This document shows positions 1-64,000 of a stretch of 64,000 bases of DNA, piece by piece. The notes beneath the pieces were generated by a model that was not told where the DNA came from, did no database searches, and saw only the letters and a list, made by a program, of their open reading frames with translations. Position 1 is the first letter of the stretch. Every line of letters begins with the position of its first letter. A program made the translations under genes and the position numbers. The DNA is from Enterobacter phage EC152. The stretch is taken from sequence record PP681140.1. One strand, 5' to 3'.

Positions 1-195
1 GTTTACTCCTCAGTTATGCTACGTGGTCCGGTAGAGGGTTCTAACGAACTTGCTGACCAAATCAAGCTAATGAATTCCCGTGGAGAAATGGTGTGGTTCA
101 CCGTGATCAAGTCTGATGCTTATCAGACCACAGGTGTTGCACGTTTCCGAGCTTACGTAGTGTCTGTTCCTGAAGGGACAAACGGAGGAGTTTAA
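1..195 (+). CDS. 3' end of an upstream structural gene (partial, runs off window start)
   Basis: frame open from nt 1 to TAA at 193-195; stop overlaps next start (TAATG). Confidence 0.45.
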   Translation, partial: VYSSVMLRGPVEGSNELADQIKLMNSRGEMVWFTVIKSDAYQTTGVARFRAYVVSVPEGTNGGV

Positions 196-725
196 TGGCA
201 GATTTCACCAATTCAGATGAGATCTTTGATGCCCTGACAAAGACAGTCGGCTCCTTCTGTAAAGAGACCACAGGCCGAAAAGTAGTTCTTGCAGGTGAAG
301 ATGAGATCCCTAAAGTAGATGGTGAATTCATTCTTGTAGACCTTACAGCAGTTGACCAGATTGACTGGCAGGCTGATGAAGGTTTGGATGTTAACGGTAA
401 TGCAACGACTATTCACAACTATGAGGTTGTGTATACGCTCACAGCATATCGTGGAAAAGCTCCAAGCGCTCTCAGCAGGGTTTTACAGGCGATGAACTTA
501 CCATTCATTTACGATAAATATTTTCCGACCAATTCTCCTTTTGCATACTCATCCTCTTCAACGATTTCTCGTCTGAGAGTGCCTCTGAATGTGCAGAAGT
601 TCGAAAACCGTGCTGTGGTGCTTATTACGTTCAACGTATGCTTCATCGAAACAGACACTGGAGCTTTCGAGGACCTGGAGAAGATCAACGCTCAAATCGT
701 TTATCACTTCCCGGCTCAAGACTAA
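195..725 (+). CDS. hypothetical tail/neck-associated protein preceding sheath gene
   Basis: 176-aa ORF, GGAGG SD 5 nt upstream of ATG; position directly upstream of sheath/tube genes. Confidence 0.6.
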   Translation: MADFTNSDEIFDALTKTVGSFCKETTGRKVVLAGEDEIPKVDGEFILVDLTAVDQIDWQADEGLDVNGNATTIHNYEVVYTLTAYRGKAPSALSRVLQAMNLPFIYDKYFPTNSPFAYSSSSTISRLRVPLNVQKFENRAVVLITFNVCFIETDTGAFEDLEKINAQIVYHFPAQD

Positions 726-775
726 AGAAAACCACTCGGTTATTGATAAGCATTCGCTTATTAGTGATCGTATAA

Positions 776-791
776 GAGGGCTTCGGCCCTC
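776..791 (+). repeat. UUCG-tetraloop GC hairpin (GAGGGC-TTCG-GCCCTC) in 5' leader of sheath gene, no U-tract
   Basis: member of a recurrent GGGC-TTCG-GCCC hairpin family seen at 6023, 15267, 33236 (minus strand). Confidence 0.5.
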
Positions 792-855
792 ATAATACAG
801 CACAAAGAGGTGCTGGTCAATAACTGTATGTACAGAAATAAAGAAGAGGAAACCG

Positions 856-2268
856 ATGGCTTATAATGATAAGGTGGTTGACGTTACGGTCACGCTTGGT
901 ACTCAACCAATCGACACCAAAGGGTTTGAAACCCCGCTGTTCCTGGCTATCCACAACGTCTTCCCTGAACGTTTTCGCGCGTATACCGAACTCGATCAGT
1001 TAGTAGATGATGGATTCGCTCCAGGTTCCCCAGCTTATGTCTTCGCAACAAAAGCATTCGCTGGTACATTCCGTCCTCAGTACCTGATGGTTGGTCGTCA
1101 AGGCTTCACTAATACCATCGTGGACTTCACTGGACAGGTCAATACCGACCCTGAAGCGCCTGTAGCCCTGAACGTAGTTTCCGGTGCTTATCAGACTAGC
1201 GCTATCGTGGCGGTAACTGGTGCATCTACCCCAACCAGTATTGCTACCGCTCTGGCAGCATCTCTGAATGGTGATGCAACACTGACCACTGTTTTAACTG
1301 CAACTGCAAGCGCAGGTGTGGTAACAATCGCTCCTAAGAATGGTGGTGCATTCAGCGTCGGTCGCGACAGCGGGAACATGACTATCAGCAACACCTCAAG
1401 TGAAACTGTGTCATCTGTTCTTCCTCAGATCCTGACTGCAACTGAGAACTGGTACTTCCTGAGCACCGAGTCTCACACCAACGCATCCATCCTGGCTGCT
1501 GCTGCATTTGCTTCTGCGAACTACAAGCTGCATGTGTATGCGACTGCTGATGAACTGGTTAAAACTGCTGGTAGCAACTCTATTGCTAACCAACTGAAAG
1601 CTCTCCAGTACGATACTTCTATCGGTATGTATGATCCGCTTGCGGATAGCGCATTCTCTGAAGGCGGTATCATCGGTGCAATGGCTTCCAACGATCCTTC
1701 TTACGGTGACTCTATTCACCTGAAGACAATGGAAGGTGTAATTGCCCCTACCCTGAGCGCTACAGACCGTATGACCATTTGGGGACAAAACCTGAACTTC
1801 TACCGTATGATTAACGGTGTTGGTTCCTTCTACGAAGGCAAGTGTGCTTCTGGCAACTACGTAGACGTTGTTCGTTTCGGTCACTGGCTGAAGTTCCGCA
1901 CAGAAGAAAGCGTGTTTGGTTACATGTCTCGTCGTTCTAACATGGGTCTCTCCATGAAGATGAGTGATGACGATCTGCCAAACCTGAAGTCTGTGATGAT
2001 GAACAACCCAATCAACGTTGGTATCTCCAATGGTTCAATCCTAACAGGATACGATGACGTTAACAAGGTGTTCTACGATCCGGTAATCACAATTCCGCTT
2101 CGTGCATCCATCCCAACTAACGATCTGGCTGCTCGTACTCTGAACAACGTGAAAGTGGAACTTGTGTACAACACACCACTGCACTTCGTTAAGATCCGCA
2201 TGACCGTTCTGTTAGATAAAACAGGGTCTAGTTCCGGAAACGGTCAGACTGTAACAGCAGGAGTGTAA
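856..2268 (+). CDS. tail sheath protein (contractile tail)
   Basis: 470 aa; gene order sheath-tube-chaperone pair-tape measure typical of myoviruses; SD AGAGGA before ATG. Confidence 0.55.
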   Translation: MAYNDKVVDVTVTLGTQPIDTKGFETPLFLAIHNVFPERFRAYTELDQLVDDGFAPGSPAYVFATKAFAGTFRPQYLMVGRQGFTNTIVDFTGQVNTDPEAPVALNVVSGAYQTSAIVAVTGASTPTSIATALAASLNGDATLTTVLTATASAGVVTIAPKNGGAFSVGRDSGNMTISNTSSETVSSVLPQILTATENWYFLSTESHTNASILAAAAFASANYKLHVYATADELVKTAGSNSIANQLKALQYDTSIGMYDPLADSAFSEGGIIGAMASNDPSYGDSIHLKTMEGVIAPTLSATDRMTIWGQNLNFYRMINGVGSFYEGKCASGNYVDVVRFGHWLKFRTEESVFGYMSRRSNMGLSMKMSDDDLPNLKSVMMNNPINVGISNGSILTGYDDVNKVFYDPVITIPLRASIPTNDLAARTLNNVKVELVYNTPLHFVKIRMTVLLDKTGSSSGNGQTVTAGV

Positions 2269-2271
2269 TAA

Positions 2272-2745
2272 ATGAATACAGCTATCCTAACACCGTATGC
2301 TTACGACCCTAAAAAAGTCAAGCTATACCTGATGACTCAGCGTGTTACTGGATTTGCCGCAGATACCAAGATCGTCGTTGCTCGTAACGAAGATAACATC
2401 ATCCCCCACATGGGGGTTGATGGTGAGCTATCCGCTGCACTGTCTCGTAACCAATCTGGTGTTATGACAGTTTCTCTCCAGAACACCGCTTCTTGGAACG
2501 GAAACTTCGCAAACTGGCAGAAACAAGCCTCCATCACCGGGCTGATTTTCTTCCCTGTCCTTCTTGAAGGTTCTCAGGGTATGGGTCTCAGCACTATCGG
2601 TTGGATTCAGAAACAACCAGATCTGACCTACGGTACAGAAGTGGGCCAGATGGACTGGGAAATCGGTATCCTCGACGCTTGGTTAAGCCCAGATACTCTG
2701 TCTTCCGCAGGCTTCGGTCTTGCTGGTCTTGCAGGTATCGTATAA
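2272..2745 (+). CDS. tail tube protein
   Basis: 157 aa immediately after sheath gene, AGGAG SD; size and position. Confidence 0.55.
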   Translation: MNTAILTPYAYDPKKVKLYLMTQRVTGFAADTKIVVARNEDNIIPHMGVDGELSAALSRNQSGVMTVSLQNTASWNGNFANWQKQASITGLIFFPVLLEGSQGMGLSTIGWIQKQPDLTYGTEVGQMDWEIGILDAWLSPDTLSSAGFGLAGLAGIV

Positions 2746-2820
2746 GTGTTTCGTGTGCCACATGGACGTGGCCTTTCACACACGTAAGGATCTCTCAATC
2801 TCAAAGACGCAGGAGCGTAC

Positions 2821-3294
2821 ATGAATATCAGACCAACAACTGAAATCGACCTCGCAGGTCACAACTTTGTTATCACGCACTGGTCTCCTTCCAAGGTTAT
2901 GAAAAACCTTCCGAAGATCGGTCGTTATGTAGCAGTCCCTATGGCAACCATCTCTGGTTCCATGATGACTGGAGGCCAGAACCTTTCTGACGCTCTCCCA
3001 ACTGCTATTCTATACCTCTTTGAACAGATGGAGCAAGATGATATCGAAAAACTTTTCGCATTGATTCTTGAGGATGTATCCGTTGATGGTATGGCGGGTA
3101 AAGTAGATATTGACGCTCTGTTCCAAGACAAAATGTTAGACCTCATTAAGCTTGTTGCTAAAGTTCTGGAGATCAACTACGGCTGTTTTTTCACGAAAGA
3201 CGGTTTCGCAGACCTTCAGGGACTTCTGGGACGCCTGGGACAGACCCATCAAGTGAATACGGTGGATCAGGCGACGGAAGTGGCAGCGGAGTAA
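2821..3294 (+). CDS. tail assembly chaperone (gpG-like)
   Basis: 157 aa ORF between tube and tape measure; contains TTTTTTC slippery site near its 3' third; AGGAG SD. Confidence 0.6.
   Translation: MNIRPTTEIDLAGHNFVITHWSPSKVMKNLPKIGRYVAVPMATISGSMMTGGQNLSDALPTAILYLFEQMEQDDIEKLFALILEDVSVDGMAGKVDIDALFQDKMLDLIKLVAKVLEINYGCFFTKDGFADLQGLLGRLGQTHQVNTVDQATEVAAE
3186..3192 (+). other. programmed -1 ribosomal frameshift slippery heptamer T_TTT_TTC
   Basis: zero-frame codons TTT(3187-89) TTC(3190-92); the -1 frame is open from 3162 to 3572. Confidence 0.5.
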
Positions 3295-3572
3295 CACCGT
3301 CCAAAATTTCGAAAGTCGTCCTGAGAGCTATGGATTATGCAAAGAAAAATAGCTCACTGACTTGGTTCGATTACTTGTGGTGTCGTGCTCTGAAAAGTTT
3401 CAAAGGGGAATCTTATATGTCCCTTGAACATGCGGATATGGCCTATCTGCTCAGGCTGAATGAATTTCTTGATGTGGAAGAGTTTGTCAACGATGTCCAC
3501 GAGAGAGAGGAAGATAGTAAAGCAAAAGCTGCTCAAGCCGCTAGCAAGCCGCGCCGTGGTAGAAGAGGTTAA
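3186..3572 (+). CDS. C-terminal extension of chaperone GT fusion protein reached by -1 frameshift (product about 2821..3191 joined to 3192..3572)
   Basis: -1 frame relative to 2821..3294 has no stop from 3162 to TAA 3570-3572; the ORF-track entry 3330..3572 is the distal part of this frame. Confidence 0.5.
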   Translation, partial: FFHERRFRRPSGTSGTPGTDPSSEYGGSGDGSGSGVTPSKISKVVLRAMDYAKKNSSLTWFDYLWCRALKSFKGESYMSLEHADMAYLLRLNEFLDVEEFVNDVHEREEDSKAKAAQAASKPRRGRRG

Positions 3573-3577
3573 TCTCA

Positions 3578-3611
3578 AGCCGGGTTCCTTTTCGGGAACC
3601 TGGCTTTTTTA
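3578..3611 (+). terminator. rho-independent terminator (AGCCGGGTTCC-loop-GGGAACCTGGCT + TTTTTT)
   Basis: GC stem-loop followed by 6 T directly after chaperone ORF. Confidence 0.6.
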
Positions 3612-3625
3612 TTGAGAGGAAATCA

Positions 3626-6016
3626 ATGGCGAACATTATCGTAACCCAGACAGTCAACAAAGTCACATGGGACGTGGACAAGACCTCTTTTGGTCGTGCC
3701 ATGAAAGCTGTGAAGTCTTTGAAGACAGAATGGGAAAAAGCTGGTAAAGCATTCTCTGCCAGCAAGTCAGACCCCGCAGCAGCACTAAAGCGTTCAGCAA
3801 TGCAAGCTCGCCTTGTCAACAAAAGACTGCAACAGACTGAACGTGCTGAACAAGCAAAGACTACGGCCCACAACATCGCTATGGCGAAGAAAGAGGCTCG
3901 TGCTCGTGAAGCAATTGACAAGATCCAGAGAGCACGTAGAAAGCAAGCTGTGTCTCAACTTACCGCAAGACGTTCACCAGAGTCTCAAGCTGATTATAAT
4001 GGACTAAAATCCCGTCTGCGTGAAATGGAAAAAACGGGTGGCGGTTACGGGACTAACCCTGCAATTTCTGCTGCACGTCAAGCAGCCCTGCAAGAAGAAC
4101 TGGCGCGTCGTTCCAAGTCTGGAAATGCTTCAGGAATGGTTGGTAATTCAACGATGTCAGATCCTTCTGTAATTGCTCGTCAGAACAGAGCGATGCAGCA
4201 GAGCGTACAACGTGAGCAAGCCAAGGCCTCTAAAGAGCAGATCCGTGCTCGTGAACAAGCCCGTAAGAAACAAGAAGCGGAAGACCTTCGTTATTCTCGT
4301 TATCTGGCTGGGAAAGAATCCACTGTAGCTAACGCTGCTGTACGTCTTCGTGCTAAGTACGGCGATAACTACGCAAGCAAGCTGAAGGGGTACGATTCCA
4401 TGAAGGAACGTTTCCTTGACAGTAACACCATGAAGTCTTCTAACTTCCGTGCTGAACTGGCTGCTATGGAAACCGGGCTTCGCAAAGCAAACATGAACAC
4501 CCTATCCCTGACAGATGGGCTGAAGAACCTGCGTAGCACACTGATCAGCGTAACCGCTGCTTACGGAGCATTCAATGCTGCGGCGAGTGTTGTGAAAACA
4601 GGTCAGTTCTTCCAGGGTATGGAAGCTACAATGCTGATGGTCTCCGATGACTCCGCAGAGGCAGGTAAGCGTCTGAAATTTGTTCGTGATCAATCCTACC
4701 GTTTAGGTCTTGACCTCAAGGTAGCTGCACAGGGTTACACCCAAATGGCTATCGCTGCTAACGGTGTACTGACTAAATCACAGAACGATGAACTTTTCAA
4801 GGCATTTTCTGAATACTCCACAGCCCTTCAGGTTGACCCGGTTAAATACCAACGTGGTATCACGGCGATCCAACAGATGATGGGTAAAGGTCAGATCATG
4901 GCTGAAGAACTGAAGCAACAGCTTGCCGAAGGTATCCCTGGTTCTTTACAGGTGTTCATTAAGGCATCTCAGGAAGCTTTCAATGACTCAACCATCGACG
5001 TTACCAAGATGCTGGACATGATGCAGAAAGGTGAACTGAAAGCTGCTAAAGTCCTTCCTTTTGTAGCTAAGTATTACTCTGAAGCCGCAAACAAGGGTGG
5101 TGCTCTTCAGAAAGCCCTGCAAGGTAACCGTGTTGCAATGCAGCGTCTGACATTAACATGGATGGACTTCCAGAACAAGATCTTCCAGAGCGGGTTTGGG
5201 GAATCTCTGACAAGTGCGTTTAACGAACTTGCAAAAATCCTTGACTCAAACGGGCCTCTGGCTCAGAATCTGGGACAATTCTTTGCTGGATTCACCGATG
5301 GTTTCATGGAGATGGTGTACACTGTATACAACACATTCGTCCTGATCCAGGGTATCATGGAGCGCTACATCCCGATCTTCCGCAAGAACGGTGAAGAGCT
5401 TTCCTCTGCTTGGAAATGGGTTGGTTGGGGAGTTGGTGCTCTATTCTTCGCTTCAGCACTTATCCGAGTATTTAACATCCTTGCCAAAATCGCAGGTCTC
5501 TCTGGGGCATTAAGTTTCCTGAAGACTATCTTTGGAGGCCCTGATGATGAAGGTGGCGGTGGAGATGGCAAGAACAAGAAGGGGAAAGGCCCCCGTTTCA
5601 GTAAGCTTGGTAAGGCCGCTCGTTGGTTAGGTCTCTACGGACTTATTGCCGGGGAAAGTATGATTGCTGGAGACTATGTGTTTGACAAAGCACAGGACTA
5701 CAGTGACTCTACTTACGGAACTGAAACGACAGCAGGAGGCAACCTGAAGAAAAACTCCTGGATGGGCCAAACTTGGGACTTCATCACCGGACAGAGATCA
5801 ATGACTGACCAGCGCAGACTTGATTATCTGAACCAGAATGGTATGGTTCCTGGACCAGCAGGGGCAGCAACTCCTCCGATGGTCATTCCGACTGAACCTG
5901 TTAGCGGTGAGATTACGATCAAAATCGACGCAGGCGAAATGAAGAACATGATTGACCAGCAGATTGAAGCTGCAAACATGGGTAACATCAACCTAATCCT
6001 TGGTGTTCCTCAATAA
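3626..6016 (+). CDS. tail tape measure protein
   Basis: 796 aa, Ala/Gln/Lys/Arg-rich helical N-half, Gly-rich hydrophobic segment; follows G/GT chaperones; GAGAGGA SD. Confidence 0.8.
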   Translation: MANIIVTQTVNKVTWDVDKTSFGRAMKAVKSLKTEWEKAGKAFSASKSDPAAALKRSAMQARLVNKRLQQTERAEQAKTTAHNIAMAKKEARAREAIDKIQRARRKQAVSQLTARRSPESQADYNGLKSRLREMEKTGGGYGTNPAISAARQAALQEELARRSKSGNASGMVGNSTMSDPSVIARQNRAMQQSVQREQAKASKEQIRAREQARKKQEAEDLRYSRYLAGKESTVANAAVRLRAKYGDNYASKLKGYDSMKERFLDSNTMKSSNFRAELAAMETGLRKANMNTLSLTDGLKNLRSTLISVTAAYGAFNAAASVVKTGQFFQGMEATMLMVSDDSAEAGKRLKFVRDQSYRLGLDLKVAAQGYTQMAIAANGVLTKSQNDELFKAFSEYSTALQVDPVKYQRGITAIQQMMGKGQIMAEELKQQLAEGIPGSLQVFIKASQEAFNDSTIDVTKMLDMMQKGELKAAKVLPFVAKYYSEAANKGGALQKALQGNRVAMQRLTLTWMDFQNKIFQSGFGESLTSAFNELAKILDSNGPLAQNLGQFFAGFTDGFMEMVYTVYNTFVLIQGIMERYIPIFRKNGEELSSAWKWVGWGVGALFFASALIRVFNILAKIAGLSGALSFLKTIFGGPDDEGGGGDGKNKKGKGPRFSKLGKAARWLGLYGLIAGESMIAGDYVFDKAQDYSDSTYGTETTAGGNLKKNSWMGQTWDFITGQRSMTDQRRLDYLNQNGMVPGPAGAATPPMVIPTEPVSGEITIKIDAGEMKNMIDQQIEAANMGNINLILGVPQ

Positions 6017-6020
6017 TTTA

Positions 6021-6046
6021 AAGGGGCTTCGGCCCCTTTTTTATTG
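6021..6046 (+). terminator. rho-independent terminator with UUCG tetraloop (AAGGGGC-TTCG-GCCCCTT + T-tract)
   Basis: perfect GC stem, TTCG loop, TTTTTTATT. Confidence 0.7.
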
Positions 6047-6062
6047 TTTTATCTCAAGATTT

Positions 6063-6080
6063 ATGATAAAATCGTAACAT
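6063..6080 (+). promoter_or_regulatory. conserved 18-mer ATGATAAAATCGTAACAT, candidate phage late promoter element (second copy at 15317)
   Basis: 16/18 identity with 15317..15334; both lie 17-27 nt after a UUCG terminator and 18-35 nt before a structural gene start. Confidence 0.3.
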
Positions 6081-6097
6081 GTATAATGGGAGGACTC

Positions 6098-6970
6098 ATG
6101 GCATTTGTATCCAACAACCAGTCCAAACCGCAACAGGGCAAGGCCACGGCTAACGTCGAGAAAAAGGTCAGTACAGCCCAGGAAGCCAGCGGTGAGGTGC
6201 AATATACGCTCTTCGCCAGTGGTCTTAACTACGGCGGTAGAAACGTAGAACTAAAGGACAAAAACTACACCAACGACCTCGCGATCATTTTCGACGTTGT
6301 TGAACAACACTCTTACACACGCACAGTTGATAAGACATCGTATGCTGTTGAAGAAAAGGTAAAATTCAGTGACCACGGTGTTATTGAGGATGGTAAATTC
6401 TCTTTCAGTGCCAGAGTCAACTCATCCCCTGTTTACCTGATCGAAAACAACTACCTCGACAAAGACACTGACGATCAAAACCCGGTTGCATCTCGTCGTC
6501 CAGAGAAGGCTCTGGAGATCCTTGAGAGGCTGATCACTGACCGCCAGATTGTCACCCTTGTCACCGAAGATAAGATCATTGAGAACTATATCCTTACCTC
6601 GATGGAAGCCGCTCGTAGCAACTCTGATGGTGCTGCTCTGGTGTTCCAGCTTGAATTTACGGAGTTCCGTACATTCACCCTTGGTAAGACAGCCCTTGCA
6701 ACAGTGTACTCCGACCCTAAAAAGTCAGGTGGTAAGACCAAGCAGAAGGGTTCTCAACAATCTTCAGCAACAGACAACGAAGTTGAAGTAACAGCCCGAC
6801 GCACTAAATTTGCAGGCCCAAACAAAGATGGCTGGCAAAGGATTGCTGAAGCTATGGACTCAGGCAACTTCACCAAGCAAGACCAGGTTATCGGCACACT
6901 TACCCCAGATGGTAAAATTCGTGGTGCTGACGGGTCTATCATGGACTACAACAAAGCAGTGGGGAAATAA
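6098..6970 (+). CDS. tail/baseplate assembly protein (position of Mu gpN-like DNA-circulation protein); start moved from 6044 to ATG 6098
   Basis: GGGAGG SD 5 nt before ATG 6098; the upstream part of the track ORF overlaps the terminator. Confidence 0.5.
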   Translation: MAFVSNNQSKPQQGKATANVEKKVSTAQEASGEVQYTLFASGLNYGGRNVELKDKNYTNDLAIIFDVVEQHSYTRTVDKTSYAVEEKVKFSDHGVIEDGKFSFSARVNSSPVYLIENNYLDKDTDDQNPVASRRPEKALEILERLITDRQIVTLVTEDKIIENYILTSMEAARSNSDGAALVFQLEFTEFRTFTLGKTALATVYSDPKKSGGKTKQKGSQQSSATDNEVEVTARRTKFAGPNKDGWQRIAEAMDSGNFTKQDQVIGTLTPDGKIRGADGSIMDYNKAVGK

Positions 6971-7320
6971 TGTCAGCTATTACTTTCTCATGGGACATTG
7001 ACGGGTTCGCTGACCAGACCATGCGTGTGGTTCTGGACAGTCAGACCTATGAAATGCGCTTCCAATGGAACGAGCGAGATGAGTCTTGGCTAGTTTCCTT
7101 TGGTGATGTTGGTCAAACGCCAACAATCTCTTTTAAACTTACAACAATTTTCGACATCTTTGCCCCTTTCAAATATCTGGAGAATATCCCGTCCGGGCAA
7201 CTGCGTGTCTTTTCTTTTACACAGTCAACCAAACGCGTTGGTAGATACAATATCGGATTCCTGTCTGACTTGCAACTCCTTTATTCATCTCCTGACGAAG
7301 AGTTAACTGGCGAGGAGTAA
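6970..7320 (+). CDS. small tail/baseplate protein
   Basis: 116 aa, TAATG coupling to previous gene. Confidence 0.5.
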   Translation: MSAITFSWDIDGFADQTMRVVLDSQTYEMRFQWNERDESWLVSFGDVGQTPTISFKLTTIFDIFAPFKYLENIPSGQLRVFSFTQSTKRVGRYNIGFLSDLQLLYSSPDEELTGEE

Positions 7321-7322
7321 TC

Positions 7323-8312
7323 ATGCCTTCTTACAGAACACGAACATTCAAACTCACAATCGGCAAGCCCGTGTATATCGGGCAAAAGCCGACTAACATC
7401 TCTGACTACACCAACCAAAACACGAAAGATGCGTATGTCGTCAGTAATGAAACTGGCGCTGCAAACATCGAGTTTGAGGTGAAGAAAGATAACTCAAAAG
7501 ACCCTAACAAGGGGTATGTTACCCTTTACAACCTGTCTGATGAAACAGTAAGTTATCTCGATGCTAACCAGCGTGAGTCAATTGCTATTGTTCTGGAGGC
7601 AGGTTTCGATGGGGAAAACCAGACAATCTTTTCCGGAACAGTTGAATTTGTTCAGGATAAATGGGATGGACATACTCGTCAGACGAAGATGATCCTTGGT
7701 GATGCAACAACTAACATCATGACGGCTAAGACTGCGAGATCTTACAAGAAAGGTACACCTATGGACACGGTGCTTAACGATCTTGTTTCCGACTTGAAAC
7801 TCCCTATTGGTAAGGTGGTTAAGTTCGGTAATCAAACTCTCCAGCAGTCGATGGCCTTTACCGGAAACGCTGCAAACAACCTTGAACGCCTAGCAAAGAA
7901 CACGGGTTCTACTTTTAGTGTTCAAGATGGTGCTGTGTATTGGACCACACAGGGTAAGCGTTTCCGTAATGCTGTTTTTGAAATCAGTGCGGAATCCGGG
8001 ATGCACGACTCACCAACCCCACAAAACCCGGAACCAGCAAAACGCCGCCTTGAGAAAAAGAAGAAGTCTAAGAGCAAGCCAAAGACCAGCAAGGGTCCTA
8101 GCCGTGCTGAGATCAAGGAAGACGCTGGGCTTGTTGTAGTAACAGAACTGAACGGTGCGATCATTCCTGAAAGCACGATTTATTTAAAAAGCCAGAAGTA
8201 CACAGGCTTCTACAAGGTAGTTTATCTCACCCATAAAGGTCAGCTTGAAGGTGGCGATTGGGTGTCTGAAATAGGCCTTGCTGAAACCCGTGGTGGTATT
8301 GTGGAGGAATAA
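7323..8312 (+). CDS. baseplate hub protein (P2 gpD / Mu gpP-like by size and order)
   Basis: 329 aa preceding spike gene; Lys-rich internal linker. Confidence 0.4.
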   Translation: MPSYRTRTFKLTIGKPVYIGQKPTNISDYTNQNTKDAYVVSNETGAANIEFEVKKDNSKDPNKGYVTLYNLSDETVSYLDANQRESIAIVLEAGFDGENQTIFSGTVEFVQDKWDGHTRQTKMILGDATTNIMTAKTARSYKKGTPMDTVLNDLVSDLKLPIGKVVKFGNQTLQQSMAFTGNAANNLERLAKNTGSTFSVQDGAVYWTTQGKRFRNAVFEISAESGMHDSPTPQNPEPAKRRLEKKKKSKSKPKTSKGPSRAEIKEDAGLVVVTELNGAIIPESTIYLKSQKYTGFYKVVYLTHKGQLEGGDWVSEIGLAETRGGIVEE

Positions 8313-9013
8313 TGGCTTCAATTCAACGTATGGATGCTGCACTAAACCAATGGTTTGCTCGTCAAGCTCGTGATATCCACACAGGCTTGAGGGCCAGGGT
8401 TGTGGATGTGGATTATAGTGTACCATCAGCAACCGTACAACCACTGGCCTCAACTAACTTCGATGATGGCACCGTAGACGCTTATCCTGCTGTTTTTGAT
8501 GTTCCCCTGTCCATGCCTTCGGCTAACGGGGGAAAAGCTCGCCTGACGCTTCCTGTGAAGCCTGGTGACGTTGTAGGGCTATCATTCTCTGAACGCAATG
8601 AGGGTGATGCAAACGACACGACAACTCACGGACTTTTCCCCGGCTGGTCAATCATTGGCGTACACAGCGATGGTAATGCAATGACCATTCACCCGGACAA
8701 TGTGGAGTTATGGAACGACACTGTTCATTTCTCAATGACTCCGGATGGGGACTTTACTTTAACAGGTCCTCAAGGGACTTTCAAGGTAGATAAGTCTGGT
8801 CAAATGCAATTCACAAATGGTGCTGCAACCTTGACAGCAAAGACCGATGGTAATATCGAAATGAATGGTGCAAAGATCACCCCTGACGGGAACTTAATCA
8901 CCGCCCGTGGCGTTAACATGAATGATTTCTATGATTACTTCATGCGACACACCCACCACTACACATGGACGGACGGCTCTGGTCAGAGTGATACTGCCCG
9001 ACCTAACGCATAA
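8312..9013 (+). CDS. baseplate central spike protein (gpV-like) with C-terminal HxH tip motif
   Basis: 233 aa; C-terminus RHTHHYTW resembles metal-binding HxH apex of P2 gpV / phi92 gp138 spikes; ATGA/TAATG coupling. Confidence 0.45.
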   Translation: MASIQRMDAALNQWFARQARDIHTGLRARVVDVDYSVPSATVQPLASTNFDDGTVDAYPAVFDVPLSMPSANGGKARLTLPVKPGDVVGLSFSERNEGDANDTTTHGLFPGWSIIGVHSDGNAMTIHPDNVELWNDTVHFSMTPDGDFTLTGPQGTFKVDKSGQMQFTNGAATLTAKTDGNIEMNGAKITPDGNLITARGVNMNDFYDYFMRHTHHYTWTDGSGQSDTARPNA

Positions 9014-9022
9014 GGGGAATAA

Positions 9023-9640
9023 ATGGCAACTCTTTATTCTGACCTTCTAATGGACCCGGTTACTGGAGACCTTGATGTCTCCACGGGTCTTCAGATCATT
9101 GAGTCCAACCAGACAAGCCTCCGTCAAAGACTGTGGCTTCGCTTCAATATCTGGGCTGGAAACTGGTATTTCGATGAGACCTTTGGTTTCCCATACCGAA
9201 CATATCTGAGCAAGAAGGTAATGAAAACTGTCCTTGACAACAAGATCAAGGAAGTAACTCGTCTTGAGCCTGACGTGCTTGAGATCACCTCGTTCCACTC
9301 TTCAATGGATCGAACCACACGTAGCTACCAGGCCTTCTTCGAAGTAACAACTAAAGAACAAGAGGTTGTAAGACTTGCTTTCGTGGGTCAGGATGAGTAT
9401 TATTACCCAATCCCTGATGAAGGTGCAACGGTTCTGTGTGATGACGATGGTTGGATTACGTGGGCTAACAAGCTTTACTACCTGATCAACTTCCGTCTGC
9501 CTCGCACTGGCGATGCTACATGGTGGAACACCTGGGCTGGTACTGATATTGATAACCCAATTCCAGTCGGTAGCCTGATGGATGACAAGAACAACGTCAT
9601 CACCACTGAAGATGGCAAGTCCATTAACCGTAACCACTAA
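9023..9640 (+). CDS. baseplate wedge protein (gpW/gp25-like by position)
   Basis: 205 aa after spike gene. Confidence 0.35.
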   Translation: MATLYSDLLMDPVTGDLDVSTGLQIIESNQTSLRQRLWLRFNIWAGNWYFDETFGFPYRTYLSKKVMKTVLDNKIKEVTRLEPDVLEITSFHSSMDRTTRSYQAFFEVTTKEQEVVRLAFVGQDEYYYPIPDEGATVLCDDDGWITWANKLYYLINFRLPRTGDATWWNTWAGTDIDNPIPVGSLMDDKNNVITTEDGKSINRNH

Positions 9641-9650
9641 GGGGTAAATA

Positions 9651-10322
9651 ATGGCAGATGTTGCATTTCCAACAGTGAAGGTCTCTGACCTTCCTACTGC
9701 CGTCACCGTTTCCGGTGGCGATTTTGTTGTTACCGATCAGTCAGATACTACCAGAAAAGCCTCCCTGGATACAATTGTTTCCAAAATGAGCTTGACAAGA
9801 GTGGTATTCTTTGCTGAAGGTGGCTACCTTGAGTCTAAGAAGGATCTCGCTTTCTTTGCGACTGACGGTAAGTATTACACATGGAACGGTACTTATCCAA
9901 AGACAATTCCAATGGCTTCTTCCCCGGCAACAACCGGGGGTATTAGCTCTAACGCGTGGCAGGAGTTTGGTGCCAGTGGTGGTAGCTCAACAGGGAAAGT
10001 TGTAAATCTTGGCAATGTCCAAGGGACAGCAACATGCAACCTGACACTTGGAGATACCTTCATTGCTAACCTTACGGCAGGGCAGTGTGTGGTTGGTATC
10101 ACTAATCCATCCACGGCACAGGGTGTCTCTCAAGTATTCACCCTTTCCTTGACTCAGGGTACGGGTGCAAACCTTGTATCTTGGCCCAGCAACATCAAGT
10201 GGAATTATGGACGACTACCAGTTCTTTCATATAAAACCGGGGTGCGAGACATCTTCCAGTTCGTCACTTATGACGGGGGAAATACATGGTTCGGCTCCCT
10301 CATTATGGCAGGAGTTGAGTAA
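9651..10322 (+). CDS. receptor-binding/adaptor protein sharing N-terminal anchor domain with tailspike 13121..15259
   Basis: N-terminal 110 aa (MADxxxPTVKxSDLPTA...GDFxVxDQSDxTRK...YxWxGxYPK...STPxxTGG) paralogous to the next tailspike. Confidence 0.45.
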   Translation: MADVAFPTVKVSDLPTAVTVSGGDFVVTDQSDTTRKASLDTIVSKMSLTRVVFFAEGGYLESKKDLAFFATDGKYYTWNGTYPKTIPMASSPATTGGISSNAWQEFGASGGSSTGKVVNLGNVQGTATCNLTLGDTFIANLTAGQCVVGITNPSTAQGVSQVFTLSLTQGTGANLVSWPSNIKWNYGRLPVLSYKTGVRDIFQFVTYDGGNTWFGSLIMAGVE

Positions 10323-13111
10323 TGGCAAAGTTAAGCCACAACATTGATAATGTGTTTCAGTTGATCGACGGACACATTCAGTTTCTTCAGAGAAACACCG
10401 GAGAGACAATCGATCCTACGGTTCAGCACTACATCCTGAACTTGCAAAATGTTCTGGCTAACAACCGCCACTTCATCAACTGGACGGCGCAGGAAGCCCA
10501 GCCAAATGGTGACGCAACAACCGAGGGTCAGTCAGTGCTGATCCTTGGATGTGCTTATGCGTACCTCGCGTCTAATGACCCGAAATACCTTGAACTTGCA
10601 GAGGCCTATTGGCAGGCATATATTGACTGGTTCTTTGCTGGTCAGCCAATCCCAGATCCTCCTGCGGTATATCGTCCTAACTGGATCATTAACGGAAAGG
10701 AACCCCGTCTTGCTCACTACCCTCTCACCGACGATGGATACCCGACCCACGGTGGATTCAAGGGCAGCGTGATGTCTTGGACAAACGGAAGAACCCTGAT
10801 CCCTCATGGTGCTCCTAATTGGGGAGAATACCTTGACAAGGCCTGGTTTGCTTTTGACGGCAACCTTGGTTGGAACTCTGTCAACGCCACGGTGTACAAA
10901 GAAAACCCGGATGGAAGTACCAACTGGGATGAGTACGGATCACAGTGGGATGTAGACTGGATTATTGACCGTCTGGGCCGTAAGGTTGACTGGGATGGTA
11001 ACATTCTCGAAGAAGGTCTTCCCGAATCTCAGTGGGGGACTGTTCAACTGAAGGATACCACAATCACGGGTAATTACAAGTTCAACTATGCGACATGTAA
11101 CCCTGTTGAGCATGGTGGATACCTGATGGGTAGAAACACCATGTGGCACAACCGCCCGGTTAACGTACCTATTGAGATGGGCTTCCAGGATAACGCCTCT
11201 GACGCAGAGACTTGGTGGTGTGATGCGAACTACGTGATGTACCAGATCACGGGGGAAAGAAAATACTGGCTTTGCTGGCAGTCTTCACTGATCGTCTGTG
11301 ATAACTATTCCGACATTGACCGTTTCGATAAGTTCTTCCGCAAGTCAACATTCGCGACAATCCCATTCACCGATGGGATCAGCTATGACTACTCATACCC
11401 GTCAACGGCAGTTCCTCAGTATTCTCGCGATTCTGATGGGTATATTGGTATTCGTCAAACTGTAGCAGCGCAAACTACCCTTGAGCAACAGGCTATTTGG
11501 TTCCGTGTTGACGGCACTTCAAAGCTCCGTGTTCAGTTCTCAGGGAAAGATGATGCTGGCAATGGTCTGTTATTCAGACCAGAGCTTGATCTTAATAAAA
11601 CAAAATCTGAAACCGGAAGGGTGACCTACCGTTGTGGTCTCCCACGCGGTACAGACTCTATCGTTTCTATGGACATCCCTCTCTCCAACTTCGTGAGACT
11701 AACCCCTCCGGGTGGTGGCAGTTACATTGTAGCAGACCCACGTATTGTTGTCGATTGGGGATCTAACACGGTTATTGACTTCCAGTACCAGACAGGCATT
11801 CTTGGGAGAATCAATGACCAGGCCTGTACGCTTGTGACTGATGCAGACGGTGGATGCACTATTGGTTTCTGGTTGACAGATACCGAGACCGCTGATCTCT
11901 CAGCGTTCACATATCGTTCTTATGCAGATAATTTTAACATCACAATCACAGATGACAATCTGTGGAGGTGGTGGGCTATGGTTCCTGCGACCAACGGGGA
12001 TTGGACAACGCTTCAGTTGTCTCCGTCTAACTTTGTACTTAGCAGTTACCAACCAGACCACCCGGAAACAGATCCTAAACCAAACCAGATCAGTCTTCAC
12101 AACCTGAAGCAGATCAACTTGGCACCGGATACAGACCCGGTTGATGGTGTTAGCGCGAAGATCGATTGGTATTGTATCAACGCAGTTCCTGAGTTATACA
12201 CCTCCACAGGTGGTGACGACTACACGATGTATTTCCGTATCACCGTGTCCGGGGACAACGCATACAATGCTAAACTGGGCGACTGTACGATCATCGACTA
12301 CAAGCTTAACAGCCTGTATTACACTCCGGGGTTGATTCCATTCTCCAACATTAGTGACCCTAACACGGCGCTTTATGATGGGTGGCGTGGTCTTCCATAC
12401 CCAGGGTATCAGTACCCAACCCTGTACTGCTTCAAGGGCCAGAGTATCGACTGGACAAGATTGAATAGTACGATTGACTTCCTGTACGACTCACAGATGT
12501 GGTTTTATAACACATTCCACCCCGTCATGCCAGGACCTATGGCACAGGCATTTGTATGGGACCGTTGGGATGCCCGTAAATATGGTCAACCAAACACCTT
12601 CACCATGAAACACTGGAACGAGAAGGCGTGGGACGGTTATGAGGCGCGTGCATTCTTTTGTGTGTGTCGTTGCATCTATGAACTCTCTCAGCGTGGTGAA
12701 GCCATTCCTAGCAAGCTATTTACTGTTGCGAAGAACTGGGTTGATTATCTGAAGTGGTTCCAAGACAACAATGAGGGCCGTACTCCTACAATCTTTAACC
12801 CTGATGGCACTGTTCTGGCACCAGAGGATGACTTTACAAGCCACATGTCGGCGTTATTCATGGGAGGTTGTTCAATTCTGGGAATGGCAGGTATGCGTGA
12901 TCGCATTCCTAATATCGACATGGTGGCAGAGCGTTGTTTCAGCCTAATCCAGGAGAACTACATCATTCTTACTGCCAATCACCCGATGAATGGTAGCTGG
13001 TCTGTTGCTCCTCGTGCAGATACTGATAACGGGATGTTCTTTGGCTTCCACGCCGGGGAACTGTTACGAGGATTTGGGCTGTATGCTATGTACAGAAACC
13101 TTACAAGATAA
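10322..13111 (+). CDS. large tail-associated protein, probable receptor-binding protein / carbohydrate-active enzyme (Trp/Tyr-rich)
   Basis: 929 aa, aromatic-rich like glycoside hydrolase/CBM folds; embedded among spike/fiber genes. Confidence 0.4.
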   Translation: MAKLSHNIDNVFQLIDGHIQFLQRNTGETIDPTVQHYILNLQNVLANNRHFINWTAQEAQPNGDATTEGQSVLILGCAYAYLASNDPKYLELAEAYWQAYIDWFFAGQPIPDPPAVYRPNWIINGKEPRLAHYPLTDDGYPTHGGFKGSVMSWTNGRTLIPHGAPNWGEYLDKAWFAFDGNLGWNSVNATVYKENPDGSTNWDEYGSQWDVDWIIDRLGRKVDWDGNILEEGLPESQWGTVQLKDTTITGNYKFNYATCNPVEHGGYLMGRNTMWHNRPVNVPIEMGFQDNASDAETWWCDANYVMYQITGERKYWLCWQSSLIVCDNYSDIDRFDKFFRKSTFATIPFTDGISYDYSYPSTAVPQYSRDSDGYIGIRQTVAAQTTLEQQAIWFRVDGTSKLRVQFSGKDDAGNGLLFRPELDLNKTKSETGRVTYRCGLPRGTDSIVSMDIPLSNFVRLTPPGGGSYIVADPRIVVDWGSNTVIDFQYQTGILGRINDQACTLVTDADGGCTIGFWLTDTETADLSAFTYRSYADNFNITITDDNLWRWWAMVPATNGDWTTLQLSPSNFVLSSYQPDHPETDPKPNQISLHNLKQINLAPDTDPVDGVSAKIDWYCINAVPELYTSTGGDDYTMYFRITVSGDNAYNAKLGDCTIIDYKLNSLYYTPGLIPFSNISDPNTALYDGWRGLPYPGYQYPTLYCFKGQSIDWTRLNSTIDFLYDSQMWFYNTFHPVMPGPMAQAFVWDRWDARKYGQPNTFTMKHWNEKAWDGYEARAFFCVCRCIYELSQRGEAIPSKLFTVAKNWVDYLKWFQDNNEGRTPTIFNPDGTVLAPEDDFTSHMSALFMGGCSILGMAGMRDRIPNIDMVAERCFSLIQENYIILTANHPMNGSWSVAPRADTDNGMFFGFHAGELLRGFGLYAMYRNLTR

Positions 13112-13120
13112 GAGGAATTA

Positions 13121-15259
13121 ATGGCAGATCTATTACCTACCGTCAAGATTTCGGACCTACCGACCGCGACGGATTCTTTCGAGGGAGATTTTCTGGTTGT
13201 TGACCAGTCGGATGCTACACGTAAATCCACATGGTCAAGCCTGTTTTCTCGCTTCGGTGTTATGCGCATGTTCTCATTCCAGGATGGTGGTACGCTGACT
13301 TCCGCTAAGGACCAGGTAATTGACCGCACAACTAACAAGGTGTATCAGTGGACGGGTGCTTATCCTAAGCTGGTTCCTGCTAACTCAACCCCGGAAAGCA
13401 CCGGGGGTGTTGGTACTGGAGGGTGGTCAGTTAACGACCCTTCTCTCCGTGGAGACCTTGCTGGGATCAATGGGTCAACTTACGTTGGTGGTCCTGCTGG
13501 TACGGTGGCACAATCCCTTGACGGGTTTGTAACACCTTCTCAGTTTGTTGGAAAATACCCATCAACAACTGAAGCAGTAACCGCAATGGTTGCTTATGCG
13601 AAAACCAACAAGAAAGCTATTCTGGCTTGGGGCTGGGAACTGACACTTGAGACAAGTGTTTACATCGACGGTGTGGAGTGGTATGGTGGTGCTTTCAACC
13701 AGTCAGGTGGTAACCGCTACATGTACTTGTCAAACAGTACGTTCCGTTGGACTACCTTTACAGGTGTTTGTACCCGTCACTATGGTGGACGACTTATCAT
13801 CACTGATTCTGCTTGGTTAAACAACACCAACACAGCAGCAATGCTGATTCAGGCACTACCTGTTGATGGTACAATTGACATTCTTGACAGTGATTTCCGT
13901 GGATGTAAATACGGTATCCTGCAACAAGGTACTGGTGCTCTGATCACCCGCGCTCGTTTTGCTCGACTGAACTTCAATGATTTGACAGGTGATGCGATTG
14001 AGTGTAACGTTGTTAACCGTCACTACAAAGCAGGTGGCTTGACCATCGAAGATATCAACATTGACAATATCAACAACACAGACAACTCTCCTAACTGGGG
14101 TATCGGTATCGGTGTTGCGGGTCAAGGTCCATACGGTGCTAACGCTTCCGATGACCAATATGTTAGTGGGATCATCATTCGTAACGTCAAGATGCGTCGT
14201 GTACGTCAGTGTATCCACTTCGAACTTTGCCGAGATTTCAAGGTGGAGAACGTAGAGGTCTACCCGGACGCTTCCGTTTCTAACGGTACACTTCTGGCAT
14301 CGGGCGGTGTTGTTTGCTACGGCTCTAAAGACTTCATCATTGATGGTGTTCGTGGAGAGATGGTTAATGGTGCAACACGCTTCATCTATTTTGGGTGGGG
14401 TGTTAACGCCGGGACATATGCTGCTCCGTGTCGTGACTTTACGTTGAGAAACGTTAGAACCCACACCGGGCTGGTAGACATCCCTGTGAGTGCCAGAGAT
14501 GACTGGACCAACACTGTAACGGTTGAGGATGTCGAGTGTGACACCTTCAAATACCGTGGTCTTGTTTCACGTCTTCGTCTTGCAGACATCCGTTGCAACC
14601 TCTTTGATGGTATCGGTGACTACGAGGCAGGTCAAGGTGAGGCAGGTGGGGCTATGAAACGCTGGGCTTGGTGTTCTGCCGAGATCCTGAATATCAACAG
14701 CCTTGATGCTAACGGTGTTGCTAACGGTAGTTTTGGACAGGTTGGCTTCGACCACGTTACGACTTACGGTTGTAACTTCGACGTAGTTCAACACTCCAAG
14801 ACAAACGGTAACCGTGGTGTTACGCTGTTGAACGCTGGGAACATTTACATCGCTGATAACGATCTTTTCCCGCAAGGTAAAGAGTTCGTGAAGGGCGACA
14901 TCATTCTTAAAAAGACTGGTGGTTTGTTCGTGGTTGAAACAGGCGGTTCCTACATTGAAGCAAATGACTTTATCCGTGCTACAACGGTTGGGTCTAAGAC
15001 CATTCAATGTGCTGCTGATTCCGGAGTAAGTCAGCCCTGGGCGACCCGTGCATTTAAATCCGCAGGTCTCCAGTTGACTATCCCAGGCGCAGGCGCTGGA
15101 GGGGCAGATCTGAAGACAACCGTCATCCGTGCTCCATACCAAAACGGGGCTTGGACAACACCGTTCTATCTGGATATTGCTGATCCTATTCAGACAGCAA
15201 CCCCGGATAATACGGCGCTTGTTTCAACAAACCCGGTAGTATACAGCGAAAGGACTTAA
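13121..15259 (+). CDS. tailspike protein (beta-helix type) with conserved N-terminal anchor domain
   Basis: 712 aa; N-terminus paralogous to 9651..10322; Asn/Gly/Thr-rich repetitive body typical of right-handed beta-helix depolymerases. Confidence 0.5.
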   Translation: MADLLPTVKISDLPTATDSFEGDFLVVDQSDATRKSTWSSLFSRFGVMRMFSFQDGGTLTSAKDQVIDRTTNKVYQWTGAYPKLVPANSTPESTGGVGTGGWSVNDPSLRGDLAGINGSTYVGGPAGTVAQSLDGFVTPSQFVGKYPSTTEAVTAMVAYAKTNKKAILAWGWELTLETSVYIDGVEWYGGAFNQSGGNRYMYLSNSTFRWTTFTGVCTRHYGGRLIITDSAWLNNTNTAAMLIQALPVDGTIDILDSDFRGCKYGILQQGTGALITRARFARLNFNDLTGDAIECNVVNRHYKAGGLTIEDINIDNINNTDNSPNWGIGIGVAGQGPYGANASDDQYVSGIIIRNVKMRRVRQCIHFELCRDFKVENVEVYPDASVSNGTLLASGGVVCYGSKDFIIDGVRGEMVNGATRFIYFGWGVNAGTYAAPCRDFTLRNVRTHTGLVDIPVSARDDWTNTVTVEDVECDTFKYRGLVSRLRLADIRCNLFDGIGDYEAGQGEAGGAMKRWAWCSAEILNINSLDANGVANGSFGQVGFDHVTTYGCNFDVVQHSKTNGNRGVTLLNAGNIYIADNDLFPQGKEFVKGDIILKKTGGLFVVETGGSYIEANDFIRATTVGSKTIQCAADSGVSQPWATRAFKSAGLQLTIPGAGAGGADLKTTVIRAPYQNGAWTTPFYLDIADPIQTATPDNTALVSTNPVVYSERT

Positions 15260-15264
15260 ATAAC

Positions 15265-15290
15265 AAGGGGCTTCGGCCCCTTTTCTTATT
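15265..15290 (+). terminator. rho-independent terminator with UUCG tetraloop (GGGGC-TTCG-GCCCC + TTTTCTTATT)
   Basis: identical 14-mer GGGGCTTCGGCCCC as at 6023. Confidence 0.65.
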
Positions 15291-15316
15291 ATAAGCCTTT
15301 ATAATTAAATCACAAT

Positions 15317-15334
15317 ATGATAAAATAGCAACAT
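15317..15334 (+). promoter_or_regulatory. second copy of conserved 18-mer (ATGATAAAATAGCAACAT), candidate late promoter element
   Basis: see 6063..6080. Confidence 0.3.
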
Positions 15335-15367
15335 CTTAGAGCAAAAATCTAGCAAGAGGAGGCGTTC

Positions 15368-16861
15368 GTGGCTGCTCAATATGGATTAAACGACTACGGC
15401 TTTGCGATCCCATCCCTTGATGATCTAATCGCAGATACAAAGCAGTCACTAATCCGAACTTTCGGTGAGAACTTCAACACACAGTCAAACACTATTGTTG
15501 ATAAGCTTACCACAATTCTGAATGAAAGGGAGTACCAGTTAATCCTTCTGGCTGCGGCTGTGTATTCTGCACAGACCCTTGCAGGTGCTGAAGGTATTTA
15601 CCTGGATGAACTGCTTGGTCGTCGTGGTATTTATCGTCGTGGGAAAACAAGAGGCTCCGGTACGGTGCAGATGGTTGTAAACAACACTGTGCCATACAAC
15701 ATGATTTATAGTGCTGCAACATACAGCATTGACAGTGGTAACTTCGTACTTAACCAGGACACCCCGGTAGCTGGTAATATCCTTGCACAGCAAATCCTGA
15801 ACCCGGACTGGGTTCTTGGTAATTACACCTTCCAGATGATGAACCAGAATGATGGTACAACCAAGACAATGGCTCTGACCCTGAGTAACAAAACGCCTAA
15901 TAGCGCTCAGATGAATGCCTTCATGTCTTCCATCAAAGACTTCATCATCCAGAACACCACGCAGTTGAACGAAGACAGAATCTTCATTGACTCAGCAAAC
16001 GGTGCTCTGTATATTGGTTACGATGCCAGTAAGAAAATGATCGGGCTTAACAGTCGTGTTGATTTCCGTTCTTCCCCGGTAATCGGTCAGAGAACAATCA
16101 CGATGGATGTTATCGCCTCTGAAGCTGGTGAGATCTCTCGTGAAGCCAACACAGTAACAAACATCAGCCCAACACCAAGTGGCTTTATCAGTATGACAAA
16201 CATGACCGCATTTAACGATGGGTCAGATGTAGAAACAGACACAGACTACAAGGTCCGTGCTGCCAACAGTACCGCTGCTGGCGCTGCTGCTACCCGTCCT
16301 GCTGTTATCTCCGCTGTTCTCAACGTAGAGGGTGTGAGCAAGGTCCGTGTGTTCTCCAACAACACAGGATCAACTGATCAGTACGGTGTTCCTGCATATA
16401 AATTCGAAACCGTGGTATATGGTGGATCAACTGAGGATATCAGTCAAGCACTTTATAACACAATCGCGCTGTCAAACGCAACCTATGGGAACGTCTTCTA
16501 TGACATCACTACCGAGGATGACCAGACAGAACGTATTTTCCACAGCAAAGCACAGGCCCGTGAACTTGCTATTCGAGTTCGTTACAAGGGTAAGCTCCTG
16601 TCTGTGACAGAGCAGAACACTATTAAGGATGCTTTGAAGGCAGTCGTTGACCCGCTCAACATTGCAGACACCCTGTATAACATCCAGTTGGTTTCTGCGG
16701 TAGGTTCTTCAATCTCCCCCGGACGATTCACCCAACTGTTTGTGGATGTAAAGAACGTTGGTCAGCCAGACAGTTCTTACACCAACAGTGATGTGGTAGC
16801 CGGGATGACAGAAGTGTTCGCACTGGATACGGACGACATCACCTTCCAGCAAATCATCTAA
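15368..16861 (+). CDS. baseplate protein J-like
   Basis: 497 aa, GTG start 5 nt after AGGAGG; precedes gpI-like and fiber genes as in P2/Mu. Confidence 0.45.
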   Translation: MAAQYGLNDYGFAIPSLDDLIADTKQSLIRTFGENFNTQSNTIVDKLTTILNEREYQLILLAAAVYSAQTLAGAEGIYLDELLGRRGIYRRGKTRGSGTVQMVVNNTVPYNMIYSAATYSIDSGNFVLNQDTPVAGNILAQQILNPDWVLGNYTFQMMNQNDGTTKTMALTLSNKTPNSAQMNAFMSSIKDFIIQNTTQLNEDRIFIDSANGALYIGYDASKKMIGLNSRVDFRSSPVIGQRTITMDVIASEAGEISREANTVTNISPTPSGFISMTNMTAFNDGSDVETDTDYKVRAANSTAAGAAATRPAVISAVLNVEGVSKVRVFSNNTGSTDQYGVPAYKFETVVYGGSTEDISQALYNTIALSNATYGNVFYDITTEDDQTERIFHSKAQARELAIRVRYKGKLLSVTEQNTIKDALKAVVDPLNIADTLYNIQLVSAVGSSISPGRFTQLFVDVKNVGQPDSSYTNSDVVAGMTEVFALDTDDITFQQII

Positions 16862-16871
16862 CGAGGTAAGC

Positions 16872-17504
16872 ATGGCAGATTATCTAAAGGATGTCAACCA
16901 CATCCATACTCTGCCAGATTTCGTTCAAGGAGGTATTGATTACCTCCCTGGCGATTTTCTGAAAGAGAAAGAAAACCTTGTCAAGTTCATGACAGTATAT
17001 CTCGAAAGACTTAAGGCAGTTGACGAAATGTGGGTCAACTTGTCTGAAGGTAGATTACTGAAGAATGCGACTGGTGTCAACCTCGATGAGATTGGTAAGC
17101 AGGTCGGGATCGAACGTAATGGTCTTAGCGATATGAACTATCGTGCGATCATCATCATCCTTCTTGCAAGTGCTGCAAAGCATGGTACAAGACCAGAGGT
17201 TATTGACACGCTCGATCAATTGTTCGGGACTGGTAATTTCACCACGTACAAAGGTGACAACTACCGTTTCGACATCAACATTTCCAAGACATGTTTTGAA
17301 CTGGAGACTGCTCTCCAGGAGATCCAAGACATGTTGCCTATGCCTACCCACCTAAGACTTACAGAGTCCAGCGGTACGGCTTTTGGTTTCTCAGGCGATA
17401 AGTATGCACTTGGGTTTGGTTCAATCCACTCAGGTGGTCGTACAGGTGAAGGTGGCCTTGCACACCTTACATACACGTCTGATGAAGAGAATACCTTGAT
17501 TTAA
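16872..17504 (+). CDS. baseplate protein gpI-like
   Basis: 210 aa between J-like and tail fiber genes. Confidence 0.4.
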   Translation: MADYLKDVNHIHTLPDFVQGGIDYLPGDFLKEKENLVKFMTVYLERLKAVDEMWVNLSEGRLLKNATGVNLDEIGKQVGIERNGLSDMNYRAIIIILLASAAKHGTRPEVIDTLDQLFGTGNFTTYKGDNYRFDINISKTCFELETALQEIQDMLPMPTHLRLTESSGTAFGFSGDKYALGFGSIHSGGRTGEGGLAHLTYTSDEENTLI

Positions 17505-17515
17505 GGGAGATAACA

Positions 17516-18628
17516 ATGGCAGCGCCAACAGTACCTATTGAAATTTGGGCCTATGGGAACATTGTCCTCCCTAATACCCACGAGTTAAACAAATCCCGCC
17601 CTATTGATGACCTTTGGAACAAAGGTTGGGATATGGGTGAAAAACCTTCTTGTGAAGAGTTCAACTATGTGTTAAACATGGTTACCGCATGGGCTAAGTA
17701 TATTACGGGGGAACAGATTCCCGGTCTTGATAGCCGATTCCTGCGTGTTACTCAGAACCTTGCCGATGTACCTAACAAGGCTACTGCTCGTACAAACCTC
17801 GATGTGTGGAGCAAGGGAGAGTCTGACACGCGTTATGTGAATGTGTCTGGTGACACCATGACCGGGAACCTTTCTGTTCCTCGTTTAGATTTGCAGGCAT
17901 CTTCTTCTGACTTTGCCTACATCACCACAACTAACCCAGCGTCTGACTGGACATACTTTGATTTTGTTCTTGGCGATAATCCAGGGACGGCAGGGTCTTC
18001 CGGTGTTGATACAATGCGTTTCCGCTTCACACCTTCTGGTGGTAGCATCTTTAACATGATGGAACTGAACGCTATCAGCGCTACTGCTGCTCTGTGCCGT
18101 GTAACAGGTAACATCATCGCGAGCGGAAGTATTCAGGGTTCTTCAATGACAGCAACCTCTGCAACTTTCACGAACGGTACAGTTAGCAACACCTGGACGG
18201 TAAACACCCTTCAGTCAACAACAACCCGTGCAACTAACGTTGTGGCTACAAACAACGTATCCACCGGGACGCTGAACGTAAGCTCAACAACCACAACTGC
18301 TAACCTTGTTGTCCAGAACAACAGTGCAACGGTCGGTGGTCGTCACGTTGTCCGTGCTGTGAACGGTAACACTGCTGATGGTAACGGTAACGTAACAATT
18401 TCCCTGCCACCACAAGGTGTTCAGGATGTTCGTCTGGGTTCCGAGATCTCTACGAACCGTTATTCCCTCGGTAACGAATCCTTTGTGTATCGTGCCCCAG
18501 GCGGGTGTGTTGTGACAGGTTTTAACATCTGGTCAAAATCAGGTAACAACGACGAATTCCGTGATATGTATTCTCGCCCAATCCAGAAGTATATCAACGG
18601 CGGTTGGTACACAATCGGACAGCTATAA
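17516..18628 (+). CDS. tail fiber protein
   Basis: 370 aa, conserved fiber N-terminus (…NLADVPNKATARTNLDVWSKGESDTRYVNVSGDTMTGNL…), Thr/Asn-rich shaft. Confidence 0.6.
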   Translation: MAAPTVPIEIWAYGNIVLPNTHELNKSRPIDDLWNKGWDMGEKPSCEEFNYVLNMVTAWAKYITGEQIPGLDSRFLRVTQNLADVPNKATARTNLDVWSKGESDTRYVNVSGDTMTGNLSVPRLDLQASSSDFAYITTTNPASDWTYFDFVLGDNPGTAGSSGVDTMRFRFTPSGGSIFNMMELNAISATAALCRVTGNIIASGSIQGSSMTATSATFTNGTVSNTWTVNTLQSTTTRATNVVATNNVSTGTLNVSSTTTTANLVVQNNSATVGGRHVVRAVNGNTADGNGNVTISLPPQGVQDVRLGSEISTNRYSLGNESFVYRAPGGCVVTGFNIWSKSGNNDEFRDMYSRPIQKYINGGWYTIGQL

Positions 18629-18639
18629 CAGGAGGCTAA

Positions 18640-19155
18640 ATGGTACACCTTAAGAATGTGGAGATCTATACTCCTGAGAAAGTACCTGAAGAACTCGCAA
18701 CCTACGGGGTGATGTTCTTTAGATCTGAGGATGGTCAGGATTTTTATGAGGCCATCAAAGACATGAAAGAAGACACAATGAAGGTCTTATACGCAGACGG
18801 TATTGTAACAGGGTTTTCCCTTGATGCAAGCTCTCTGTATCCACCGGGTGCCTCTCTCATCGAGGTCCCCCTGGATAAAATTCCTGCGGATCTTGAACTT
18901 GGTCGGAAATATCTCTTTGATGCAAAGACTCTCAAATTCAAAGTCAACCCTGACTTCTTGACAAGGGACCTTGACATCCAGAAGCAAAACCTGCTGGCAC
19001 TGGCGAACGATAAGATCGCTCAGTATCAGGACAAGGTGGATCTGGAGACCGCTACCAAGGGAGAAGTAACCGCTCTTAAGAACTGGAAAGCCTATAGAAT
19101 CAAAGTTCGTGAAGCGACTGACGTGGGTTCTCTACCAAAACAACCACGCGTGTAA
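18640..19155 (+). CDS. tail fiber assembly chaperone (Tfa-like)
   Basis: 171 aa directly after fiber gene; C-terminal motif …ALKNWKAYRIKV… typical of Tfa. Confidence 0.55.
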   Translation: MVHLKNVEIYTPEKVPEELATYGVMFFRSEDGQDFYEAIKDMKEDTMKVLYADGIVTGFSLDASSLYPPGASLIEVPLDKIPADLELGRKYLFDAKTLKFKVNPDFLTRDLDIQKQNLLALANDKIAQYQDKVDLETATKGEVTALKNWKAYRIKVREATDVGSLPKQPRV

Positions 19156-19164
19156 GGAGCTAAC

Positions 19165-19479
19165 ATGTCCATTGATCTATTTGCTATCCTGAAAGCTGTC
19201 TGGGGCGTTATCACGTTTGTCCTGATTGGTGTCCTTAGAATCACATACTCCGATTACAAAAAAACGCAAGAACGCCTTGATGAACTTGATAAAGATATCA
19301 TAAGGATTAAGGCAGAGATGGTCACAAAAGAGAAACTGGATGAGATTCTGGATAAGAAACTCAAGACTGTTCGTGATGACGTTTCAGAATTGCGTAAGGA
19401 CATCAAAGAAGATGTGGGCGACCTGAGAGCAGACCTGAGCAATCAGTTTAAAATGCTCATGGAGCGTCAACTTAGATGA
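19165..19479 (+). CDS. small membrane protein with N-terminal TM helix and coiled-coil
   Basis: 104 aa; hydrophobic LFAILKAVWGVITFVLIGVL then charged helical region. Confidence 0.5.
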   Translation: MSIDLFAILKAVWGVITFVLIGVLRITYSDYKKTQERLDELDKDIIRIKAEMVTKEKLDEILDKKLKTVRDDVSELRKDIKEDVGDLRADLSNQFKMLMERQLR

Positions 19480-19949
19480 TAAGTTCAGCACTGTATTTTA
19501 TTTGCTTTGCAGTGCTGCTGCTTAACGCTGACAAGGGAATACGGATCATGTCTATTTTTGGTATGATCCATATTCTTTTAGAGAATGCACTGTACTGGTG
19601 GTTCTCTGCACACGGCGTTTATTTTGATTTGTCGTTGTATATGACCCTGTGTTGGTTGCTCGACATCGCCCTTTTATTCGGTACAGCGTGTGTATTGTCG
19701 GGATGGAAGAAGAAGTTGACACTTTCGGTGTCGGTTCCGATACTCTTCTGCCAGATAATAGTCATGCAATTTCCATTCCTCTTACCATTTGCATTGAACT
19801 TTGTCATCAACTCGTCATATCAAACCTTAATGGAGGTGCTGATTCTTTGTGCTTCTTTCAAGGATAACACAATCAAAGAGTGGGTCAAGACTGCAACAGT
19901 GGTAAGCCTCGTGGTTCTTGCAAGGTTCCTACCCATGTTAGTTCATTGA
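19476..19949 (+). CDS. polytopic membrane protein
   Basis: 157 aa, about 5 hydrophobic segments; ATGA overlap with previous gene. Confidence 0.5.
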   Translation: MISSALYFICFAVLLLNADKGIRIMSIFGMIHILLENALYWWFSAHGVYFDLSLYMTLCWLLDIALLFGTACVLSGWKKKLTLSVSVPILFCQIIVMQFPFLLPFALNFVINSSYQTLMEVLILCASFKDNTIKEWVKTATVVSLVVLARFLPMLVH

Positions 19950-19964
19950 GAATCTTGAGGAAAT

Positions 19965-20234
19965 ATGTTAAAATCAATAATGAAATTTATGAAAGACCTT
20001 GTTAGATCCCCGGTTGATCCGGATAAGGCCTCACACACAAAGTTCTGGAGCAATATCGGCCTGGCAGCTATGACCGCAGTATTCCTTTATTGGGGATTCA
20101 AAGGCACGTTGACAGAGTGGTACATGTGGGTTTATGCACCCACTGTTGCTGCCCCGCAACTTATCAGTAAACTCATCTCTCTTCGTTGGGGCGTAACAGA
20201 AGCCCAGCGTGAAGATCAAAAGTCAGACCAATAA
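19965..20234 (+). CDS. small membrane protein
   Basis: 89 aa with one or two TM segments (IGLAAMTAVFLYWGF). Confidence 0.5.
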   Translation: MLKSIMKFMKDLVRSPVDPDKASHTKFWSNIGLAAMTAVFLYWGFKGTLTEWYMWVYAPTVAAPQLISKLISLRWGVTEAQREDQKSDQ

Positions 20235-20244
20235 GGAGACTCTT

Positions 20245-22053
20245 GTGGCAGATATGACTCAATTTGAACAGGCTGTTGATCAGGTCATCGAAGACTCTGA
20301 ACGCCTGCACAAAGTTGTCAACGGAACGGCTTCTGAAACTGTTGTTACTGAAGATGGTAGCACCATCCCAACAGTTCGTAAAGCTCTTCTCGACAACTTA
20401 TTTTTTAAGACACCGCCTATTCCTTGGGTAGCCGGGTCTCAGGCAACGGTCTTTAACCAGCTTTACGCATTCAACGGTACAAACGGTGTCCAGTGGTGGT
20501 ATGCACCTGGTGCAACAGCAACTACTCCTGTAACTCTGCCTGCAAACCCATCTACCAGTGTTAACTGGAGACTGTATAATGATGCGGCTGCGATGGCTTC
20601 CATCTATGCCCCTATCAACAGTCCGATCCTGACTGGTAACCCGCAGGCTCCAACCCCTGCTGCAAACAGCAACAGTACCACTATTGCAACAACAGCCTTT
20701 GTGACAACAGCAATTGCAAGCGCACTGTCCAGCATCTCTGGTGGTAGCGTTACTTTTGCAAACGTGACTGTCTCTGGGGCAACAACCCTGAATACCCTTA
20801 CCGTCAACGGGACAACTACGTTAAACGGTCCGGTGAACGCAGACAACTCTACGGGTCGTTTCCAGAACCTGATTTTGACTAAGCAGGCTTCCAGCCTGAC
20901 ATTTGTCTACACAGATGCTGCTAACCCGACATTCTTCAAGACACGCCTTGATCCTTACGCGATCCAGACCCACAACCTGCAAACAGATATTATTGTCAAC
21001 GGTACAGTTTCCGCTGATGACACCACAATGTCAATGACAGGTGTTGGTAACAACGTCTTCGATTATGTTTATATCCGTGGTAATAACGCGAAAGATGTCT
21101 CTGCTCCACGACTGAAAGTTTCAGGGATGACTGAGGTAGAGAACCTTCACATCACAGGCTCTGTAACTGGTTTAAGCTTCAGTGTGAATGGCCTAGATAT
21201 CAGTCCTAACTCTGTAACAACCACAGCAGGTATCACCGTAGGTTCCGACCTGCAAGTGAACGGGTCTGCAACACTGGGTAACACCACAGTTTCCAGCCTT
21301 GAAGTGATCAACACCCTCAAGGTCGATGGTTCTACAACCCTTGTTGACTTCACAGCTTCAAGTGGTACAATAACTGGACCCTTCACTGTTGGTGGTCTAA
21401 GCAACCTGAATGGTGGTTTCACTACCGGATCAGCTAATGGATCAATCGGTGGTAATCTCTCCGTGACTGGTTCAACAGAGCTTCTTTCCGGGCTGAATGT
21501 AACTGGGGATGTTGCAATCAATGGTAACCTATCAGCGACTGGCGATGTCAACCTGAACAACGGTTCCGGAACAACAACGGTGAACAACCTTGTTATCCAG
21601 GGTACTGTGACAGGGCTGACAGTTGACCTGACAGGACAATCTGTTAGTGTTGCCTCTTTGACTGCTACAGGATCTGTTACGGCTGCTACTCTTACTGTGC
21701 AGGACACAGCAGACCTTCCTAATGCCCGTGTTGGATTCCTGACGCTGGTTGCGGAAGACGTTGAGAGTTCTACTGCGAACTGGACCCCAAGCGGGACATC
21801 AAACATCTATACGGTCTTGGTTGACGCAAACCTGACAATCGGTGCATGGCCTTCTCCACCAAACGCATTCTCTGCAATGATTTACTTGACCCAGGATGCA
21901 ACCGGAGGACACACGGTAACACTTGACCCTAACTATCTGGTGCTTAACAGCGAAACAATCAACCAGACAGCGGGTTCTGTGACTATTCTTCAGCTTACCT
22001 ATAACGGTGTTGAAGATGGGGTTATCGACACAGTGATTGTTCGTCGTCCATAA
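20245..22053 (+). CDS. second tail fiber protein (repetitive Thr/Asn/Gly-rich shaft)
   Basis: 603 aa from GTG 20245 placed 6 nt after AAGGAG; ORF-track ATG 20209 is an in-frame alternative overlapping the previous gene. Confidence 0.5.
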   Translation: MADMTQFEQAVDQVIEDSERLHKVVNGTASETVVTEDGSTIPTVRKALLDNLFFKTPPIPWVAGSQATVFNQLYAFNGTNGVQWWYAPGATATTPVTLPANPSTSVNWRLYNDAAAMASIYAPINSPILTGNPQAPTPAANSNSTTIATTAFVTTAIASALSSISGGSVTFANVTVSGATTLNTLTVNGTTTLNGPVNADNSTGRFQNLILTKQASSLTFVYTDAANPTFFKTRLDPYAIQTHNLQTDIIVNGTVSADDTTMSMTGVGNNVFDYVYIRGNNAKDVSAPRLKVSGMTEVENLHITGSVTGLSFSVNGLDISPNSVTTTAGITVGSDLQVNGSATLGNTTVSSLEVINTLKVDGSTTLVDFTASSGTITGPFTVGGLSNLNGGFTTGSANGSIGGNLSVTGSTELLSGLNVTGDVAINGNLSATGDVNLNNGSGTTTVNNLVIQGTVTGLTVDLTGQSVSVASLTATGSVTAATLTVQDTADLPNARVGFLTLVAEDVESSTANWTPSGTSNIYTVLVDANLTIGAWPSPPNAFSAMIYLTQDATGGHTVTLDPNYLVLNSETINQTAGSVTILQLTYNGVEDGVIDTVIVRRP

Positions 22054-22058
22054 TATCA

Positions 22059-22088
22059 AGGGCTGTCTTCGGACAGCCTTTTCTTTAG
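22059..22088 (+). terminator. rho-independent terminator with UUCG tetraloop (GGCTGTC-TTCG-GACAGCC + TTTTCTTT)
   Basis: stem-loop plus U-tract right after fiber gene. Confidence 0.65.
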
Positions 22089-22097
22089 GAGGTTTTA

Positions 22098-23801
22098 ATG
22101 TTTCCTATTCCAAGCCTGTTCCTGCTAATGGCAGGTGGTGGTACAACCCCACTACCTCCTGGCGGGGTAAAAAAGATCTCTTTCTCCAGAGAACAAACAA
22201 CTGGCGTAAAAAGATCTATGGCTATTCTTCTGACAGACGGAAGACTCTACACTCAAGGCGATAATGCCTGGGGAGAATGTGCAGATGGAACAACAAGTCC
22301 ATTCTACGATCATTGGAAACTTGCTGCAAGTAATGTAGCAGATGTTTTTGGTGTTGGGAAGGCCTTTGTAGTAAAATATAATAATGGCGGTTGGCAATAC
22401 GCTGGTGACCAAGGCCAGTTTACAGGAACTGTTTCAAATGCCCTCGCATGGACAAGCTTCCCATCTTCAATCACGGGGACAGTAAACCTGGCAAACCTCT
22501 CTAGTATTGTTGGCGGCGGTGGCAATACGCTGTGGCTAATGAATAATGGCACTCTGTATGGCAGCGGGGCCAACGCAAATGGTTGTCTTGGGTCTGGTAA
22601 CTCCAACCCTATCCCCATCCCCCGCACGATCAGTTCTTCATGTGTACGTGCCTTTGGCCTTAACGCATGTACAACATATCTGAATAATGTCGGGGTCCCT
22701 CGTGTTTGTGGATCTACATACGGAATCAACGGTTCGTTCACTCCGATCATGAGCTTTGCAAACGTAACTTTCACAGGGGCAACAGGGACTATTTACGCAA
22801 AAGAGTGGATGTGTAATGAAACAAACACCATTGCTATCGCCTCAACAGGGGCCTCTGATAATAACCACTATCTGTATACTCGCGGGGTAACCACTGACAA
22901 TGGAACCTACACAAAGGTTACAGGATTCGGCCCATTCACAACATTTCGTGTTCTGGATGGTGGTCAGTCAAGATTCTTTATTGCTGACGATGTTCTGTAT
23001 GCACTGGGAGACTCGCAGAGAAACCTCGGACTTGGAGACTCCACCACTTCGGTTACGGCCCCTACTGTAATTCCTGTTCCTACCGGAGCAGATTGGGATC
23101 TGAGCAAGCTTACCTTTGTTGCCGAGATGAAGGGTGATAATATGTCTCAAGGTTCGACACTTGGACACTGGATGGTTTATGACGGCAACCTGTTCTATAC
23201 GGGCAGTCCAAAAGGATTCTTTGGTAGCACAACAATTGTAGGGAAATTCACAAACGTGCCAGAAAACTCCTTTGAGGGTATCCGTGCTGACTCTATCACT
23301 ACAGGGTCTATCGGTGTGGCTATTGTTGGTACTACGAAACAGCTTACGTGGTCTATCGATCCACCTGGGGCTGAAATTTATGATTTACAGTTTAGCTCAA
23401 GTCATCCAGAATTTGCAACAGTTGATGCGAATGGACTTATGACCTTCGTTGCTGAAGGTGGTTTTGACATCACCATGACGGCGAAGACAGGGACAAGCGC
23501 AACAACCTTGACAGACAGTTCTGGTGGTTACGCTAATACGATGGGTATGTCTACAGATAGTCTTTCAGCTATGACAGTTGGAGATACTAAGCAACTTGTT
23601 TATACGGTCACACCAGCGGGTGTTGAGAACCTTGACGGGTACTCTATCTCCTTCTCCAGTGAAGACCCAACGGTTGCGACAGTAAGCCCTACAGGACTGA
23701 TTACCGCAGTTGCTGACGGAGGGACTCGTATCCACGCAACAGCAGCAGTTCAGACTGTAACAGCAGACGATAGCTCTTATCTGTCAGTGAACGCTCCATA
23801 A
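22098..23801 (+). CDS. host-interaction protein with RCC1-like beta-propeller repeats and two C-terminal Big_2 (Ig-like) domains
   Basis: 567 aa; repeated …GxLYxxGxNxxGxLG… motifs; two approximately 80-aa repeats (…TWSIDPPGAEIYDLQFSSSHPEFATVDANGLMTFVAEGG… / …VYTVTPAGVENLDGYSISFSSEDPTVATVSPTGLITAVADGG…). Confidence 0.5.
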   Translation: MFPIPSLFLLMAGGGTTPLPPGGVKKISFSREQTTGVKRSMAILLTDGRLYTQGDNAWGECADGTTSPFYDHWKLAASNVADVFGVGKAFVVKYNNGGWQYAGDQGQFTGTVSNALAWTSFPSSITGTVNLANLSSIVGGGGNTLWLMNNGTLYGSGANANGCLGSGNSNPIPIPRTISSSCVRAFGLNACTTYLNNVGVPRVCGSTYGINGSFTPIMSFANVTFTGATGTIYAKEWMCNETNTIAIASTGASDNNHYLYTRGVTTDNGTYTKVTGFGPFTTFRVLDGGQSRFFIADDVLYALGDSQRNLGLGDSTTSVTAPTVIPVPTGADWDLSKLTFVAEMKGDNMSQGSTLGHWMVYDGNLFYTGSPKGFFGSTTIVGKFTNVPENSFEGIRADSITTGSIGVAIVGTTKQLTWSIDPPGAEIYDLQFSSSHPEFATVDANGLMTFVAEGGFDITMTAKTGTSATTLTDSSGGYANTMGMSTDSLSAMTVGDTKQLVYTVTPAGVENLDGYSISFSSEDPTVATVSPTGLITAVADGGTRIHATAAVQTVTADDSSYLSVNAP

Positions 23802-23802
23802 C

Positions 23803-23834
23803 AAAAAGGCTCCCTATTGGGAGCCTTTCTTATT
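23803..23834. terminator. bidirectional rho-independent terminator between convergent operons (AGGCTCCC-TATT-GGGAGCCT flanked by A- and T-tracts)
   Basis: perfect 8-bp GC stem with A5 upstream and T-rich downstream; lies between + gene end 23801 and - gene end 23834. Confidence 0.7.
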
Positions 23835-24970
23835 TAGAATGGAATATCGTCGTCGAAGTCCATAGGCGGTTCATTGTCAAAGTCAACAGGTGGTGCCTGA
23901 ACTGTACCACTCAGAGGCTCCTGTACGGGCTGTGACGGCTTCTGAGCTTCTTCCTGTGCGGTTGCACTGGCATAGGCATAGAACGTCGCTGCAAGGGCAT
24001 ACGCTTCGCGTGTTGCCTTCTCAAGTTCCTCTGCGTCGATAGTCTTGCCTTTAACAGCAATTGTCGTTACCGCAAACTTAACCGCATTACCAACTGTCTG
24101 ACCCACATCCTTACCTTCAGTCTCTGTCAGTTCTTTGATCAGCTTGGTTGTGACATCATGTACAACCTTGCCAGCAGCCTCTACATCACCTTTAAAGCCG
24201 GAAAGCTTTAGGTTAACGAGGGCATTCATAGCATGACCAGCAGACACGCCGACAGGATCATAAGGTGTGCGTTTACCTTTACCACTCGCCCCACCACCTT
24301 GACCTACAGGCCCATAAGCCTTGAAGCTATTGATGATGTTGCCAGTGGAAATGTCAACGAACGCTGCCAGACGACCACCTACAGATACTTCTGCTAGTTG
24401 CTCATCGGACAGGACTACACGGCCCTCTCCCTGTTTTTCATCGTTCACAACTGCAACGTTGCCTTCGATAGACAGGATTTCACCGTAGATCTTAGCACCC
24501 TTTCCACCGCCAGACTGTGCAGGAGCACTTGATTGCTGAGGTGCAGCGTCTGCTGGAGCATCAGTCAAGATCTTGATGTCCTTCTTCTTGCCCTGATAAG
24601 AGGTATTGGTTTTACCATCTTTCTCATAGGTCTGTTTCTGCACTGGATAGATGGAGATCTCTGCACCCGGTAATAGATCTTTATAGCTACCGTCAGCCTG
24701 CTTCACCTGGAACTGGTTTTCGTATTTCAGGTTCTTAACTTCACCTTCACCGAAAGACACAAACTCATCAACGCCACCTGCGGTAAGCAGGATAGAGTAG
24801 CGGTGAGTTGAGGAAATAGTTTTCCCCGCATTAGGACCCTTGTTGATGTGGGTTACCTTAGCAGAACCATCAGCGTTGATACGCTTGATGAATACACGCT
24901 TGATCACACCTTTAGCTTTCAGTGCAACAGAATCATCAGCCGGGTTCACTACTTCAGTAATTACGCTCAT
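23834..24970 (-). CDS. ssb: single-stranded DNA-binding protein with C-terminal DFDDDIPF tail
   Basis: 378 aa from ATG 24970 (AAGGAG SD); terminal DFDDDIPF is the canonical SSB acidic tail; Gly/Gln/Ala-rich linkers. Confidence 0.65.
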   Translation of the reverse strand: MSVITEVVNPADDSVALKAKGVIKRVFIKRINADGSAKVTHINKGPNAGKTISSTHRYSILLTAGGVDEFVSFGEGEVKNLKYENQFQVKQADGSYKDLLPGAEISIYPVQKQTYEKDGKTNTSYQGKKKDIKILTDAPADAAPQQSSAPAQSGGGKGAKIYGEILSIEGNVAVVNDEKQGEGRVVLSDEQLAEVSVGGRLAAFVDISTGNIINSFKAYGPVGQGGGASGKGKRTPYDPVGVSAGHAMNALVNLKLSGFKGDVEAAGKVVHDVTTKLIKELTETEGKDVGQTVGNAVKFAVTTIAVKGKTIDAEELEKATREAYALAATFYAYASATAQEEAQKPSQPVQEPLSGTVQAPPVDFDNEPPMDFDDDIPF

Positions 24971-24983
24971 TCTCTCTCCTTTA

Positions 24984-25331
24984 TTACTTAGTTTCTTCAG
25001 TCTGGGTTTCAGTATTAACACCCAGAAGTCTATCAACAATCAGGTCTTCAACCTGGCTCAACAGGTTCATCGCAAAAGAGGATGCACCGTTCAGTTGCAG
25101 CAGGTTATTACGATGACCACGAACCCATGCTAAAGCGTCTTCAACAGTGCCGTATTGACCGCTGTTGATAACTTTGAGCATTTCATCACGCATACGATCA
25201 GACCCGATGAATTGACTCATCTGAGCGCCAGCGCTTGAAAGAAATACAACGGTTCCGAACTGAGCCTCATCGAGGTCAAGGAAGTGTAGTTGTTCAGGTT
25301 GTTTGTCGATAGGGGTTACATCTTCAGTCAT
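24984..25331 (-). CDS. hypothetical protein (first gene after strong promoter)
   Basis: 115 aa; ATG 25331 4 nt after GGAGG. Confidence 0.55.
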   Translation of the reverse strand: MTEDVTPIDKQPEQLHFLDLDEAQFGTVVFLSSAGAQMSQFIGSDRMRDEMLKVINSGQYGTVEDALAWVRGHRNNLLQLNGASSFAMNLLSQVEDLIVDRLLGVNTETQTEETK

Positions 25332-25358
25332 CAATCCTCCATTTATGAGTGAACGGGT

Positions 25359-25387
25359 ATATTACCCGTTTACACTCGGTATGTCAA
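25359..25387 (-). promoter_or_regulatory. near-consensus sigma70 promoter on minus strand (TTGACA-17-TAATAT) overlapping a palindrome AACGGGTATATTACCCGTT
   Basis: -35 at 25387..25382, -10 at 25364..25359 with 17-bp spacer; the palindrome covers the -10 element and could be an operator. Confidence 0.55.
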
Positions 25388-25393
25388 TAGCTT

Positions 25394-25600
25394 TTAGCGC
25401 TTTTTCTTCAGCTTTTCAATGATGCTCGCAACACCCGCCACCCCAAAAACACCAAGGATGAAAAGCACGATCACACCGATAATAAAGGCAATACCGAAGT
25501 AAAGCGGCAGAAGAACAAGCCACCAAGACCAGGCGATCACACCACACAGTTTGAGTGTGATGAATACCAGCGCTAATAGCGCCATAAAACCAATTTTCAT
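25394..25600 (-). CDS. small membrane protein (two TM helices)
   Basis: 68 aa, highly hydrophobic, C-terminal KLKKKR. Confidence 0.55.
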   Translation of the reverse strand: MKIGFMALLALVFITLKLCGVIAWSWWLVLLPLYFGIAFIIGVIVLFILGVFGVAGVASIIEKLKKKR

Positions 25601-25615
25601 TTTATCTCCTATCAG

Positions 25616-25843
25616 TTAGGGGTACATCCACGATGGGATAGAGGAACTGCCGATAACAACAGATCCGGAAGTTGCATGAGCACTCAACAGACCACCATCC
25701 TCAACATCTATTACCAGCGGTTTCTGTGTTTTTGCCTGCAAACCACAACAAGAGCACTCAATCTGGGTTACGTAGCCTTCAACCACAGCCTCTGTTTTGT
25801 GCAGGTGAGGACACCAAAAGGTCGTTAATTGTTTCAATCGCAA
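25616..25843 (-). CDS. small Cys-containing protein (possible zinc ribbon)
   Basis: 75 aa, CPHLH…CSCCG. Confidence 0.4.
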   Translation of the reverse strand: MRLKQLTTFWCPHLHKTEAVVEGYVTQIECSCCGLQAKTQKPLVIDVEDGGLLSAHATSGSVVIGSSSIPSWMYP

Positions 25844-26406
25844 CTCCCGCTATAAGAAGAGCTTGAATCGCAAGAGGAATACGAATCATTGCTACTTGAG
25901 TGACTTGACGTATAATGAGTATACGTGTCACTGATCGTCGTTGTGTTAATGAACACAGCGTCGTCGTTACGGCGGCGATAGCTATCATCATCCGAAACCA
26001 CACGGCTCCGTGGTGGTGCTGGAGGAGCAGGTGGTCGTTTCTTAGACGCAGTTACTGCCCTTTTCAACTCTTCTGCCTTCAATGGCTTTGCATTGGGTCC
26101 GGGAGATGTTTTAACTGCTGCATTTGCTCGCTCTACATCTTCTTTCATCCAGTCCCTGATACGTTCTTCCCGGCCCTCTGTGACCAGCTTCATTTTGGCA
26201 ACATCTTCAACCGCCCGTCGAGCTATATCACTAAGCTCTTCCTTTGAAAGAGGTCGCAGTTTGTATTCATAGTCGCCATTTGGGTCACGACCCTTTAAGA
26301 TCTTAACCTCAGAGGTTTGAGACACCGTGGTTGTGTTCCCATTCCCAACAGTAACAATGGTGTTGCCACCGAAGATACCCGCTAACCACTTAAAGAATTT
26401 ACCCAT
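25834..26406 (-). CDS. hypothetical protein with Ser-rich C-terminus
   Basis: 190 aa ORF. Confidence 0.45.
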   Translation of the reverse strand: MGKFFKWLAGIFGGNTIVTVGNGNTTTVSQTSEVKILKGRDPNGDYEYKLRPLSKEELSDIARRAVEDVAKMKLVTEGREERIRDWMKEDVERANAAVKTSPGPNAKPLKAEELKRAVTASKKRPPAPPAPPRSRVVSDDDSYRRRNDDAVFINTTTISDTYTHYTSSHSSSNDSYSSCDSSSSYSGSCD

Positions 26407-26702
26407 TATTGCTCCCGCATCTCAAGAATTTCTGTGATGGATGGTACGGCGTGAACACCAACCTGTGTCAGTAAGTCTTTAAAGAACTTATAGATGAAAA
26501 GCCCTTCTTGACTTGTGTGATGCCACTGGTCAATAGCGAAAACCCTTCGGCCTTCCTCTGACCACATGTACTTATAGCAAATCTCCTTTGCTTCATTACG
26601 GTCAACACCTAGAAGCTGTGCGAAGACCCCGTGCGGGTCACTGTGCGGTGCGCCATAGGCTGCTGACCAAGCGTTGCCTACATCGGTATCATACTTACTC
26701 AT
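26406..26702 (-). CDS. hypothetical protein
   Basis: 98 aa; overlapping stop/start with neighbours. Confidence 0.5.
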   Translation of the reverse strand: MSKYDTDVGNAWSAAYGAPHSDPHGVFAQLLGVDRNEAKEICYKYMWSEEGRRVFAIDQWHHTSQEGLFIYKFFKDLLTQVGVHAVPSITEILEMREQ

Positions 26703-26982
26703 AAAACTCCTCCAGAACTTTCCAGATTGTATTCAGTTCCCCACCAGACATCAAGCTCCAGATTACCATGTCCTGATAACCCTTACGGCAAACATCTATC
26801 TGACGGAAAGCTCGATGGAACTCAGCAGGACTATCGTACTCCACTGGCAAGTTGTCAACATTGTCCTGGAAGTATTGCAGAACCAACTTCTCTTCCAGAT
26901 TGGGGAGTTCCACACCCATCTCTAGGCTTTTTTCGTACATCCGTACAAATTTCTCACCAGTGCGTTCTGATTTCATAACCAT
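26695..26982 (-). CDS. hypothetical protein
   Basis: 95 aa. Confidence 0.5.
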   Translation of the reverse strand: MVMKSERTGEKFVRMYEKSLEMGVELPNLEEKLVLQYFQDNVDNLPVEYDSPAEFHRAFRQIDVCRKGYQDMVIWSLMSGGELNTIWKVLEEFYE

Positions 26983-27344
26983 TCGCCAGTCTCCATTTGT
27001 TTTGGTGTCAGAGTTTTAACCTGGTTGTCATCGACAGGTGCAAATCCGACCACAGGCTTGAAGCAACGCTCTTTCTGTGCATCGAACACATAGAAGGCCT
27101 CTACTGCTGCTGGCTTAGCACACGTATTCCAGTGACGCTTGTACATGCCGTAACCACCCTGATATGTCCCAAGATAGAACAGAAGTCCAGCAAAGAAAGC
27201 CACCACTGCAACCGCCACTGTCTTACCCTTCCATGTCGCCGCTCCGGTGGACAAAGACCATCCCCAAAAAACAAAGATGCCGAACATTATTACAGCAGAC
27301 ACCCAGTTGTTGTGCATGATCAACCATTCCCAAAATCCAATCAT
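26973..27344 (-). CDS. inner-membrane protein
   Basis: 123 aa with 2-3 hydrophobic helices. Confidence 0.5.
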   Translation of the reverse strand: MIGFWEWLIMHNNWVSAVIMFGIFVFWGWSLSTGAATWKGKTVAVAVVAFFAGLLFYLGTYQGGYGMYKRHWNTCAKPAAVEAFYVFDAQKERCFKPVVGFAPVDDNQVKTLTPKQMETGEWL

Positions 27345-27347
27345 TTC

Positions 27348-27917
27348 TTATCCTCCAAAAGATGAGCGACTACTCACAGAGCTACCAAAACCACCACGAG
27401 ACGATGTGGTGCTACGAGAAACTGTTGTACGAGGAGACTGGATCGACGGTTTAGCCGCAGAGCTTGTCACCTTAAACGTTTGACCAGGGCGTGCATTGTA
27501 GCTACGGAACTTGTTGTCCATATACTTACCTGAACGATCCTGATACAGCGGTGCTGAGTGATAACCGGAATTCATGCTGTTACCCATCATGTACCCCATC
27601 ATCAACGGCATCCACGAAGAACCACCATCTGAACTGCTTGGGTTGTGTCTGCACTGATCACCGAACTCAGCGTAACAGTCAGAGTAAGTAGCATAACGTG
27701 GTGCAGTTTCATTTGCAACCTTTTCCGCTTCTTGTCTTGCTGCACGACATTGATCCGGTTTGTGAGTATCCGCAATGCACTCATCAACATTTTTGTACAT
27801 CTTCATGTCGATGTCTGCTTGCTCACAACCTGCAACTGTGATTGCCACCGCGAACGGCAGGGCATATCGCCCCACCTTCCGGAAAGCATTCTTATTGATA
27901 TGCTTTGTTCTTTTCAC
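27348..27917 (-). CDS. YgiB-like lipoprotein (DUF1190 family)
   Basis: 189 aa; N-terminus MKRTKHINK…FRK…AITVAGC (lipobox) and motifs APRYATYSDCYAEFG…SWMPLMMGYMMG match E. coli YgiB from memory; Ser-rich tail. Confidence 0.55.
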   Translation of the reverse strand: MKRTKHINKNAFRKVGRYALPFAVAITVAGCEQADIDMKMYKNVDECIADTHKPDQCRAARQEAEKVANETAPRYATYSDCYAEFGDQCRHNPSSSDGGSSWMPLMMGYMMGNSMNSGYHSAPLYQDRSGKYMDNKFRSYNARPGQTFKVTSSAAKPSIQSPRTTVSRSTTSSRGGFGSSVSSRSSFGG

Positions 27918-27930
27918 TTTTCACCCTTGC

Positions 27931-28110
27931 CTAGACTAAAGATGGTATCGCTGCAATCAACGCACCTGCAACCATACCGATAAACATCCCGCCACCCACT
28001 AGCCAACCAAAGTCGCCTGTTCCAAACTGAAGGCCACCGCAAAACGCCGTGAGAACAGAACACATGGTGACTAAAAGAAATACACTTATAAAGACTAGGA
28101 CCTGTTTCAT
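27931..28110 (-). CDS. 59-aa membrane protein (MKQVLVFISVFLLVTMCSVLTAFCGG…), below ORF-track cutoff
   Basis: ATG 28110 overlaps pnuC stop (ATGA); GAGGAG SD; replaces track ORF 27914..28144, which is in another frame. Confidence 0.45.
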   Translation of the reverse strand: MKQVLVFISVFLLVTMCSVLTAFCGGLQFGTGDFGWLVGGGMFIGMVAGALIAAIPSLV

Positions 28111-28814
28111 TTTGACTCCTCTTTACGCCACTTGTAAGCACCATACACAGAGTTCAACAGGAATGTTACCCACATGGCAAGGTTTGCTGCTCCAGCACCT
28201 TGGTGATGCAGCGTAAGGTTGATCCACATAGCCACAGCCACGATGTTCACGATGATCCATACGTACCACTGCTCAGCATAGCGGGTCATCATCAGGTACG
28301 TTGCAAGGACTGACAGGATAGCTGTAGCTGCGTCAGGTCCTGGTAATGAGCCTTTCAGCAGAGAGATCCCCTCAGCGTACAGCGCAATCACAATCAGTGT
28401 ACCAATACCGACTAACCAACGTTGTTTTGTGGTCAGATAGTTCTTGATAACGTCTGCACGTTCACCGTCAGCAGAAACGTTCAGCTTACGCGCCCAGATA
28501 ATCCCGCCGATTACCTGCATCGGGGTGAATAGGACGGTATACATGATCGTTTCGCCATACAGTTTGTACGTGAATGACACATACGCATACAGCACTGTCG
28601 CGATGAAACCCCAATAGTAGCTGGAAAGTTTACCTTTTGCAACCAAAATCGCACCGACGATACCTGTCACGGAAGAGATAAACTCTACCATAGTACCACC
28701 AGTGACGATGGAGACTGTCGCGATGGATGCGGAACAGATCAGAAGCCAGAGGTATTCTAGTTTTGTCCAACCATAGAAGTCTGTCCAGGTTGTTTTTACG
28801 TATAGATTCATCAT
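28107..28814 (-). CDS. pnuC: nicotinamide riboside transporter PnuC-like
   Basis: 235 aa from ATG 28814 (AGGAG SD); 7-8 TM segments; C-terminal WYVWIIVNIVAVAMWI resembles PnuC signature. Confidence 0.6.
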   Translation of the reverse strand: MMNLYVKTTWTDFYGWTKLEYLWLLICSASIATVSIVTGGTMVEFISSVTGIVGAILVAKGKLSSYYWGFIATVLYAYVSFTYKLYGETIMYTVLFTPMQVIGGIIWARKLNVSADGERADVIKNYLTTKQRWLVGIGTLIVIALYAEGISLLKGSLPGPDAATAILSVLATYLMMTRYAEQWYVWIIVNIVAVAMWINLTLHHQGAGAANLAMWVTFLLNSVYGAYKWRKEESK

Positions 28815-28834
28815 GTAATCTTTTCTCCTGTTGT

Positions 28835-29074
28835 TTATCGGATACGAACTTCGTCTAACGAGATAGACTTTAGCCCATATTTTTCTGGTTGTCCAGCAAA
28901 TTCTTCTTCGGTGTAGCAAAAAGACCAAGAACTCCCACGGGCATCAAACATCTCAAATCTGGCATCATACGGATGACGAGCCTCGATGCAGACGTAGAAT
29001 TTTCCGAGAGACATACCATCCTTCGTCTGTTGGTTCATACCGAAGGTGAAGTAGTATTTATTCATGATTTCCAC
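28835..29074 (-). CDS. hypothetical protein
   Basis: 79 aa. Confidence 0.45.
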   Translation of the reverse strand: MEIMNKYYFTFGMNQQTKDGMSLGKFYVCIEARHPYDARFEMFDARGSSWSFCYTEEEFAGQPEKYGLKSISLDEVRIR

Positions 29075-29345
29075 CTCCTGCCCGGCGCACTACAATTCGG
29101 CACTCTTCCATGAGGCTATTTGTGTGGTCTTCTGGTATGTTTGCCTTGATACGCCATGCTTCATACTCTGCCAGCAGACGCTCCATACAACTTAGTAAAT
29201 CAGGTGAGGCAGCAATAAGTCTTGCATTGGCGCGGGTTTCTTCATAACCAACAAGACAACACTTTGCAATTTTTATTTCGTGCAGAATTCCAGTTCCAAC
29301 CTCAGACCCATCGTTTGACCAAGGGCCGGGTGTGTGTTTAGCCAT
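29058..29345 (-). CDS. hypothetical protein
   Basis: start moved to ATG 29345 (AAGGAG SD 5 nt upstream). Confidence 0.45.
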   Translation of the reverse strand: MAKHTPGPWSNDGSEVGTGILHEIKIAKCCLVGYEETRANARLIAASPDLLSCMERLLAEYEAWRIKANIPEDHTNSLMEECRIVVRRAGGGNHE

Positions 29346-29676
29346 TTTGACTCCTTTGTTTAGCCCATTCAATTGCCGCAAGTATCACATCGCAATGACA
29401 TGCTACTTCTTTGTTCGGCTGTTTACAGAAGCATACAAGGTCTTTACCATGCAAGTCAAGCAGGTCTTGAATAGTTATTTTACCTGAACGGATCTGTTGC
29501 CATAACCATACACGATATCTTTCAATTGTGGCCCCACGAGGCTCATCTTTAGATAACTTGAAAGGGTTGGCAAATTTAGATTGCTTCAGGCCAAGGTGGG
29601 GCATTGCTCGCCCCATGTACTCAGCATTCTCAGGTATAACTTTACCGATATGGTAGAAGTTGAGCACCTTAGCCAT
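29338..29676 (-). CDS. DUF4326-like protein
   Basis: 112 aa, conserved …YIGR…LGNPF…R…A…Y…WL… pattern and CFCKQ…CHC cluster. Confidence 0.4.
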   Translation of the reverse strand: MAKVLNFYHIGKVIPENAEYMGRAMPHLGLKQSKFANPFKLSKDEPRGATIERYRVWLWQQIRSGKITIQDLLDLHGKDLVCFCKQPNKEVACHCDVILAAIEWAKQRSQNG

Positions 29677-30101
29677 TAGAAATCCATCCGACTATGAAGT
29701 TCTGCTGACATCTCCTTCACCCAGTGGGTGATTGAAATCCCCTCGTAAACATCGTCGAGCAAAGAGTCTGTCAGCAACCAAATGATCGCGTTACGAAGGT
29801 GATCATCCGACATATGGGCGATCCGGACAACATTTCCCTCTTGGGTTTTCCAGACAAGAATCTGCTCTTGCTTTTCAGGCTTTGGAAGCACATCATACCC
29901 AGCAGGGGCAATCATAATGCCGTTGCAACCACACAGGCAGCGAGTGATCATCTTTTCCTGCTCCAGTTGCGTGAGAGAGATATCCACAACCATAGGACTG
30001 AGGCCCAGCGACTGTTCGATCACGTAGTGAAAAGTCCATGCTTCAGTCTTCTCCAGATCCTCTTTCAAAAACTGGAGGATTAATAGATTAACGCGATCCA
30101 T
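29676..30101 (-). CDS. winged-helix DNA-binding protein
   Basis: N-terminal Lrp/AsnC-like HTH (MDRVNLLILQFLKEDLEKT…); ATG 30101 with AGGTGA SD. Confidence 0.4.
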   Translation of the reverse strand: MDRVNLLILQFLKEDLEKTEAWTFHYVIEQSLGLSPMVVDISLTQLEQEKMITRCLCGCNGIMIAPAGYDVLPKPEKQEQILVWKTQEGNVVRIAHMSDDHLRNAIIWLLTDSLLDDVYEGISITHWVKEMSAELHSRMDF

Positions 30102-30453
30102 CTTTATCACCTTTCAGGTACGCTATAATCCAGTCTGCCGCCTCTTCGTACTTCTCATAGCCAAAGTATTTACGACGAGAAAAATACGTGTCGTCATCAG
30201 GTACGTTGGTTTGATAGTTGAAATTCCCCGGTTGTCCCCAGTACACATTGATCTGGTCACTGTTACGACACTCAGAGAAAGAGACTTGTTTTGAGAGGTC
30301 GTTATCACAACTGTGATTCCATTTTGTAATGGAGAAACCCTGCTCACGACAGTTGGCATAGGCCTGAAGACCTTGTGCCAGATCCGGAGCCTTTTTCAGA
30401 ATTACAGCCAGTATACCAAAAGCCTGCTTCATGCTTGAATCACTTACGTTCAT
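30088..30453 (-). CDS. hypothetical protein
   Basis: ATG 30453 with AAGGAG SD, adjacent to nadR-like stop. Confidence 0.45.
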   Translation of the reverse strand: MNVSDSSMKQAFGILAVILKKAPDLAQGLQAYANCREQGFSITKWNHSCDNDLSKQVSFSECRNSDQINVYWGQPGNFNYQTNVPDDDTYFSRRKYFGYEKYEEAADWIIAYLKGDKDGSR

Positions 30454-30454
30454 C

Positions 30455-31528
30455 TTATTCTCCTTTGATATTAAGCAATTTACGGACAGCTTCTTCGGCC
30501 TTTTGAATACGCTCTTCGTAATCACTGCCGGAGATAACCACCACCTTGCTTGTATCGTAAGATGCCCTGATCATTGTGTCAAGCAAAGAATGTGTTTCTT
30601 TACGCTTTTGTGGCGTATCCTGCAAACGAAGAGGATCAGCAACCCACGGAACCTCTGGGGTGAGGAACAGGAACAAGTCATAGAAATTGTAGCTCTCTTC
30701 ACGGCTCAGTGTCCGGAACAGTAAGTCGGAGTAGTCGATCTTATCTGCACAAACACCAGAGAAGTGCGTGATCAGGTTAGTCGTGTCGGAGAACATCACC
30801 CCACGGTCACCCCAACCTGCCACCTCCATCTCCTTCAGGCGATGCTCCATTGCAATACGCAGGTAATCCTCACGGGTCATTGCAAACTCGCTTGAATGAT
30901 ACTCACGCTCACAAATCAGTCTTCCGATCTCAGGAATCCAGGCAGCGCCGAATGTGTGCGCTAAGTGTTCGGTCATGGTGGTTTTTCCAGTGCTCTCCAC
31001 ACCGATGATAGCCACCTTCTTAATGAAGCGCTTACGGGCAGGCCACGACAAGTGGTAGAAATTCTTGTACGGGTCATTACGGATCATCGTGGCAGAAATG
31101 GGGACAGCCTTACGTTCTGCGTCGATAACAACATGCTTCGCTTCAGGGAAGAACTCACTGAAGTAAGACTCATACTCCGGCTCAGAAGAGAAAGCAAAGT
31201 CGTACTTAACGAACGGCTGCTTTTCACGGATCAGTTTTGCGTATGCGGCACCGCCTTCAGGGTATCCTGGGATATTCGACTCATCAACGTAGTCAACCTT
31301 CACGTTGTCCAAGCCCTCATCGGCAATAACATCCAGCAGGTCACGATAGCGATCAGCAAGCCCCAACTTTGGACGAATCCACTCTGGTTGTGCATCTACA
31401 AATTTCTGATCATAGGACAGGAACAGGTACAGAACACTTACCTGAGATGCAGCTTTGACAATGAAATTAATATGCCCGTTAGTCAGTGGCGCAAATTTTC
31501 CGAAGATAAGGCCGCGCGTCATAGTCAT
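30455..31528 (-). CDS. nadR: NadR-like bifunctional NMN adenylyltransferase / ribosylnicotinamide kinase (no HTH domain)
   Basis: 357 aa; N-terminal GKFAPLTNGH nucleotidyltransferase (H/T)xGH motif; C-terminal P-loop GVESTGKTT of the RNK domain. Confidence 0.65.
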   Translation of the reverse strand: MTMTRGLIFGKFAPLTNGHINFIVKAASQVSVLYLFLSYDQKFVDAQPEWIRPKLGLADRYRDLLDVIADEGLDNVKVDYVDESNIPGYPEGGAAYAKLIREKQPFVKYDFAFSSEPEYESYFSEFFPEAKHVVIDAERKAVPISATMIRNDPYKNFYHLSWPARKRFIKKVAIIGVESTGKTTMTEHLAHTFGAAWIPEIGRLICEREYHSSEFAMTREDYLRIAMEHRLKEMEVAGWGDRGVMFSDTTNLITHFSGVCADKIDYSDLLFRTLSREESYNFYDLFLFLTPEVPWVADPLRLQDTPQKRKETHSLLDTMIRASYDTSKVVVISGSDYEERIQKAEEAVRKLLNIKGE

Positions 31529-31815
31529 TTGTTTTTCTCCATTTCTTCAACAGCGTTTGTGAGGATAATCACTTGCTGTTCCATTTTAGAAACTGCCACT
31601 TGCAATTCTGCAATTTTTACTTCAATTTCTGCCGCATCTTTCTTAGCCTTTGCTCTTTCCAGACCCTGCTTGTAAGCATCCAGTATATCAGCATTACCTG
31701 CATCTGTGATCCTTTTTGCCACAGTATCGGTATAAAACTCTGTTGCTTGTACAGAGCAAGAGAGCGCGAGCAGGGCGGCAAATATAATCTTTTTCATGAT
31801 CAACCCTTCTGGCAT
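31525..31815 (-). CDS. secreted coiled-coil protein
   Basis: 96 aa, signal peptide MKKIIFAALLALSCSVQA|TE then heptad-rich helix; ATGA overlap with nadR-like start. Confidence 0.5.
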   Translation of the reverse strand: MPEGLIMKKIIFAALLALSCSVQATEFYTDTVAKRITDAGNADILDAYKQGLERAKAKKDAAEIEVKIAELQVAVSKMEQQVIILTNAVEEMEKNK

Positions 31816-32114
31816 TTGTAAACTTGTGACACACGGGTCACAGATTTTTTGGTTGGGTTGATAGATGACCCCTGATACCAGCGAGACTCTTCGCTCAGAG
31901 CATTCCCTACCTGAGCATCCTTTTTAGGGATCACTGTGTCGATGCAGGTCTCCCCCATGCTATCCTTCATGTGGGACCAAATGCTCAGAGAGAAACGCTC
32001 GATCTTATTGCACACCTCAACCTTGCACATAGGCTCGGTTTGGAAATCATCTTCTTCTGCATGAGCCGTTGCAACAAAAGCCATAGCCAGCAGAGCAATC
32101 GTTAATTTTTTCAT
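31800..32114 (-). CDS. secreted periplasmic protein
   Basis: 104 aa, signal peptide MKKLTIALLAMAFVATAHA|EE; several Cys. Confidence 0.5.
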   Translation of the reverse strand: MKKLTIALLAMAFVATAHAEEDDFQTEPMCKVEVCNKIERFSLSIWSHMKDSMGETCIDTVIPKKDAQVGNALSEESRWYQGSSINPTKKSVTRVSQVYKCQKG

Positions 32115-32147
32115 TTGAATCTCCTCTTGAGATTATTTGTTTAGGGT

Positions 32148-32354
32148 TTAGTAACGAGACCACTTCACGCGACCACCGTCGCAGATCAGTTTGTTCTCAA
32201 CGACAACACCGTCTGCACTGTTTGCGAGGCGTTGTTCACCGTTAGGCTTACAATTATGGGTGACGGTATCTGCGATGTCAACAACAATAAACACCGCAAC
32301 AACAATTATTCCGACAATCACCAGGGGTTTAATCCAAGGCATGTGACCACGCAT
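32148..32354 (-). CDS. bitopic membrane protein
   Basis: ATG 32354 with AAGGAGG SD; one TM helix then small periplasmic domain with two Cys. Confidence 0.5.
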   Translation of the reverse strand: MRGHMPWIKPLVIVGIIVVAVFIVVDIADTVTHNCKPNGEQRLANSADGVVVENKLICDGGRVKWSRY

Positions 32355-32364
32355 TTTATCCTCC

Positions 32365-32559
32365 TTACCGATTGCAAGTATCAACAATCATTGCACCGAA
32401 AATCAGCACAAAGACTTCAAACATGAACATACACAATCCACCGCCCAGAATGTCGTTAGTTTGTTGCTGGTAATCTGCTGTATAAGCAAGACCAAGCGTT
32501 GTGAGCATGGTCAAGGCCATAAGGCACAGGACTGCACAGATAAAGTGTGAAAGTTTCAT
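32365..32559 (-). CDS. small two-TM membrane protein
   Basis: ATG 32559 with GGAGG SD. Confidence 0.5.
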   Translation of the reverse strand: MKLSHFICAVLCLMALTMLTTLGLAYTADYQQQTNDILGGGLCMFMFEVFVLIFGAMIVDTCNR

Positions 32560-32585
32560 AGGTCCTCCGTTATTTGTTCCAATAA

Positions 32586-32622
32586 CAATAAAGCCCCTCA
32601 ACCGTGAAGTCAAGGGGCTTTA
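32586..32622 (-). terminator. rho-independent terminator (AGCCCCT stem) followed by U-rich tract on minus strand; also terminator-like on plus strand
   Basis: AAAGCCCCTCAACCGTGAAGTCAAGGGGCTTT flanked by A/T runs. Confidence 0.45.
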
Positions 32623-32625
32623 AAA

Positions 32626-33024
32626 TTATTTTTTCAATCCAACAATCCAGGTCAACACGTTGTCTGGTAATTTGGCGATGGTTTTGTACATCTTCACTTC
32701 GTCCTTAGTGAGGACACGGATATTCTCATCAACACCCACATTATTGTGGTAATCGAAATCAGCATCTCTCTCAATTAAGGTTAGATAATTCCCCTCGCCG
32801 GACTCTGGAACATTTCGATGATGTTTAGACCAGTAACGTTCAGCGATAAATAGATCCCCTTTTCGATCCCCCGCTAACTTGACGATAAACTTATTCATAA
32901 GCTTATTACGAAGAATTATAGACAGGGCGTGGGGGTCCAAACTATCAGCCACTCGGAGGACTTCAGCATCGCCCAGTTCCACATCCACGGTTTGCACCGT
33001 GGTTTGTGTGCCTTTTACCTTCAT
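32626..33024 (-). CDS. hypothetical protein
   Basis: 132 aa. Confidence 0.55.
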   Translation of the reverse strand: MKVKGTQTTVQTVDVELGDAEVLRVADSLDPHALSIILRNKLMNKFIVKLAGDRKGDLFIAERYWSKHHRNVPESGEGNYLTLIERDADFDYHNNVGVDENIRVLTKDEVKMYKTIAKLPDNVLTWIVGLKK

Positions 33025-33221
33025 GCCTTATCTCCCAACAGACCTGGAGGGACAGGAAGATCCTGCCAGTGGGTAGCTCGAAGATTATCTCTGAACTCAC
33101 CATCATCCCAACGACCATCTTCCGAACGGAAGGCGATCCACATGTTTTCACCATCGGTGATCAGAACGTACTTACCTACCTGTGGCAGGCTGTCTTTGCA
33201 TGAAATCCACTCTGTATTCAT
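33021..33221 (-). CDS. small Trp-rich protein (DUF551-like)
   Basis: 66 aa; AAGAGGAG SD. Confidence 0.45.
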   Translation of the reverse strand: MNTEWISCKDSLPQVGKYVLITDGENMWIAFRSEDGRWDDGEFRDNLRATHWQDLPVPPGLLGDKA

Positions 33222-33235
33222 AATCTTCTCCTCTT

Positions 33236-33249
33236 GGGGCCGAAGCCCC
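33236..33249 (-). repeat. GGGGCTTCGGCCCC UUCG hairpin on minus strand between DNA polymerase stop and next SD, no U-tract
   Basis: third identical copy of the 14-mer; sits 6 nt after pol stop and immediately before AAGAGGAG SD. Confidence 0.5.
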
Positions 33250-33255
33250 GTTGAA

Positions 33256-36012
33256 TTAGTGACATTCAGCCCAGTTCTTACCAGTCAGATAAGCTCCTGT
33301 GATATGAACCGGAGAACCCATCATCTTAGCGGCTTTCTCGACACATTTCACAACCATCTCACCAACAGGGCAATACTGAATCTGAATCTTACCATCTTCG
33401 CCAAAGATACCTTCGTATACCGTGTTACCGTCAGCATCTTTAACCTTTTCGCCATTCTCATCCTTGACCGCTTTTCTCCACTCGTGACCGTCGAATACAC
33501 GGCCCTTTGCTTCCCACTCTTTGACAAAGGCGGTAGCCTCTTCAAGAGTATCGAATTTCCATCTCTTCAGATACTTTTCCGGAACCTGAAGCTGGTATTC
33601 ATCGTGGTAGTAAATTAGACGGCGAACGTCATCATCGTACCAACCGCGCTTGATCAGTTCCCAGTGAAGCAGGATACCAACCAAGTCGAACAGAGAAGCA
33701 CCACCGTTCTGCTGGTAAGCATTCAGGAGTGAGTGCTTGGAGCGAGTCCAGATCTTACGTCCATCTAAGCCAGGGATATAGCGTTTCCCGGTAGCTTCCC
33801 AGAAGTTTTCCAGCCATTCTTTACGGCCTTTCAACCCAAAGTTACTATCCCAGAAAGCATCAATTACCGCCTGTGCTTTATCGAGGGAGATGTTGAGCAT
33901 CGCAGCAATCTTCGCTGCCTGAGCACCATACATGATACCGTATGTTACACCCTTACCACCGTTACGAGTAACGAGTGTCCCGGATGCTTTGGTATATGCC
34001 TCGGCGTTTCGTGCGTGAGCATCTCCACTCTCCATTATACGCAGATATTCACCGCCGTCAAACTGATATGCACCCCATGCGGCGATCATACCTTCAAGGT
34101 TAGAACCGTCAATACCCACCTGGTAATAACCATCGGTCACACCCCACAGACCACGCATCTCTTTACCGAGCAGTACCTTCGGGTCTGGCTTAGGCATGTT
34201 TGCACAGATGGTGTGCTTACAGCGCCCGGTGTTCGTGATCCCAGAGAAACGTGCAGGGAGTTTACCATCAATCGCCAGGCGAGGGTGATTCAACAGCCCT
34301 GTGTCGTTCTTGTCCTCATCAATCGGGTCGAGAACAGATCGACGGTTACGCAGTGACAGCCACTTAACAATCTGTTTAGCCAAGTGAACATCAATACGTT
34401 CGAGGTTCGGACACAGTTTACCGAAGTTGTCCTTCAACTGCGGTGACGTTGGAAGCATACGCGCCTTGCGCCTGAACTTCTTGAAGATCTCCGCATAGCC
34501 TTTTTCCGAACCGTGACGGTGATCGAACTTCCTTTCAGAGATGTTGAACTTCTCATCACTGTTATTTAAGTGCTCTATAATCAGAGACTTATACTCGGAC
34601 TCTCCCAGTTCCTCGATATACTTCCTGACCAACTCATCGATCTCAGGATCGGTACGTGCCTTTTTGAACTGATCCTTAGTAACATCCTTGACACGCCATA
34701 GGGTAGGTTTCCAGTTGGCATCACGGATCAGGTATTTCTTGATGTCGTCCTGGTTCGAGATTTTCATCGGAACCATCAGATCAGGCATCTTACCATTGCG
34801 AAGATCTTCTTTGGCTTTTTCCATCAAGTCCGGAGGCAGAGGCACAAGGGTGTTCTCTTTCTGGCGCTGCTCACGAATATAATCACCAAAGTGCATAGGG
34901 TCTTCAACACCGTTCTGGAGGCAATAGCGCTCACCTGCTGCACTCACCTCACCGTTCCCTTTGAACGCCGTCTTTGGTGGTCCTTTGAACTCCAAAGCTT
35001 CACGGTTAACCGGATATCCCAGCTTGTACTGGAGCCAGTTCCACCCGTGGTGAGAGATGTTTCCTGCCCCGTCAAACGGGTTAGCCGGGAACTTAGGTTG
35101 TTGAGATTTCGTCATTTCCTTTAACGGAAGTAACGGCTCAACTTCCTCTTCAATCTCCTTCATCATCACATCAATGCGATCACGAAGTTTCTCAGCCTCA
35201 TACTTGTTGAAAGGCACACCCTGAATCTCTTGCTCGATCATTAGGTAATCAGTAAGCATACGACGACGAAGAGCATTTTTCCAGTTAATCTGACGGAGAC
35301 CTTCTGGCTTGTCGGTATACATGAACTGCTTGTCATCAGGCCAACGAGCACCAGTGGATTCATCAATCAATGCTTTCCACGTCAGTTCGTTGATCAGTAC
35401 GTCTTCCCACACACGGTTAACGTATTCCCAGAGCGGTTGGTTGCGCCAGTCATCGATCTGCACTTTTTTGTTTGCTACACGATAACCCCAGGCCATCAAA
35501 CCATGCGGCCCAACACGGTCCCTGCGCCCGGTAACCGGGTTTAGTACAGAATCAGGGCAACCATTAGGTAACGGGCGGTCAGGATATAGAACACGGCTCA
35601 TTGATAATGTGTCGTACAGGTTCACCTGGGTGTCCCCAATGGTGCCAAGACACTTAGGATCTTTGAACATGTTGTATTCAATGCCCGACAGCTTGTTCCA
35701 CAAACGTAGGTCGTAACCAAACAAGTTGTGACACGCAATTCCACGGCAAGTTTTCAGGAACGCCTCAAGCTCATCATATGAGCGGATCGTGAGATTGGCT
35801 TCCGTCTTGCTCTTGGCAAATGTCACTGCACTATCATACTCTGGGTGTGCTGGATCTAAAAACAGATTCCAGTTGTTAACACCGTATTCCTTGAGCAGGG
35901 TACAGTGGTACTTCGTTACTTCATCTAACAGACCATCGGCTTCGTTGTCCGTTATAAACAAACCTTTCATGTTCCTCCTATGCAAGGTGGGCTTGACTGT
36001 ATCGTCGCCCAC
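33256..36012 (-). CDS. DNA polymerase, family A, with 3'-5' exonuclease domain
   Basis: 918 aa; Exo I FITDNEADGL; motif B GKGVTYGIMYGA; motif C YYHDEYQL. Confidence 0.85.
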   Translation of the reverse strand: MGDDTVKPTLHRRNMKGLFITDNEADGLLDEVTKYHCTLLKEYGVNNWNLFLDPAHPEYDSAVTFAKSKTEANLTIRSYDELEAFLKTCRGIACHNLFGYDLRLWNKLSGIEYNMFKDPKCLGTIGDTQVNLYDTLSMSRVLYPDRPLPNGCPDSVLNPVTGRRDRVGPHGLMAWGYRVANKKVQIDDWRNQPLWEYVNRVWEDVLINELTWKALIDESTGARWPDDKQFMYTDKPEGLRQINWKNALRRRMLTDYLMIEQEIQGVPFNKYEAEKLRDRIDVMMKEIEEEVEPLLPLKEMTKSQQPKFPANPFDGAGNISHHGWNWLQYKLGYPVNREALEFKGPPKTAFKGNGEVSAAGERYCLQNGVEDPMHFGDYIREQRQKENTLVPLPPDLMEKAKEDLRNGKMPDLMVPMKISNQDDIKKYLIRDANWKPTLWRVKDVTKDQFKKARTDPEIDELVRKYIEELGESEYKSLIIEHLNNSDEKFNISERKFDHRHGSEKGYAEIFKKFRRKARMLPTSPQLKDNFGKLCPNLERIDVHLAKQIVKWLSLRNRRSVLDPIDEDKNDTGLLNHPRLAIDGKLPARFSGITNTGRCKHTICANMPKPDPKVLLGKEMRGLWGVTDGYYQVGIDGSNLEGMIAAWGAYQFDGGEYLRIMESGDAHARNAEAYTKASGTLVTRNGGKGVTYGIMYGAQAAKIAAMLNISLDKAQAVIDAFWDSNFGLKGRKEWLENFWEATGKRYIPGLDGRKIWTRSKHSLLNAYQQNGGASLFDLVGILLHWELIKRGWYDDDVRRLIYYHDEYQLQVPEKYLKRWKFDTLEEATAFVKEWEAKGRVFDGHEWRKAVKDENGEKVKDADGNTVYEGIFGEDGKIQIQYCPVGEMVVKCVEKAAKMMGSPVHITGAYLTGKNWAECH

Positions 36013-36032
36013 CTATCAGTTGGTCGAATGGA

Positions 36033-38048
36033 TTAGAACGGGGTATCGTTATCAAAGTCCTGTGGGTTAGGAAGCTGAACAGGGGCATCCATAACAGGCG
36101 CTGGTACGTTGACCTTACCTACCGGAGTCTCAAGTTGCAGAGATTGAATCATACCTTCAGGGCGAAGCATAACCACCCCATCAAGTTTGAACATCCCATC
36201 TTCCCATACCCAACCAGACGCATCAGTGAATTGTCCGTTTTCATCCATGATCATAGTGTCAGCGACACCAAGTTTTTTGTGTGGGCGGTTCTTCATTACA
36301 ACCACACGCACACGTCCACGAGAGCGGTCTGGTAGCTCTTCTGGCTCAACACCCAATACAATCCAGGATAATTGTTCCAGTGCAGCAGAACCACGCAGGT
36401 CTTCTTTACGTACAGGATACCAGAAAGGCAACATGTTGCCGTCTTTGTCCTTCGGTAGCTGAAGTTCTTTACGCTTCATGTGGCTAATGCTAAGAATGAA
36501 CACATCGTACTGCTTACAGAATGCAGCAAGCTCGGTCATGATGTTGTCCAGGTCTCGACGTTCGTTATCAGATTTGAGGCCGGAGATAACCATACTCAGG
36601 TGGTCAAGGATAATCCACTTACAACCATCCAGGAATACCATCTGTTTCAGCTTCTGAATCAACTGATCCGTAGGGATAGAGCCGAAGTGATCAAAGATCT
36701 TGATCTTGTCTTCCTTGATCCAGCGTTGGTGAATCTCAAGGTGCTGTTCTTCAGTCAAGAACTGTTCAGGGTCTGCAACGAAAGCTTTAGGGTCAACCTT
36801 CAACTCCTCAGCGTACAGGCTGTTTACAGACTCTTCCTCATCCTCTTCCAGACGAATGATCGCAACCTTTTCATGTTCAGTCCAACCATCAAGACGAGGA
36901 ATGCTCATATCGCGAAGGTAGTTCACAATGGCATACTCGATCTTACGTGAGATTGTTGACTTACCACCACCAGACGGGCCAGTCAGTGTCCACAACTCAC
37001 CAGTACGAGGACCTTTGGTTAACTCATAAAGACGAGGCATACCCGGCAATGGAACACCATCTTTCTTCTTCTTGCGAAGGTTTTCGATGGTAATGTTGCT
37101 CAGACTGATCAGCTTGTCTGGGACATAGCGGTCTTCTGCCTTGGAGAACATGTTCCAGATCTCACGACCCTTACCAGCATCGTACATGTCACGAACGTCT
37201 TTAACCCCGGCAGGGTCATTTCGTTCATTAGGGTAACGTGCCACAAAGATGTTGTCTGTCAGCAGGAATGCTGCCACATCGTCTGTTGCTTCCTTACCTT
37301 TCTTGACCTTACGTTCTTTTTCCAGAGCGGTTGCTTCATCGTTATCAAAACCGAGAACAACCTTCTCATAGCCACGAATGAACTTTTCGTTGTTGGCAAA
37401 GGTATCTACTGCGTTGGCTGTGCCGCAGTTTAATCCGACAAATGGTAATGTCGGAACACCTGCAACCTCTTCACCGTTCTGAATAGAGGCGATACCTTTC
37501 AGAACGCTTGCAGCCCAATCCTTAACACCCTTCGGTGCATTAGGGCTTGCTTGCAGAGCTTTCACAAACTCAAAGCCTGCCTGCCAACCAGCAGTAACAT
37601 CACCCTCACCCTCTACGATGAAGATCTGTTTACGACCTGCACCCATAGCGGCTTCGTGTTGACCGAAGAACTGTGAAGCGGCCTTAACAGTCCCCACCAC
37701 AGAGAAGTGACCTTTCTTCTCTTTTGGTAGAGTCCAGTCGCGTTTTTTATATCCAGTCAGCTTACCGTACTTGTCATAATATGGCAAATAGGTTGCTGTG
37801 ATCGTCACGCCGTCACTTGGGGATACGGATGAACGGATCTTAAAATATTTTGCTGCGTCGAGAGAGAGACTCATTTCAGGAACTGGCAGAATGCGGGTGC
37901 CATTGACTACAGATTCCAGGGTCTCTTCTTCACGTTGCTGATAACTCACTCTTCCTCCACGATTGCCTTTACTTCCAAAATTCTGTGCTTTCGGGTTCTC
38001 CTGTCCACCTTGTCGGTAAGCAGCCCAATCCGGACCATTTCCCATCAT
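36033..38048 (-). CDS. T7 gp4-like primase-helicase with SSB-like acidic C-terminal tail
   Basis: 671 aa; TOPRIM segment IFIVEGEGD; DnaB-like Walker A LTGPSGGGKST; C-terminus …DFDNDTPF. Confidence 0.8.
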   Translation of the reverse strand: MMGNGPDWAAYRQGGQENPKAQNFGSKGNRGGRVSYQQREEETLESVVNGTRILPVPEMSLSLDAAKYFKIRSSVSPSDGVTITATYLPYYDKYGKLTGYKKRDWTLPKEKKGHFSVVGTVKAASQFFGQHEAAMGAGRKQIFIVEGEGDVTAGWQAGFEFVKALQASPNAPKGVKDWAASVLKGIASIQNGEEVAGVPTLPFVGLNCGTANAVDTFANNEKFIRGYEKVVLGFDNDEATALEKERKVKKGKEATDDVAAFLLTDNIFVARYPNERNDPAGVKDVRDMYDAGKGREIWNMFSKAEDRYVPDKLISLSNITIENLRKKKKDGVPLPGMPRLYELTKGPRTGELWTLTGPSGGGKSTISRKIEYAIVNYLRDMSIPRLDGWTEHEKVAIIRLEEDEEESVNSLYAEELKVDPKAFVADPEQFLTEEQHLEIHQRWIKEDKIKIFDHFGSIPTDQLIQKLKQMVFLDGCKWIILDHLSMVISGLKSDNERRDLDNIMTELAAFCKQYDVFILSISHMKRKELQLPKDKDGNMLPFWYPVRKEDLRGSAALEQLSWIVLGVEPEELPDRSRGRVRVVVMKNRPHKKLGVADTMIMDENGQFTDASGWVWEDGMFKLDGVVMLRPEGMIQSLQLETPVGKVNVPAPVMDAPVQLPNPQDFDNDTPF

Positions 38049-38054
38049 CTCTCC

Positions 38055-38201
38055 TTAGAATGGCTTAACTACTACAGCTACATACCAATTACCGTCAACG
38101 GTGATCCCGCCACTAATGTGGTAACCCTTTTCAAAATAGGCATTCAGTCGGTCTTCAAGATCCTTGATGTCGCGACACTGAAGGATTTGTACATTTTTCA
38201 A
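38055..38201 (-). CDS. possible 48-aa protein (TTG start) between MTase-like gene and primase
   Basis: protein-like frame …DRLNAYFEKGYHISGGITVDGNWYV…; GGAGGG lies only 3 nt from TTG, so the start is uncertain. Confidence 0.25.
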   Translation of the reverse strand: MKNVQILQCRDIKDLEDRLNAYFEKGYHISGGITVDGNWYVAVVVKPF

Positions 38202-38209
38202 CTACCCTC

Positions 38210-38902
38210 CTACTTGTTTTCTTGATAGAAAGCCTCTGCAAAACCACGAGGCGTACAGCTACGGATGTTCTTAGTCTGAATAGACTTGCCGCCACACTTT
38301 CTCCATCCGGGATTATCTTTGTGCAATTCCTTCACAGGAAGCTTTGTAGGCTGTTTTGCACCATTACCCATCCAAATGCATGTCTTCTTGTTGTACGCGT
38401 CCTGTGGAGGGTATACATGCGGATATAAAGGGTGTACGTCATCGGGAGGCAAATACCCGCCGTAATCCTTTGGATCAAACATGTAATCTGGTTTGCGATA
38501 CATCGAGGAAAGAACACCAACTGGGTTCTCAAAAGCCCAAGGAACGCCGCATTCATTACCCAATTTCTCTACAAGCAGGCATAACTCCATTGCTTCCTTC
38601 TGGAAGTTTGGATTAGCAGCGCGTTTTTTAGCCCAATGTCTTGAACCTGCATTGGTTAGGTGAGTACACTCTGGGAAGCCAAAGACGAGGTGAACACCTT
38701 CACCAACCATCTCTGCGATCTCTGATGCCTGCTCGTTAGTTTTGTCGTGGAAGAACCACATACCAACCTTAACCAGGTTACCCTCTCGGTGAATGCCGGG
38801 GGAATGTTGACCATCAAAAGTCCAGACTTCATAGCCAGCCCTTAACCAGGGCTGTGCCATTACCGAGGTGTAATCATAAAGAATTATGATCTTCTTTGTC
38901 AA
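38210..38902 (-). CDS. divergent C5-cytosine methyltransferase-like protein lacking canonical motif I
   Basis: 230 aa; FGFPECTHLTNAGSRHWAKKR resembles motif IV (GFPCQ…AG.R) and AFENPVG resembles motif VI (ENV); no FxGxGG. Confidence 0.35.
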   Translation of the reverse strand: MTKKIIILYDYTSVMAQPWLRAGYEVWTFDGQHSPGIHREGNLVKVGMWFFHDKTNEQASEIAEMVGEGVHLVFGFPECTHLTNAGSRHWAKKRAANPNFQKEAMELCLLVEKLGNECGVPWAFENPVGVLSSMYRKPDYMFDPKDYGGYLPPDDVHPLYPHVYPPQDAYNKKTCIWMGNGAKQPTKLPVKELHKDNPGWRKCGGKSIQTKNIRSCTPRGFAEAFYQENK

Positions 38903-38912
38903 TCAACCTCCA

Positions 38913-39194
38913 TCAATGAAGAACATTACCGCTGTTTACAGGAACAACAGCGCCATTCTCAAGCTTGTATTTCTGCTGAGGTGATCGGGTTTGATGATCC
39001 GTTTCACCACCAATCAACATGTTGATATTGTGCGTGGTTCGCACCAGGGTGTAGTTCAAATACCCATCAGCTTCGTGCTGTGATGCAATGGTGAAACCCT
39101 CGTCCAGCAGATCAGCCAGTTCAGCCTCGATATCTGCCTTTTCCCGTTCGCTGATTTTGAATTCAACAAGACGGACGGTATTCTTTCCAGCCAT
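38913..39194 (-). CDS. hypothetical protein
   Basis: ATG 39194 with GAGGAG SD. Confidence 0.5.
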   Translation of the reverse strand: MAGKNTVRLVEFKISEREKADIEAELADLLDEGFTIASQHEADGYLNYTLVRTTHNINMLIGGETDHQTRSPQQKYKLENGAVVPVNSGNVLH

Positions 39195-39475
39195 TAAAAG
39201 CTCTCCTCTCGTTCGAAACAACCTTCAATTTCTGCATTACGCAGATGTTCACGTAGGTGATGGTACAGGACATTATTTGGAATGTCAACGTAGATCTGGG
39301 AGTTGCTTTTGAATACAGCATAATACTCTAACTCCTGGAAACCGTTATAGTCCCAGTCGCTCTCTTTACTGTAGAAGTCTGGCTTCTGAACAGTATAAAG
39401 TGCTTCTACCACCACAGCACCGTGATCAGGATGGTCGTACTCGAACTCAATCTCTACCTTCTGCGGTTTAATCAT
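39194..39475 (-). CDS. hypothetical protein
   Basis: 93 aa. Confidence 0.5.
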   Translation of the reverse strand: MIKPQKVEIEFEYDHPDHGAVVVEALYTVQKPDFYSKESDWDYNGFQELEYYAVFKSNSQIYVDIPNNVLYHHLREHLRNAEIEGCFEREESF

Positions 39476-39963
39476 ATTGCCATCTCCAGATCGGACTTCA
39501 GTTGCTCATTCTCTTCGATCAATGCCTTGATGAAGTAAATCATGTGGGTTGCTGCGCTGTTGCAGCCATTGCGGTTAAGTTCATCGCTTACACGGTCCTT
39601 AACTTCCTTACCGTAACCATCAAGCCCATCTTTCACATAGGAACTCACAGACCTCCACGCGTTGCTTTGGCTAACACGAGAGTCTAACTCATTCAGCAGG
39701 CGCAGGATGTTCTCAGGACAAGCGGTAGCGATGTACGTTGCATCAACATCGTTATTCCACTGGGACAGATTACCTGTGCTCGCATGGCGTACCGCAGGCC
39801 CCATATTTGGGTCAGTAATGAAGACAGTCTCCATGTTTTTATCATCAGAGAAAGCCACCATAGAATGACCGTGAGAGTCAATCCACCACTGACCGGGTGT
39901 TGCATCCTTTGCGAGGCGCTCCAGATCCTCACGGAGCTTCTCGATTGAACGTTCCTTATTCAT
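39472..39963 (-). CDS. hypothetical protein
   Basis: ATG 39963 with GAGGG SD; 8-nt overlap with upstream gene. Confidence 0.5.
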   Translation of the reverse strand: MNKERSIEKLREDLERLAKDATPGQWWIDSHGHSMVAFSDDKNMETVFITDPNMGPAVRHASTGNLSQWNNDVDATYIATACPENILRLLNELDSRVSQSNAWRSVSSYVKDGLDGYGKEVKDRVSDELNRNGCNSAATHMIYFIKALIEENEQLKSDLEMAI

Positions 39964-40279
39964 TTTCAGCACCCTCATAACGGGACATTGTTAACTGTGT
40001 GATGCCAAGAGCCACAGGCTCAGTGGTATCTACCACAAAGGTAACAGTCAGGTCATCTGTAGATTTAGAATCACTCAGATCCACAACGATAAAGTCACCC
40101 ACTTCCGGTGCGTCAGCGCCCATATCGAGGAAAACAACAGCCTCAGCATATTCACCATCACCGATCACACGGAGCGTGATATCGTTACCAGGCCCACGGG
40201 TGGTAAAGTCGTATACACGCACCTGCTTAGGCGCTTCATCTTCTTTGGCAAACAGCCAGTTAAACAGCTTTTTCAGCAT
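39956..40279 (-). CDS. hypothetical protein
   Basis: 107 aa; AAGGAG SD. Confidence 0.55.
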   Translation of the reverse strand: MLKKLFNWLFAKEDEAPKQVRVYDFTTRGPGNDITLRVIGDGEYAEAVVFLDMGADAPEVGDFIVVDLSDSKSTDDLTVTFVVDTTEPVALGITQLTMSRYEGAENE

Positions 40280-40439
40280 TCTTCCGCTCCTTCAGTTCAT
40301 TCTCGATATCGTTCAAACGATTCCATGCTTCAAGCTCTGCCTGTTGCACCTCGTCGTGATAATCGCGAGCAACGTCACGCAGTTTTAATAGCTTCTCTGT
40401 GGAAACCTTGCTCAGGTCAGTAAAGTCTTCAACCTGCAT
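40260..40439 (-). CDS. 59-aa helical protein (MQVEDFTDLSKVSTEKLLKLRDVARDYHDEVQQAELEAW…), below ORF-track cutoff
   Basis: AGGAG SD 7 nt before ATG 40439; fills a 160-nt gap. Confidence 0.45.
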   Translation of the reverse strand: MQVEDFTDLSKVSTEKLLKLRDVARDYHDEVQQAELEAWNRLNDIENELKERKNAEKAV

Positions 40440-40440
40440 T

Positions 40441-40950
40441 TTATTCTCCTTCTTTGTTTACAAGACCATCGTCAAATGGAATACCGAAGTATTCACTATT
40501 CAGGTCATCGCAGAATTCTACCCATTTTTTCTGGGATTTAATGCCGCTACCATCGTTGCCCCATTTCTTGTCTCGCTGGATAGCGACTTGCTGCACAATG
40601 CGGTTAGTCAAGGCGAACGCCATACGATTGCTCATACGACGAAGTGGGTTACCACGATAATCACCAGCGTTGTGCATATGCACCGCATCTTCCAGAGAGA
40701 TGTTTACCGGGAGAGAGGTGATATCGTTGTTGAATGCACGGACGTAGCCGAAACGACCATCGGTGATGTTAGGATACTCAGGCAAACGACGAGGGACGTA
40801 ACCAAAGGCAGACATCATCTCGTCAAGAGAGGCCATTTGGATGTGAACGGTGTCCATTGCCTTTTCTGCACGGAGACCGGACATTGAGTTCCAGTCTTCA
40901 ATTTCCTTACGGAATTTTTTAGCCAACTCTAAACGAGAAAATGATGCCAT
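40441..40950 (-). CDS. hypothetical protein
   Basis: 169 aa; AGGAG SD. Confidence 0.55.
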   Translation of the reverse strand: MASFSRLELAKKFRKEIEDWNSMSGLRAEKAMDTVHIQMASLDEMMSAFGYVPRRLPEYPNITDGRFGYVRAFNNDITSLPVNISLEDAVHMHNAGDYRGNPLRRMSNRMAFALTNRIVQQVAIQRDKKWGNDGSGIKSQKKWVEFCDDLNSEYFGIPFDDGLVNKEGE

Positions 40951-40961
40951 GATTTTATCTC

Positions 40962-42269
40962 CTATTTGCCAGGGAAAGTTCTTTCGTAGAAGTCTACAAT
41001 ACGTTGGTCAACAATGATATCTTTTTCTTTGACCTTACGCAAGAGTCTTAAACCGTTTGCTGTTGTCGCACGACTGAAGGCAACATATGCCATTCCGGGT
41101 GCGAATGCGCCATACCCAAAGTCTATATTAAGTAGCGGCAATGTCAAGCCCTGAGCTTTATGAATTGTTACCGCCCATCCAAGACGAATAGGGAGAGCAC
41201 GATACTCACCAATGGTGATCTTCTCCAACTCTTCAGTAACAGTTCCATCAGGATTACGAACCTTGATCGGGTTGTATTCAACATTCTCCCACACATGAGG
41301 CTCAACATCAACAACTTTCCCACACTCAAGACGGACTTTGATACCCTCTTTTCCAAGCTCAATCACTTCACCACGAGAACCGTTGACATATTCAGGCTCT
41401 TCAAAACCTTTCGGGTCATTCACAGTGATCATGACCTTAGCCCCTTCCTTCAGATACAACTCCTCCGGGACAGGTTTTTGGGTAAAATCACCCTGCTTCT
41501 TCGCAGTGTAGAGCACCGGAAGTCCGGGAACCTCTTCAAAACGCTTCCTGTTGACCTTTTCCGCAGCAGCATTCGTAGATGTGATAGTGATTGCGTCAGG
41601 TATTGCTTCTCCACCACGATAACAAACACCGTTCAGTTCCCTCACAATCTCCGGAATACGTTGACCACGACGAAGCAGGTTAAGAATATCGGAAAAGCGA
41701 CGGCTGTTCTGACGATAAATCTTCTCAAGAAGCACCGGGTAAGGGTTAAGCTCTTGCCAGGTGTCAGAGAAACAACACAATTCCGTTGGGTGGAACTGGA
41801 AGTACATCTCCTTCTCCGAATCTGTGAGTACAGGTGGGTTCTGGAAGAAGTCTCCGAACATGCAGATCTGCAAGCCACCAAAAGGTTTATTTGGTTGTCT
41901 ACGTGCAGCACGACACTTCATGTCCATTTCCCACAGCTTGTCAGCACGGAACATACTGATCTCATCAATGATGATGATCTTTAATGCTTTACTTTTCAGC
42001 AGTCTTTTTACTTTCGGCTTTAGTTCTTCAGCATCTTTCTGAGTCGCAACACCCATTGATAATCTAAACGCCCGGTGAGCCGTCATACCATCAACGTTAA
42101 TGGCAGCAGCCCCCGTGGGGGCTACAGTTAAAACGGAACCGGCGTAAAGAGATTGGATGGTCTTAATGGTGTAGCTTTTGCCACTACCTCCGGGACCCGT
42201 AACGAATACGTTGTCACCGGACATGATAGCACCAAGGGCTGCTTCAACGCCCACACCAAAATCAGACAT
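40962..42269 (-). CDS. dda: Dda/RecD-like superfamily-1 DNA helicase
   Basis: 435 aa; Walker A VFVTGPGGSGKSY; Walker B IIIIDEISM. Confidence 0.7.
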   Translation of the reverse strand: MSDFGVGVEAALGAIMSGDNVFVTGPGGSGKSYTIKTIQSLYAGSVLTVAPTGAAAINVDGMTAHRAFRLSMGVATQKDAEELKPKVKRLLKSKALKIIIIDEISMFRADKLWEMDMKCRAARRQPNKPFGGLQICMFGDFFQNPPVLTDSEKEMYFQFHPTELCCFSDTWQELNPYPVLLEKIYRQNSRRFSDILNLLRRGQRIPEIVRELNGVCYRGGEAIPDAITITSTNAAAEKVNRKRFEEVPGLPVLYTAKKQGDFTQKPVPEELYLKEGAKVMITVNDPKGFEEPEYVNGSRGEVIELGKEGIKVRLECGKVVDVEPHVWENVEYNPIKVRNPDGTVTEELEKITIGEYRALPIRLGWAVTIHKAQGLTLPLLNIDFGYGAFAPGMAYVAFSRATTANGLRLLRKVKEKDIIVDQRIVDFYERTFPGK

Positions 42270-43555
42270 CAATCCTCCTTAGTTTCTTCTTCCAGATAGA
42301 TTTCTTCCAGGATCTCTCCTGCTGAACCTATGACCAGTACATCGGGAGCACCAACTGGTTTCGGGGTTCCTGTCAACACCTCATAACGACAGCAACGGCA
42401 CTTCTGCTGGTTGTAGTCGTAAGGGACACTTACAACATCAGCCGGGTTTACAGCTACTTCGATCAGGTTATTACCTGCGAAGCCGCCTGCGTATTCCAGA
42501 GAGGCAATGTGCAGACCTTGGCTACAAGAGACGCTTGGGTTATCTTCCACCATGTTTCGTGGCATAGAGATAATCTGGCCTTTGTAGTTAGGAACCTTCC
42601 CGGTGCGAGTATCACGAGGACCATTACTGGTGTTTGTGATCTTTTTATACGCCTTAACATCACCGTTCTCAAGGATCTCAAGATCATTGTGCTGGATAAA
42701 GTCATACAACATTTTCACAGAAGCATAAGACGGGTTGTGCATCAGCTTCTGCATGAACTTCACATAGCGCTCATCGAAAGTATCATTGTCGATATCGTTG
42801 AGGATACGTTTTGCAAGAGTGGTCTCTTGCTTCTGCCCGTGCCAGTACAGAACACCATCAAGAAGCTTCAAATCTGGACCGAGATCAACAACCTTTTCTG
42901 CCTTGAACTCTTGACCTGCACAGATCAATTCGATAGCACCCTGAATGTCACCTTCAATCAGCAACAGACCCACATCTGGGAAGATTGCATTGTCACGGTT
43001 GATCGTGTACTGATGACCAGTCGGCATCGAGATGCAAACGTTACCAAGAGTCATGATGACCACAGGGTCTTTCTTCTCAGTCAGTTCCTCAACTAAGTGC
43101 GGAGAGGCATCAGCTTTCTCCACAACCACATTTACAGGAACTTTATGCGGTTCAGGTAACAGTGTGACTGTTGCTTCAATATGCAGATCAGTTACTTCGA
43201 AAGTGACTTCCCAGCGTTTACCCTGCTTACCAAGATCCTTTACCACACCCTCGTGCTTGTCGCGACCGTCAGAGGTTTTTGCATGGTCGATAATCTTAGC
43301 ATTCTTTTTGCCCTTTGCAAAGTCACGGGCTTCACCACGACTTGCAAAGAACATAGAGGACTGAGCAGGGACGGCTTCAGAGGTGAAGCTCATATCCACT
43401 TTAGGGGGCTTGGAAGCCCCTTGGCTATCTTTCGGTACAACCATCCAGCGCCCGGTAGCGAGGACAGCAGGGGACAGCCCACGGTCAACAACCTTCATGC
43501 CGTTCTCTGCTGCAAACTTACGTGCCGCGCTGCGGGATTCAAATAAATCAGTCAT
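42269..43555 (-). CDS. rIIB: rIIB-like protein
   Basis: 428 aa; C-terminal CSQGLH…VNPADVVSVPYDYNQQKCRCCRYEV matches conserved T4 rIIB C-terminus (CSRGLH…VVSIPIDYND…C.YEV); ATGA-coupled to rIIA. Confidence 0.6.
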   Translation of the reverse strand: MTDLFESRSAARKFAAENGMKVVDRGLSPAVLATGRWMVVPKDSQGASKPPKVDMSFTSEAVPAQSSMFFASRGEARDFAKGKKNAKIIDHAKTSDGRDKHEGVVKDLGKQGKRWEVTFEVTDLHIEATVTLLPEPHKVPVNVVVEKADASPHLVEELTEKKDPVVIMTLGNVCISMPTGHQYTINRDNAIFPDVGLLLIEGDIQGAIELICAGQEFKAEKVVDLGPDLKLLDGVLYWHGQKQETTLAKRILNDIDNDTFDERYVKFMQKLMHNPSYASVKMLYDFIQHNDLEILENGDVKAYKKITNTSNGPRDTRTGKVPNYKGQIISMPRNMVEDNPSVSCSQGLHIASLEYAGGFAGNNLIEVAVNPADVVSVPYDYNQQKCRCCRYEVLTGTPKPVGAPDVLVIGSAGEILEEIYLEEETKED

Positions 43556-45546
43556 TTGGTTTCTCCTTTGCTATCAATAAATTGTCGATACTCAACCATC
43601 TCTGGCGAGTTAAAGTGCTTCAGATCAACGTACTTCAGAAGCGGATACTTGGCCTTTTTAGCAGCAAGCAGTTTCTTACCGATCCGGGTACGTGCCTTGA
43701 CGATGCGCTCCGCTTTTCTTTCAATATCATAGTAACCCCTGATATTAGAGAGGGATAGAGACATATTGACCTTTTGCACATATTCAGGGTCTTTCTTAAC
43801 TTCCACACCGAACACCGCCAGGTTATTGACCAGCAGCTTGTAGTCCGTTGTCTTGGTCAATTCCTTCAGATGATATTCCATGAGGTTTGTTTTAGCAAGC
43901 TCATATAAATCATCGCGGTCAATGATGCGGGTTTCATCAGGCAACCACCCTACCCGGTTCAGCGGGACGATGTACAGCTTCCCAGTGATACCAAGGTCTT
44001 TCAGGAAGGTATCGGACTGCTTACGTCTGTGAGTTAACCCAGAAACAGCACCCAGAGGGCAATCACCCTTCACCTGACCACCACTATAGATCATGGCAAC
44101 GTCGATGTCATCAAAATCCGCACGGGAGATGCGGTTGTGACGGATTGAACCGTCTTGCTCAATAATCCACACAGCGTGACCCGGTTCATACAGGCTATAG
44201 CCACCGTACTTTTTCTCACCTTTAACAACCGGACGTTTTTCCAGGTCAGAGAGTTTGAAGACCATGCCGACAAAGAACGGGTCATCGAGGATCTGTAAGG
44301 CCTCTGGCAGTTCGGTGACGTACACACGCTTAAAGCGCTTCTCAGACAGCCAGTTACACTTAGTACGGATGCACTTACCATCATCGTTGTATACCAGTGG
44401 TGAGCCGTTCATTAGGTCAGAATAACCGTAATCCCGGCCTGTTTCACGACGGGTGCCTTTTTCACCATAGGAGATACACTTCTCGATCTTGAACGTTCCG
44501 AAATGCTCCTTGAACTTGTCTGCAATGAATCCAGACCCATAACGGTTGGAGAAATAACCCCCAACACGCTTCATGTATTCAAGCACTTCTTTCAATGTGG
44601 TGAGCTTTTTGAGTTCTTCCACGACTTCGCTGCCGCGCTTTTCAATAGCCTCGGTAACAAACTTCTCAAGGCGATCACGGAAGCCACGGTCATTCTTCCC
44701 TTCAATCGTCCACTCACGACCTGGGTTCACATCACAATCCCCGATAGGGATGGAAACCATCATCATAGGCCAGTCTTTATGGCTGGACAAGAAGTTGGAC
44801 AGGTACGGTTGTTGTCCCATAACCACAACGCTGTCGGAGTTTTTGGATACAGACCCATACATCTCCAGCAGCCAACCACTGTCTTTATCTTCATAACGGT
44901 ACTGCACCGGGTAGGTACGGTCGTTAAGTTCAGACGTGACGAATGGGTCATTGATCTCAAACGGGAACTTAGCGTACCGCAGGCATTTTACAATGGCCTG
45001 ACGATATTTGTAAGTCTCGGAAGGATCGACGTTGAATTTTATTTCAACACCATTTTCCTCTTCTGTTTGTGATTCGTGCAGAGGAACAACCTCCGGGATA
45101 CCCTCGTTCTTGTGAACAGAGTAAACAGTTTTAATCCCGTCCTTAATCGACGTGACCGTAAACATATCCGTCACAGTAAACGGAGCTTTAGACCCGATAC
45201 CTTTTGCACCAATCAGGTCGTTAGAATCACGCTTGGTGGAAGACCCCAACATCATGAAGGTCTGGGTGACCATATTGAAATCCATACCAAGCCCTGAATC
45301 ACGCACAGAATACCACGGTTCGAGGTCGGTTGGAGAGTGGATGACAATCGCTTTCTCACGGCACCCAGCCTCCGTGTGTGAGTCTACGGCGTTGAACAGC
45401 GGTTCACGCACCGCAGCCAGAACTTTATCATTATAAATACCGTCGATCAGAATGCTGAAAGTCTCAGCATTGATTGCGATCCCAGCCTGATAGCGCTGTA
45501 CGCTACCCGTTACCTGGACCTTCTCTTCGGCACGTTGGATTATCAT
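43552..45546 (-). CDS. rIIA: rIIA-like protein with N-terminal GHKL (HSP90/histidine-kinase-like) ATPase domain
   Basis: 664 aa; N box REPLFNAVDSH, G1 VRDSGLGMD, G2 GAKGIGSKA; GAGGAG SD. Confidence 0.65.
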   Translation of the reverse strand: MIIQRAEEKVQVTGSVQRYQAGIAINAETFSILIDGIYNDKVLAAVREPLFNAVDSHTEAGCREKAIVIHSPTDLEPWYSVRDSGLGMDFNMVTQTFMMLGSSTKRDSNDLIGAKGIGSKAPFTVTDMFTVTSIKDGIKTVYSVHKNEGIPEVVPLHESQTEEENGVEIKFNVDPSETYKYRQAIVKCLRYAKFPFEINDPFVTSELNDRTYPVQYRYEDKDSGWLLEMYGSVSKNSDSVVVMGQQPYLSNFLSSHKDWPMMMVSIPIGDCDVNPGREWTIEGKNDRGFRDRLEKFVTEAIEKRGSEVVEELKKLTTLKEVLEYMKRVGGYFSNRYGSGFIADKFKEHFGTFKIEKCISYGEKGTRRETGRDYGYSDLMNGSPLVYNDDGKCIRTKCNWLSEKRFKRVYVTELPEALQILDDPFFVGMVFKLSDLEKRPVVKGEKKYGGYSLYEPGHAVWIIEQDGSIRHNRISRADFDDIDVAMIYSGGQVKGDCPLGAVSGLTHRRKQSDTFLKDLGITGKLYIVPLNRVGWLPDETRIIDRDDLYELAKTNLMEYHLKELTKTTDYKLLVNNLAVFGVEVKKDPEYVQKVNMSLSLSNIRGYYDIERKAERIVKARTRIGKKLLAAKKAKYPLLKYVDLKHFNSPEMVEYRQFIDSKGETK

Positions 45547-45557
45547 CCGTTTCTCCT

Positions 45558-45731
45558 CTATTTGCAGTTATTTATGGGGTTTCTTTTGCGAGCCTTCCGC
45601 ACGATGTAGATACCTGCCAGCAGGCCAAGAGCGTAAGCTCCAGACACTTGCTCCCAGAACATCCATTGAGTTAAAGACAGTATCACAAGATATGGGATAA
45701 TGCAAACACAAAGTAGCAAAATACTCTTCAT
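45558..45731 (-). CDS. 57-aa single-TM protein, candidate holin/antiholin
   Basis: start moved to ATG 45731 (AGGGAG SD) from track ORF 45558..45785; immediately downstream of secreted PG hydrolase. Confidence 0.4.
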   Translation of the reverse strand: MKSILLLCVCIIPYLVILSLTQWMFWEQVSGAYALGLLAGIYIVRKARKRNPINNCK

Positions 45732-45735
45732 ACGT

Positions 45736-46266
45736 TCAGGCTCCCTGGGATTCAGGCTTTTCTTTGTAGAAAATGTGGTTATCAATCCTTACAGTGCGAA
45801 TCATAACTTTCGTCCAGTATGGCTTAACCTTCTTTGAGTGATAATACGTAGAACCCTTAGTGATGTCAAGGGCATCGTAAACAATTTTGTTGGTCGTGTG
45901 AATTTTGATCAGAAATGAGGCGAACTCCTTTGCCTTTTCCCAACGCTCCTTTTCGTACACCTTGAAAGAAGAACTACCAGAGGTCCAAGAGAATTGTCCG
46001 GACTGATAGACGATCTTCTTTACGGTGTGTGGGAACTTATCGTTGTCCTTTCGGTTCAGGGTGACAAAGGCGATAGACATCATCCCAGAGTCACTTTCGC
46101 CACGGGCCTCACGATACATATTACATGCCAAGATATTTACCGCTGAATCATCTTTTTTGCATAGATGAATCACCTTGGGCTTCTTTGCGTTGTCTTTAGC
46201 CAGTACAGGCGTGGTGGCTAGAGAAAAAGCACAGGCGGTTGCCAGAATAAGGTTCTTTACTTTCAA
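45736..46266 (-). CDS. secreted SleB/CwlJ-type peptidoglycan hydrolase, candidate signal-peptide endolysin
   Basis: TTG 46266 6 nt after GGAG gives signal peptide MKVKNLILATACAFSLATTPVLA|KD; motif NMYREARGESDSGMMSIAFVTLNR is the SleB/Hydrolase_2 signature. Confidence 0.6.
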   Translation of the reverse strand: MKVKNLILATACAFSLATTPVLAKDNAKKPKVIHLCKKDDSAVNILACNMYREARGESDSGMMSIAFVTLNRKDNDKFPHTVKKIVYQSGQFSWTSGSSSFKVYEKERWEKAKEFASFLIKIHTTNKIVYDALDITKGSTYYHSKKVKPYWTKVMIRTVRIDNHIFYKEKPESQGA

Positions 46267-46280
46267 ATTACGCTCCAAAT

Positions 46281-46304
46281 TAAAAAGCCCCAGGGCAGGG
46301 GCTA
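46281..46304 (-). terminator. rho-independent terminator on minus strand (AGCCCC-TGCCCT-GGGGCT + UUUUU) between bactofilin-like and hydrolase genes
   Basis: stem-loop then T5 reading on the minus strand, directly after stop at 46309. Confidence 0.5.
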
Positions 46305-46308
46305 TCAA

Positions 46309-46719
46309 TTAACGGCGGGAGATATCGCCTGAGACAGTTTTTACATTGCCTTCTATAGTTGCTGCACGTACATCTCCGGACACTGTGGTAACGTCACCAA
46401 GTGCGCCGTTTTCGACATGAACATCACCAGAGGTGGTTTTGATATTACCCGCCACTGTGCCGTATACGTTCACACCGCCAGATACTGTGTGGATATCTCC
46501 GGTATTACCGTGGATCACTATAGTGATGTTCTTTTCTTTTGTGGTTTGTACAAGCTCACCGTTGATGAAGATGTTATCTCCATCTGAGGTGATATTCATG
46601 TTTCCACCCACAATATTACCGTTGATGACTGTGTTGCCATTAATGGTAATAACATTCGATTTTACCACTTTTTCCTCCATTTGTCTTCTTTTGGCATTAC
46701 ACCATTCTCGAAGTCCCAT
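46309..46719 (-). CDS. bactofilin-like (DUF583) beta-helical protein
   Basis: 136 aa; about 110 aa of short beta-strand repeats NGNTVINGNIVGGNMNITSDGDNIFINGELV…GNTGDIHTVSGGVNVYGTVAGNIKTTSGDVHVENGALGDVTTVSGDVRAATIEGNVKTVSGDI, typical of bactofilin polymerising domain. Confidence 0.5.
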   Translation of the reverse strand: MGLREWCNAKRRQMEEKVVKSNVITINGNTVINGNIVGGNMNITSDGDNIFINGELVQTTKEKNITIVIHGNTGDIHTVSGGVNVYGTVAGNIKTTSGDVHVENGALGDVTTVSGDVRAATIEGNVKTVSGDISRR

Positions 46720-46924
46720 CATTCCCTCCGATCACAACAGGGTCAAGAACCAAGTCTGACTCCCCGATAAAGCGCCAACCCATGCTATCAATTGAGTACG
46801 CCCACTCTGCTTTATTATAGTCATCTCCTTCTGACCAATACAATGCCGAGACTGGTGCTACCTTTCCAGTATCCTTATCGCGTACCACATCGCCAATTTT
46901 AAACTTTGGTGTTGTCTGCTGCAT
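46697..46924 (-). CDS. hypothetical protein
   Basis: 75 aa from ATG 46924 with GAGGA SD. Confidence 0.45.
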   Translation of the reverse strand: MQQTTPKFKIGDVVRDKDTGKVAPVSALYWSEGDDYNKAEWAYSIDSMGWRFIGESDLVLDPVVIGGNDGTSRMV

Positions 46925-47078
46925 GAATAATCCTCGTTTTTTGAACTGAGAAGACAAACGTACCATGTTCCTCTACGTATTGTCTACCCATTTCTTCATC
47001 TTCGAAGATAAGGGTTTCAATCTCAGATTTAACTGGCCTGTCTTTAACAGGCCTTGAGGTGCATACAATCAGCGCCAT
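46899..47078 (-). CDS. possible 59-aa protein starting immediately after RNA ligase stop
   Basis: ATG 47078 abuts TAA of 47079..48125; protein-like composition; weak SD. Confidence 0.25.
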   Translation of the reverse strand: MALIVCTSRPVKDRPVKSEIETLIFEDEEMGRQYVEEHGTFVFSVQKTRIIHAADNTKV

Positions 47079-48125
47079 TTACAGAGGACTCTCGTTCAGT
47101 TTCTGCATGTACCAGCCACGAGATTTGTTGCTGATAAATTTAGCAACGTCCTTCATGGTCAGAGAGTTAGCTTCCAGCACATCGCCTTCTTCCTTGTTGA
47201 TGTCGCGGCTTACCCATGCAATGAATTCACCGATTTTGGTCTGATCGAGACCGACTTCACCAAGGCCCTGCTCCAGACGGTTTTCAGTCACAGCGTACTC
47301 AACGAACTCACGCATGTTCTGGAGCCGTACCGGGTCAACCTCTGCCAGAGTTTTCACCTTGGATACAGAGTGCTTCTCACCCTTCACCTTGAACCACAGA
47401 CCGGAGTCTTTAGCCAGTTCTGGTTGCAGTGGGGACCAAACGATACCCTCACCTACACCCTCAACACCAAAGTGTTTACCAACCGGGCAGGATGCTTCTA
47501 CCTGCATCGTCAGGGTTGTCAGATCGTTCTGTACCTGCTCAGGTTCATTGAACGGAATATTCACGGACCAGAAACCGAAGTCAAGAACACTGAAGATACG
47601 CTCTTGTGGCAAGCCGATCCCGTACTGGAAGTTTGGCGGCATCCAGTTGAGGGCGTTGCCCTCTTCATTGCGACCAACAGCAACACGGAAGATCGTGAAG
47701 AAAGGTTCAACTTCGCTTACAGCGACACCCTTCTGGATACCACGACCAGCCCACTCGCCAGCGATCTCAACCGGGAAGGAGAACGGTGTACCATTGCATT
47801 CGCACAGGTATTTAACCTGCTCCAGAAGCTCTTTGGTGTCTTTACGCACCATGAACGCAGCAAAGCCGCTGTTGTCGTCACCGACCTGAACAATGCGCTC
47901 TTTGGACTGGAAAACAACCTCGTCTTCAGAGTGGAAGACAATGCTGCCATTAGTTCCGTGGATCTTCACCGTACCAATGTACGGGATCAGATACTGATCA
48001 GGGGAAACAACTTTACGCTTGATGTTGCCATTATCATCAATACCATCAAAGGTCAGACGATCATGGATTGCCTTGATCACCTGACGGAACTGATGAGTGC
48101 TTGGGTATTTAATAGGTTTAGTCAA
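47079..48125 (-). CDS. RNA ligase, Rnl2 family
   Basis: 348 aa; nucleotidyltransferase motif I VKIHGTNGS (KIHGTN as in T4 Rnl2); TTG start 6 nt after AAGGAG. Confidence 0.65.
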   Translation of the reverse strand: MTKPIKYPSTHQFRQVIKAIHDRLTFDGIDDNGNIKRKVVSPDQYLIPYIGTVKIHGTNGSIVFHSEDEVVFQSKERIVQVGDDNSGFAAFMVRKDTKELLEQVKYLCECNGTPFSFPVEIAGEWAGRGIQKGVAVSEVEPFFTIFRVAVGRNEEGNALNWMPPNFQYGIGLPQERIFSVLDFGFWSVNIPFNEPEQVQNDLTTLTMQVEASCPVGKHFGVEGVGEGIVWSPLQPELAKDSGLWFKVKGEKHSVSKVKTLAEVDPVRLQNMREFVEYAVTENRLEQGLGEVGLDQTKIGEFIAWVSRDINKEEGDVLEANSLTMKDVAKFISNKSRGWYMQKLNESPL

Positions 48126-48483
48126 TTTTAGACTCCTTATTTGGTACGACAGCTTGTGTGATCAGGTTGTCAAGGTCGTCAAACCAACCTGGGGTACTTA
48201 GGAACATTGCCAGGTTGACAGACTCCAAACAGTAAGCACTGTTCATCGTAATAGCATATACCTTGCCGTTTTCGAACAGCAGGTTTTGTACCGTAGAAGT
48301 ACGGATCGGGCCATTGTCAAATCCACGGTTGTGGTGGTCTCGCCCTGCCAGGAAGCCGCAGATGCAACGAGGCCAAACCTCAACAAACGGACGGGCATTT
48401 ACGATAACACCAGCATAGCGTTTACCGCCAATTTCTACTACTGTTTGTGGTGCAATACCATCTACAGATTTACTCATTGTCAT
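48118..48483 (-). CDS. hypothetical protein
   Basis: start moved to ATG 48483 (MTMSKS…) from GTG 48522. Confidence 0.45.
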   Translation of the reverse strand: MTMSKSVDGIAPQTVVEIGGKRYAGVIVNARPFVEVWPRCICGFLAGRDHHNRGFDNGPIRTSTVQNLLFENGKVYAITMNSAYCLESVNLAMFLSTPGWFDDLDNLITQAVVPNKESKID

Positions 48484-48742
48484 TACTCTTCCCCTCAAAT
48501 ATATATCGTACAAGAAGTTCACTAATTTGAACTATGACATAACGCGTTTGTTCATCAAACTTAACCTTCACCGGACGATCCCCGTTATTAGGATCATAGA
48601 CGGTCTTGGAGCAAAGATTCCATGCGTTCTTAGCCGCTCCGGTGGTGACCCATCCAATCTTTGTACCGTTCGAGTTCCAAAGCTTACCCTCTTGAGTATC
48701 GTATATGACGAATACTGAGTCAAGGTGTTTTTTAGACTTCAT
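48470..48742 (-). CDS. small protein, tandem paralog of 48732..48974
   Basis: shared motifs F.I.DT…W.S.G…KFxEQTR..IV between the two adjacent genes. Confidence 0.45.
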   Translation of the reverse strand: MKSKKHLDSVFVIYDTQEGKLWNSNGTKIGWVTTGAAKNAWNLCSKTVYDPNNGDRPVKVKFDEQTRYVIVQISELLVRYIFEGKSNDNE

Positions 48743-48974
48743 GAGCAATAATCCCATCTGGTATGATCGCCACCCGGACAATCTTAAAGCGTGTTTGCTC
48801 ACCAAACTTACAGCGAAGCGGATTCTTTGCACTGGAAGAAAATGCTGTCTTAGCAATTCCAGAGGATGAATATGCTACACGGTTCATACCAGAGAACCAG
48901 AAAGAGTTGCTTTCAGTATCAAGAATAGCAAATAGCTCTTTCTGTTGCTCTGCGGATTTATGTTTGTAGTACAT
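48732..48974 (-). CDS. small protein, tandem paralog of 48470..48742
   Basis: 80 aa ORF. Confidence 0.45.
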   Translation of the reverse strand: MYYKHKSAEQQKELFAILDTESNSFWFSGMNRVAYSSSGIAKTAFSSSAKNPLRCKFGEQTRFKIVRVAIIPDGIIAHEV

Positions 48975-49174
48975 TATTCCTCCAGTTTCCAGCCGCGTTT
49001 ATTAAGCCACTCGTCGATCTGAATCCCGTTGCCATCACCACTTGGCTTCTCAGCACCAAGCAATAACACAACAAAGCTCTGTCCACGAGGGGCTGTATAT
49101 GAGAACACTGTGTTCCCAACATGAAGGTCGATCTTTTTGGTATGTGCGACCATACCGTCTTTTAGTTCAATCAT
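48974..49174 (-). CDS. hypothetical 66-aa protein (alternative: full 138-aa ORF 48974..49390)
   Basis: ATGA junction with 49171..49353; N-terminal part of the 138-aa track ORF overlaps a better-supported small membrane ORF in another frame. Confidence 0.35.
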   Translation of the reverse strand: MIELKDGMVAHTKKIDLHVGNTVFSYTAPRGQSFVVLLLGAEKPSGDGNGIQIDEWLNKRGWKLEE

Positions 49175-49353
49175 TTCCAGTTCCCATTGAAAAGCCGCAG
49201 CACCAGGAGGTTCATGAAGTACAGGGGCCAAAGCAGGCCCATGAACACACCACCAAAAAGATCCATAGTGTCTAATCTCCAGAATTGCTGCGCTCTTTTC
49301 ATGAAGATATAAAACCCTACGAATCCGAACAGAAGATAGATAATACCAACCAT
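49171..49353 (-). CDS. 60-aa hydrophobic membrane protein
   Basis: GGAG SD before ATG 49353; two predicted TM helices. Confidence 0.4.
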   Translation of the reverse strand: MVGIIYLLFGFVGFYIFMKRAQQFWRLDTMDLFGGVFMGLLWPLYFMNLLVLRLFNGNWK

Positions 49354-49847
49354 CACTTTTTCTCCGGCAGGATATAAACCGTGACATCACAATCGAAGAA
49401 GATTGATTTGATCATCGCTTCGATGACGTTCCAGTCACCACCTGCCAAACCAGCCCCGATTTTAGGAAAGCCGATTTTGTAGTCAGCCACAGAACCGTCT
49501 GTAAAGCTCTGTAAGGCCTTCTTCATCTGATCCAACGAATCATACAGGGCATTGTAATCGAGGTCACGTAGGCCCTGTTTACGGCGATTATAGCCATATT
49601 GTGAATACAGATTAAAACCAGCAGCTTCGCCGTCTTTCAGGAAGGCCATTGTGTAGGTCCCAAGTTTGGCTTTATCACCCTTTTCGGTCTTCAGATCCGC
49701 AGCGTACATTTTCGGGAACGCTTCTTTGATCAGTGGGGCAATACCGCTACCCATCGTGCAATAACAGTTGCAGCCATGCGCGAACACGTTCACTTCCCCG
49801 TTCTTGACGGCCTCGATCAGGTCACCAACTTTGTATTTGAAGCTCAT
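49353..49847 (-). CDS. macro domain protein (ADP-ribose binding / de-ADP-ribosylating, Poa1p/TARG1-like)
   Basis: 164 aa; VFAHGCNCYCTMGSGIAPLI matches macro-domain HGCNC…MG.GIA signature. Confidence 0.55.
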   Translation of the reverse strand: MSFKYKVGDLIEAVKNGEVNVFAHGCNCYCTMGSGIAPLIKEAFPKMYAADLKTEKGDKAKLGTYTMAFLKDGEAAGFNLYSQYGYNRRKQGLRDLDYNALYDSLDQMKKALQSFTDGSVADYKIGFPKIGAGLAGGDWNVIEAMIKSIFFDCDVTVYILPEKK

Positions 49848-50017
49848 TGCACTTCCTCACATTCATCAGGATAGACAACGATATCCATCCCCTTCCACTC
49901 ACACATATAGTGGTCAAGGAAAGAACCATTATATTTCTCACTCACCACTTCAAGAACATCACCTGAGCGTGGCTCTTCAGGATGGGCGCTGTAGTGTTTC
50001 ATCATCTTAACTTTCAT
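49844..50017 (-). CDS. 57-aa protein, below ORF-track cutoff
   Basis: GAGGAG SD 6 nt before ATG 50017; stop overlaps macro gene start (ATGA). Confidence 0.45.
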   Translation of the reverse strand: MKVKMMKHYSAHPEEPRSGDVLEVVSEKYNGSFLDHYMCEWKGMDIVVYPDECEEVQ

Positions 50018-50190
50018 GCACAACTCCTCTCTATGAAAGCAGCCATGCTCTCACGAGCTTCTGCTTTGGTTTTAGCACAGACAACGAATACTCGATGTCC
50101 TTTGTAGGTGTATCCTCCCATAACAAGGTTGGCGGTGTCAAGCCACAAACGCTCGTTTAGTTCGGATTTCTGGAATTTAAACTTCGCCAT
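50014..50190 (-). CDS. 58-aa protein, below ORF-track cutoff
   Basis: ATG 50190 overlaps upstream stop (TAATG); stop overlaps next start (ATGA). Confidence 0.4.
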   Translation of the reverse strand: MAKFKFQKSELNERLWLDTANLVMGGYTYKGHRVFVVCAKTKAEARESMAAFIERSCA

Positions 50191-50609
50191 TATTCCACCC
50201 TAACAAAAAGATCGGGGTAGGCCTGGTAAATTTCATTCTCAAGCAGGGCGAGAGCTTTTAATCTACGAGTACGGTCTTGGTTCCAGCCAAACTCCTTAAC
50301 CTCGTTAGCTAAAGCCTGCACCCTGTTAAAAGCAGGAAGGAAAGTCTGACGGTCGCCATATACTGTACAGTGCGTAAAGAAACAGATCATCGCCTCAATA
50401 TCGAACCAGTGTGGCTGATATGCCTGTACTAACTCATTAGCATCTTCAACGTTTTTGAAATGCTCTTCCGTAATTTGTACAGTCTCTTCTCTTTTTAGGA
50501 TGCTATCACACCCCGCCTGGAATGCAAGACATTCCTTAAACCCTGGTGGGATATCTTTGCCTTCGTCAGGCAACGCGATCTCGTCAGGATTCCAAAAATT
50601 TCTTACCAT
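50190..50609 (-). CDS. hypothetical protein
   Basis: 139 aa. Confidence 0.55.
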   Translation of the reverse strand: MVRNFWNPDEIALPDEGKDIPPGFKECLAFQAGCDSILKREETVQITEEHFKNVEDANELVQAYQPHWFDIEAMICFFTHCTVYGDRQTFLPAFNRVQALANEVKEFGWNQDRTRRLKALALLENEIYQAYPDLFVRVE

Positions 50610-50896
50610 AATTCCCCCTTCATCAAAACAATGTGGTTACGTTGAGCAAAGTCACGAACAAAATGGACATACTCTTTATCGTGCTCGGAGATTTTAGCCA
50701 GAATCGCTCCAGCAGATTCACCCGCTGTCCATGACGACTGGCAGAAACCATTGTCTTCACGAATGCGACAGTTCTTTGCATCAGGTCCATACTGATCCTT
50801 CACGTAGTCAATATCAAGGGAGCCAAGACGCACAAGGCGATCATCCCCCTCTTTATCAACAATGTAGATATAACCGAAACCAGGTCTGCGACTCAT
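50603..50896 (-). CDS. hypothetical protein (weak GIY-YIG-like N-terminal pattern GYIYIV…RLGS)
   Basis: 97 aa. Confidence 0.45.
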   Translation of the reverse strand: MSRRPGFGYIYIVDKEGDDRLVRLGSLDIDYVKDQYGPDAKNCRIREDNGFCQSSWTAGESAGAILAKISEHDKEYVHFVRDFAQRNHIVLMKGELW

Positions 50897-51045
50897 GCTT
50901 TGCTCTCCACATAGTAAGGTAAGCGCTTGATCAGATCTTCAGGAGCGCCGCTCTCTGTCCAAGTAAGGCCTTGGTCACCAGACACATAGCCTTTACCATT
51001 GACGAATTTACGCCAGACATTACGGAATTGGTTTTTATAGATCAT
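50893..51045 (-). CDS. 50-aa protein, below ORF-track cutoff
   Basis: ATGA overlaps at both ends (51045/51042 and 50896/50893). Confidence 0.4.
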   Translation of the reverse strand: MIYKNQFRNVWRKFVNGKGYVSGDQGLTWTESGAPEDLIKRLPYYVESKA

Positions 51046-51227
51046 GGATTATCCCCAAAAATAAGTCCAACCAAAAGAATTATTGAGCAAATCAAAGGTA
51101 GCCCAAAGATCAGCACCGCAACGGGCCATGCATTGTGGAACACCATACCACAATCAGTGCAGACCGAATCACCATAAGCCCCTGGCTTAGAATGGTCAAC
51201 CTTTTTACGATTTTTATGTTTACACAT
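51042..51227 (-). CDS. small zinc-ribbon-like membrane protein (MCKHKNRKK…CTDCGMVFHNAWP + TM)
   Basis: trimmed from track ORF 51042..51377, which overlaps 51220..51447 in another frame. Confidence 0.35.
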   Translation of the reverse strand: MCKHKNRKKVDHSKPGAYGDSVCTDCGMVFHNAWPVAVLIFGLPLICSIILLVGLIFGDNP

Positions 51228-51447
51228 TTTCAATGATACTCCAGCCTTCATCCTGCCAGGCTTCTCCACGATACCAGCCTGCCATAGGGCAACCGTCTTC
51301 TGCGTAGATGCGTCCACCAACCATTTCAAACCACTCATCGCTGGTGAAATATTGGTTTCGTACACGCTTACCTTCACGCATTGCTTGCTTTGCTTGTTCC
51401 CAGGTTAAGTTATGCACGGTATTTCCCCTTCTTGTTTTTGAATGCAC
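51220..51447 (-). CDS. hypothetical Trp-rich protein (GTG start in track; ATG 51381 alternative)
   Basis: 75 aa ORF. Confidence 0.4.
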   Translation of the reverse strand: MHSKTRRGNTVHNLTWEQAKQAMREGKRVRNQYFTSDEWFEMVGGRIYAEDGCPMAGWYRGEAWQDEGWSIIENV

Positions 51448-51751
51448 TGGAGATCTTCTGACCTGACAGGAATTTCGGATTTGTCAGACGAGATTCAAAG
51501 GACTGACGGACCTTGTGTGCCAGTTTAGAGCAGTAGTCCCCGTCAGACAGCGCTTCCTGGTTCGCTTTAACGCGGATACGCTTCACACTCGGAACGATGG
51601 TCAGACCACCAAAGCCGTCAATATAATAGAACTCAACATCATAACCACCAGTGGTCAGTTCGTTGAAGATTGGGAAGGTCTGTTGCAGTGCTTCTTTATG
51701 TGCAAGAGACATCAGACGTTGTTGGTCGTTCAAAGTTTCAGTGATTTGCAT
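51410..51751 (-). CDS. hypothetical protein
   Basis: ATG 51751 with GAGGA SD; preceded by minus-strand UUCG terminator. Confidence 0.5.
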   Translation of the reverse strand: MQITETLNDQQRLMSLAHKEALQQTFPIFNELTTGGYDVEFYYIDGFGGLTIVPSVKRIRVKANQEALSDGDYCSKLAHKVRQSFESRLTNPKFLSGQKISSAFKNKKGKYRA

Positions 51752-51786
51752 TGAGTTTATCCTCGTTTTGTTTGTATGCGTAAACA

Positions 51787-51808
51787 ATAACAGCCCCCGA
51801 AGAGGCTG
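51787..51808 (-). terminator. minus-strand terminator with UUCG tetraloop (CAGCCTC-TTCG-GGGGCTG + UUAUUGUUU)
   Basis: directly after stop of 51809..52498. Confidence 0.5.
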
Positions 51809-52498
51809 TCAAATGTTTTTCGCAGGTTTTTTAGATGATCCTCGGTTGTAGGGTATGCCACCCCACTCCATGTTCTCAATTATATACCCATTGAAGCATG
51901 TCTCATCTCCACATTCGTGCTGTGTTTTTGTCAGGAATGTTAGGTAATTTCGATCTTCTGTCACCATGTGTACACTGTACATTTCCCTGAACCTGTCACA
52001 TCGCAAGAGAGTTCCTGGGATGCTTACTTTATCCCTTGAAGGTTTGTAATAGCTAGCCCGATCCTGAATAGACAGGTACGCACCAAGACAAGCCGCCTTC
52101 AGAGAGCAAGAGACCTTCAGATTATCAAAATCACCCCCGTTGATATACCACAGCAGGAGGGGTGGAGGACAATCCTCAAAAGCAACACCAGCCCATTCAC
52201 CGAATGGGAATATTCCCCTTTCGATAAAATTAAGGTGTCTACGTTGTGCGTCTGTCTCCACCTCAACATAATTTCTTTTCTGCTTTAGGTCTATGTTTTT
52301 GTCGTAACTTTCCTCTCCCAACAAAGGTAAAGACCTTTTAAAATAGTCTTCAGCAGCAAATTCGGGACTGTAGTTCTCCGAACCAAGGGAGATAATAGGG
52401 GCATAAGCCCACTCATCACCACTGTTCAGGCAGAGTTTAAGCTCATAAAACCCAAGCTCATGCTGTTGACGATAAAGAATCCAGCGATCTCCAGACAC
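51809..52498 (-). CDS. hypothetical protein (GTG start)
   Basis: 229 aa; GGGGAG SD. Confidence 0.55.
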   Translation of the reverse strand: MSGDRWILYRQQHELGFYELKLCLNSGDEWAYAPIISLGSENYSPEFAAEDYFKRSLPLLGEESYDKNIDLKQKRNYVEVETDAQRRHLNFIERGIFPFGEWAGVAFEDCPPPLLLWYINGGDFDNLKVSCSLKAACLGAYLSIQDRASYYKPSRDKVSIPGTLLRCDRFREMYSVHMVTEDRNYLTFLTKTQHECGDETCFNGYIIENMEWGGIPYNRGSSKKPAKNI

Positions 52499-52507
52499 AA
52501 CTCCCCC

Positions 52508-53716
52508 TTAATTCACGATTGCATCAACACCGTCAGAGAAGTTTTTACGGTACTCAGTGATAATCTCCATGACCACGGGGTATTTCTGGAGCAGTTTAGC
52601 AGGTAAACGCTCACGGTTCCCGGACATTAAGATCGCTTTACCGAAGGAGTTCTCCTGGATGAACGACATGAACACAGAACTAACGAAGTCACGGTTGGAT
52701 GCCGTATCGTGCTGCCCGAAGTTATCATACATATACTTCAAGAAGTTCGCAGCGAAAGCAATCACCTCATCGTCGGTGTACTCTTTGTTCTGGATCGCCT
52801 TGCGTAACCAGATAGACCCCTGAGAGCCGAGAGTCCACAGGATATCCGAAGAGTCAGCACCCGTATGTTTGGTGAGTTCACCACTCATAACATCCTGGAT
52901 GGAGACCATCTTCGAGATACGGGTGTGGTATTCCCACAACTCATTAGCCAGAGGCTTACCAATACTGCCCTGCAACGATGCCAGCGCCAGACGAGCAGAC
53001 AACAGGTTAGCGTCATAATCGTACAGGATATCACTTGCCGTTACCCAGGTGCGTGGTGTGGCATATGAAGGGGAGTTAATCTCCAACATCTCTTCATAGT
53101 TCTCAATCTTACCGGGGTTTGCACTCACAAAACCAACCACAGATGGATGGACATCGTTGTGCATTGCATAGTCCTGCAACCAGACAGTTGTATCGTAATC
53201 CAGTTCCACGAGAATCATACGGTTAGCAAGCGGAGCTTCCAGCATACTTACCGCAGTACCATCACCAGGGCGGTTACCTGCACCCGCAAACACAGCGCCT
53301 TCCGGGAACTTGTATGTACCGATCTTGTGATCAAGCATGATCTGATAGGCAACTTTCTGGAGATATGGCTCCGCGTGGAGCAATTCATCCAGGAATACAA
53401 TACCCTTCCAGTCCGGGTCATCAGGCCAGAAGCTTGGAATAGCGTACACAGTGCGTGTAATACCATTGTCGTCGGTTACGGGGATCTGCACCCCAACAAC
53501 GTCAGATGGTTCTTTATCCGCAAGACGGAAGTCGATCAGGTTATCATCGCGGTCACCAAACATCATGTTAGCCACTTGCTTCATTGCTTGGCTCTTGCCA
53601 AGACCAGCACCACCAAACATCATCAGGGCGCGTCCACGACGCTGGCAGAACTTCATCAGATCAGGAACATCCCGAAGTGTGATACGGTTCTCATCAAAAA
53701 TGTTACGACTCGACAT
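52508..53716 (-). CDS. MoxR/CobS-like AAA+ ATPase
   Basis: ATG 53716 with AAGGAG SD (track start 53737 is TTG); Walker A GGAGLGKS, Walker B VFLDELLHA. Confidence 0.6.
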   Translation of the reverse strand: MSSRNIFDENRITLRDVPDLMKFCQRRGRALMMFGGAGLGKSQAMKQVANMMFGDRDDNLIDFRLADKEPSDVVGVQIPVTDDNGITRTVYAIPSFWPDDPDWKGIVFLDELLHAEPYLQKVAYQIMLDHKIGTYKFPEGAVFAGAGNRPGDGTAVSMLEAPLANRMILVELDYDTTVWLQDYAMHNDVHPSVVGFVSANPGKIENYEEMLEINSPSYATPRTWVTASDILYDYDANLLSARLALASLQGSIGKPLANELWEYHTRISKMVSIQDVMSGELTKHTGADSSDILWTLGSQGSIWLRKAIQNKEYTDDEVIAFAANFLKYMYDNFGQHDTASNRDFVSSVFMSFIQENSFGKAILMSGNRERLPAKLLQKYPVVMEIITEYRKNFSDGVDAIVN

Positions 53717-53945
53717 TAGTTTGTCTCCTTTGTTCAAGATAGTTTTCGATTATCCCCTCTACATCTCCGGGGTCGATATCATTGTATAGGGTATGGATTC
53801 TCTCTGCAAGGTCTTTTGGCAATAACTTATCTGTTTGATGCACCCTACCAGCACCAAAAACCACATACCATGCACGACGACTCAGGCGGTGCCGTTGACG
53901 AGGAACGTCCCTGTTAAAATCTAAAGGCTTCACTTCTCCACCCAT
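53703..53945 (-). CDS. hypothetical protein
   Basis: 80 aa. Confidence 0.45.
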   Translation of the reverse strand: MGGEVKPLDFNRDVPRQRHRLSRRAWYVVFGAGRVHQTDKLLPKDLAERIHTLYNDIDPGDVEGIIENYLEQRRQTNVES

Positions 53946-54301
53946 ACTCGATTCTCATCACACCAGTTGTAAAGATCTTTCATGATGTCGTTGAACTCCC
54001 GCATCGGCGTATAATGGCGGATCGGATCTGCATCATGCCCCTCTGCCTCACACTCCGCAATGGAAGCCTTCCACTCAGGATATGTGGGGACATCCCGGAA
54101 ATAGATTATAATATCAACGAGATCTGCATCACACTGAACGCTTTCGTAGCTTGCCTTGTTTGGAAATTTGAATTCCAGACGACGAGCAATCTCTTTCGCA
54201 AGCTCATGAACTGTTTTATCAGTCCAATCCTCCGGACCACATTCGCCGTTACGCTTTCTCCACACATCATCAATGCGGAGGGTTTGTTTCCACTCAGCCA
54301 T
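53930..54301 (-). CDS. hypothetical protein
   Basis: 123 aa; GAGGA SD. Confidence 0.55.
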   Translation of the reverse strand: MAEWKQTLRIDDVWRKRNGECGPEDWTDKTVHELAKEIARRLEFKFPNKASYESVQCDADLVDIIIYFRDVPTYPEWKASIAECEAEGHDADPIRHYTPMREFNDIMKDLYNWCDENRVWVEK

Positions 54302-54782
54302 TGGTTATTTTCCTCAATTCAAATTCATCACCATACCCGATCATATGCCCTTTGGCAGTGATCACCTTTTCTCCGAACACGCTGCCAGTGCATTTACCAA
54401 TGAAAACTTCAGGCATATCTTCCTCAGACAGGAGAATATCCACCTTGAACTTGCCCTGGTAGTGCCTTGCATTGTAATGCGGTCCTTTATCATCTGTTTT
54501 GTGCCAGCATTTGCCGTTCCAGCGATATTTATTGTGTTTGTACCACGCATATGATACCCAGTTATCCTGCGCTATGTGGTCCACCCTGACAGTAATCAGT
54601 CGGCCTGTACTGCGAAGAAGGTCATCATATTGCTTTTCGTATAACTTCGCACGATTTTTCATATCGTTGTAATAATTCTGATAACGATCCGCCCTGTTGA
54701 CCATAACCTTGAGGATATTCTCGATTGGTGTGCCTTTCTCAAGGTGTTCTTCATAAAGCTGTTTGCTTGATTTGATATTCAT
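54294..54782 (-). CDS. hypothetical protein
   Basis: 162 aa; AAGGAG SD 5 nt upstream. Confidence 0.55.
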   Translation of the reverse strand: MNIKSSKQLYEEHLEKGTPIENILKVMVNRADRYQNYYNDMKNRAKLYEKQYDDLLRSTGRLITVRVDHIAQDNWVSYAWYKHNKYRWNGKCWHKTDDKGPHYNARHYQGKFKVDILLSEEDMPEVFIGKCTGSVFGEKVITAKGHMIGYGDEFELRKITNG

Positions 54783-54991
54783 TTAAGCTCCTTAATGGAT
54801 TCCAGGTCAAGGTAGTCATCACCACCAACCACTTTCCCGTCAGTTTTACGATACTTCACGACTTTCCCAGTCTCTGAATGCTGGTAAGACAGCCAGTAAC
54901 GAGATGTTTCGCGAAGTTTCTCAGTCCACTCCCAGCCGAGACGGGGTTTTTTGACTGTACCTTTGTGGGTGTAGCCTTGATTTCTGGACAT
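54779..54991 (-). CDS. hypothetical protein
   Basis: 70 aa; AGGAG SD 6 nt upstream. Confidence 0.5.
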   Translation of the reverse strand: MSRNQGYTHKGTVKKPRLGWEWTEKLRETSRYWLSYQHSETGKVVKYRKTDGKVVGGDDYLDLESIKELK

Positions 54992-55212
54992 TCTTTGCTC
55001 CTGTATAGAGTCACTTTGTAAAGGTTCTGATCGTAAACCAAAAACGGTCTTGACACTGGGCCGCTCAATTTGTATCTGCGATTAACATGTATGTAGCCAC
55101 GCTTCTCAAGTTTGAGAACGAGCTTACTCACTTTCCACGAAGGAATTCCCAGCAGGAACCCCATCTGTTTCTGAGTATACTTGTTTGTACGGAGCAGTGT
55201 CAAGAGGTTCAT
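54856..55212 (-). CDS. winged-helix (MarR/DNA-binding-like) protein
   Basis: MNLLTLLRTNKYTQKQMGFLLGIPSWKVSKLVLKLEKRGYIHV; overlaps 54779..54991 by 136 nt in another frame. Confidence 0.4.
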   Translation of the reverse strand: MNLLTLLRTNKYTQKQMGFLLGIPSWKVSKLVLKLEKRGYIHVNRRYKLSGPVSRPFLVYDQNLYKVTLYRSKECPEIKATPTKVQSKNPVSAGSGLRNFAKHLVTGCLTSIQRLGKS

Positions 55213-55475
55213 GGTTGTTTTTCCACATACACCGTCTTCCACTCACATTGGTAAACCTGCGTGGTTTGAGGTCTCCAACTGTCAGGGATTAGCAGGTGTG
55301 CTTGAGTGAAAAACAGCGTGTAGTACGCGACCACGCCTAAAATAAACACTGCGGCAACCTTACCCGGCATTGTGGGACCGTACTTCCTTTGCATTATGAA
55401 GGTGACCCCAACAGGGATAACCAACAAAATTATAATGAACATAAAGACTAGGATTAAAAGATGAAATGTTGACAT
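55209..55475 (-). CDS. membrane protein
   Basis: 88 aa, two TM helices. Confidence 0.55.
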   Translation of the reverse strand: MSTFHLLILVFMFIIILLVIPVGVTFIMQRKYGPTMPGKVAAVFILGVVAYYTLFFTQAHLLIPDSWRPQTTQVYQCEWKTVYVEKQP

Positions 55476-55987
55476 CAGAGATGTTCCTCCACATTAAGAA
55501 TCGCCTCATGAAACTGCTTGACTTTCGTAAGCTTAACATACATGTCATGATACTTACGGACACGCAGCAGGTCTTTGTCTCCCAACCCTTTCAACCGACG
55601 AACATCGGTATTGTGGCGAAGGTCAGCAAGTTTCACACGAGTTGCATCATAACTGCTTGCAATTCCATTGAAATACTCATCTGGTGTCTGTCCTTCTTTC
55701 TTTGTCAATAGTACGACAGCATCTTTCACACGGTTCGAGAAACCAAGTAGCACTAGGTCAGCAGCCGTTACATCGGTATCTTCCACCACATCGTGAAGAG
55801 CAGCGATAGCCATAAGCTGAAAATCATCGCTTTTCAGGTAGTGCATCACCTTCAACGGGTGGAGGATGTAGGGGTTACCACCCTTATCTTTCTGATTCAG
55901 GTGTCCTTCTGCTGCGATCTTGATAGCCAGTGCAAGTTCTTGCGCCGGGGTTAAAACTGGAATCGTGGAATTGTAAGTTCGTACCAT
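55475..55987 (-). CDS. SpoT/MESH1-like HD-domain (p)ppGpp hydrolase (small alarmone hydrolase)
   Basis: 170 aa; HPLKV…AIAALHDVVEDTD…LVLLGF…VLLTK matches the HD hydrolase domain of RelA/SpoT homologs. Confidence 0.6.
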   Translation of the reverse strand: MVRTYNSTIPVLTPAQELALAIKIAAEGHLNQKDKGGNPYILHPLKVMHYLKSDDFQLMAIAALHDVVEDTDVTAADLVLLGFSNRVKDAVVLLTKKEGQTPDEYFNGIASSYDATRVKLADLRHNTDVRRLKGLGDKDLLRVRKYHDMYVKLTKVKQFHEAILNVEEHL

Positions 55988-56979
55988 CTTTGTTGCTCCA
56001 TCATGTTAAAAGGTTTGATCTTGAGTGTATCAAAACCATCAATGTTGTCAAGCCAGAATTCATCTTTATATCCCGCCATTTCCATCATCATTAACTCTTC
56101 CGGGCTGGGTGTCTCCCCTGCCATCATATTTCTGAGTCTTTCATCCCAGCGGAAGGTGAATAATGTCTCATTCTTATTGCAAATCAACAGCGCTTCACGG
56201 GCATTTTTAATCTTAATACTACGATCACGCAGATGAAACACGCTGTGACCAATGTGGTTGCACTGTACATCAAAGTTATCCCTGTCCCTGAAGTTACAAA
56301 ACACCAAGAGATCACCGATAGATAAGGAGATACCCAGAATATCAATATCGTTTTTAGACCTCTGCATAAATTTCGAATCAAGACCATATCTGCGGAACTC
56401 CGCATTGATTGAAATGTCTGGTTCACAACGCCCCATTTGTCTGATAAGAGGCTTCAACAAGCCGAGGAACTCTCTTGTACGGCTTGAAAATCTCCAGGCC
56501 GGACTCTTTGTAAGAGCATCACCATCCCCATGACCACGGATAATGGCTGAAACATTCCCTCGTGATACCTCTTCTCTCTCGAAGGGGCTTGAGGCATAGG
56601 CCCTATCTCTAATATCTACCTCCAGACGGGCCAGAAACCGTCTATCAAGGCTTTCTCGTCGATAATCGCCCCAATCACAACCCCAGAACCAAGAGAATGG
56701 GCCATCCCTTGTGTCCACTTTCTCAAGGAGGTATCTAAGTAGTTCAGCAAGGGGATTATCTTGCATCACCGTAGGGTTAAGCCTTGAAAGAAAGTCATCA
56801 CTATTCATTCTGGGCGTGTCCCAGATACCCATCATTGCCTTCTGGCGGTACTGTTGTTCTCTTTGCCAATGTTCGATCAGGTCTCGCGTGGTCTGGTCAT
56901 CTTTTAACATGCTCCAGTCTATATCCGCAGTCACCTTCGGAACGTCTACTTGTCTAACATCAATGTTGAATTTATTCAT
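55951..56979 (-). CDS. hypothetical 342-aa protein, first gene of leftward early transcript
   Basis: start moved to ATG 56979 (track ORF extends upstream across the promoter region); no recognisable motif. Confidence 0.55.
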   Translation of the reverse strand: MNKFNIDVRQVDVPKVTADIDWSMLKDDQTTRDLIEHWQREQQYRQKAMMGIWDTPRMNSDDFLSRLNPTVMQDNPLAELLRYLLEKVDTRDGPFSWFWGCDWGDYRRESLDRRFLARLEVDIRDRAYASSPFEREEVSRGNVSAIIRGHGDGDALTKSPAWRFSSRTREFLGLLKPLIRQMGRCEPDISINAEFRRYGLDSKFMQRSKNDIDILGISLSIGDLLVFCNFRDRDNFDVQCNHIGHSVFHLRDRSIKIKNAREALLICNKNETLFTFRWDERLRNMMAGETPSPEELMMMEMAGYKDEFWLDNIDGFDTLKIKPFNMMEQQRWYELTIPRFQF

Positions 56980-56989
56980 ATTTATCTCT

Positions 56990-57035
56990 CTTTCAAACAA
57001 ATGTACACAAAGCATACACTGTAAAAAATTTGAAA
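56990..57035 (-). promoter_or_regulatory. candidate sigma70 promoter for leftward early genes (TTGATT-17-TATGCT on minus strand)
   Basis: read by eye on reverse complement of divergent intergenic region. Confidence 0.3.
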
Positions 57036-57042
57036 TCAAGTA

Positions 57043-57071
57043 TTGACAGGGTGGAATCAATCCAGGATAAT
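57043..57071 (+). promoter_or_regulatory. near-consensus sigma70 promoter (TTGACA-17-GATAAT) for rightward early genes
   Basis: -35 57043-48, 17-bp spacer, -10 57066-71; AGGAG SD at 57099-57103; ATG 57110. Confidence 0.6.
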
Positions 57072-57109
57072 TCTCCCAACAAGAACGGGAACAACCCAAG
57101 GAGTAGAAA

Positions 57110-58042
57110 ATGTTTGATGTGAAAAAGAAATTTACCGCCAGTGAGATCAAAAGTCTAGAAGAACGTTATCGTAAAAAGGTTGAGCGCACAAAGAAACGTG
57201 GCCTTGAGTTCAGCCTGACGCTTGATGACTGGTTCATGATGGGTGAGAAGCTCTTAGGTATTGGCAAATGTGACTATACCAACATGGACTTTAGTATGCG
57301 CTCTGTGCATGGTGAGAAAGACCCTCTTTATCCAACAGTTGAGCGTATCAATGATAAGAAAGGTTATGTCCGTGGTAACGTTTGTGTTGTCCTGCAACGC
57401 GCTAACGAACTGAAAGATTGCTTGGTTGACAAGAAGACGGCAATCACTATAATTGAACCACTTGATCGTGAGATTGTTCAGGCAATGATGCTGAACATGT
57501 CAAAAGAGCATATGGAACAACTGAAACTAAAATATATTCCACAAGAGGAGAAAGAAATGCCAGTAGATACTTCTGTAGTTGTAGATAAGCCTGTTGTTGC
57601 CGAGAGTTTCTCACGCTATCCAGAATCAAAAGATCGTACTGCCTCTTCTGCAATGGAACTCGCTGAACAGCATTTCCACAAGCAAGAGCCTGTTGCGGAA
57701 GAAACAACCGCCCCGGTAGAAGAAAAGCAGAAACTGCCTGATGATGTCGCTGTGGCACTGGCCTATGCCAACTACTGCAAAACATTCTCTGATGCGGGTA
57801 TGAACGTTTCTGTGACCTATGCACAGTTCAAAGCGAAGTATATTCGCAACACCTGCTCTCTGACCGGAGAGAAGTTGTCTGGAGAACCAAAGGCGATTCT
57901 GATCATGGATCTGAAAGTCGGTTTTGCTAAAGACAACTTCATTATTGTGTCGAAGAAAATGGAAACGGCGCTTACTCAACTGATCATTCAGACAGAAATG
58001 AGCCTCCCTAAAATCACTGCAATGCTCAACAAGGTGGTGTAA
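57110..58042 (+). CDS. hypothetical early protein (N-terminal HNH-like/DNA-binding-like pattern, acidic C-half)
   Basis: 310 aa; first gene after consensus promoter. Confidence 0.6.
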   Translation: MFDVKKKFTASEIKSLEERYRKKVERTKKRGLEFSLTLDDWFMMGEKLLGIGKCDYTNMDFSMRSVHGEKDPLYPTVERINDKKGYVRGNVCVVLQRANELKDCLVDKKTAITIIEPLDREIVQAMMLNMSKEHMEQLKLKYIPQEEKEMPVDTSVVVDKPVVAESFSRYPESKDRTASSAMELAEQHFHKQEPVAEETTAPVEEKQKLPDDVAVALAYANYCKTFSDAGMNVSVTYAQFKAKYIRNTCSLTGEKLSGEPKAILIMDLKVGFAKDNFIIVSKKMETALTQLIIQTEMSLPKITAMLNKVV

Positions 58043-58302
58043 TGTACGAAGACATCTTGGGCCGACCCTCGTCGGCTCCTGAACAAAAGATGATGGACAG
58101 GGGATTCATTCCCCCATTCAAAGTTGGTGACCGGGTTTGTCTCGCTAATGCTCAGAACGTGGTATCAACCATCACTGCAACGGTTTTGTTTGCTGTACCA
58201 CCTAACCCGGTGCAGCCGCAGCCAGCATTAACCTGGGGATTCCGGCTTGAAGGCTGGACAGACTTTTTACCAGGTGAAGCAATAAAACCATTTGCATCCT
58301 AG
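58042..58302 (+). CDS. hypothetical protein
   Basis: 86 aa; TAATG coupling. Confidence 0.5.
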   Translation: MYEDILGRPSSAPEQKMMDRGFIPPFKVGDRVCLANAQNVVSTITATVLFAVPPNPVQPQPALTWGFRLEGWTDFLPGEAIKPFAS

Positions 58303-58321
58303 CGCAGAACGTGTATAATCA

Positions 58322-58346
58322 GGTCATCATTAGATGGCCTTTTTTA
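58322..58346 (+). terminator. terminator-like hairpin (GGTCATC-ATTA-GATGGCC + TTTTTTA)
   Basis: 20 nt after stop at 58302. Confidence 0.4.
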
Positions 58347-58359
58347 TTTGGAGAGAAAA

Positions 58360-59796
58360 ATGTATAAAGACGAGTCGGAGATGATCTCCAAGCTACAAGA
58401 TTCAGCTTTGAAGCTGATACAGTCAGCACGTATTGCATTGCTGCAACATCGCCCATTTTACGGAACTTTGCTGAGTTCTTTGCCGATCATCGCAGACTGG
58501 AGATGGTTACCAACCGCTGCAACAGACCACCGAAACCTGTATTATAACCCTGAGTTCATTATGGGGATGCCTGCCGAACGCAAAAAGAAAGTCTTTGAGC
58601 GTATTGACAATCATCCATCCATGACACAGCAGGAAAAAGATGACTACAAAGAGTATGTCAATGTTTTCTATCGCAAGAAGACACCAAAAGAGGTGGTAGT
58701 TATCCTGATGCACGAAGTGCGCCATATCACTAACGACCACATGGCCCGTGGCAAGAGTTTCAACTCAAAAATGTACAACATTGCTGCGGATCAGTACATC
58801 AATACAGATTTGGTGGCTGTAGACCTCGGTCCAAGAAACTCGAACCTGAAGTTCTTCCCGTTAGGAGCACAGACCAAGTTTGACAAAAACAAAGAATTTG
58901 GGTTCCTTGCTTACTGTTATTGTGATTTCTCATTCCAGAACAAGACAGCGGAAGAGATTTACGAGATGATTTACAATGGCAAGACAGTTGTTGGTCATCC
59001 TATGGGTGCTCATATTGGGGATTATGACCCCGAACGAGACATCCTGGGGTACGTAGACCCACACCCAAGCCTCGGTCCAATCGCTAAAGATGAGAATCTT
59101 GCATGGTCAGCGGGGCTGATTGATGCTGCAATGAGTGCAGCAGGCGGCGAAGGTCCGAAAGAGGCACGGGAATTGGTGGCAAGATCTCGTAAACCACACA
59201 TTGATTACATGAAAATCATTAAACAGCGTATGGTTTCTCGTGTGAGATCTCACCTTTCTTACCGTAAACCTGCACGTCGATCAGGGTCTGTGACCCAGGT
59301 TCTGCGTAATTATGGTGCAATCACTCATAAGCAGAGCATCATTTTGCCGGGAAGAAAGCAATCTGAGACAATTGACATTGTGGTATGCTTCGATGTGTCT
59401 GGTTCTATCAGCCAGAAAACTATGACCCGCATCTTTAACGAGATTATTGGTCTGTGTACCCTGTATAAATGCTTCCGGGTAACACTTTTCTGCTGGTCAA
59501 CCGAAGTTGGCGAGGTAAAAGTATACACCCAGGACAATATCAAGGAGATGCTGGACTACCATGTTACCTCCACAGGCGGTACACGGGCTGGTGTTGCGTT
59601 TGAATACATCGAAAAGAATATCCCTGATGCTAAAGATGTGATAATCTTTACAGACGGGTATATTGAAGATCTCAGTTCCCGCAAAAAAGACTGGGGTAAG
59701 ATGTGGGATACACTATGGGTATTGTGTGGTCGTAACAAATCCAAGTACGACCCACCATTCGGGAGGGCAGTTGACTTAGATGAACACGCAAAATAA
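58360..59796 (+). CDS. CobT-like VWA-domain protein with N-terminal putative metallopeptidase domain (DUF2201-type)
   Basis: ATG 58360 after GGAGAG; N-terminal PFYGTLL…ATDHRNLYYNPEF…ILMHEVRHITNDH; C-terminal MIDAS motif VVCFDVSGSIS. Confidence 0.6.
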   Translation: MYKDESEMISKLQDSALKLIQSARIALLQHRPFYGTLLSSLPIIADWRWLPTAATDHRNLYYNPEFIMGMPAERKKKVFERIDNHPSMTQQEKDDYKEYVNVFYRKKTPKEVVVILMHEVRHITNDHMARGKSFNSKMYNIAADQYINTDLVAVDLGPRNSNLKFFPLGAQTKFDKNKEFGFLAYCYCDFSFQNKTAEEIYEMIYNGKTVVGHPMGAHIGDYDPERDILGYVDPHPSLGPIAKDENLAWSAGLIDAAMSAAGGEGPKEARELVARSRKPHIDYMKIIKQRMVSRVRSHLSYRKPARRSGSVTQVLRNYGAITHKQSIILPGRKQSETIDIVVCFDVSGSISQKTMTRIFNEIIGLCTLYKCFRVTLFCWSTEVGEVKVYTQDNIKEMLDYHVTSTGGTRAGVAFEYIEKNIPDAKDVIIFTDGYIEDLSSRKKDWGKMWDTLWVLCGRNKSKYDPPFGRAVDLDEHAK

Positions 59797-60166
59797 GCTA
59801 ATTGTTACAGGACTCACTGTAGATGTTGACTTTATGTACAGTGGGTCAATGGTCAGAATCGGTTTCCATGAGGGGAGAGAGTACATTGAGTATCTGGTCT
59901 CCTCTAATCGCCGTGCATTGTCCATTAAGCGATTCAAAAACGCCAGATGGGGAACCATAATTGAACCAGACTTCACTGTAAATCCTTTGGATATCAGTGA
60001 GGAAGAGGATTTTATGGTGAGTATTCTTCCGGGAATGAACCATTTCGAGCGTTCTTTGTACAAAATGGCAGGTATTGTTGCGAAAATGTGGCATAACGAT
60101 GCTGATGAGAACTATGCTCGGAACTACGTCATAGAGTATCTTAAGGATTATCTGGTGACACCATGA
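59780..60166 (+). CDS. hypothetical protein
   Basis: 128 aa, 17-nt overlap with VWA gene. Confidence 0.45.
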   Translation: MNTQNKLIVTGLTVDVDFMYSGSMVRIGFHEGREYIEYLVSSNRRALSIKRFKNARWGTIIEPDFTVNPLDISEEEDFMVSILPGMNHFERSLYKMAGIVAKMWHNDADENYARNYVIEYLKDYLVTP

Positions 60167-60459
60167 GGATAGATAAGTCTTTCAGTGTGTTGTGCTCATA
60201 TGGAATCCTGTCAAATCCGGAGGTCTCACCAACAGACCTCCGGGTCTACCTGTACATCAAGTTCAGGTGGCAGTTTTTCCAGAGCAAAGGTGCTGAGTTC
60301 GTAGAGTCTGTAAGCACCATAGCAGAGGCCGTCAGTATGAGTCCCAGAAGTGTGCAGAGGTCATTGAAGAATCTTGAGTCTCTTGGATACCTAGAGGTGG
60401 TTGAGAGGTCAGGGAAAACAAGCCTCTATATTCCGCTTGACGAACTGGTTAAGAAGTAG
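60163..60459 (+). CDS. winged-helix protein, possible replication-initiation/DNA-binding factor
   Basis: 98 aa; C-terminal …TIAEAVSMSPRSVQRSLKNLESLGYLEVV… wHTH; followed by iteron/AT-rich region. Confidence 0.4.
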   Translation: MRIDKSFSVLCSYGILSNPEVSPTDLRVYLYIKFRWQFFQSKGAEFVESVSTIAEAVSMSPRSVQRSLKNLESLGYLEVVERSGKTSLYIPLDELVKK

Positions 60460-60461
60460 CC

Positions 60462-60602
60462 AACCCCTGACAAAAACGTAGGGGGAGGGGTGACAAAAAC
60501 GACCTACGATATAATAAAGAACTAAATAATAAAGAAACAAACAAATAAAATAAGATCTTTATAAAAAAGACTTGATCTTAAGATTTGTTAGTGTATAGTT
60601 GG
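60462..60602 (+). repeat. origin-like noncoding region: two direct repeats TGACAAAAACG (60468, 60491), inverted CCCCT/AGGGG, AT-rich tract with two GATC sites, candidate promoter TTGATC-16-TATAGT
   Basis: read directly from sequence between wHTH gene and next ORF. Confidence 0.4.
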
Positions 60603-60694
60603 TTTCAAGAGGAAGTGATGGAGCAACAGCGAAACACTTCAGATGTGTGTGGAAGTTCAATGTGCTCGGAGGCATGGGCGACAGGAGCTTCTAA

Positions 60695-61123
60695 ATGCGA
60701 CGAATCAACTGGGGGCGGCGCGAAGCCGACAACAAAATGGTTAACATTAAACGTTCTATTCAGCGTCTGGTTCCACAGTACCGTGTTGTTACAAGCGGTT
60801 CCGATTGCTCTTGTCATATTGATGACGATTGTGATTGTATGCCTAGCCTGTATTTGACAGAGCGTGGTTGTACTGGTTTTGGTGGTGGTCACTGGACTTA
60901 CACAGACGAAACCTGTCCAAAGTCTATCGACTCTTGGGGTAAGGCTTACTGGTGTGAGTTCCTGGGTTTACCTGGCTTCTGGGCGATGGGTGAAGAAGAT
61001 GCAGCAGAAACTTTGCGAGATCGTCTTGACAGCATGTGCCAGTGTGCTAATATCAACGGTGTCAACAACAAACGTGCGGAAGCACTTATTGCAGAACTTA
61101 ACTCTACAAAGGAGAATAACTAA
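60695..61123 (+). CDS. Cys-rich hypothetical protein
   Basis: 142 aa; AGGAG SD 7 nt upstream; alternative overlapping ORF 60585..60857 not excluded. Confidence 0.45.
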   Translation: MRRINWGRREADNKMVNIKRSIQRLVPQYRVVTSGSDCSCHIDDDCDCMPSLYLTERGCTGFGGGHWTYTDETCPKSIDSWGKAYWCEFLGLPGFWAMGEEDAAETLRDRLDSMCQCANINGVNNKRAEALIAELNSTKENN

Positions 61124-61764
61124 TGTCATGGGCCTTTCTGATTTACTTAATTGATGTACTCACCACTGACGGTACTTACGGCGGTTGGGGTTTCCTGATG
61201 TTCATCTTCGCCATTGCATACGGGGTCATGTATGCATTCCAGAAGTGCTATGAAGAAACTGACGGCAAGGTACGTTATGGATTCTTCTTAGGTCAAAACT
61301 TGGTTCTTAACCAAGACTGGAACCACTTGAAGGCTGGGGAAACCATTGTTGTGACTAATATTGACAATGATGGTACGTTAAAGGTTCGATATCCTAACGG
61401 GGAGTCCTCTAATTGGCTGCGTTTTTCTACAGTAGAGCAGATCTCCGCCCAGCGACCTAACCCTGATGCGCCGCAAGTGCCTGTTCGTGACCTGACAAAA
61501 GGACCACGTAAGGTGGCAGTTGCAGGGCTGATCGTTTGCTTCCTCGGTATTCTGTATGCTAACTTTATGCCTCAGAAAGAGACTGCGTACAAGATGCTGG
61601 CTGCATATGTAGGTCAGAATGTGGTGGAGTCACCTCGTACTCAGCAACTGGCAGACAGTACGATCAAGTATCTTGATGCTCAGATCAAGAAGTACACAGA
61701 CGAGCTTGATGCCACCGCTAAAGCAGAGCAGGCTGAGAAGGCCAAAGAGAAGGAGTCTAAATGA
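61123..61764 (+). CDS. membrane protein with C-terminal coiled coil
   Basis: 213 aa; AAGGAG SD; two TM helices. Confidence 0.55.
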   Translation: MSWAFLIYLIDVLTTDGTYGGWGFLMFIFAIAYGVMYAFQKCYEETDGKVRYGFFLGQNLVLNQDWNHLKAGETIVVTNIDNDGTLKVRYPNGESSNWLRFSTVEQISAQRPNPDAPQVPVRDLTKGPRKVAVAGLIVCFLGILYANFMPQKETAYKMLAAYVGQNVVESPRTQQLADSTIKYLDAQIKKYTDELDATAKAEQAEKAKEKESK

Positions 61765-62099
61765 CAGGAATCGCTGAACGCGTACTCCAGTCCTCAATCC
61801 GGGCGCAAGCCCGGACTGTTGATTCAGTCTTCAAGAACCTCGTAGAGGAAGTTGGGGAACTATCGCGAGCACTAAACCGCCCCTGGCGTTGTGATGAACC
61901 TGCAATTGGTGAAATTGCTGATGTTCTTAACTGTGTGATTGACTTGGCATTCTTGCTTGAGTTACAGGATTGTATCAATCCTCGTGAGGACGATATGCCT
62001 GCAATCGTAGAGACTGTTCAGCGTCGGCTTGAACACTATGTGGATAAGGAGTGTGGTAAGTGGGATCGTGGTGAAAATGCAGATCCGGAGGTTTTGTGA
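61761..62099 (+). CDS. MazG-like nucleoside triphosphate pyrophosphohydrolase
   Basis: 112 aa; VEEVGELSRAL is the MazG/HisE-type EExxE motif; AGGAG SD. Confidence 0.5.
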   Translation: MTGIAERVLQSSIRAQARTVDSVFKNLVEEVGELSRALNRPWRCDEPAIGEIADVLNCVIDLAFLLELQDCINPREDDMPAIVETVQRRLEHYVDKECGKWDRGENADPEVL

Positions 62100-62299
62100 A
62101 AACTGATTTCTTGGGTAATGAACTTGCAATCGGTGATAAGGTAGCTTTCACAGAGGGTGGATACAAAAACATGTTGCTGGGTGAGGTTGTTGGTTTCACA
62201 AGGACCACAATCAAGATAAAGCACCTTTCAAAAACACGTTTTGATCATCGTGAATTCTGCAATCGAGAACCCGGTTACGTGGTATTGGTGAACAAATGA
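62096..62299 (+). CDS. hypothetical protein (GTG start, GTGA overlap)
   Basis: 67 aa. Confidence 0.45.
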   Translation: MKTDFLGNELAIGDKVAFTEGGYKNMLLGEVVGFTRTTIKIKHLSKTRFDHREFCNREPGYVVLVNK

Positions 62300-62634
62300 A
62301 ACCATTTGAGAGTAAGCGGATAGCGCTTGACTTCGATGATACATTCACCCTTGACCCTGAACTCTGGAGCTTCTTCATAGGTCTAGCTAAAGGCCGTGGA
62401 TTCGATGTTAAGTTTGTCACCTTCCGTTACATGATGGGTCCGAACGAAGATATCAATTACTGGTCTGATAAGCTTGACACACCGATCATCTACTGTGATG
62501 GTGTTCAGAAAGCTACAGTCTGCGCTCAACAAGGGTGGATACCAGATGTGTGGATCGATGACTTCCCTGTCCTGATCCCGATGAAACAACAACTCCAGGG
62601 AATGATCCTTGGGATAGAAAAGAACGGAGGATGA
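62296..62634 (+). CDS. small HAD-superfamily phosphatase-like protein
   Basis: 112 aa; motif I LDFDDTF (DxDxT), late WIDDF. Confidence 0.45.
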   Translation: MKPFESKRIALDFDDTFTLDPELWSFFIGLAKGRGFDVKFVTFRYMMGPNEDINYWSDKLDTPIIYCDGVQKATVCAQQGWIPDVWIDDFPVLIPMKQQLQGMILGIEKNGG

Positions 62635-62635
62635 T

Positions 62636-62782
62636 GTGGAATACTACATTTTCAAGTTCTGGGAGAAGCTTTATGACTTGAGCTATTTTGTCTTCGGTAA
62701 CCTCCCGGTCACGTATGACGTGAAGCACAAAATGAACATGGCCTGGATGAAGTACCAGATGAGCCAGAAGCATGGTCAGTAA
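62636..62782 (+). CDS. 48-aa protein (GTG start), below ORF-track cutoff
   Basis: GGAGG 5 nt before GTG 62636; followed by terminator. Confidence 0.35.
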   Translation: MEYYIFKFWEKLYDLSYFVFGNLPVTYDVKHKMNMAWMKYQMSQKHGQ

Positions 62783-62798
62783 AATCTGACACCAGAAT

Positions 62799-62838
62799 AG
62801 CCCGTAAAGCTCACCAATCGAGTTCTACGGGCTTTTTA
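62799..62838 (+). terminator. rho-independent terminator (AGCCCGTA…TACGGGCT + TTTTT)
   Basis: 8-bp stem with long loop followed by T5. Confidence 0.5.
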
Positions 62839-62906
62839 GCATGTAGGGTAGGCGAACGTACAGCCTTTCATTAGAACCGCTCAGAAGAGCGTACAGGAGC
62901 TTTTAG

Positions 62907-63731
62907 ATGACCACAGTATTTCACACGACAGGTGTTCTTGACCACGCCAAGAAACGCTTCGATATCCCAGATATTGAGATAGACCTGAAAAAGATCTATG
63001 AAGACACAGAGCATCAGCTATCGTATCTTGAGTTTTCAAGCGATCCGGATGATGAGTCTGATTTTGATAAGCAAAAGGGCAAAGTGGAGTCAGAGCTTGA
63101 AGAGCTTAAAACATACGCAAAAGGCTCCGAGCTAGCTGATTACCAGACTTATGTGTCTGACCTTGAGCGTCAAGTGGAGGCCTTAACGTGGGGTCTTCTC
63201 AATGTGGCTCGACGTGCGGATAACATGGCACACAATATCTTGTCTGTTGATAATAAGATGGACAGGGCTGAGATTGCAGATGAGTTCAACTACATAGTTG
63301 GTGATGCCACTAATGAACTTGGTTGTGATTTTGTATTGCGGAGGTGTCTCCAGGACCGGGGATGGAATGAATGGCAACGCGATTACCTTGACAGCATAGT
63401 TCCAACAAGCACAATCATAGAGCTTCTTGTCCATGCAAGTACACCAAGCGATATGATTATTGGTGTCGATAGCTGGATTGCCGTCGCTGGGGATCGAGTA
63501 ACTCTTATGAACGGCAAGGATCGCCTACACCTGACGAAGGAATACGGAGAGATAGCCATTCATGCTGTCATAGATGGTGTTACGTCGTCGCTCAAGACCG
63601 GAGATATAAAGCATCTTTTCATGGACATTCTGCACCCAACGGATGAAGAGATCCAGATGTATGAAATGGCTCACCACAAGAGTTATGATATTTCTATGTG
63701 GAGAGATATTTTCGGTACGAAACCAAAATGA
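62907..63731 (+). CDS. hypothetical acidic protein
   Basis: 274 aa; AGGAG SD 7 nt upstream. Confidence 0.6.
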   Translation: MTTVFHTTGVLDHAKKRFDIPDIEIDLKKIYEDTEHQLSYLEFSSDPDDESDFDKQKGKVESELEELKTYAKGSELADYQTYVSDLERQVEALTWGLLNVARRADNMAHNILSVDNKMDRAEIADEFNYIVGDATNELGCDFVLRRCLQDRGWNEWQRDYLDSIVPTSTIIELLVHASTPSDMIIGVDSWIAVAGDRVTLMNGKDRLHLTKEYGEIAIHAVIDGVTSSLKTGDIKHLFMDILHPTDEEIQMYEMAHHKSYDISMWRDIFGTKPK

Positions 63732-64000
63732 AAACTGTGTGATATTTGGTATGATATTTGCCGGGATATTTGTTGATGGAAATCAAAATGAAAATCGAAA
63801 TGGTTTTCGAGATGGTTTTCCTTTCAGGTGTCCTGGTAAATCCATTTTATTGTGAGTTAAGATCTCAAACCCTCCGACAAATTATCTCAAATCTCCCAGC
63901 GCAACATGCTGATTGTTAAGGAAATTCACAGGCACGAATGCAGTAATTATGTCAAAATTCCAGAAATGCTAAATCCATTTTATTGGTTGTTAAGTCTGGG
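63732..64000. repeat. repeat-dense noncoding region: GATATTT x3 at 12-bp phase, (C/T)CAAAATGAAAA x2, ATGGTTTTC x2, 18-bp TAAATCCATTTTATTG…GTTAAG x2 (63837 and 63970)
   Basis: no credible ORF; multiple short direct repeats; cut by window end. Confidence 0.5.

Follow-up and report, generated by a model that had tools for sequence, protein, structure and literature searches.

Members of the Aph family, whose founding enzyme is Aph1, hydrolyse (p)ppApp. The family was defined with a query free of the HD motif, consisting of the C-terminal 53 residues of Aph1 (Y90-E143), and 2,769 candidate members were counted (PMC10083569). All 12 members assayed hydrolysed ppApp, only two of them showing modest ppGpp activity, and an Aph1 D24R/R119A double mutant gains ppGpp hydrolysis (PMC10083569). 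The Aph1 class found in MuF-Apk2 modules hydrolyses pppApp (PMC12226406).

A small alarmone hydrolase (SAH) of Salmonella phage PVP-SE1, gp220, neutralised the toxSASs CapRel, PhRel2, FaRel2, PhRel and FaRel (PMC7229694, Table 1; PMC7644958); the reported evidence on this protein consists solely of rescue by co-expression in E. coli. Jimmy et al. (2020) placed it in the PbcSpo subfamily and called it 'stand-alone' (PMC7229694). Four of the five toxSASs that it neutralised pyrophosphorylate the CCA end of tRNA, and ATfaRel, another PbcSpo SAH, restored the aminoacylation of pyrophosphorylated tRNA in vitro (bioRxiv 10.1101/2021.04.30.441581). According to work cited in PMC10083569, ATfaRel reportedly degrades (p)ppGpp as well as ppApp. 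CapRel-type defences are common in Enterobacteriaceae. Our literature search found no published study in which a phage SAH was tested during infection.

Pectobacterium phage PcCB7V depletes (p)ppGpp by means of a MazG-like pyrophosphatase, Atd1 (Ho et al., bioRxiv 10.1101/2022.06.09.495361). A cyanophage MazG is cited in PMC12846349 as unable to hydrolyse ppGpp.

The SAH gene and its homologs

The window analysed here is the whole 64,000-nucleotide stretch of Enterobacter phage EC152 (PP681140.1), a Seunavirus-like myovirus of the Vequintavirinae. An ORF on its minus strand (55475..55987) runs from ATG to stop and encodes 170 aa. Its product, which we refer to as SAH, consists of one HD domain from the RelA/SpoT superfamily and is of the Aph1-like or PbcSpo type. 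A GGAG Shine-Dalgarno sequence lies 8 nt 5' of the ATG. Homologs number 4034 at E<=1e-5, and tblastn found SAH in 246 phage records; the ORF is a real, conserved gene rather than a chance reading frame. The labels given to its orthologs across Vequintavirinae phages that are candidates for therapy are 'metal-dependent phosphohydrolase', 'GTP pyrophosphokinase' and 'hypothetical protein'. In PcCB7V, a CDS of 413 aa has SAH at its C-terminal end, and its N-terminal part resembles an HNH/AP2 homing endonuclease by eye and gives nothing in Pfam. We considered this fusion as a Rosetta-stone link to the 342-aa gene that lies upstream of SAH in the window, and rejected it, as the N-terminal part is unrelated to that gene (no tblastn match).

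SAH matches PHROG 990, 'metal-dependent phosphohydrolase' (E 1.4e-64). The N-terminal hydrolase region matches TIGR00691 (spoT_relA) at E 1.8e-14, and both TIGR00691 and PRK11092 are matched only over their first ~100 positions. In Pfam, only HD_4 (PF13328) was found, with no RelA_SpoT, TGS or ACT domain at E<=1. The HD_4 score, 20.9 bits over residues 21-75 only, falls below the gathering score of 27.2; many more distant homologs of SAH have a precomputed PF13328 match, and we put the sub-threshold score down to the profile's own limits; in our view it does not argue against membership of the RSH family. The original prediction had described a 170-aa HD hydrolase without a synthetase domain, and in this the ORF, the strings that it quoted (HPLKV, within ILHPLKV, and ALHDVVEDTD, both present in the protein) and the Pfam search without RelA_SpoT all agree with it.

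Over 163 aa, SAH shares 87% identity with PVP-SE1 gp220 (YP_004894027), and the comparison identifies the two as orthologs. Since gp220 was put in PbcSpo by Jimmy et al., this identity would also place SAH in that subfamily. A role against toxSAS or CapRel defences, as originally proposed for the EC152 protein, is borne out to the extent that neutralisation has been shown for this ortholog (PMC7229694).

Active-site and specificity residues

Residue counts were taken from an alignment of 120 homologs, together with B. subtilis Rel and Aph1. The HD metal-binding motif and the ED catalytic pair, H65-D66-V-V-E69-D70 (codons 55778..55795, minus strand), align with LHDVVEDT in B. subtilis Rel and with LHDTIEDT in Aph1. 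No homolog departs from H65, D66 or D70, and 117 of the 120 keep E69. Conservation of the HD motif was one check proposed with the original prediction, and not only the HD and ED residues but the whole catalytic set (H29, H43, H65-D66, E69-D70, D122 and N126) proved to be invariant or nearly so; H43, H65-D66, E69-D70 and D122 align to matching residues of both B. subtilis Rel and Aph1. With a single domain and all catalytic residues intact, SAH is predicted to be a hydrolase-only RSH enzyme.

The residues that bear on specificity follow Aph1. D34-K35-G36 (codons 55880..55888, minus strand) corresponds to D24-K25-A26 of Aph1 and falls at the guanine-contacting Arg-Arg/Lys-Ser site of Rel, such that the guanine contacts R43, R44 and S45 of T. 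thermophilus Rel become D34, K35 and G36. D34 is kept in all 118 homologs aligned at this column, which holds D in Aph1 and R in B. subtilis Rel. Further along, the segment D122-L-R-H-N126-T-D128-V-R-R131 (codons 55595..55624, minus strand) contains a metal ligand (D122), a ribose contact (N126) and the equivalents of Aph1 D116 and R119 (D128 and R131), the roles being those assigned in PMC10083569; each of the four is present in 120 of 120 homologs, and Rel has T in the R131 column. K145-Y146 (codons 55550..55555, minus strand), equivalent to the pyrophosphate-contacting K133-Y134 of Aph1, is likewise found in 120 of 120. Five of the six residues of the Aph signature (D34, D128, R131, K145 and Y146) are present and are invariant among the aligned homologs. 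The sixth, R96, which in Aph1 is distant from the active site (PMC10083569), is G108 in SAH; in this column G is commonest, with 91 of the 120 homologs, against 14 with R and 9 with A.

Comparison with Aph1 and with (p)ppGpp hydrolases

The original prediction called the protein SpoT/MESH1-like. The assignment to the RSH hydrolase superfamily stands, but the closest relative is Aph1: with phmmer the best PDB sequence match is 7smg (Aph1), at E 3.8e-25, whereas Rel, SpoT and MESH1 match at E 4e-9 or weaker (∼1e-8 to 1e-6). The AF2 model of SAH (pLDDT 92.2) gives the same picture, the top Foldseek match being again 7smg, with a target-normalised TM score of 0.92 and an rmsd of ∼2 Å, against a TM of ∼0.67 for MESH1 and ∼0.6-0.7 for MESH1, SpoT and Rel hydrolases generally. 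The first 38 PDB matches of the model, which are all those with E < 0.01, are without exception RSH hydrolases or SAHs. The family-defining region, Aph1 90-143, aligns continuously to SAH residues 102-155 in phmmer, as does the same region of S. pneumoniae Aph1; the Aph1 of the S. pneumoniae prophage MuF-Apk2 module is 48% identical to SAH (E 5e-38). A segment of ∼11 residues present in B. subtilis Rel is missing from both SAH and Aph1, which share a compact form. Judged on alignment and model, the nearest characterised relatives of SAH are the Aph1-type (p)ppApp hydrolases, and not MESH1 or SpoT in detail.

Neighbouring genes and expression signals

Upstream of SAH on the same strand lies a 342-aa gene (55951..56979, minus strand), which RefSeq and PHROG call a 'thymidylate kinase' (PHROG 10920, 4.9e-155, full length). 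Its stop lies 37 nt within the SAH ORF and, because of this overlap, the two genes are probably co-transcribed; their order is matched in PVP-SE1 and GAP31. We considered whether the 342-aa protein might be a hidden toxin, a synthetase or a true thymidylate kinase; searches of Pfam, NCBIfam, PADLOC and the PDB, with the single sequence and with a nine-sequence profile, found nothing to match it. Downstream, an 88-aa hydrophobic ORF (55209..55475, minus strand; PHROG 18381, 6.9e-7, function unknown) begins with an ATG that overlaps the SAH stop as TGATG, an arrangement that suggests translational coupling of the two.

A candidate sigma-70-like site, TTGACA-17-GATAAT (57043..57071, plus strand; 11 of 12 consensus matches), lies in the 130-nt divergent intergenic region, 5' of a rightward gene that starts at 57110, and PVP-SE1 has an annotated promoter in the corresponding position. 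The promoter and terminator scan of the window as a whole showed no enrichment over shuffles. The 64-kb window contains no tRNA genes.

Aph1 can accompany a phage-borne (p)ppApp synthetase, and we searched for one with the MuF-Apk2/IapK/Aph1 module of S. pneumoniae phage IPP37 as the query. By tblastn, homologs of the IPP37 Apk2 toxin domain were confined to phages of Ralstonia, Streptococcus, Pasteurella, Mannheimia, Haemophilus and Aggregatibacter, with none in Vequintavirinae records. Full-length IPP37 MuF-Apk2 gave a single match in the window, at E=0.24 in the toxin domain, and this fell inside an rIIB homolog. The idea that SAH confers immunity to such a synthetase was rejected on these grounds.

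The MazG-like gene

A second gene, on the plus strand at 61761..62099, encodes a MazG-like all-alpha NTP pyrophosphohydrolase of 112 aa that includes LVEEVGEL. It scores 22.1 bits against Pfam MazG, where the gathering score is 22.0, and E 2.7e-30 against PHROG 1247, 'MazG-like pyrophosphatase'. The motifs EEVGE (61845..61859, plus strand) and EIAD (61911..61922, plus strand) hold E29-E30-x-x-E33 and E51-x-x-D54, which are invariant across 31 homologs, and the predicted model (pLDDT 81) has four long helices. A MazG-type gene with EEVGEL had been called here from the start, and the ORF, the Pfam and PHROG matches and the invariant motifs uphold that call: the predicted product is a genuine, though weakly scoring, MazG-like pyrophosphatase with intact metal-binding motifs.

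Profile matches in the PDB were weak (1vmg at E 0.0087, 2gta at 0.028, and others, namely 5ie9, 2q73 and 7ody, above 0.1), and Foldseek gave no match to the model at E<=0.001 (E ∼1 and TM 0.45-0.6 for the matches named next). The only biologically coherent matches of the profile or model are iMazG (2q5z/2q73), a Bacillus-conserved MazG (5ie9), YpjD (2gta), RS21-C6/DCTPP1 (2oie, 7mu5) and SSO3215 (1vmg). These house-cleaning subtypes resemble it in size (∼95-120 aa), in their four-helix architecture and in the pattern EExxE...ExxD. Because the likeness is statistically weak (profile E 0.009-0.7, with the Foldseek values above), we assign neither a subtype nor a substrate; (d)NTPs or non-canonical NTPs are nevertheless the more likely substrates, rather than alarmones, to judge from the profile and model matches.

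Like Atd1, the protein belongs to the all-alpha NTP-pyrophosphatase superfamily, is small and phage-encoded and carries EExxE-type motifs, and PcCB7V is also a member of the Vequintavirinae. It nevertheless has no tblastn match anywhere in the PcCB7V genome. The sole MazG/PRA-PH-like gene annotated in that phage is QQG33500, which adjoins a nucleotidyltransferase and, from its annotation and this neighbour, is presumably Atd1. QQG33500 shows no BLAST similarity to the MazG-like protein, and neither it nor the neighbouring nucleotidyltransferase has a match in the window. We therefore rejected the MazG-like gene as an Atd1 ortholog. The original statement that both enzyme classes degrade (p)ppGpp or related alarmones gains no support for this protein, which is not an Atd1 ortholog and whose nearest structural neighbours are dNTP pyrophosphatases.

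Nor is there support for the two genes acting together, as had been suggested. Some 6 kb separates them, they are on opposite strands and they occur independently: PcCB7V has SAH and no homolog of the MazG-like gene, and among Klebsiella phage records the MazG-like gene is found in 147 and SAH in 32. The gene had also been placed in a rightward early operon. It is rightward, on the plus strand and 3' of the 57043..57071 site; its description as early or as part of an operon gains nothing from the unenriched scan, and a terminator-like hairpin (58321..58340) and further promoter-like sites intervene between that site and the gene. The MazG-like gene is independent of SAH, and nothing ties it to alarmones.

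Discussion

The explanation that we favour, with a probability of roughly 0.7, is that SAH is an Aph1-type adenosine 3'-pyrophosphohydrolase acting as an enzymatic antidote to toxSASs, the MazG-like gene being independent of it. The protein would be a Mn2+-dependent HD-domain 3'-pyrophosphohydrolase with an active site of the Aph1 type, which strips the 3'-pyrophosphate from (p)ppApp to leave ADP or ATP. The phenotype of the ortholog suggests that it may also clear the 3'-pyrophosphate from tRNA A76 modified by toxSASs of the CapRel, FaRel2 or PhRel type. In destroying the products of the toxins, without binding the toxins, it would serve as a universal enzymatic antidote, so that ATP pools and translation would be maintained for the lytic phage in hosts with toxSAS abortive-infection systems. 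The preference for A over G, the hydrolysis of tRNA 3'-pyrophosphate and the role in a real infection are the parts of this scheme that we infer. Rescue by the ortholog from FaRel, a (pp)pApp producer, is consistent with (p)ppApp hydrolysis and says nothing on ppGpp. Counted against the scheme are the replacement of Aph1 R96 by G108 and the HD_4 score under the gathering threshold.

A bolder version, which we put forward tentatively and consider doubtful as it stands, is that the Aph-type adenine pocket serves the 3'-terminal adenosine of tRNA and not free (p)ppApp. SAH would then be a dedicated phage tRNA-repair enzyme directed against the CCA-end pyrophosphate left by CapRel-type toxins, working alongside the phage RNA ligase, and the Aph family might generally be one of RNA 3'-end repair. 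We found no study in the literature examined in which an enzyme with the Aph signature was assayed on tRNA, and the Aph1 paper (PMC10083569) does not mention tRNA.

Suppression of the host stringent response, the function originally proposed, would require SAH to be mainly a (p)ppGpp hydrolase of the SpoT/MESH1 kind, collapsing that response early and keeping transcription and translation high. It has in its favour membership of the RSH hydrolase superfamily, through TIGR00691 and the Rel, SpoT and MESH1 matches, and some homologs are indeed named 'guanosine-3',5'-bis(diphosphate) 3'-pyrophosphohydrolase' in database records; Atd1 and the portal protein Gp8 also show that phages have other routes to (p)ppGpp interference. 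In addition, the reported breakdown of both ppGpp and ppApp by ATfaRel, a fellow PbcSpo member, means that strict adenosine specificity of SAH is not guaranteed. However, the Aph signature stands where Rel has its guanine contacts, the two positions at which Aph1 excludes ppGpp (equivalent to D34 and R131) are invariant, 10 of the 12 Aph-family enzymes assayed were without ppGpp hydrolysis (PMC10083569), and every ppGpp hydrolase is far more distant in sequence and fold than Aph1 is. Because of this closeness and of the replaced contacts, stringent-response suppression is the weaker reading, and a rather unlikely one; a preference for adenosine 3'-pyrophosphates is likelier on the residues present.

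Two further explanations were weighed. If MESH1, the next-closest fold, is a guide, the true substrate might be another 2'- or 3'-phosphorylated adenosine compound, such as NADPH, pAp/PAPS or a defence signal, and toxSAS rescue a side activity: MESH1 is an NADPH phosphatase according to a statement in bioRxiv 10.1101/2021.04.30.441581 and was crystallised with PAPS (9chy, 5vxa), SAHs are described in PMC9765508 as metabolically promiscuous, and NAD-salvage genes are also encoded by the phage. The invariance of the pyrophosphate-contacting K145-Y146 and, outside the R96 column, of the Aph signature, together with the efficient ppApp hydrolysis of every Aph-family enzyme assayed, makes this improbable. 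Self-immunity against a (p)ppApp synthetase toxin of the phage itself would copy the temperate phages, where the founding Aph1 and its S. pneumoniae and Pasteurella homologs lie directly 3' of MuF-Apk2 and IapK, and the overlapping upstream gene of unknown function could be thought to offer a partner. Yet the 342-aa protein matches neither an RSH synthetase nor any other model, Apk2 homologs are absent from the Vequintavirinae and the lone match in the window is the E=0.24 hit inside the rIIB homolog, the PVP-SE1 SAH is 'stand-alone' in the words of Jimmy et al. (PMC7229694), and most Aph homologs do not adjoin a toxin (Ahmad et al., PMC10083569). At the sensitivity of BLAST and HMM searches self-immunity is largely refuted, and we regard it as very improbable indeed.

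An enzyme that breaks down what a defence toxin makes, leaving the toxin itself untouched, is a broad-spectrum counter-defence; one phage SAH countered five unrelated toxSASs. The anti-toxSAS action of the ortholog was already published in 2020; the present finding holds, but it has that precedent. The main value of the present comparison lies in annotation: SAH and its Vequintavirinae orthologs can be named as Aph1-like SAHs with an ortholog whose action against toxSASs has been tested by experiment, whilst on present evidence the MazG-like gene is best left out of any list of alarmone enzymes. A modest new point is that the PVP-SE1-type SAH bears the (p)ppApp-specificity signature, which was defined three years after that SAH was assayed and which predicts specificity for adenosine 3'-pyrophosphates, not control of the stringent response.

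Among known systems, MESH1, SpoT and Rel share with SAH the HD-domain fold and the metal-binding and ED catalytic residues, but they differ from it in their guanine-contacting residues, which are replaced in SAH, in the segment of Rel that SAH is missing and in the synthetase and regulatory domains that it does not have. Aph1 of the Bacteroides caccae prophage (7smg) and the prophage Aph1s of S. pneumoniae, Mannheimia and Pasteurella (PMC12226406) are 34-48% identical to SAH. Aph1 is also phage-encoded, and the catalytic residues and five of the six signature residues are common to both. It belongs, however, to a toxin-immunity cassette of temperate phages (MuF-Apk2, IapK, Aph1), whereas the phage that encodes SAH is a lytic myovirus in which no synthetase was detected, and SAH differs further in its extra N-terminal (∼17 aa) and C-terminal (∼15 aa) extensions and in the Gly at the R96 equivalent. 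ATfaRel, the antitoxin of Cellulomonas marina FaRel, is like the PVP-SE1 SAH a PbcSpo enzyme, and both counter all five toxSASs through hydrolysis and not through binding, although ATfaRel sits in a tricistronic bacterial toxin-antitoxin operon and the phage SAH stands alone. The closest counterpart is PVP-SE1 gp220, likewise from a phage of the Vequintavirinae, genus Seunavirus. Of the 163 residues aligned between the two proteins, 21 are substituted, and the C-terminal tail diverges, with none of the changes at catalytic or signature positions; the proteins share the same length and the same flanking genes, the 342-aa gene labelled 'thymidylate kinase' upstream and a divergent Srd-like gene.

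The hydrolase gene and its neighbourhood

The small alarmone hydrolase (SAH) is encoded exactly as the original prediction described, by an ORF of 170 aa at 55475..55987 on the minus strand, which has an ATG start, a Shine-Dalgarno-type GGAG ribosome-binding site 8 nt 5' of it and a translation that includes ILHPLKV and ALHDVVEDTD. Its PHROG is 990, 'metal-dependent phosphohydrolase' (1.4e-64); judged from sequence, both this ORF and the MazG-like ORF discussed below are real, conserved genes. The SAH start falls 37 nt within the upstream 342-aa gene (55951..56979, minus strand), and its stop overlaps, as TGATG, the start of an ORF for a strongly hydrophobic 88-aa protein (55209..55475, minus strand; PHROG 18381, function unknown). 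Because of the 37-nt overlap and the TGATG junction, all three are probably co-translated from a single leftward transcript. The 342-aa gene is called 'thymidylate kinase' in RefSeq and PHROG 10920. Its product finds no match in Pfam, NCBIfam, PADLOC or the PDB, either as a single sequence or as a profile, and it diverges fast, identity falling from 98% to 36% over just nine detectable homologs, all Seunavirus-like; the label looks unfounded.

When window positions 54000..58100 were used as a megablast query, the matches were Escherichia phages vB_EcoM_LNA4 (92% identity over 92% of the query) and 4MG, Cronobacter phage GAP31 (94% over 84%) and Salmonella phage PVP-SE1 (85%), all Vequintavirinae of the genus Seunavirus. 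The window, PVP-SE1 and GAP31 share the gene order around the SAH: the 342-aa gene, the hydrolase and small ORFs run leftward, and a short intergenic region separates them from a divergent rightward block that opens with an Srd/anti-sigma-like gene. The PHROG matches of this first rightward gene (57110..58042, plus strand) carry the names 'HNH endonuclease', 'decoy of host sigma70' and 'Srd anti-sigma factor', and it has no Pfam match; its database names also conflict, being 'anti-sigma factor' in GenBank and 'HNH endonuclease' in RefSeq. A near-consensus sigma-70-like site lies 5' of it at 57043..57071 (plus strand), and the PVP-SE1 annotation puts a promoter at the corresponding position. 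The promoter and terminator scan as a whole gave no enrichment over shuffled sequences and no convincing leftward promoter. Early expression of the SAH region is plausible, given the predicted neighbourhood genes: the Srd-like anti-sigma factor, rIIA/rIIB, a MoxR ATPase, an NMN adenylyltransferase and an RNA ligase.

The MoxR-like ATPase (52508..53737, minus strand; PHROG 1297) and a DUF2201 metallopeptidase plus VWA-domain protein (58348..59796, plus strand; Pfam PF13203/PF09967) flank the divergent region, one on each side; such proteins are usually a functional pair. The name 'HNH endonuclease' that RefSeq and PHROG give the latter gene is at odds with the Pfam result. The RNA ligase (47079..48125, minus strand; Pfam PF09414; PHROG 548, 1.4e-77), taken with the SAH, suggests that the phage is equipped in at least two ways to repair tRNA damage inflicted by defences. 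The adenylyltransferase is a NadR-like bifunctional enzyme (30455..31528, minus strand; PHROG 3462, 1.3e-139; Pfam CTP_transf_like plus AAA_28). Since relatives such as Pectobacterium phage PcCB7V also encode Nampt, ribose-phosphate pyrophosphokinase and PnuC, this gene points to an NAD+ salvage set in these phages, which could counter NAD-depleting defences.

Aph1 as the closest solved relative of the hydrolase

By sequence, the SAH belongs to the RelA/SpoT superfamily and consists of the hydrolase alone. Only the N-terminal hydrolase parts of TIGR00691 (spoT_relA, 1.8e-14) and of the SpoT equivalog (4.4e-9) are matched, and Pfam detects no synthetase or regulatory domain, bearing out the predicted lack of a synthetase. 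Pfam HD_4 scores 20.9, under its gathering score of 27.2, which accounts for the vague database names. The description 'SpoT/MESH1-like' holds for the superfamily, but the nearest relative of solved structure, by both sequence and fold, is Aph1, the (p)ppApp-specific adenosine 3'-pyrophosphohydrolase of a Bacteroides caccae prophage. In the PDB sequence search its structure (7smg, '(p)ppApp hydrolase') was by far the best match (E 3.8e-25, residues 18-155), followed by Rel, SpoT and MESH1 at 4e-9 to 7e-7. An AlphaFold2 model built from a 42-sequence alignment was confident (pLDDT 92.2, pTM 0.87), and Foldseek placed the four 7smg chains at the top (TM 0.90-0.92 on target, rmsd about 2 A, 34% identity), with human MESH1 second (TM about 0.67).

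We then aligned 120 SAH homologs with fragments of Aph1 and B. subtilis Rel. Across the alignment H29, H43, H65-D66, D70, D122 and N126 do not vary, while E69 is kept in 117 of the 120, so that the HD motif, on whose conservation the original prediction hinged, is intact. Six residues set Aph enzymes apart from (p)ppGpp hydrolases (D24, R96, D116, R119, K133 and Y134), and an Aph1 D24R/R119A double mutant acquires ppGpp hydrolysis (Ahmad et al. 2023, PMC10083569). Five of the six are present in the SAH, as D34, D128, R131, K145 and Y146, all invariant in the aligned homologs; the counterpart of R96 is G108. The guanine contacts of T. thermophilus Rel, R43, R44 and S45, are replaced by D34, K35 and G36, and a Rel segment of approximately 11 residues is absent from the SAH and likewise from Aph1. 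A Streptococcus pneumoniae prophage with a MuF-Apk2/IapK/Aph1 module encodes an Aph1 to which the SAH is 48% identical (E 5e-38); Aph1 proteins of this class hydrolyse pppApp (PMC12226406).

The domain also occurs in PcCB7V, where it forms about the last 185 aa of a 413-aa 'GTP pyrophosphokinase' (QQG33411; positions 17533-18774, plus strand, of genome piece L003). The N-terminal approximately 230 aa, unrelated to the window's 342-aa gene, resemble an HNH/AP2-type homing endonuclease by eye, and Pfam finds nothing there. The CDS may be a true fusion or the product of an in-frame insertion of a homing endonuclease, or its start may have been mis-called. The profiles of PHROGs 990 and 30929, at 374 and 413 positions, are likewise far longer than the SAH domain.

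Substrate and role of the hydrolase

We propose that the SAH would act as a Mn2+-dependent 3'-pyrophosphohydrolase with a predicted Aph-type adenine pocket, stripping the 3'-pyrophosphate from (p)ppApp produced by FaRel/Tas1/Apk-type enzymes. It may do the same for tRNA whose 3'-terminal adenosine has been modified by CapRel/FaRel2/PhRel-type enzymes; adenosine 3'-pyrophosphate being common to both, one adenosine-specific site could rescue from both toxin classes. Our literature search found no study of the biochemistry of this lineage, its preference for A over G, its hydrolysis of tRNA-PP or its effect during infection.

As a side activity, the SAH may hydrolyse ppGpp and thereby suppress the stringent response. 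ATfaRel, which like the PVP-SE1 SAH belongs to the PbcSpo subfamily, is reported, in a citation within PMC10083569, to degrade both ppGpp and ppApp, and because of this a dual specificity of the SAH is possible by analogy. As the main function, ppGpp hydrolysis is opposed by the specificity residues and by the behaviour of the Aph family, in which 12 of 12 purified members hydrolysed ppApp and just two had modest ppGpp activity (PMC10083569). The SAH might instead protect the phage from a (p)ppApp synthetase of its own, which is the native setting of Aph1. Against this, a tblastn search in which the Apk2 toxin domain of IPP37 was the query found homologs confined to phages of Ralstonia, Streptococcus, Pasteurella, Mannheimia, Haemophilus and Aggregatibacter, and the overlapping 342-aa protein is, as noted, without database matches, profile included. 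The sole window match to full-length MuF-Apk2 (E 0.24), which falls on its toxin domain, is marginal and due to chance; it lies in the rIIB homolog (428 aa), which adjoins the rIIA homolog (664 aa, HATPase_c_3) at 42269..45546 on the minus strand. By analogy with MESH1, the substrate might also be another phosphorylated adenosine compound, for which no positive evidence was obtained.

The MazG-like gene

The second predicted gene is present on the plus strand, rightward, at 61761..62099 (112 aa, LVEEVGEL), with an AAGGAG site upstream and an ATG that overlaps the stop of the preceding gene. It matches PHROG 1247 'MazG-like pyrophosphatase' at 2.7e-30, Pfam MazG scores at threshold, motif residues E29, E30, E33, E51 and D54 are invariant in 31 homologs, and the model predicts a four-helix core (pLDDT 81); the protein counts as a genuine, though low-scoring, member of the all-alpha NTP-pyrophosphatase superfamily. 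Foldseek with the model gave no significant match, and its profile matched the PDB weakly (SSO3215, YpjD, Bacillus-conserved MazG, iMazG and MazZ, E 0.009-0.7). These are mostly (d)NTP house-cleaning enzymes.

That MazG-type enzymes degrade (p)ppGpp holds for phages only in part: the Atd1 enzyme of PcCB7V does so (Ho et al., bioRxiv 10.1101/2022.06.09.495361), while a cyanophage MazG, as cited in PMC12846349, reportedly cannot hydrolyse ppGpp. As PcCB7V also belongs to the Vequintavirinae, we examined whether the window gene is an Atd1 ortholog, and rejected this, no tblastn match being found across the PcCB7V genome. The sole MazG/PRA-PH-like gene of PcCB7V (QQG33500, 86 aa) lies two genes from a nucleotidyltransferase (QQG33500-QQG33502; 12105-13986, minus strand, of genome piece L005), a position that fits the nucleotidyltransferase-proximity screen of Ho et al. 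(bioRxiv 10.1101/2022.06.09.495361); from annotation and neighbour, it is likely the published Atd1. It shows no similarity to the window MazG-like protein, and neither it nor the nucleotidyltransferase has a homolog in the window. Joint action of the two window enzymes is not supported, since the genes occur independently: PcCB7V has the SAH and lacks the window-type MazG-like gene, and among Klebsiella phage records 147 carry the latter against 32 with the SAH.

Comparison with known systems

The observation behind the original prediction is thus confirmed and its interpretation partly supported. The SAH is 87% identical (142/163) to PVP-SE1 gp220 and is already known, because this ortholog was experimentally tested. 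Jimmy et al. (2020, PMC7229694) placed the PVP-SE1 SAH in the PbcSpo subfamily, as a 'stand-alone phage-encoded SAH', and the rescue experiment that the prediction called for had been done there: all five validated toxSAS toxins, CapRel, PhRel2, FaRel2, PhRel and FaRel, were neutralised (PMC7229694; restated in PMC7644958). They proposed that incoming phages encoding hydrolases could bypass alarmone-mediated abortive infection (PMC7229694, PMC7644958), and later work showed CapRel to be an anti-phage system (PMC9712102). Four of the five toxins add pyrophosphate to the CCA end of tRNA, and the SAHs ATfaRel and MESH1 restore aminoacylation of tRNA modified in this way (bioRxiv 10.1101/2021.04.30.441581). 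To this our analysis adds that BLAST and profile searches found no partner synthetase, that the MazG-like gene has no relationship to Atd1 and is not to be taken for an alarmone enzyme, and that the SAH lineage bears the Aph1 (p)ppApp-specificity signature, which was defined after the PVP-SE1 test.
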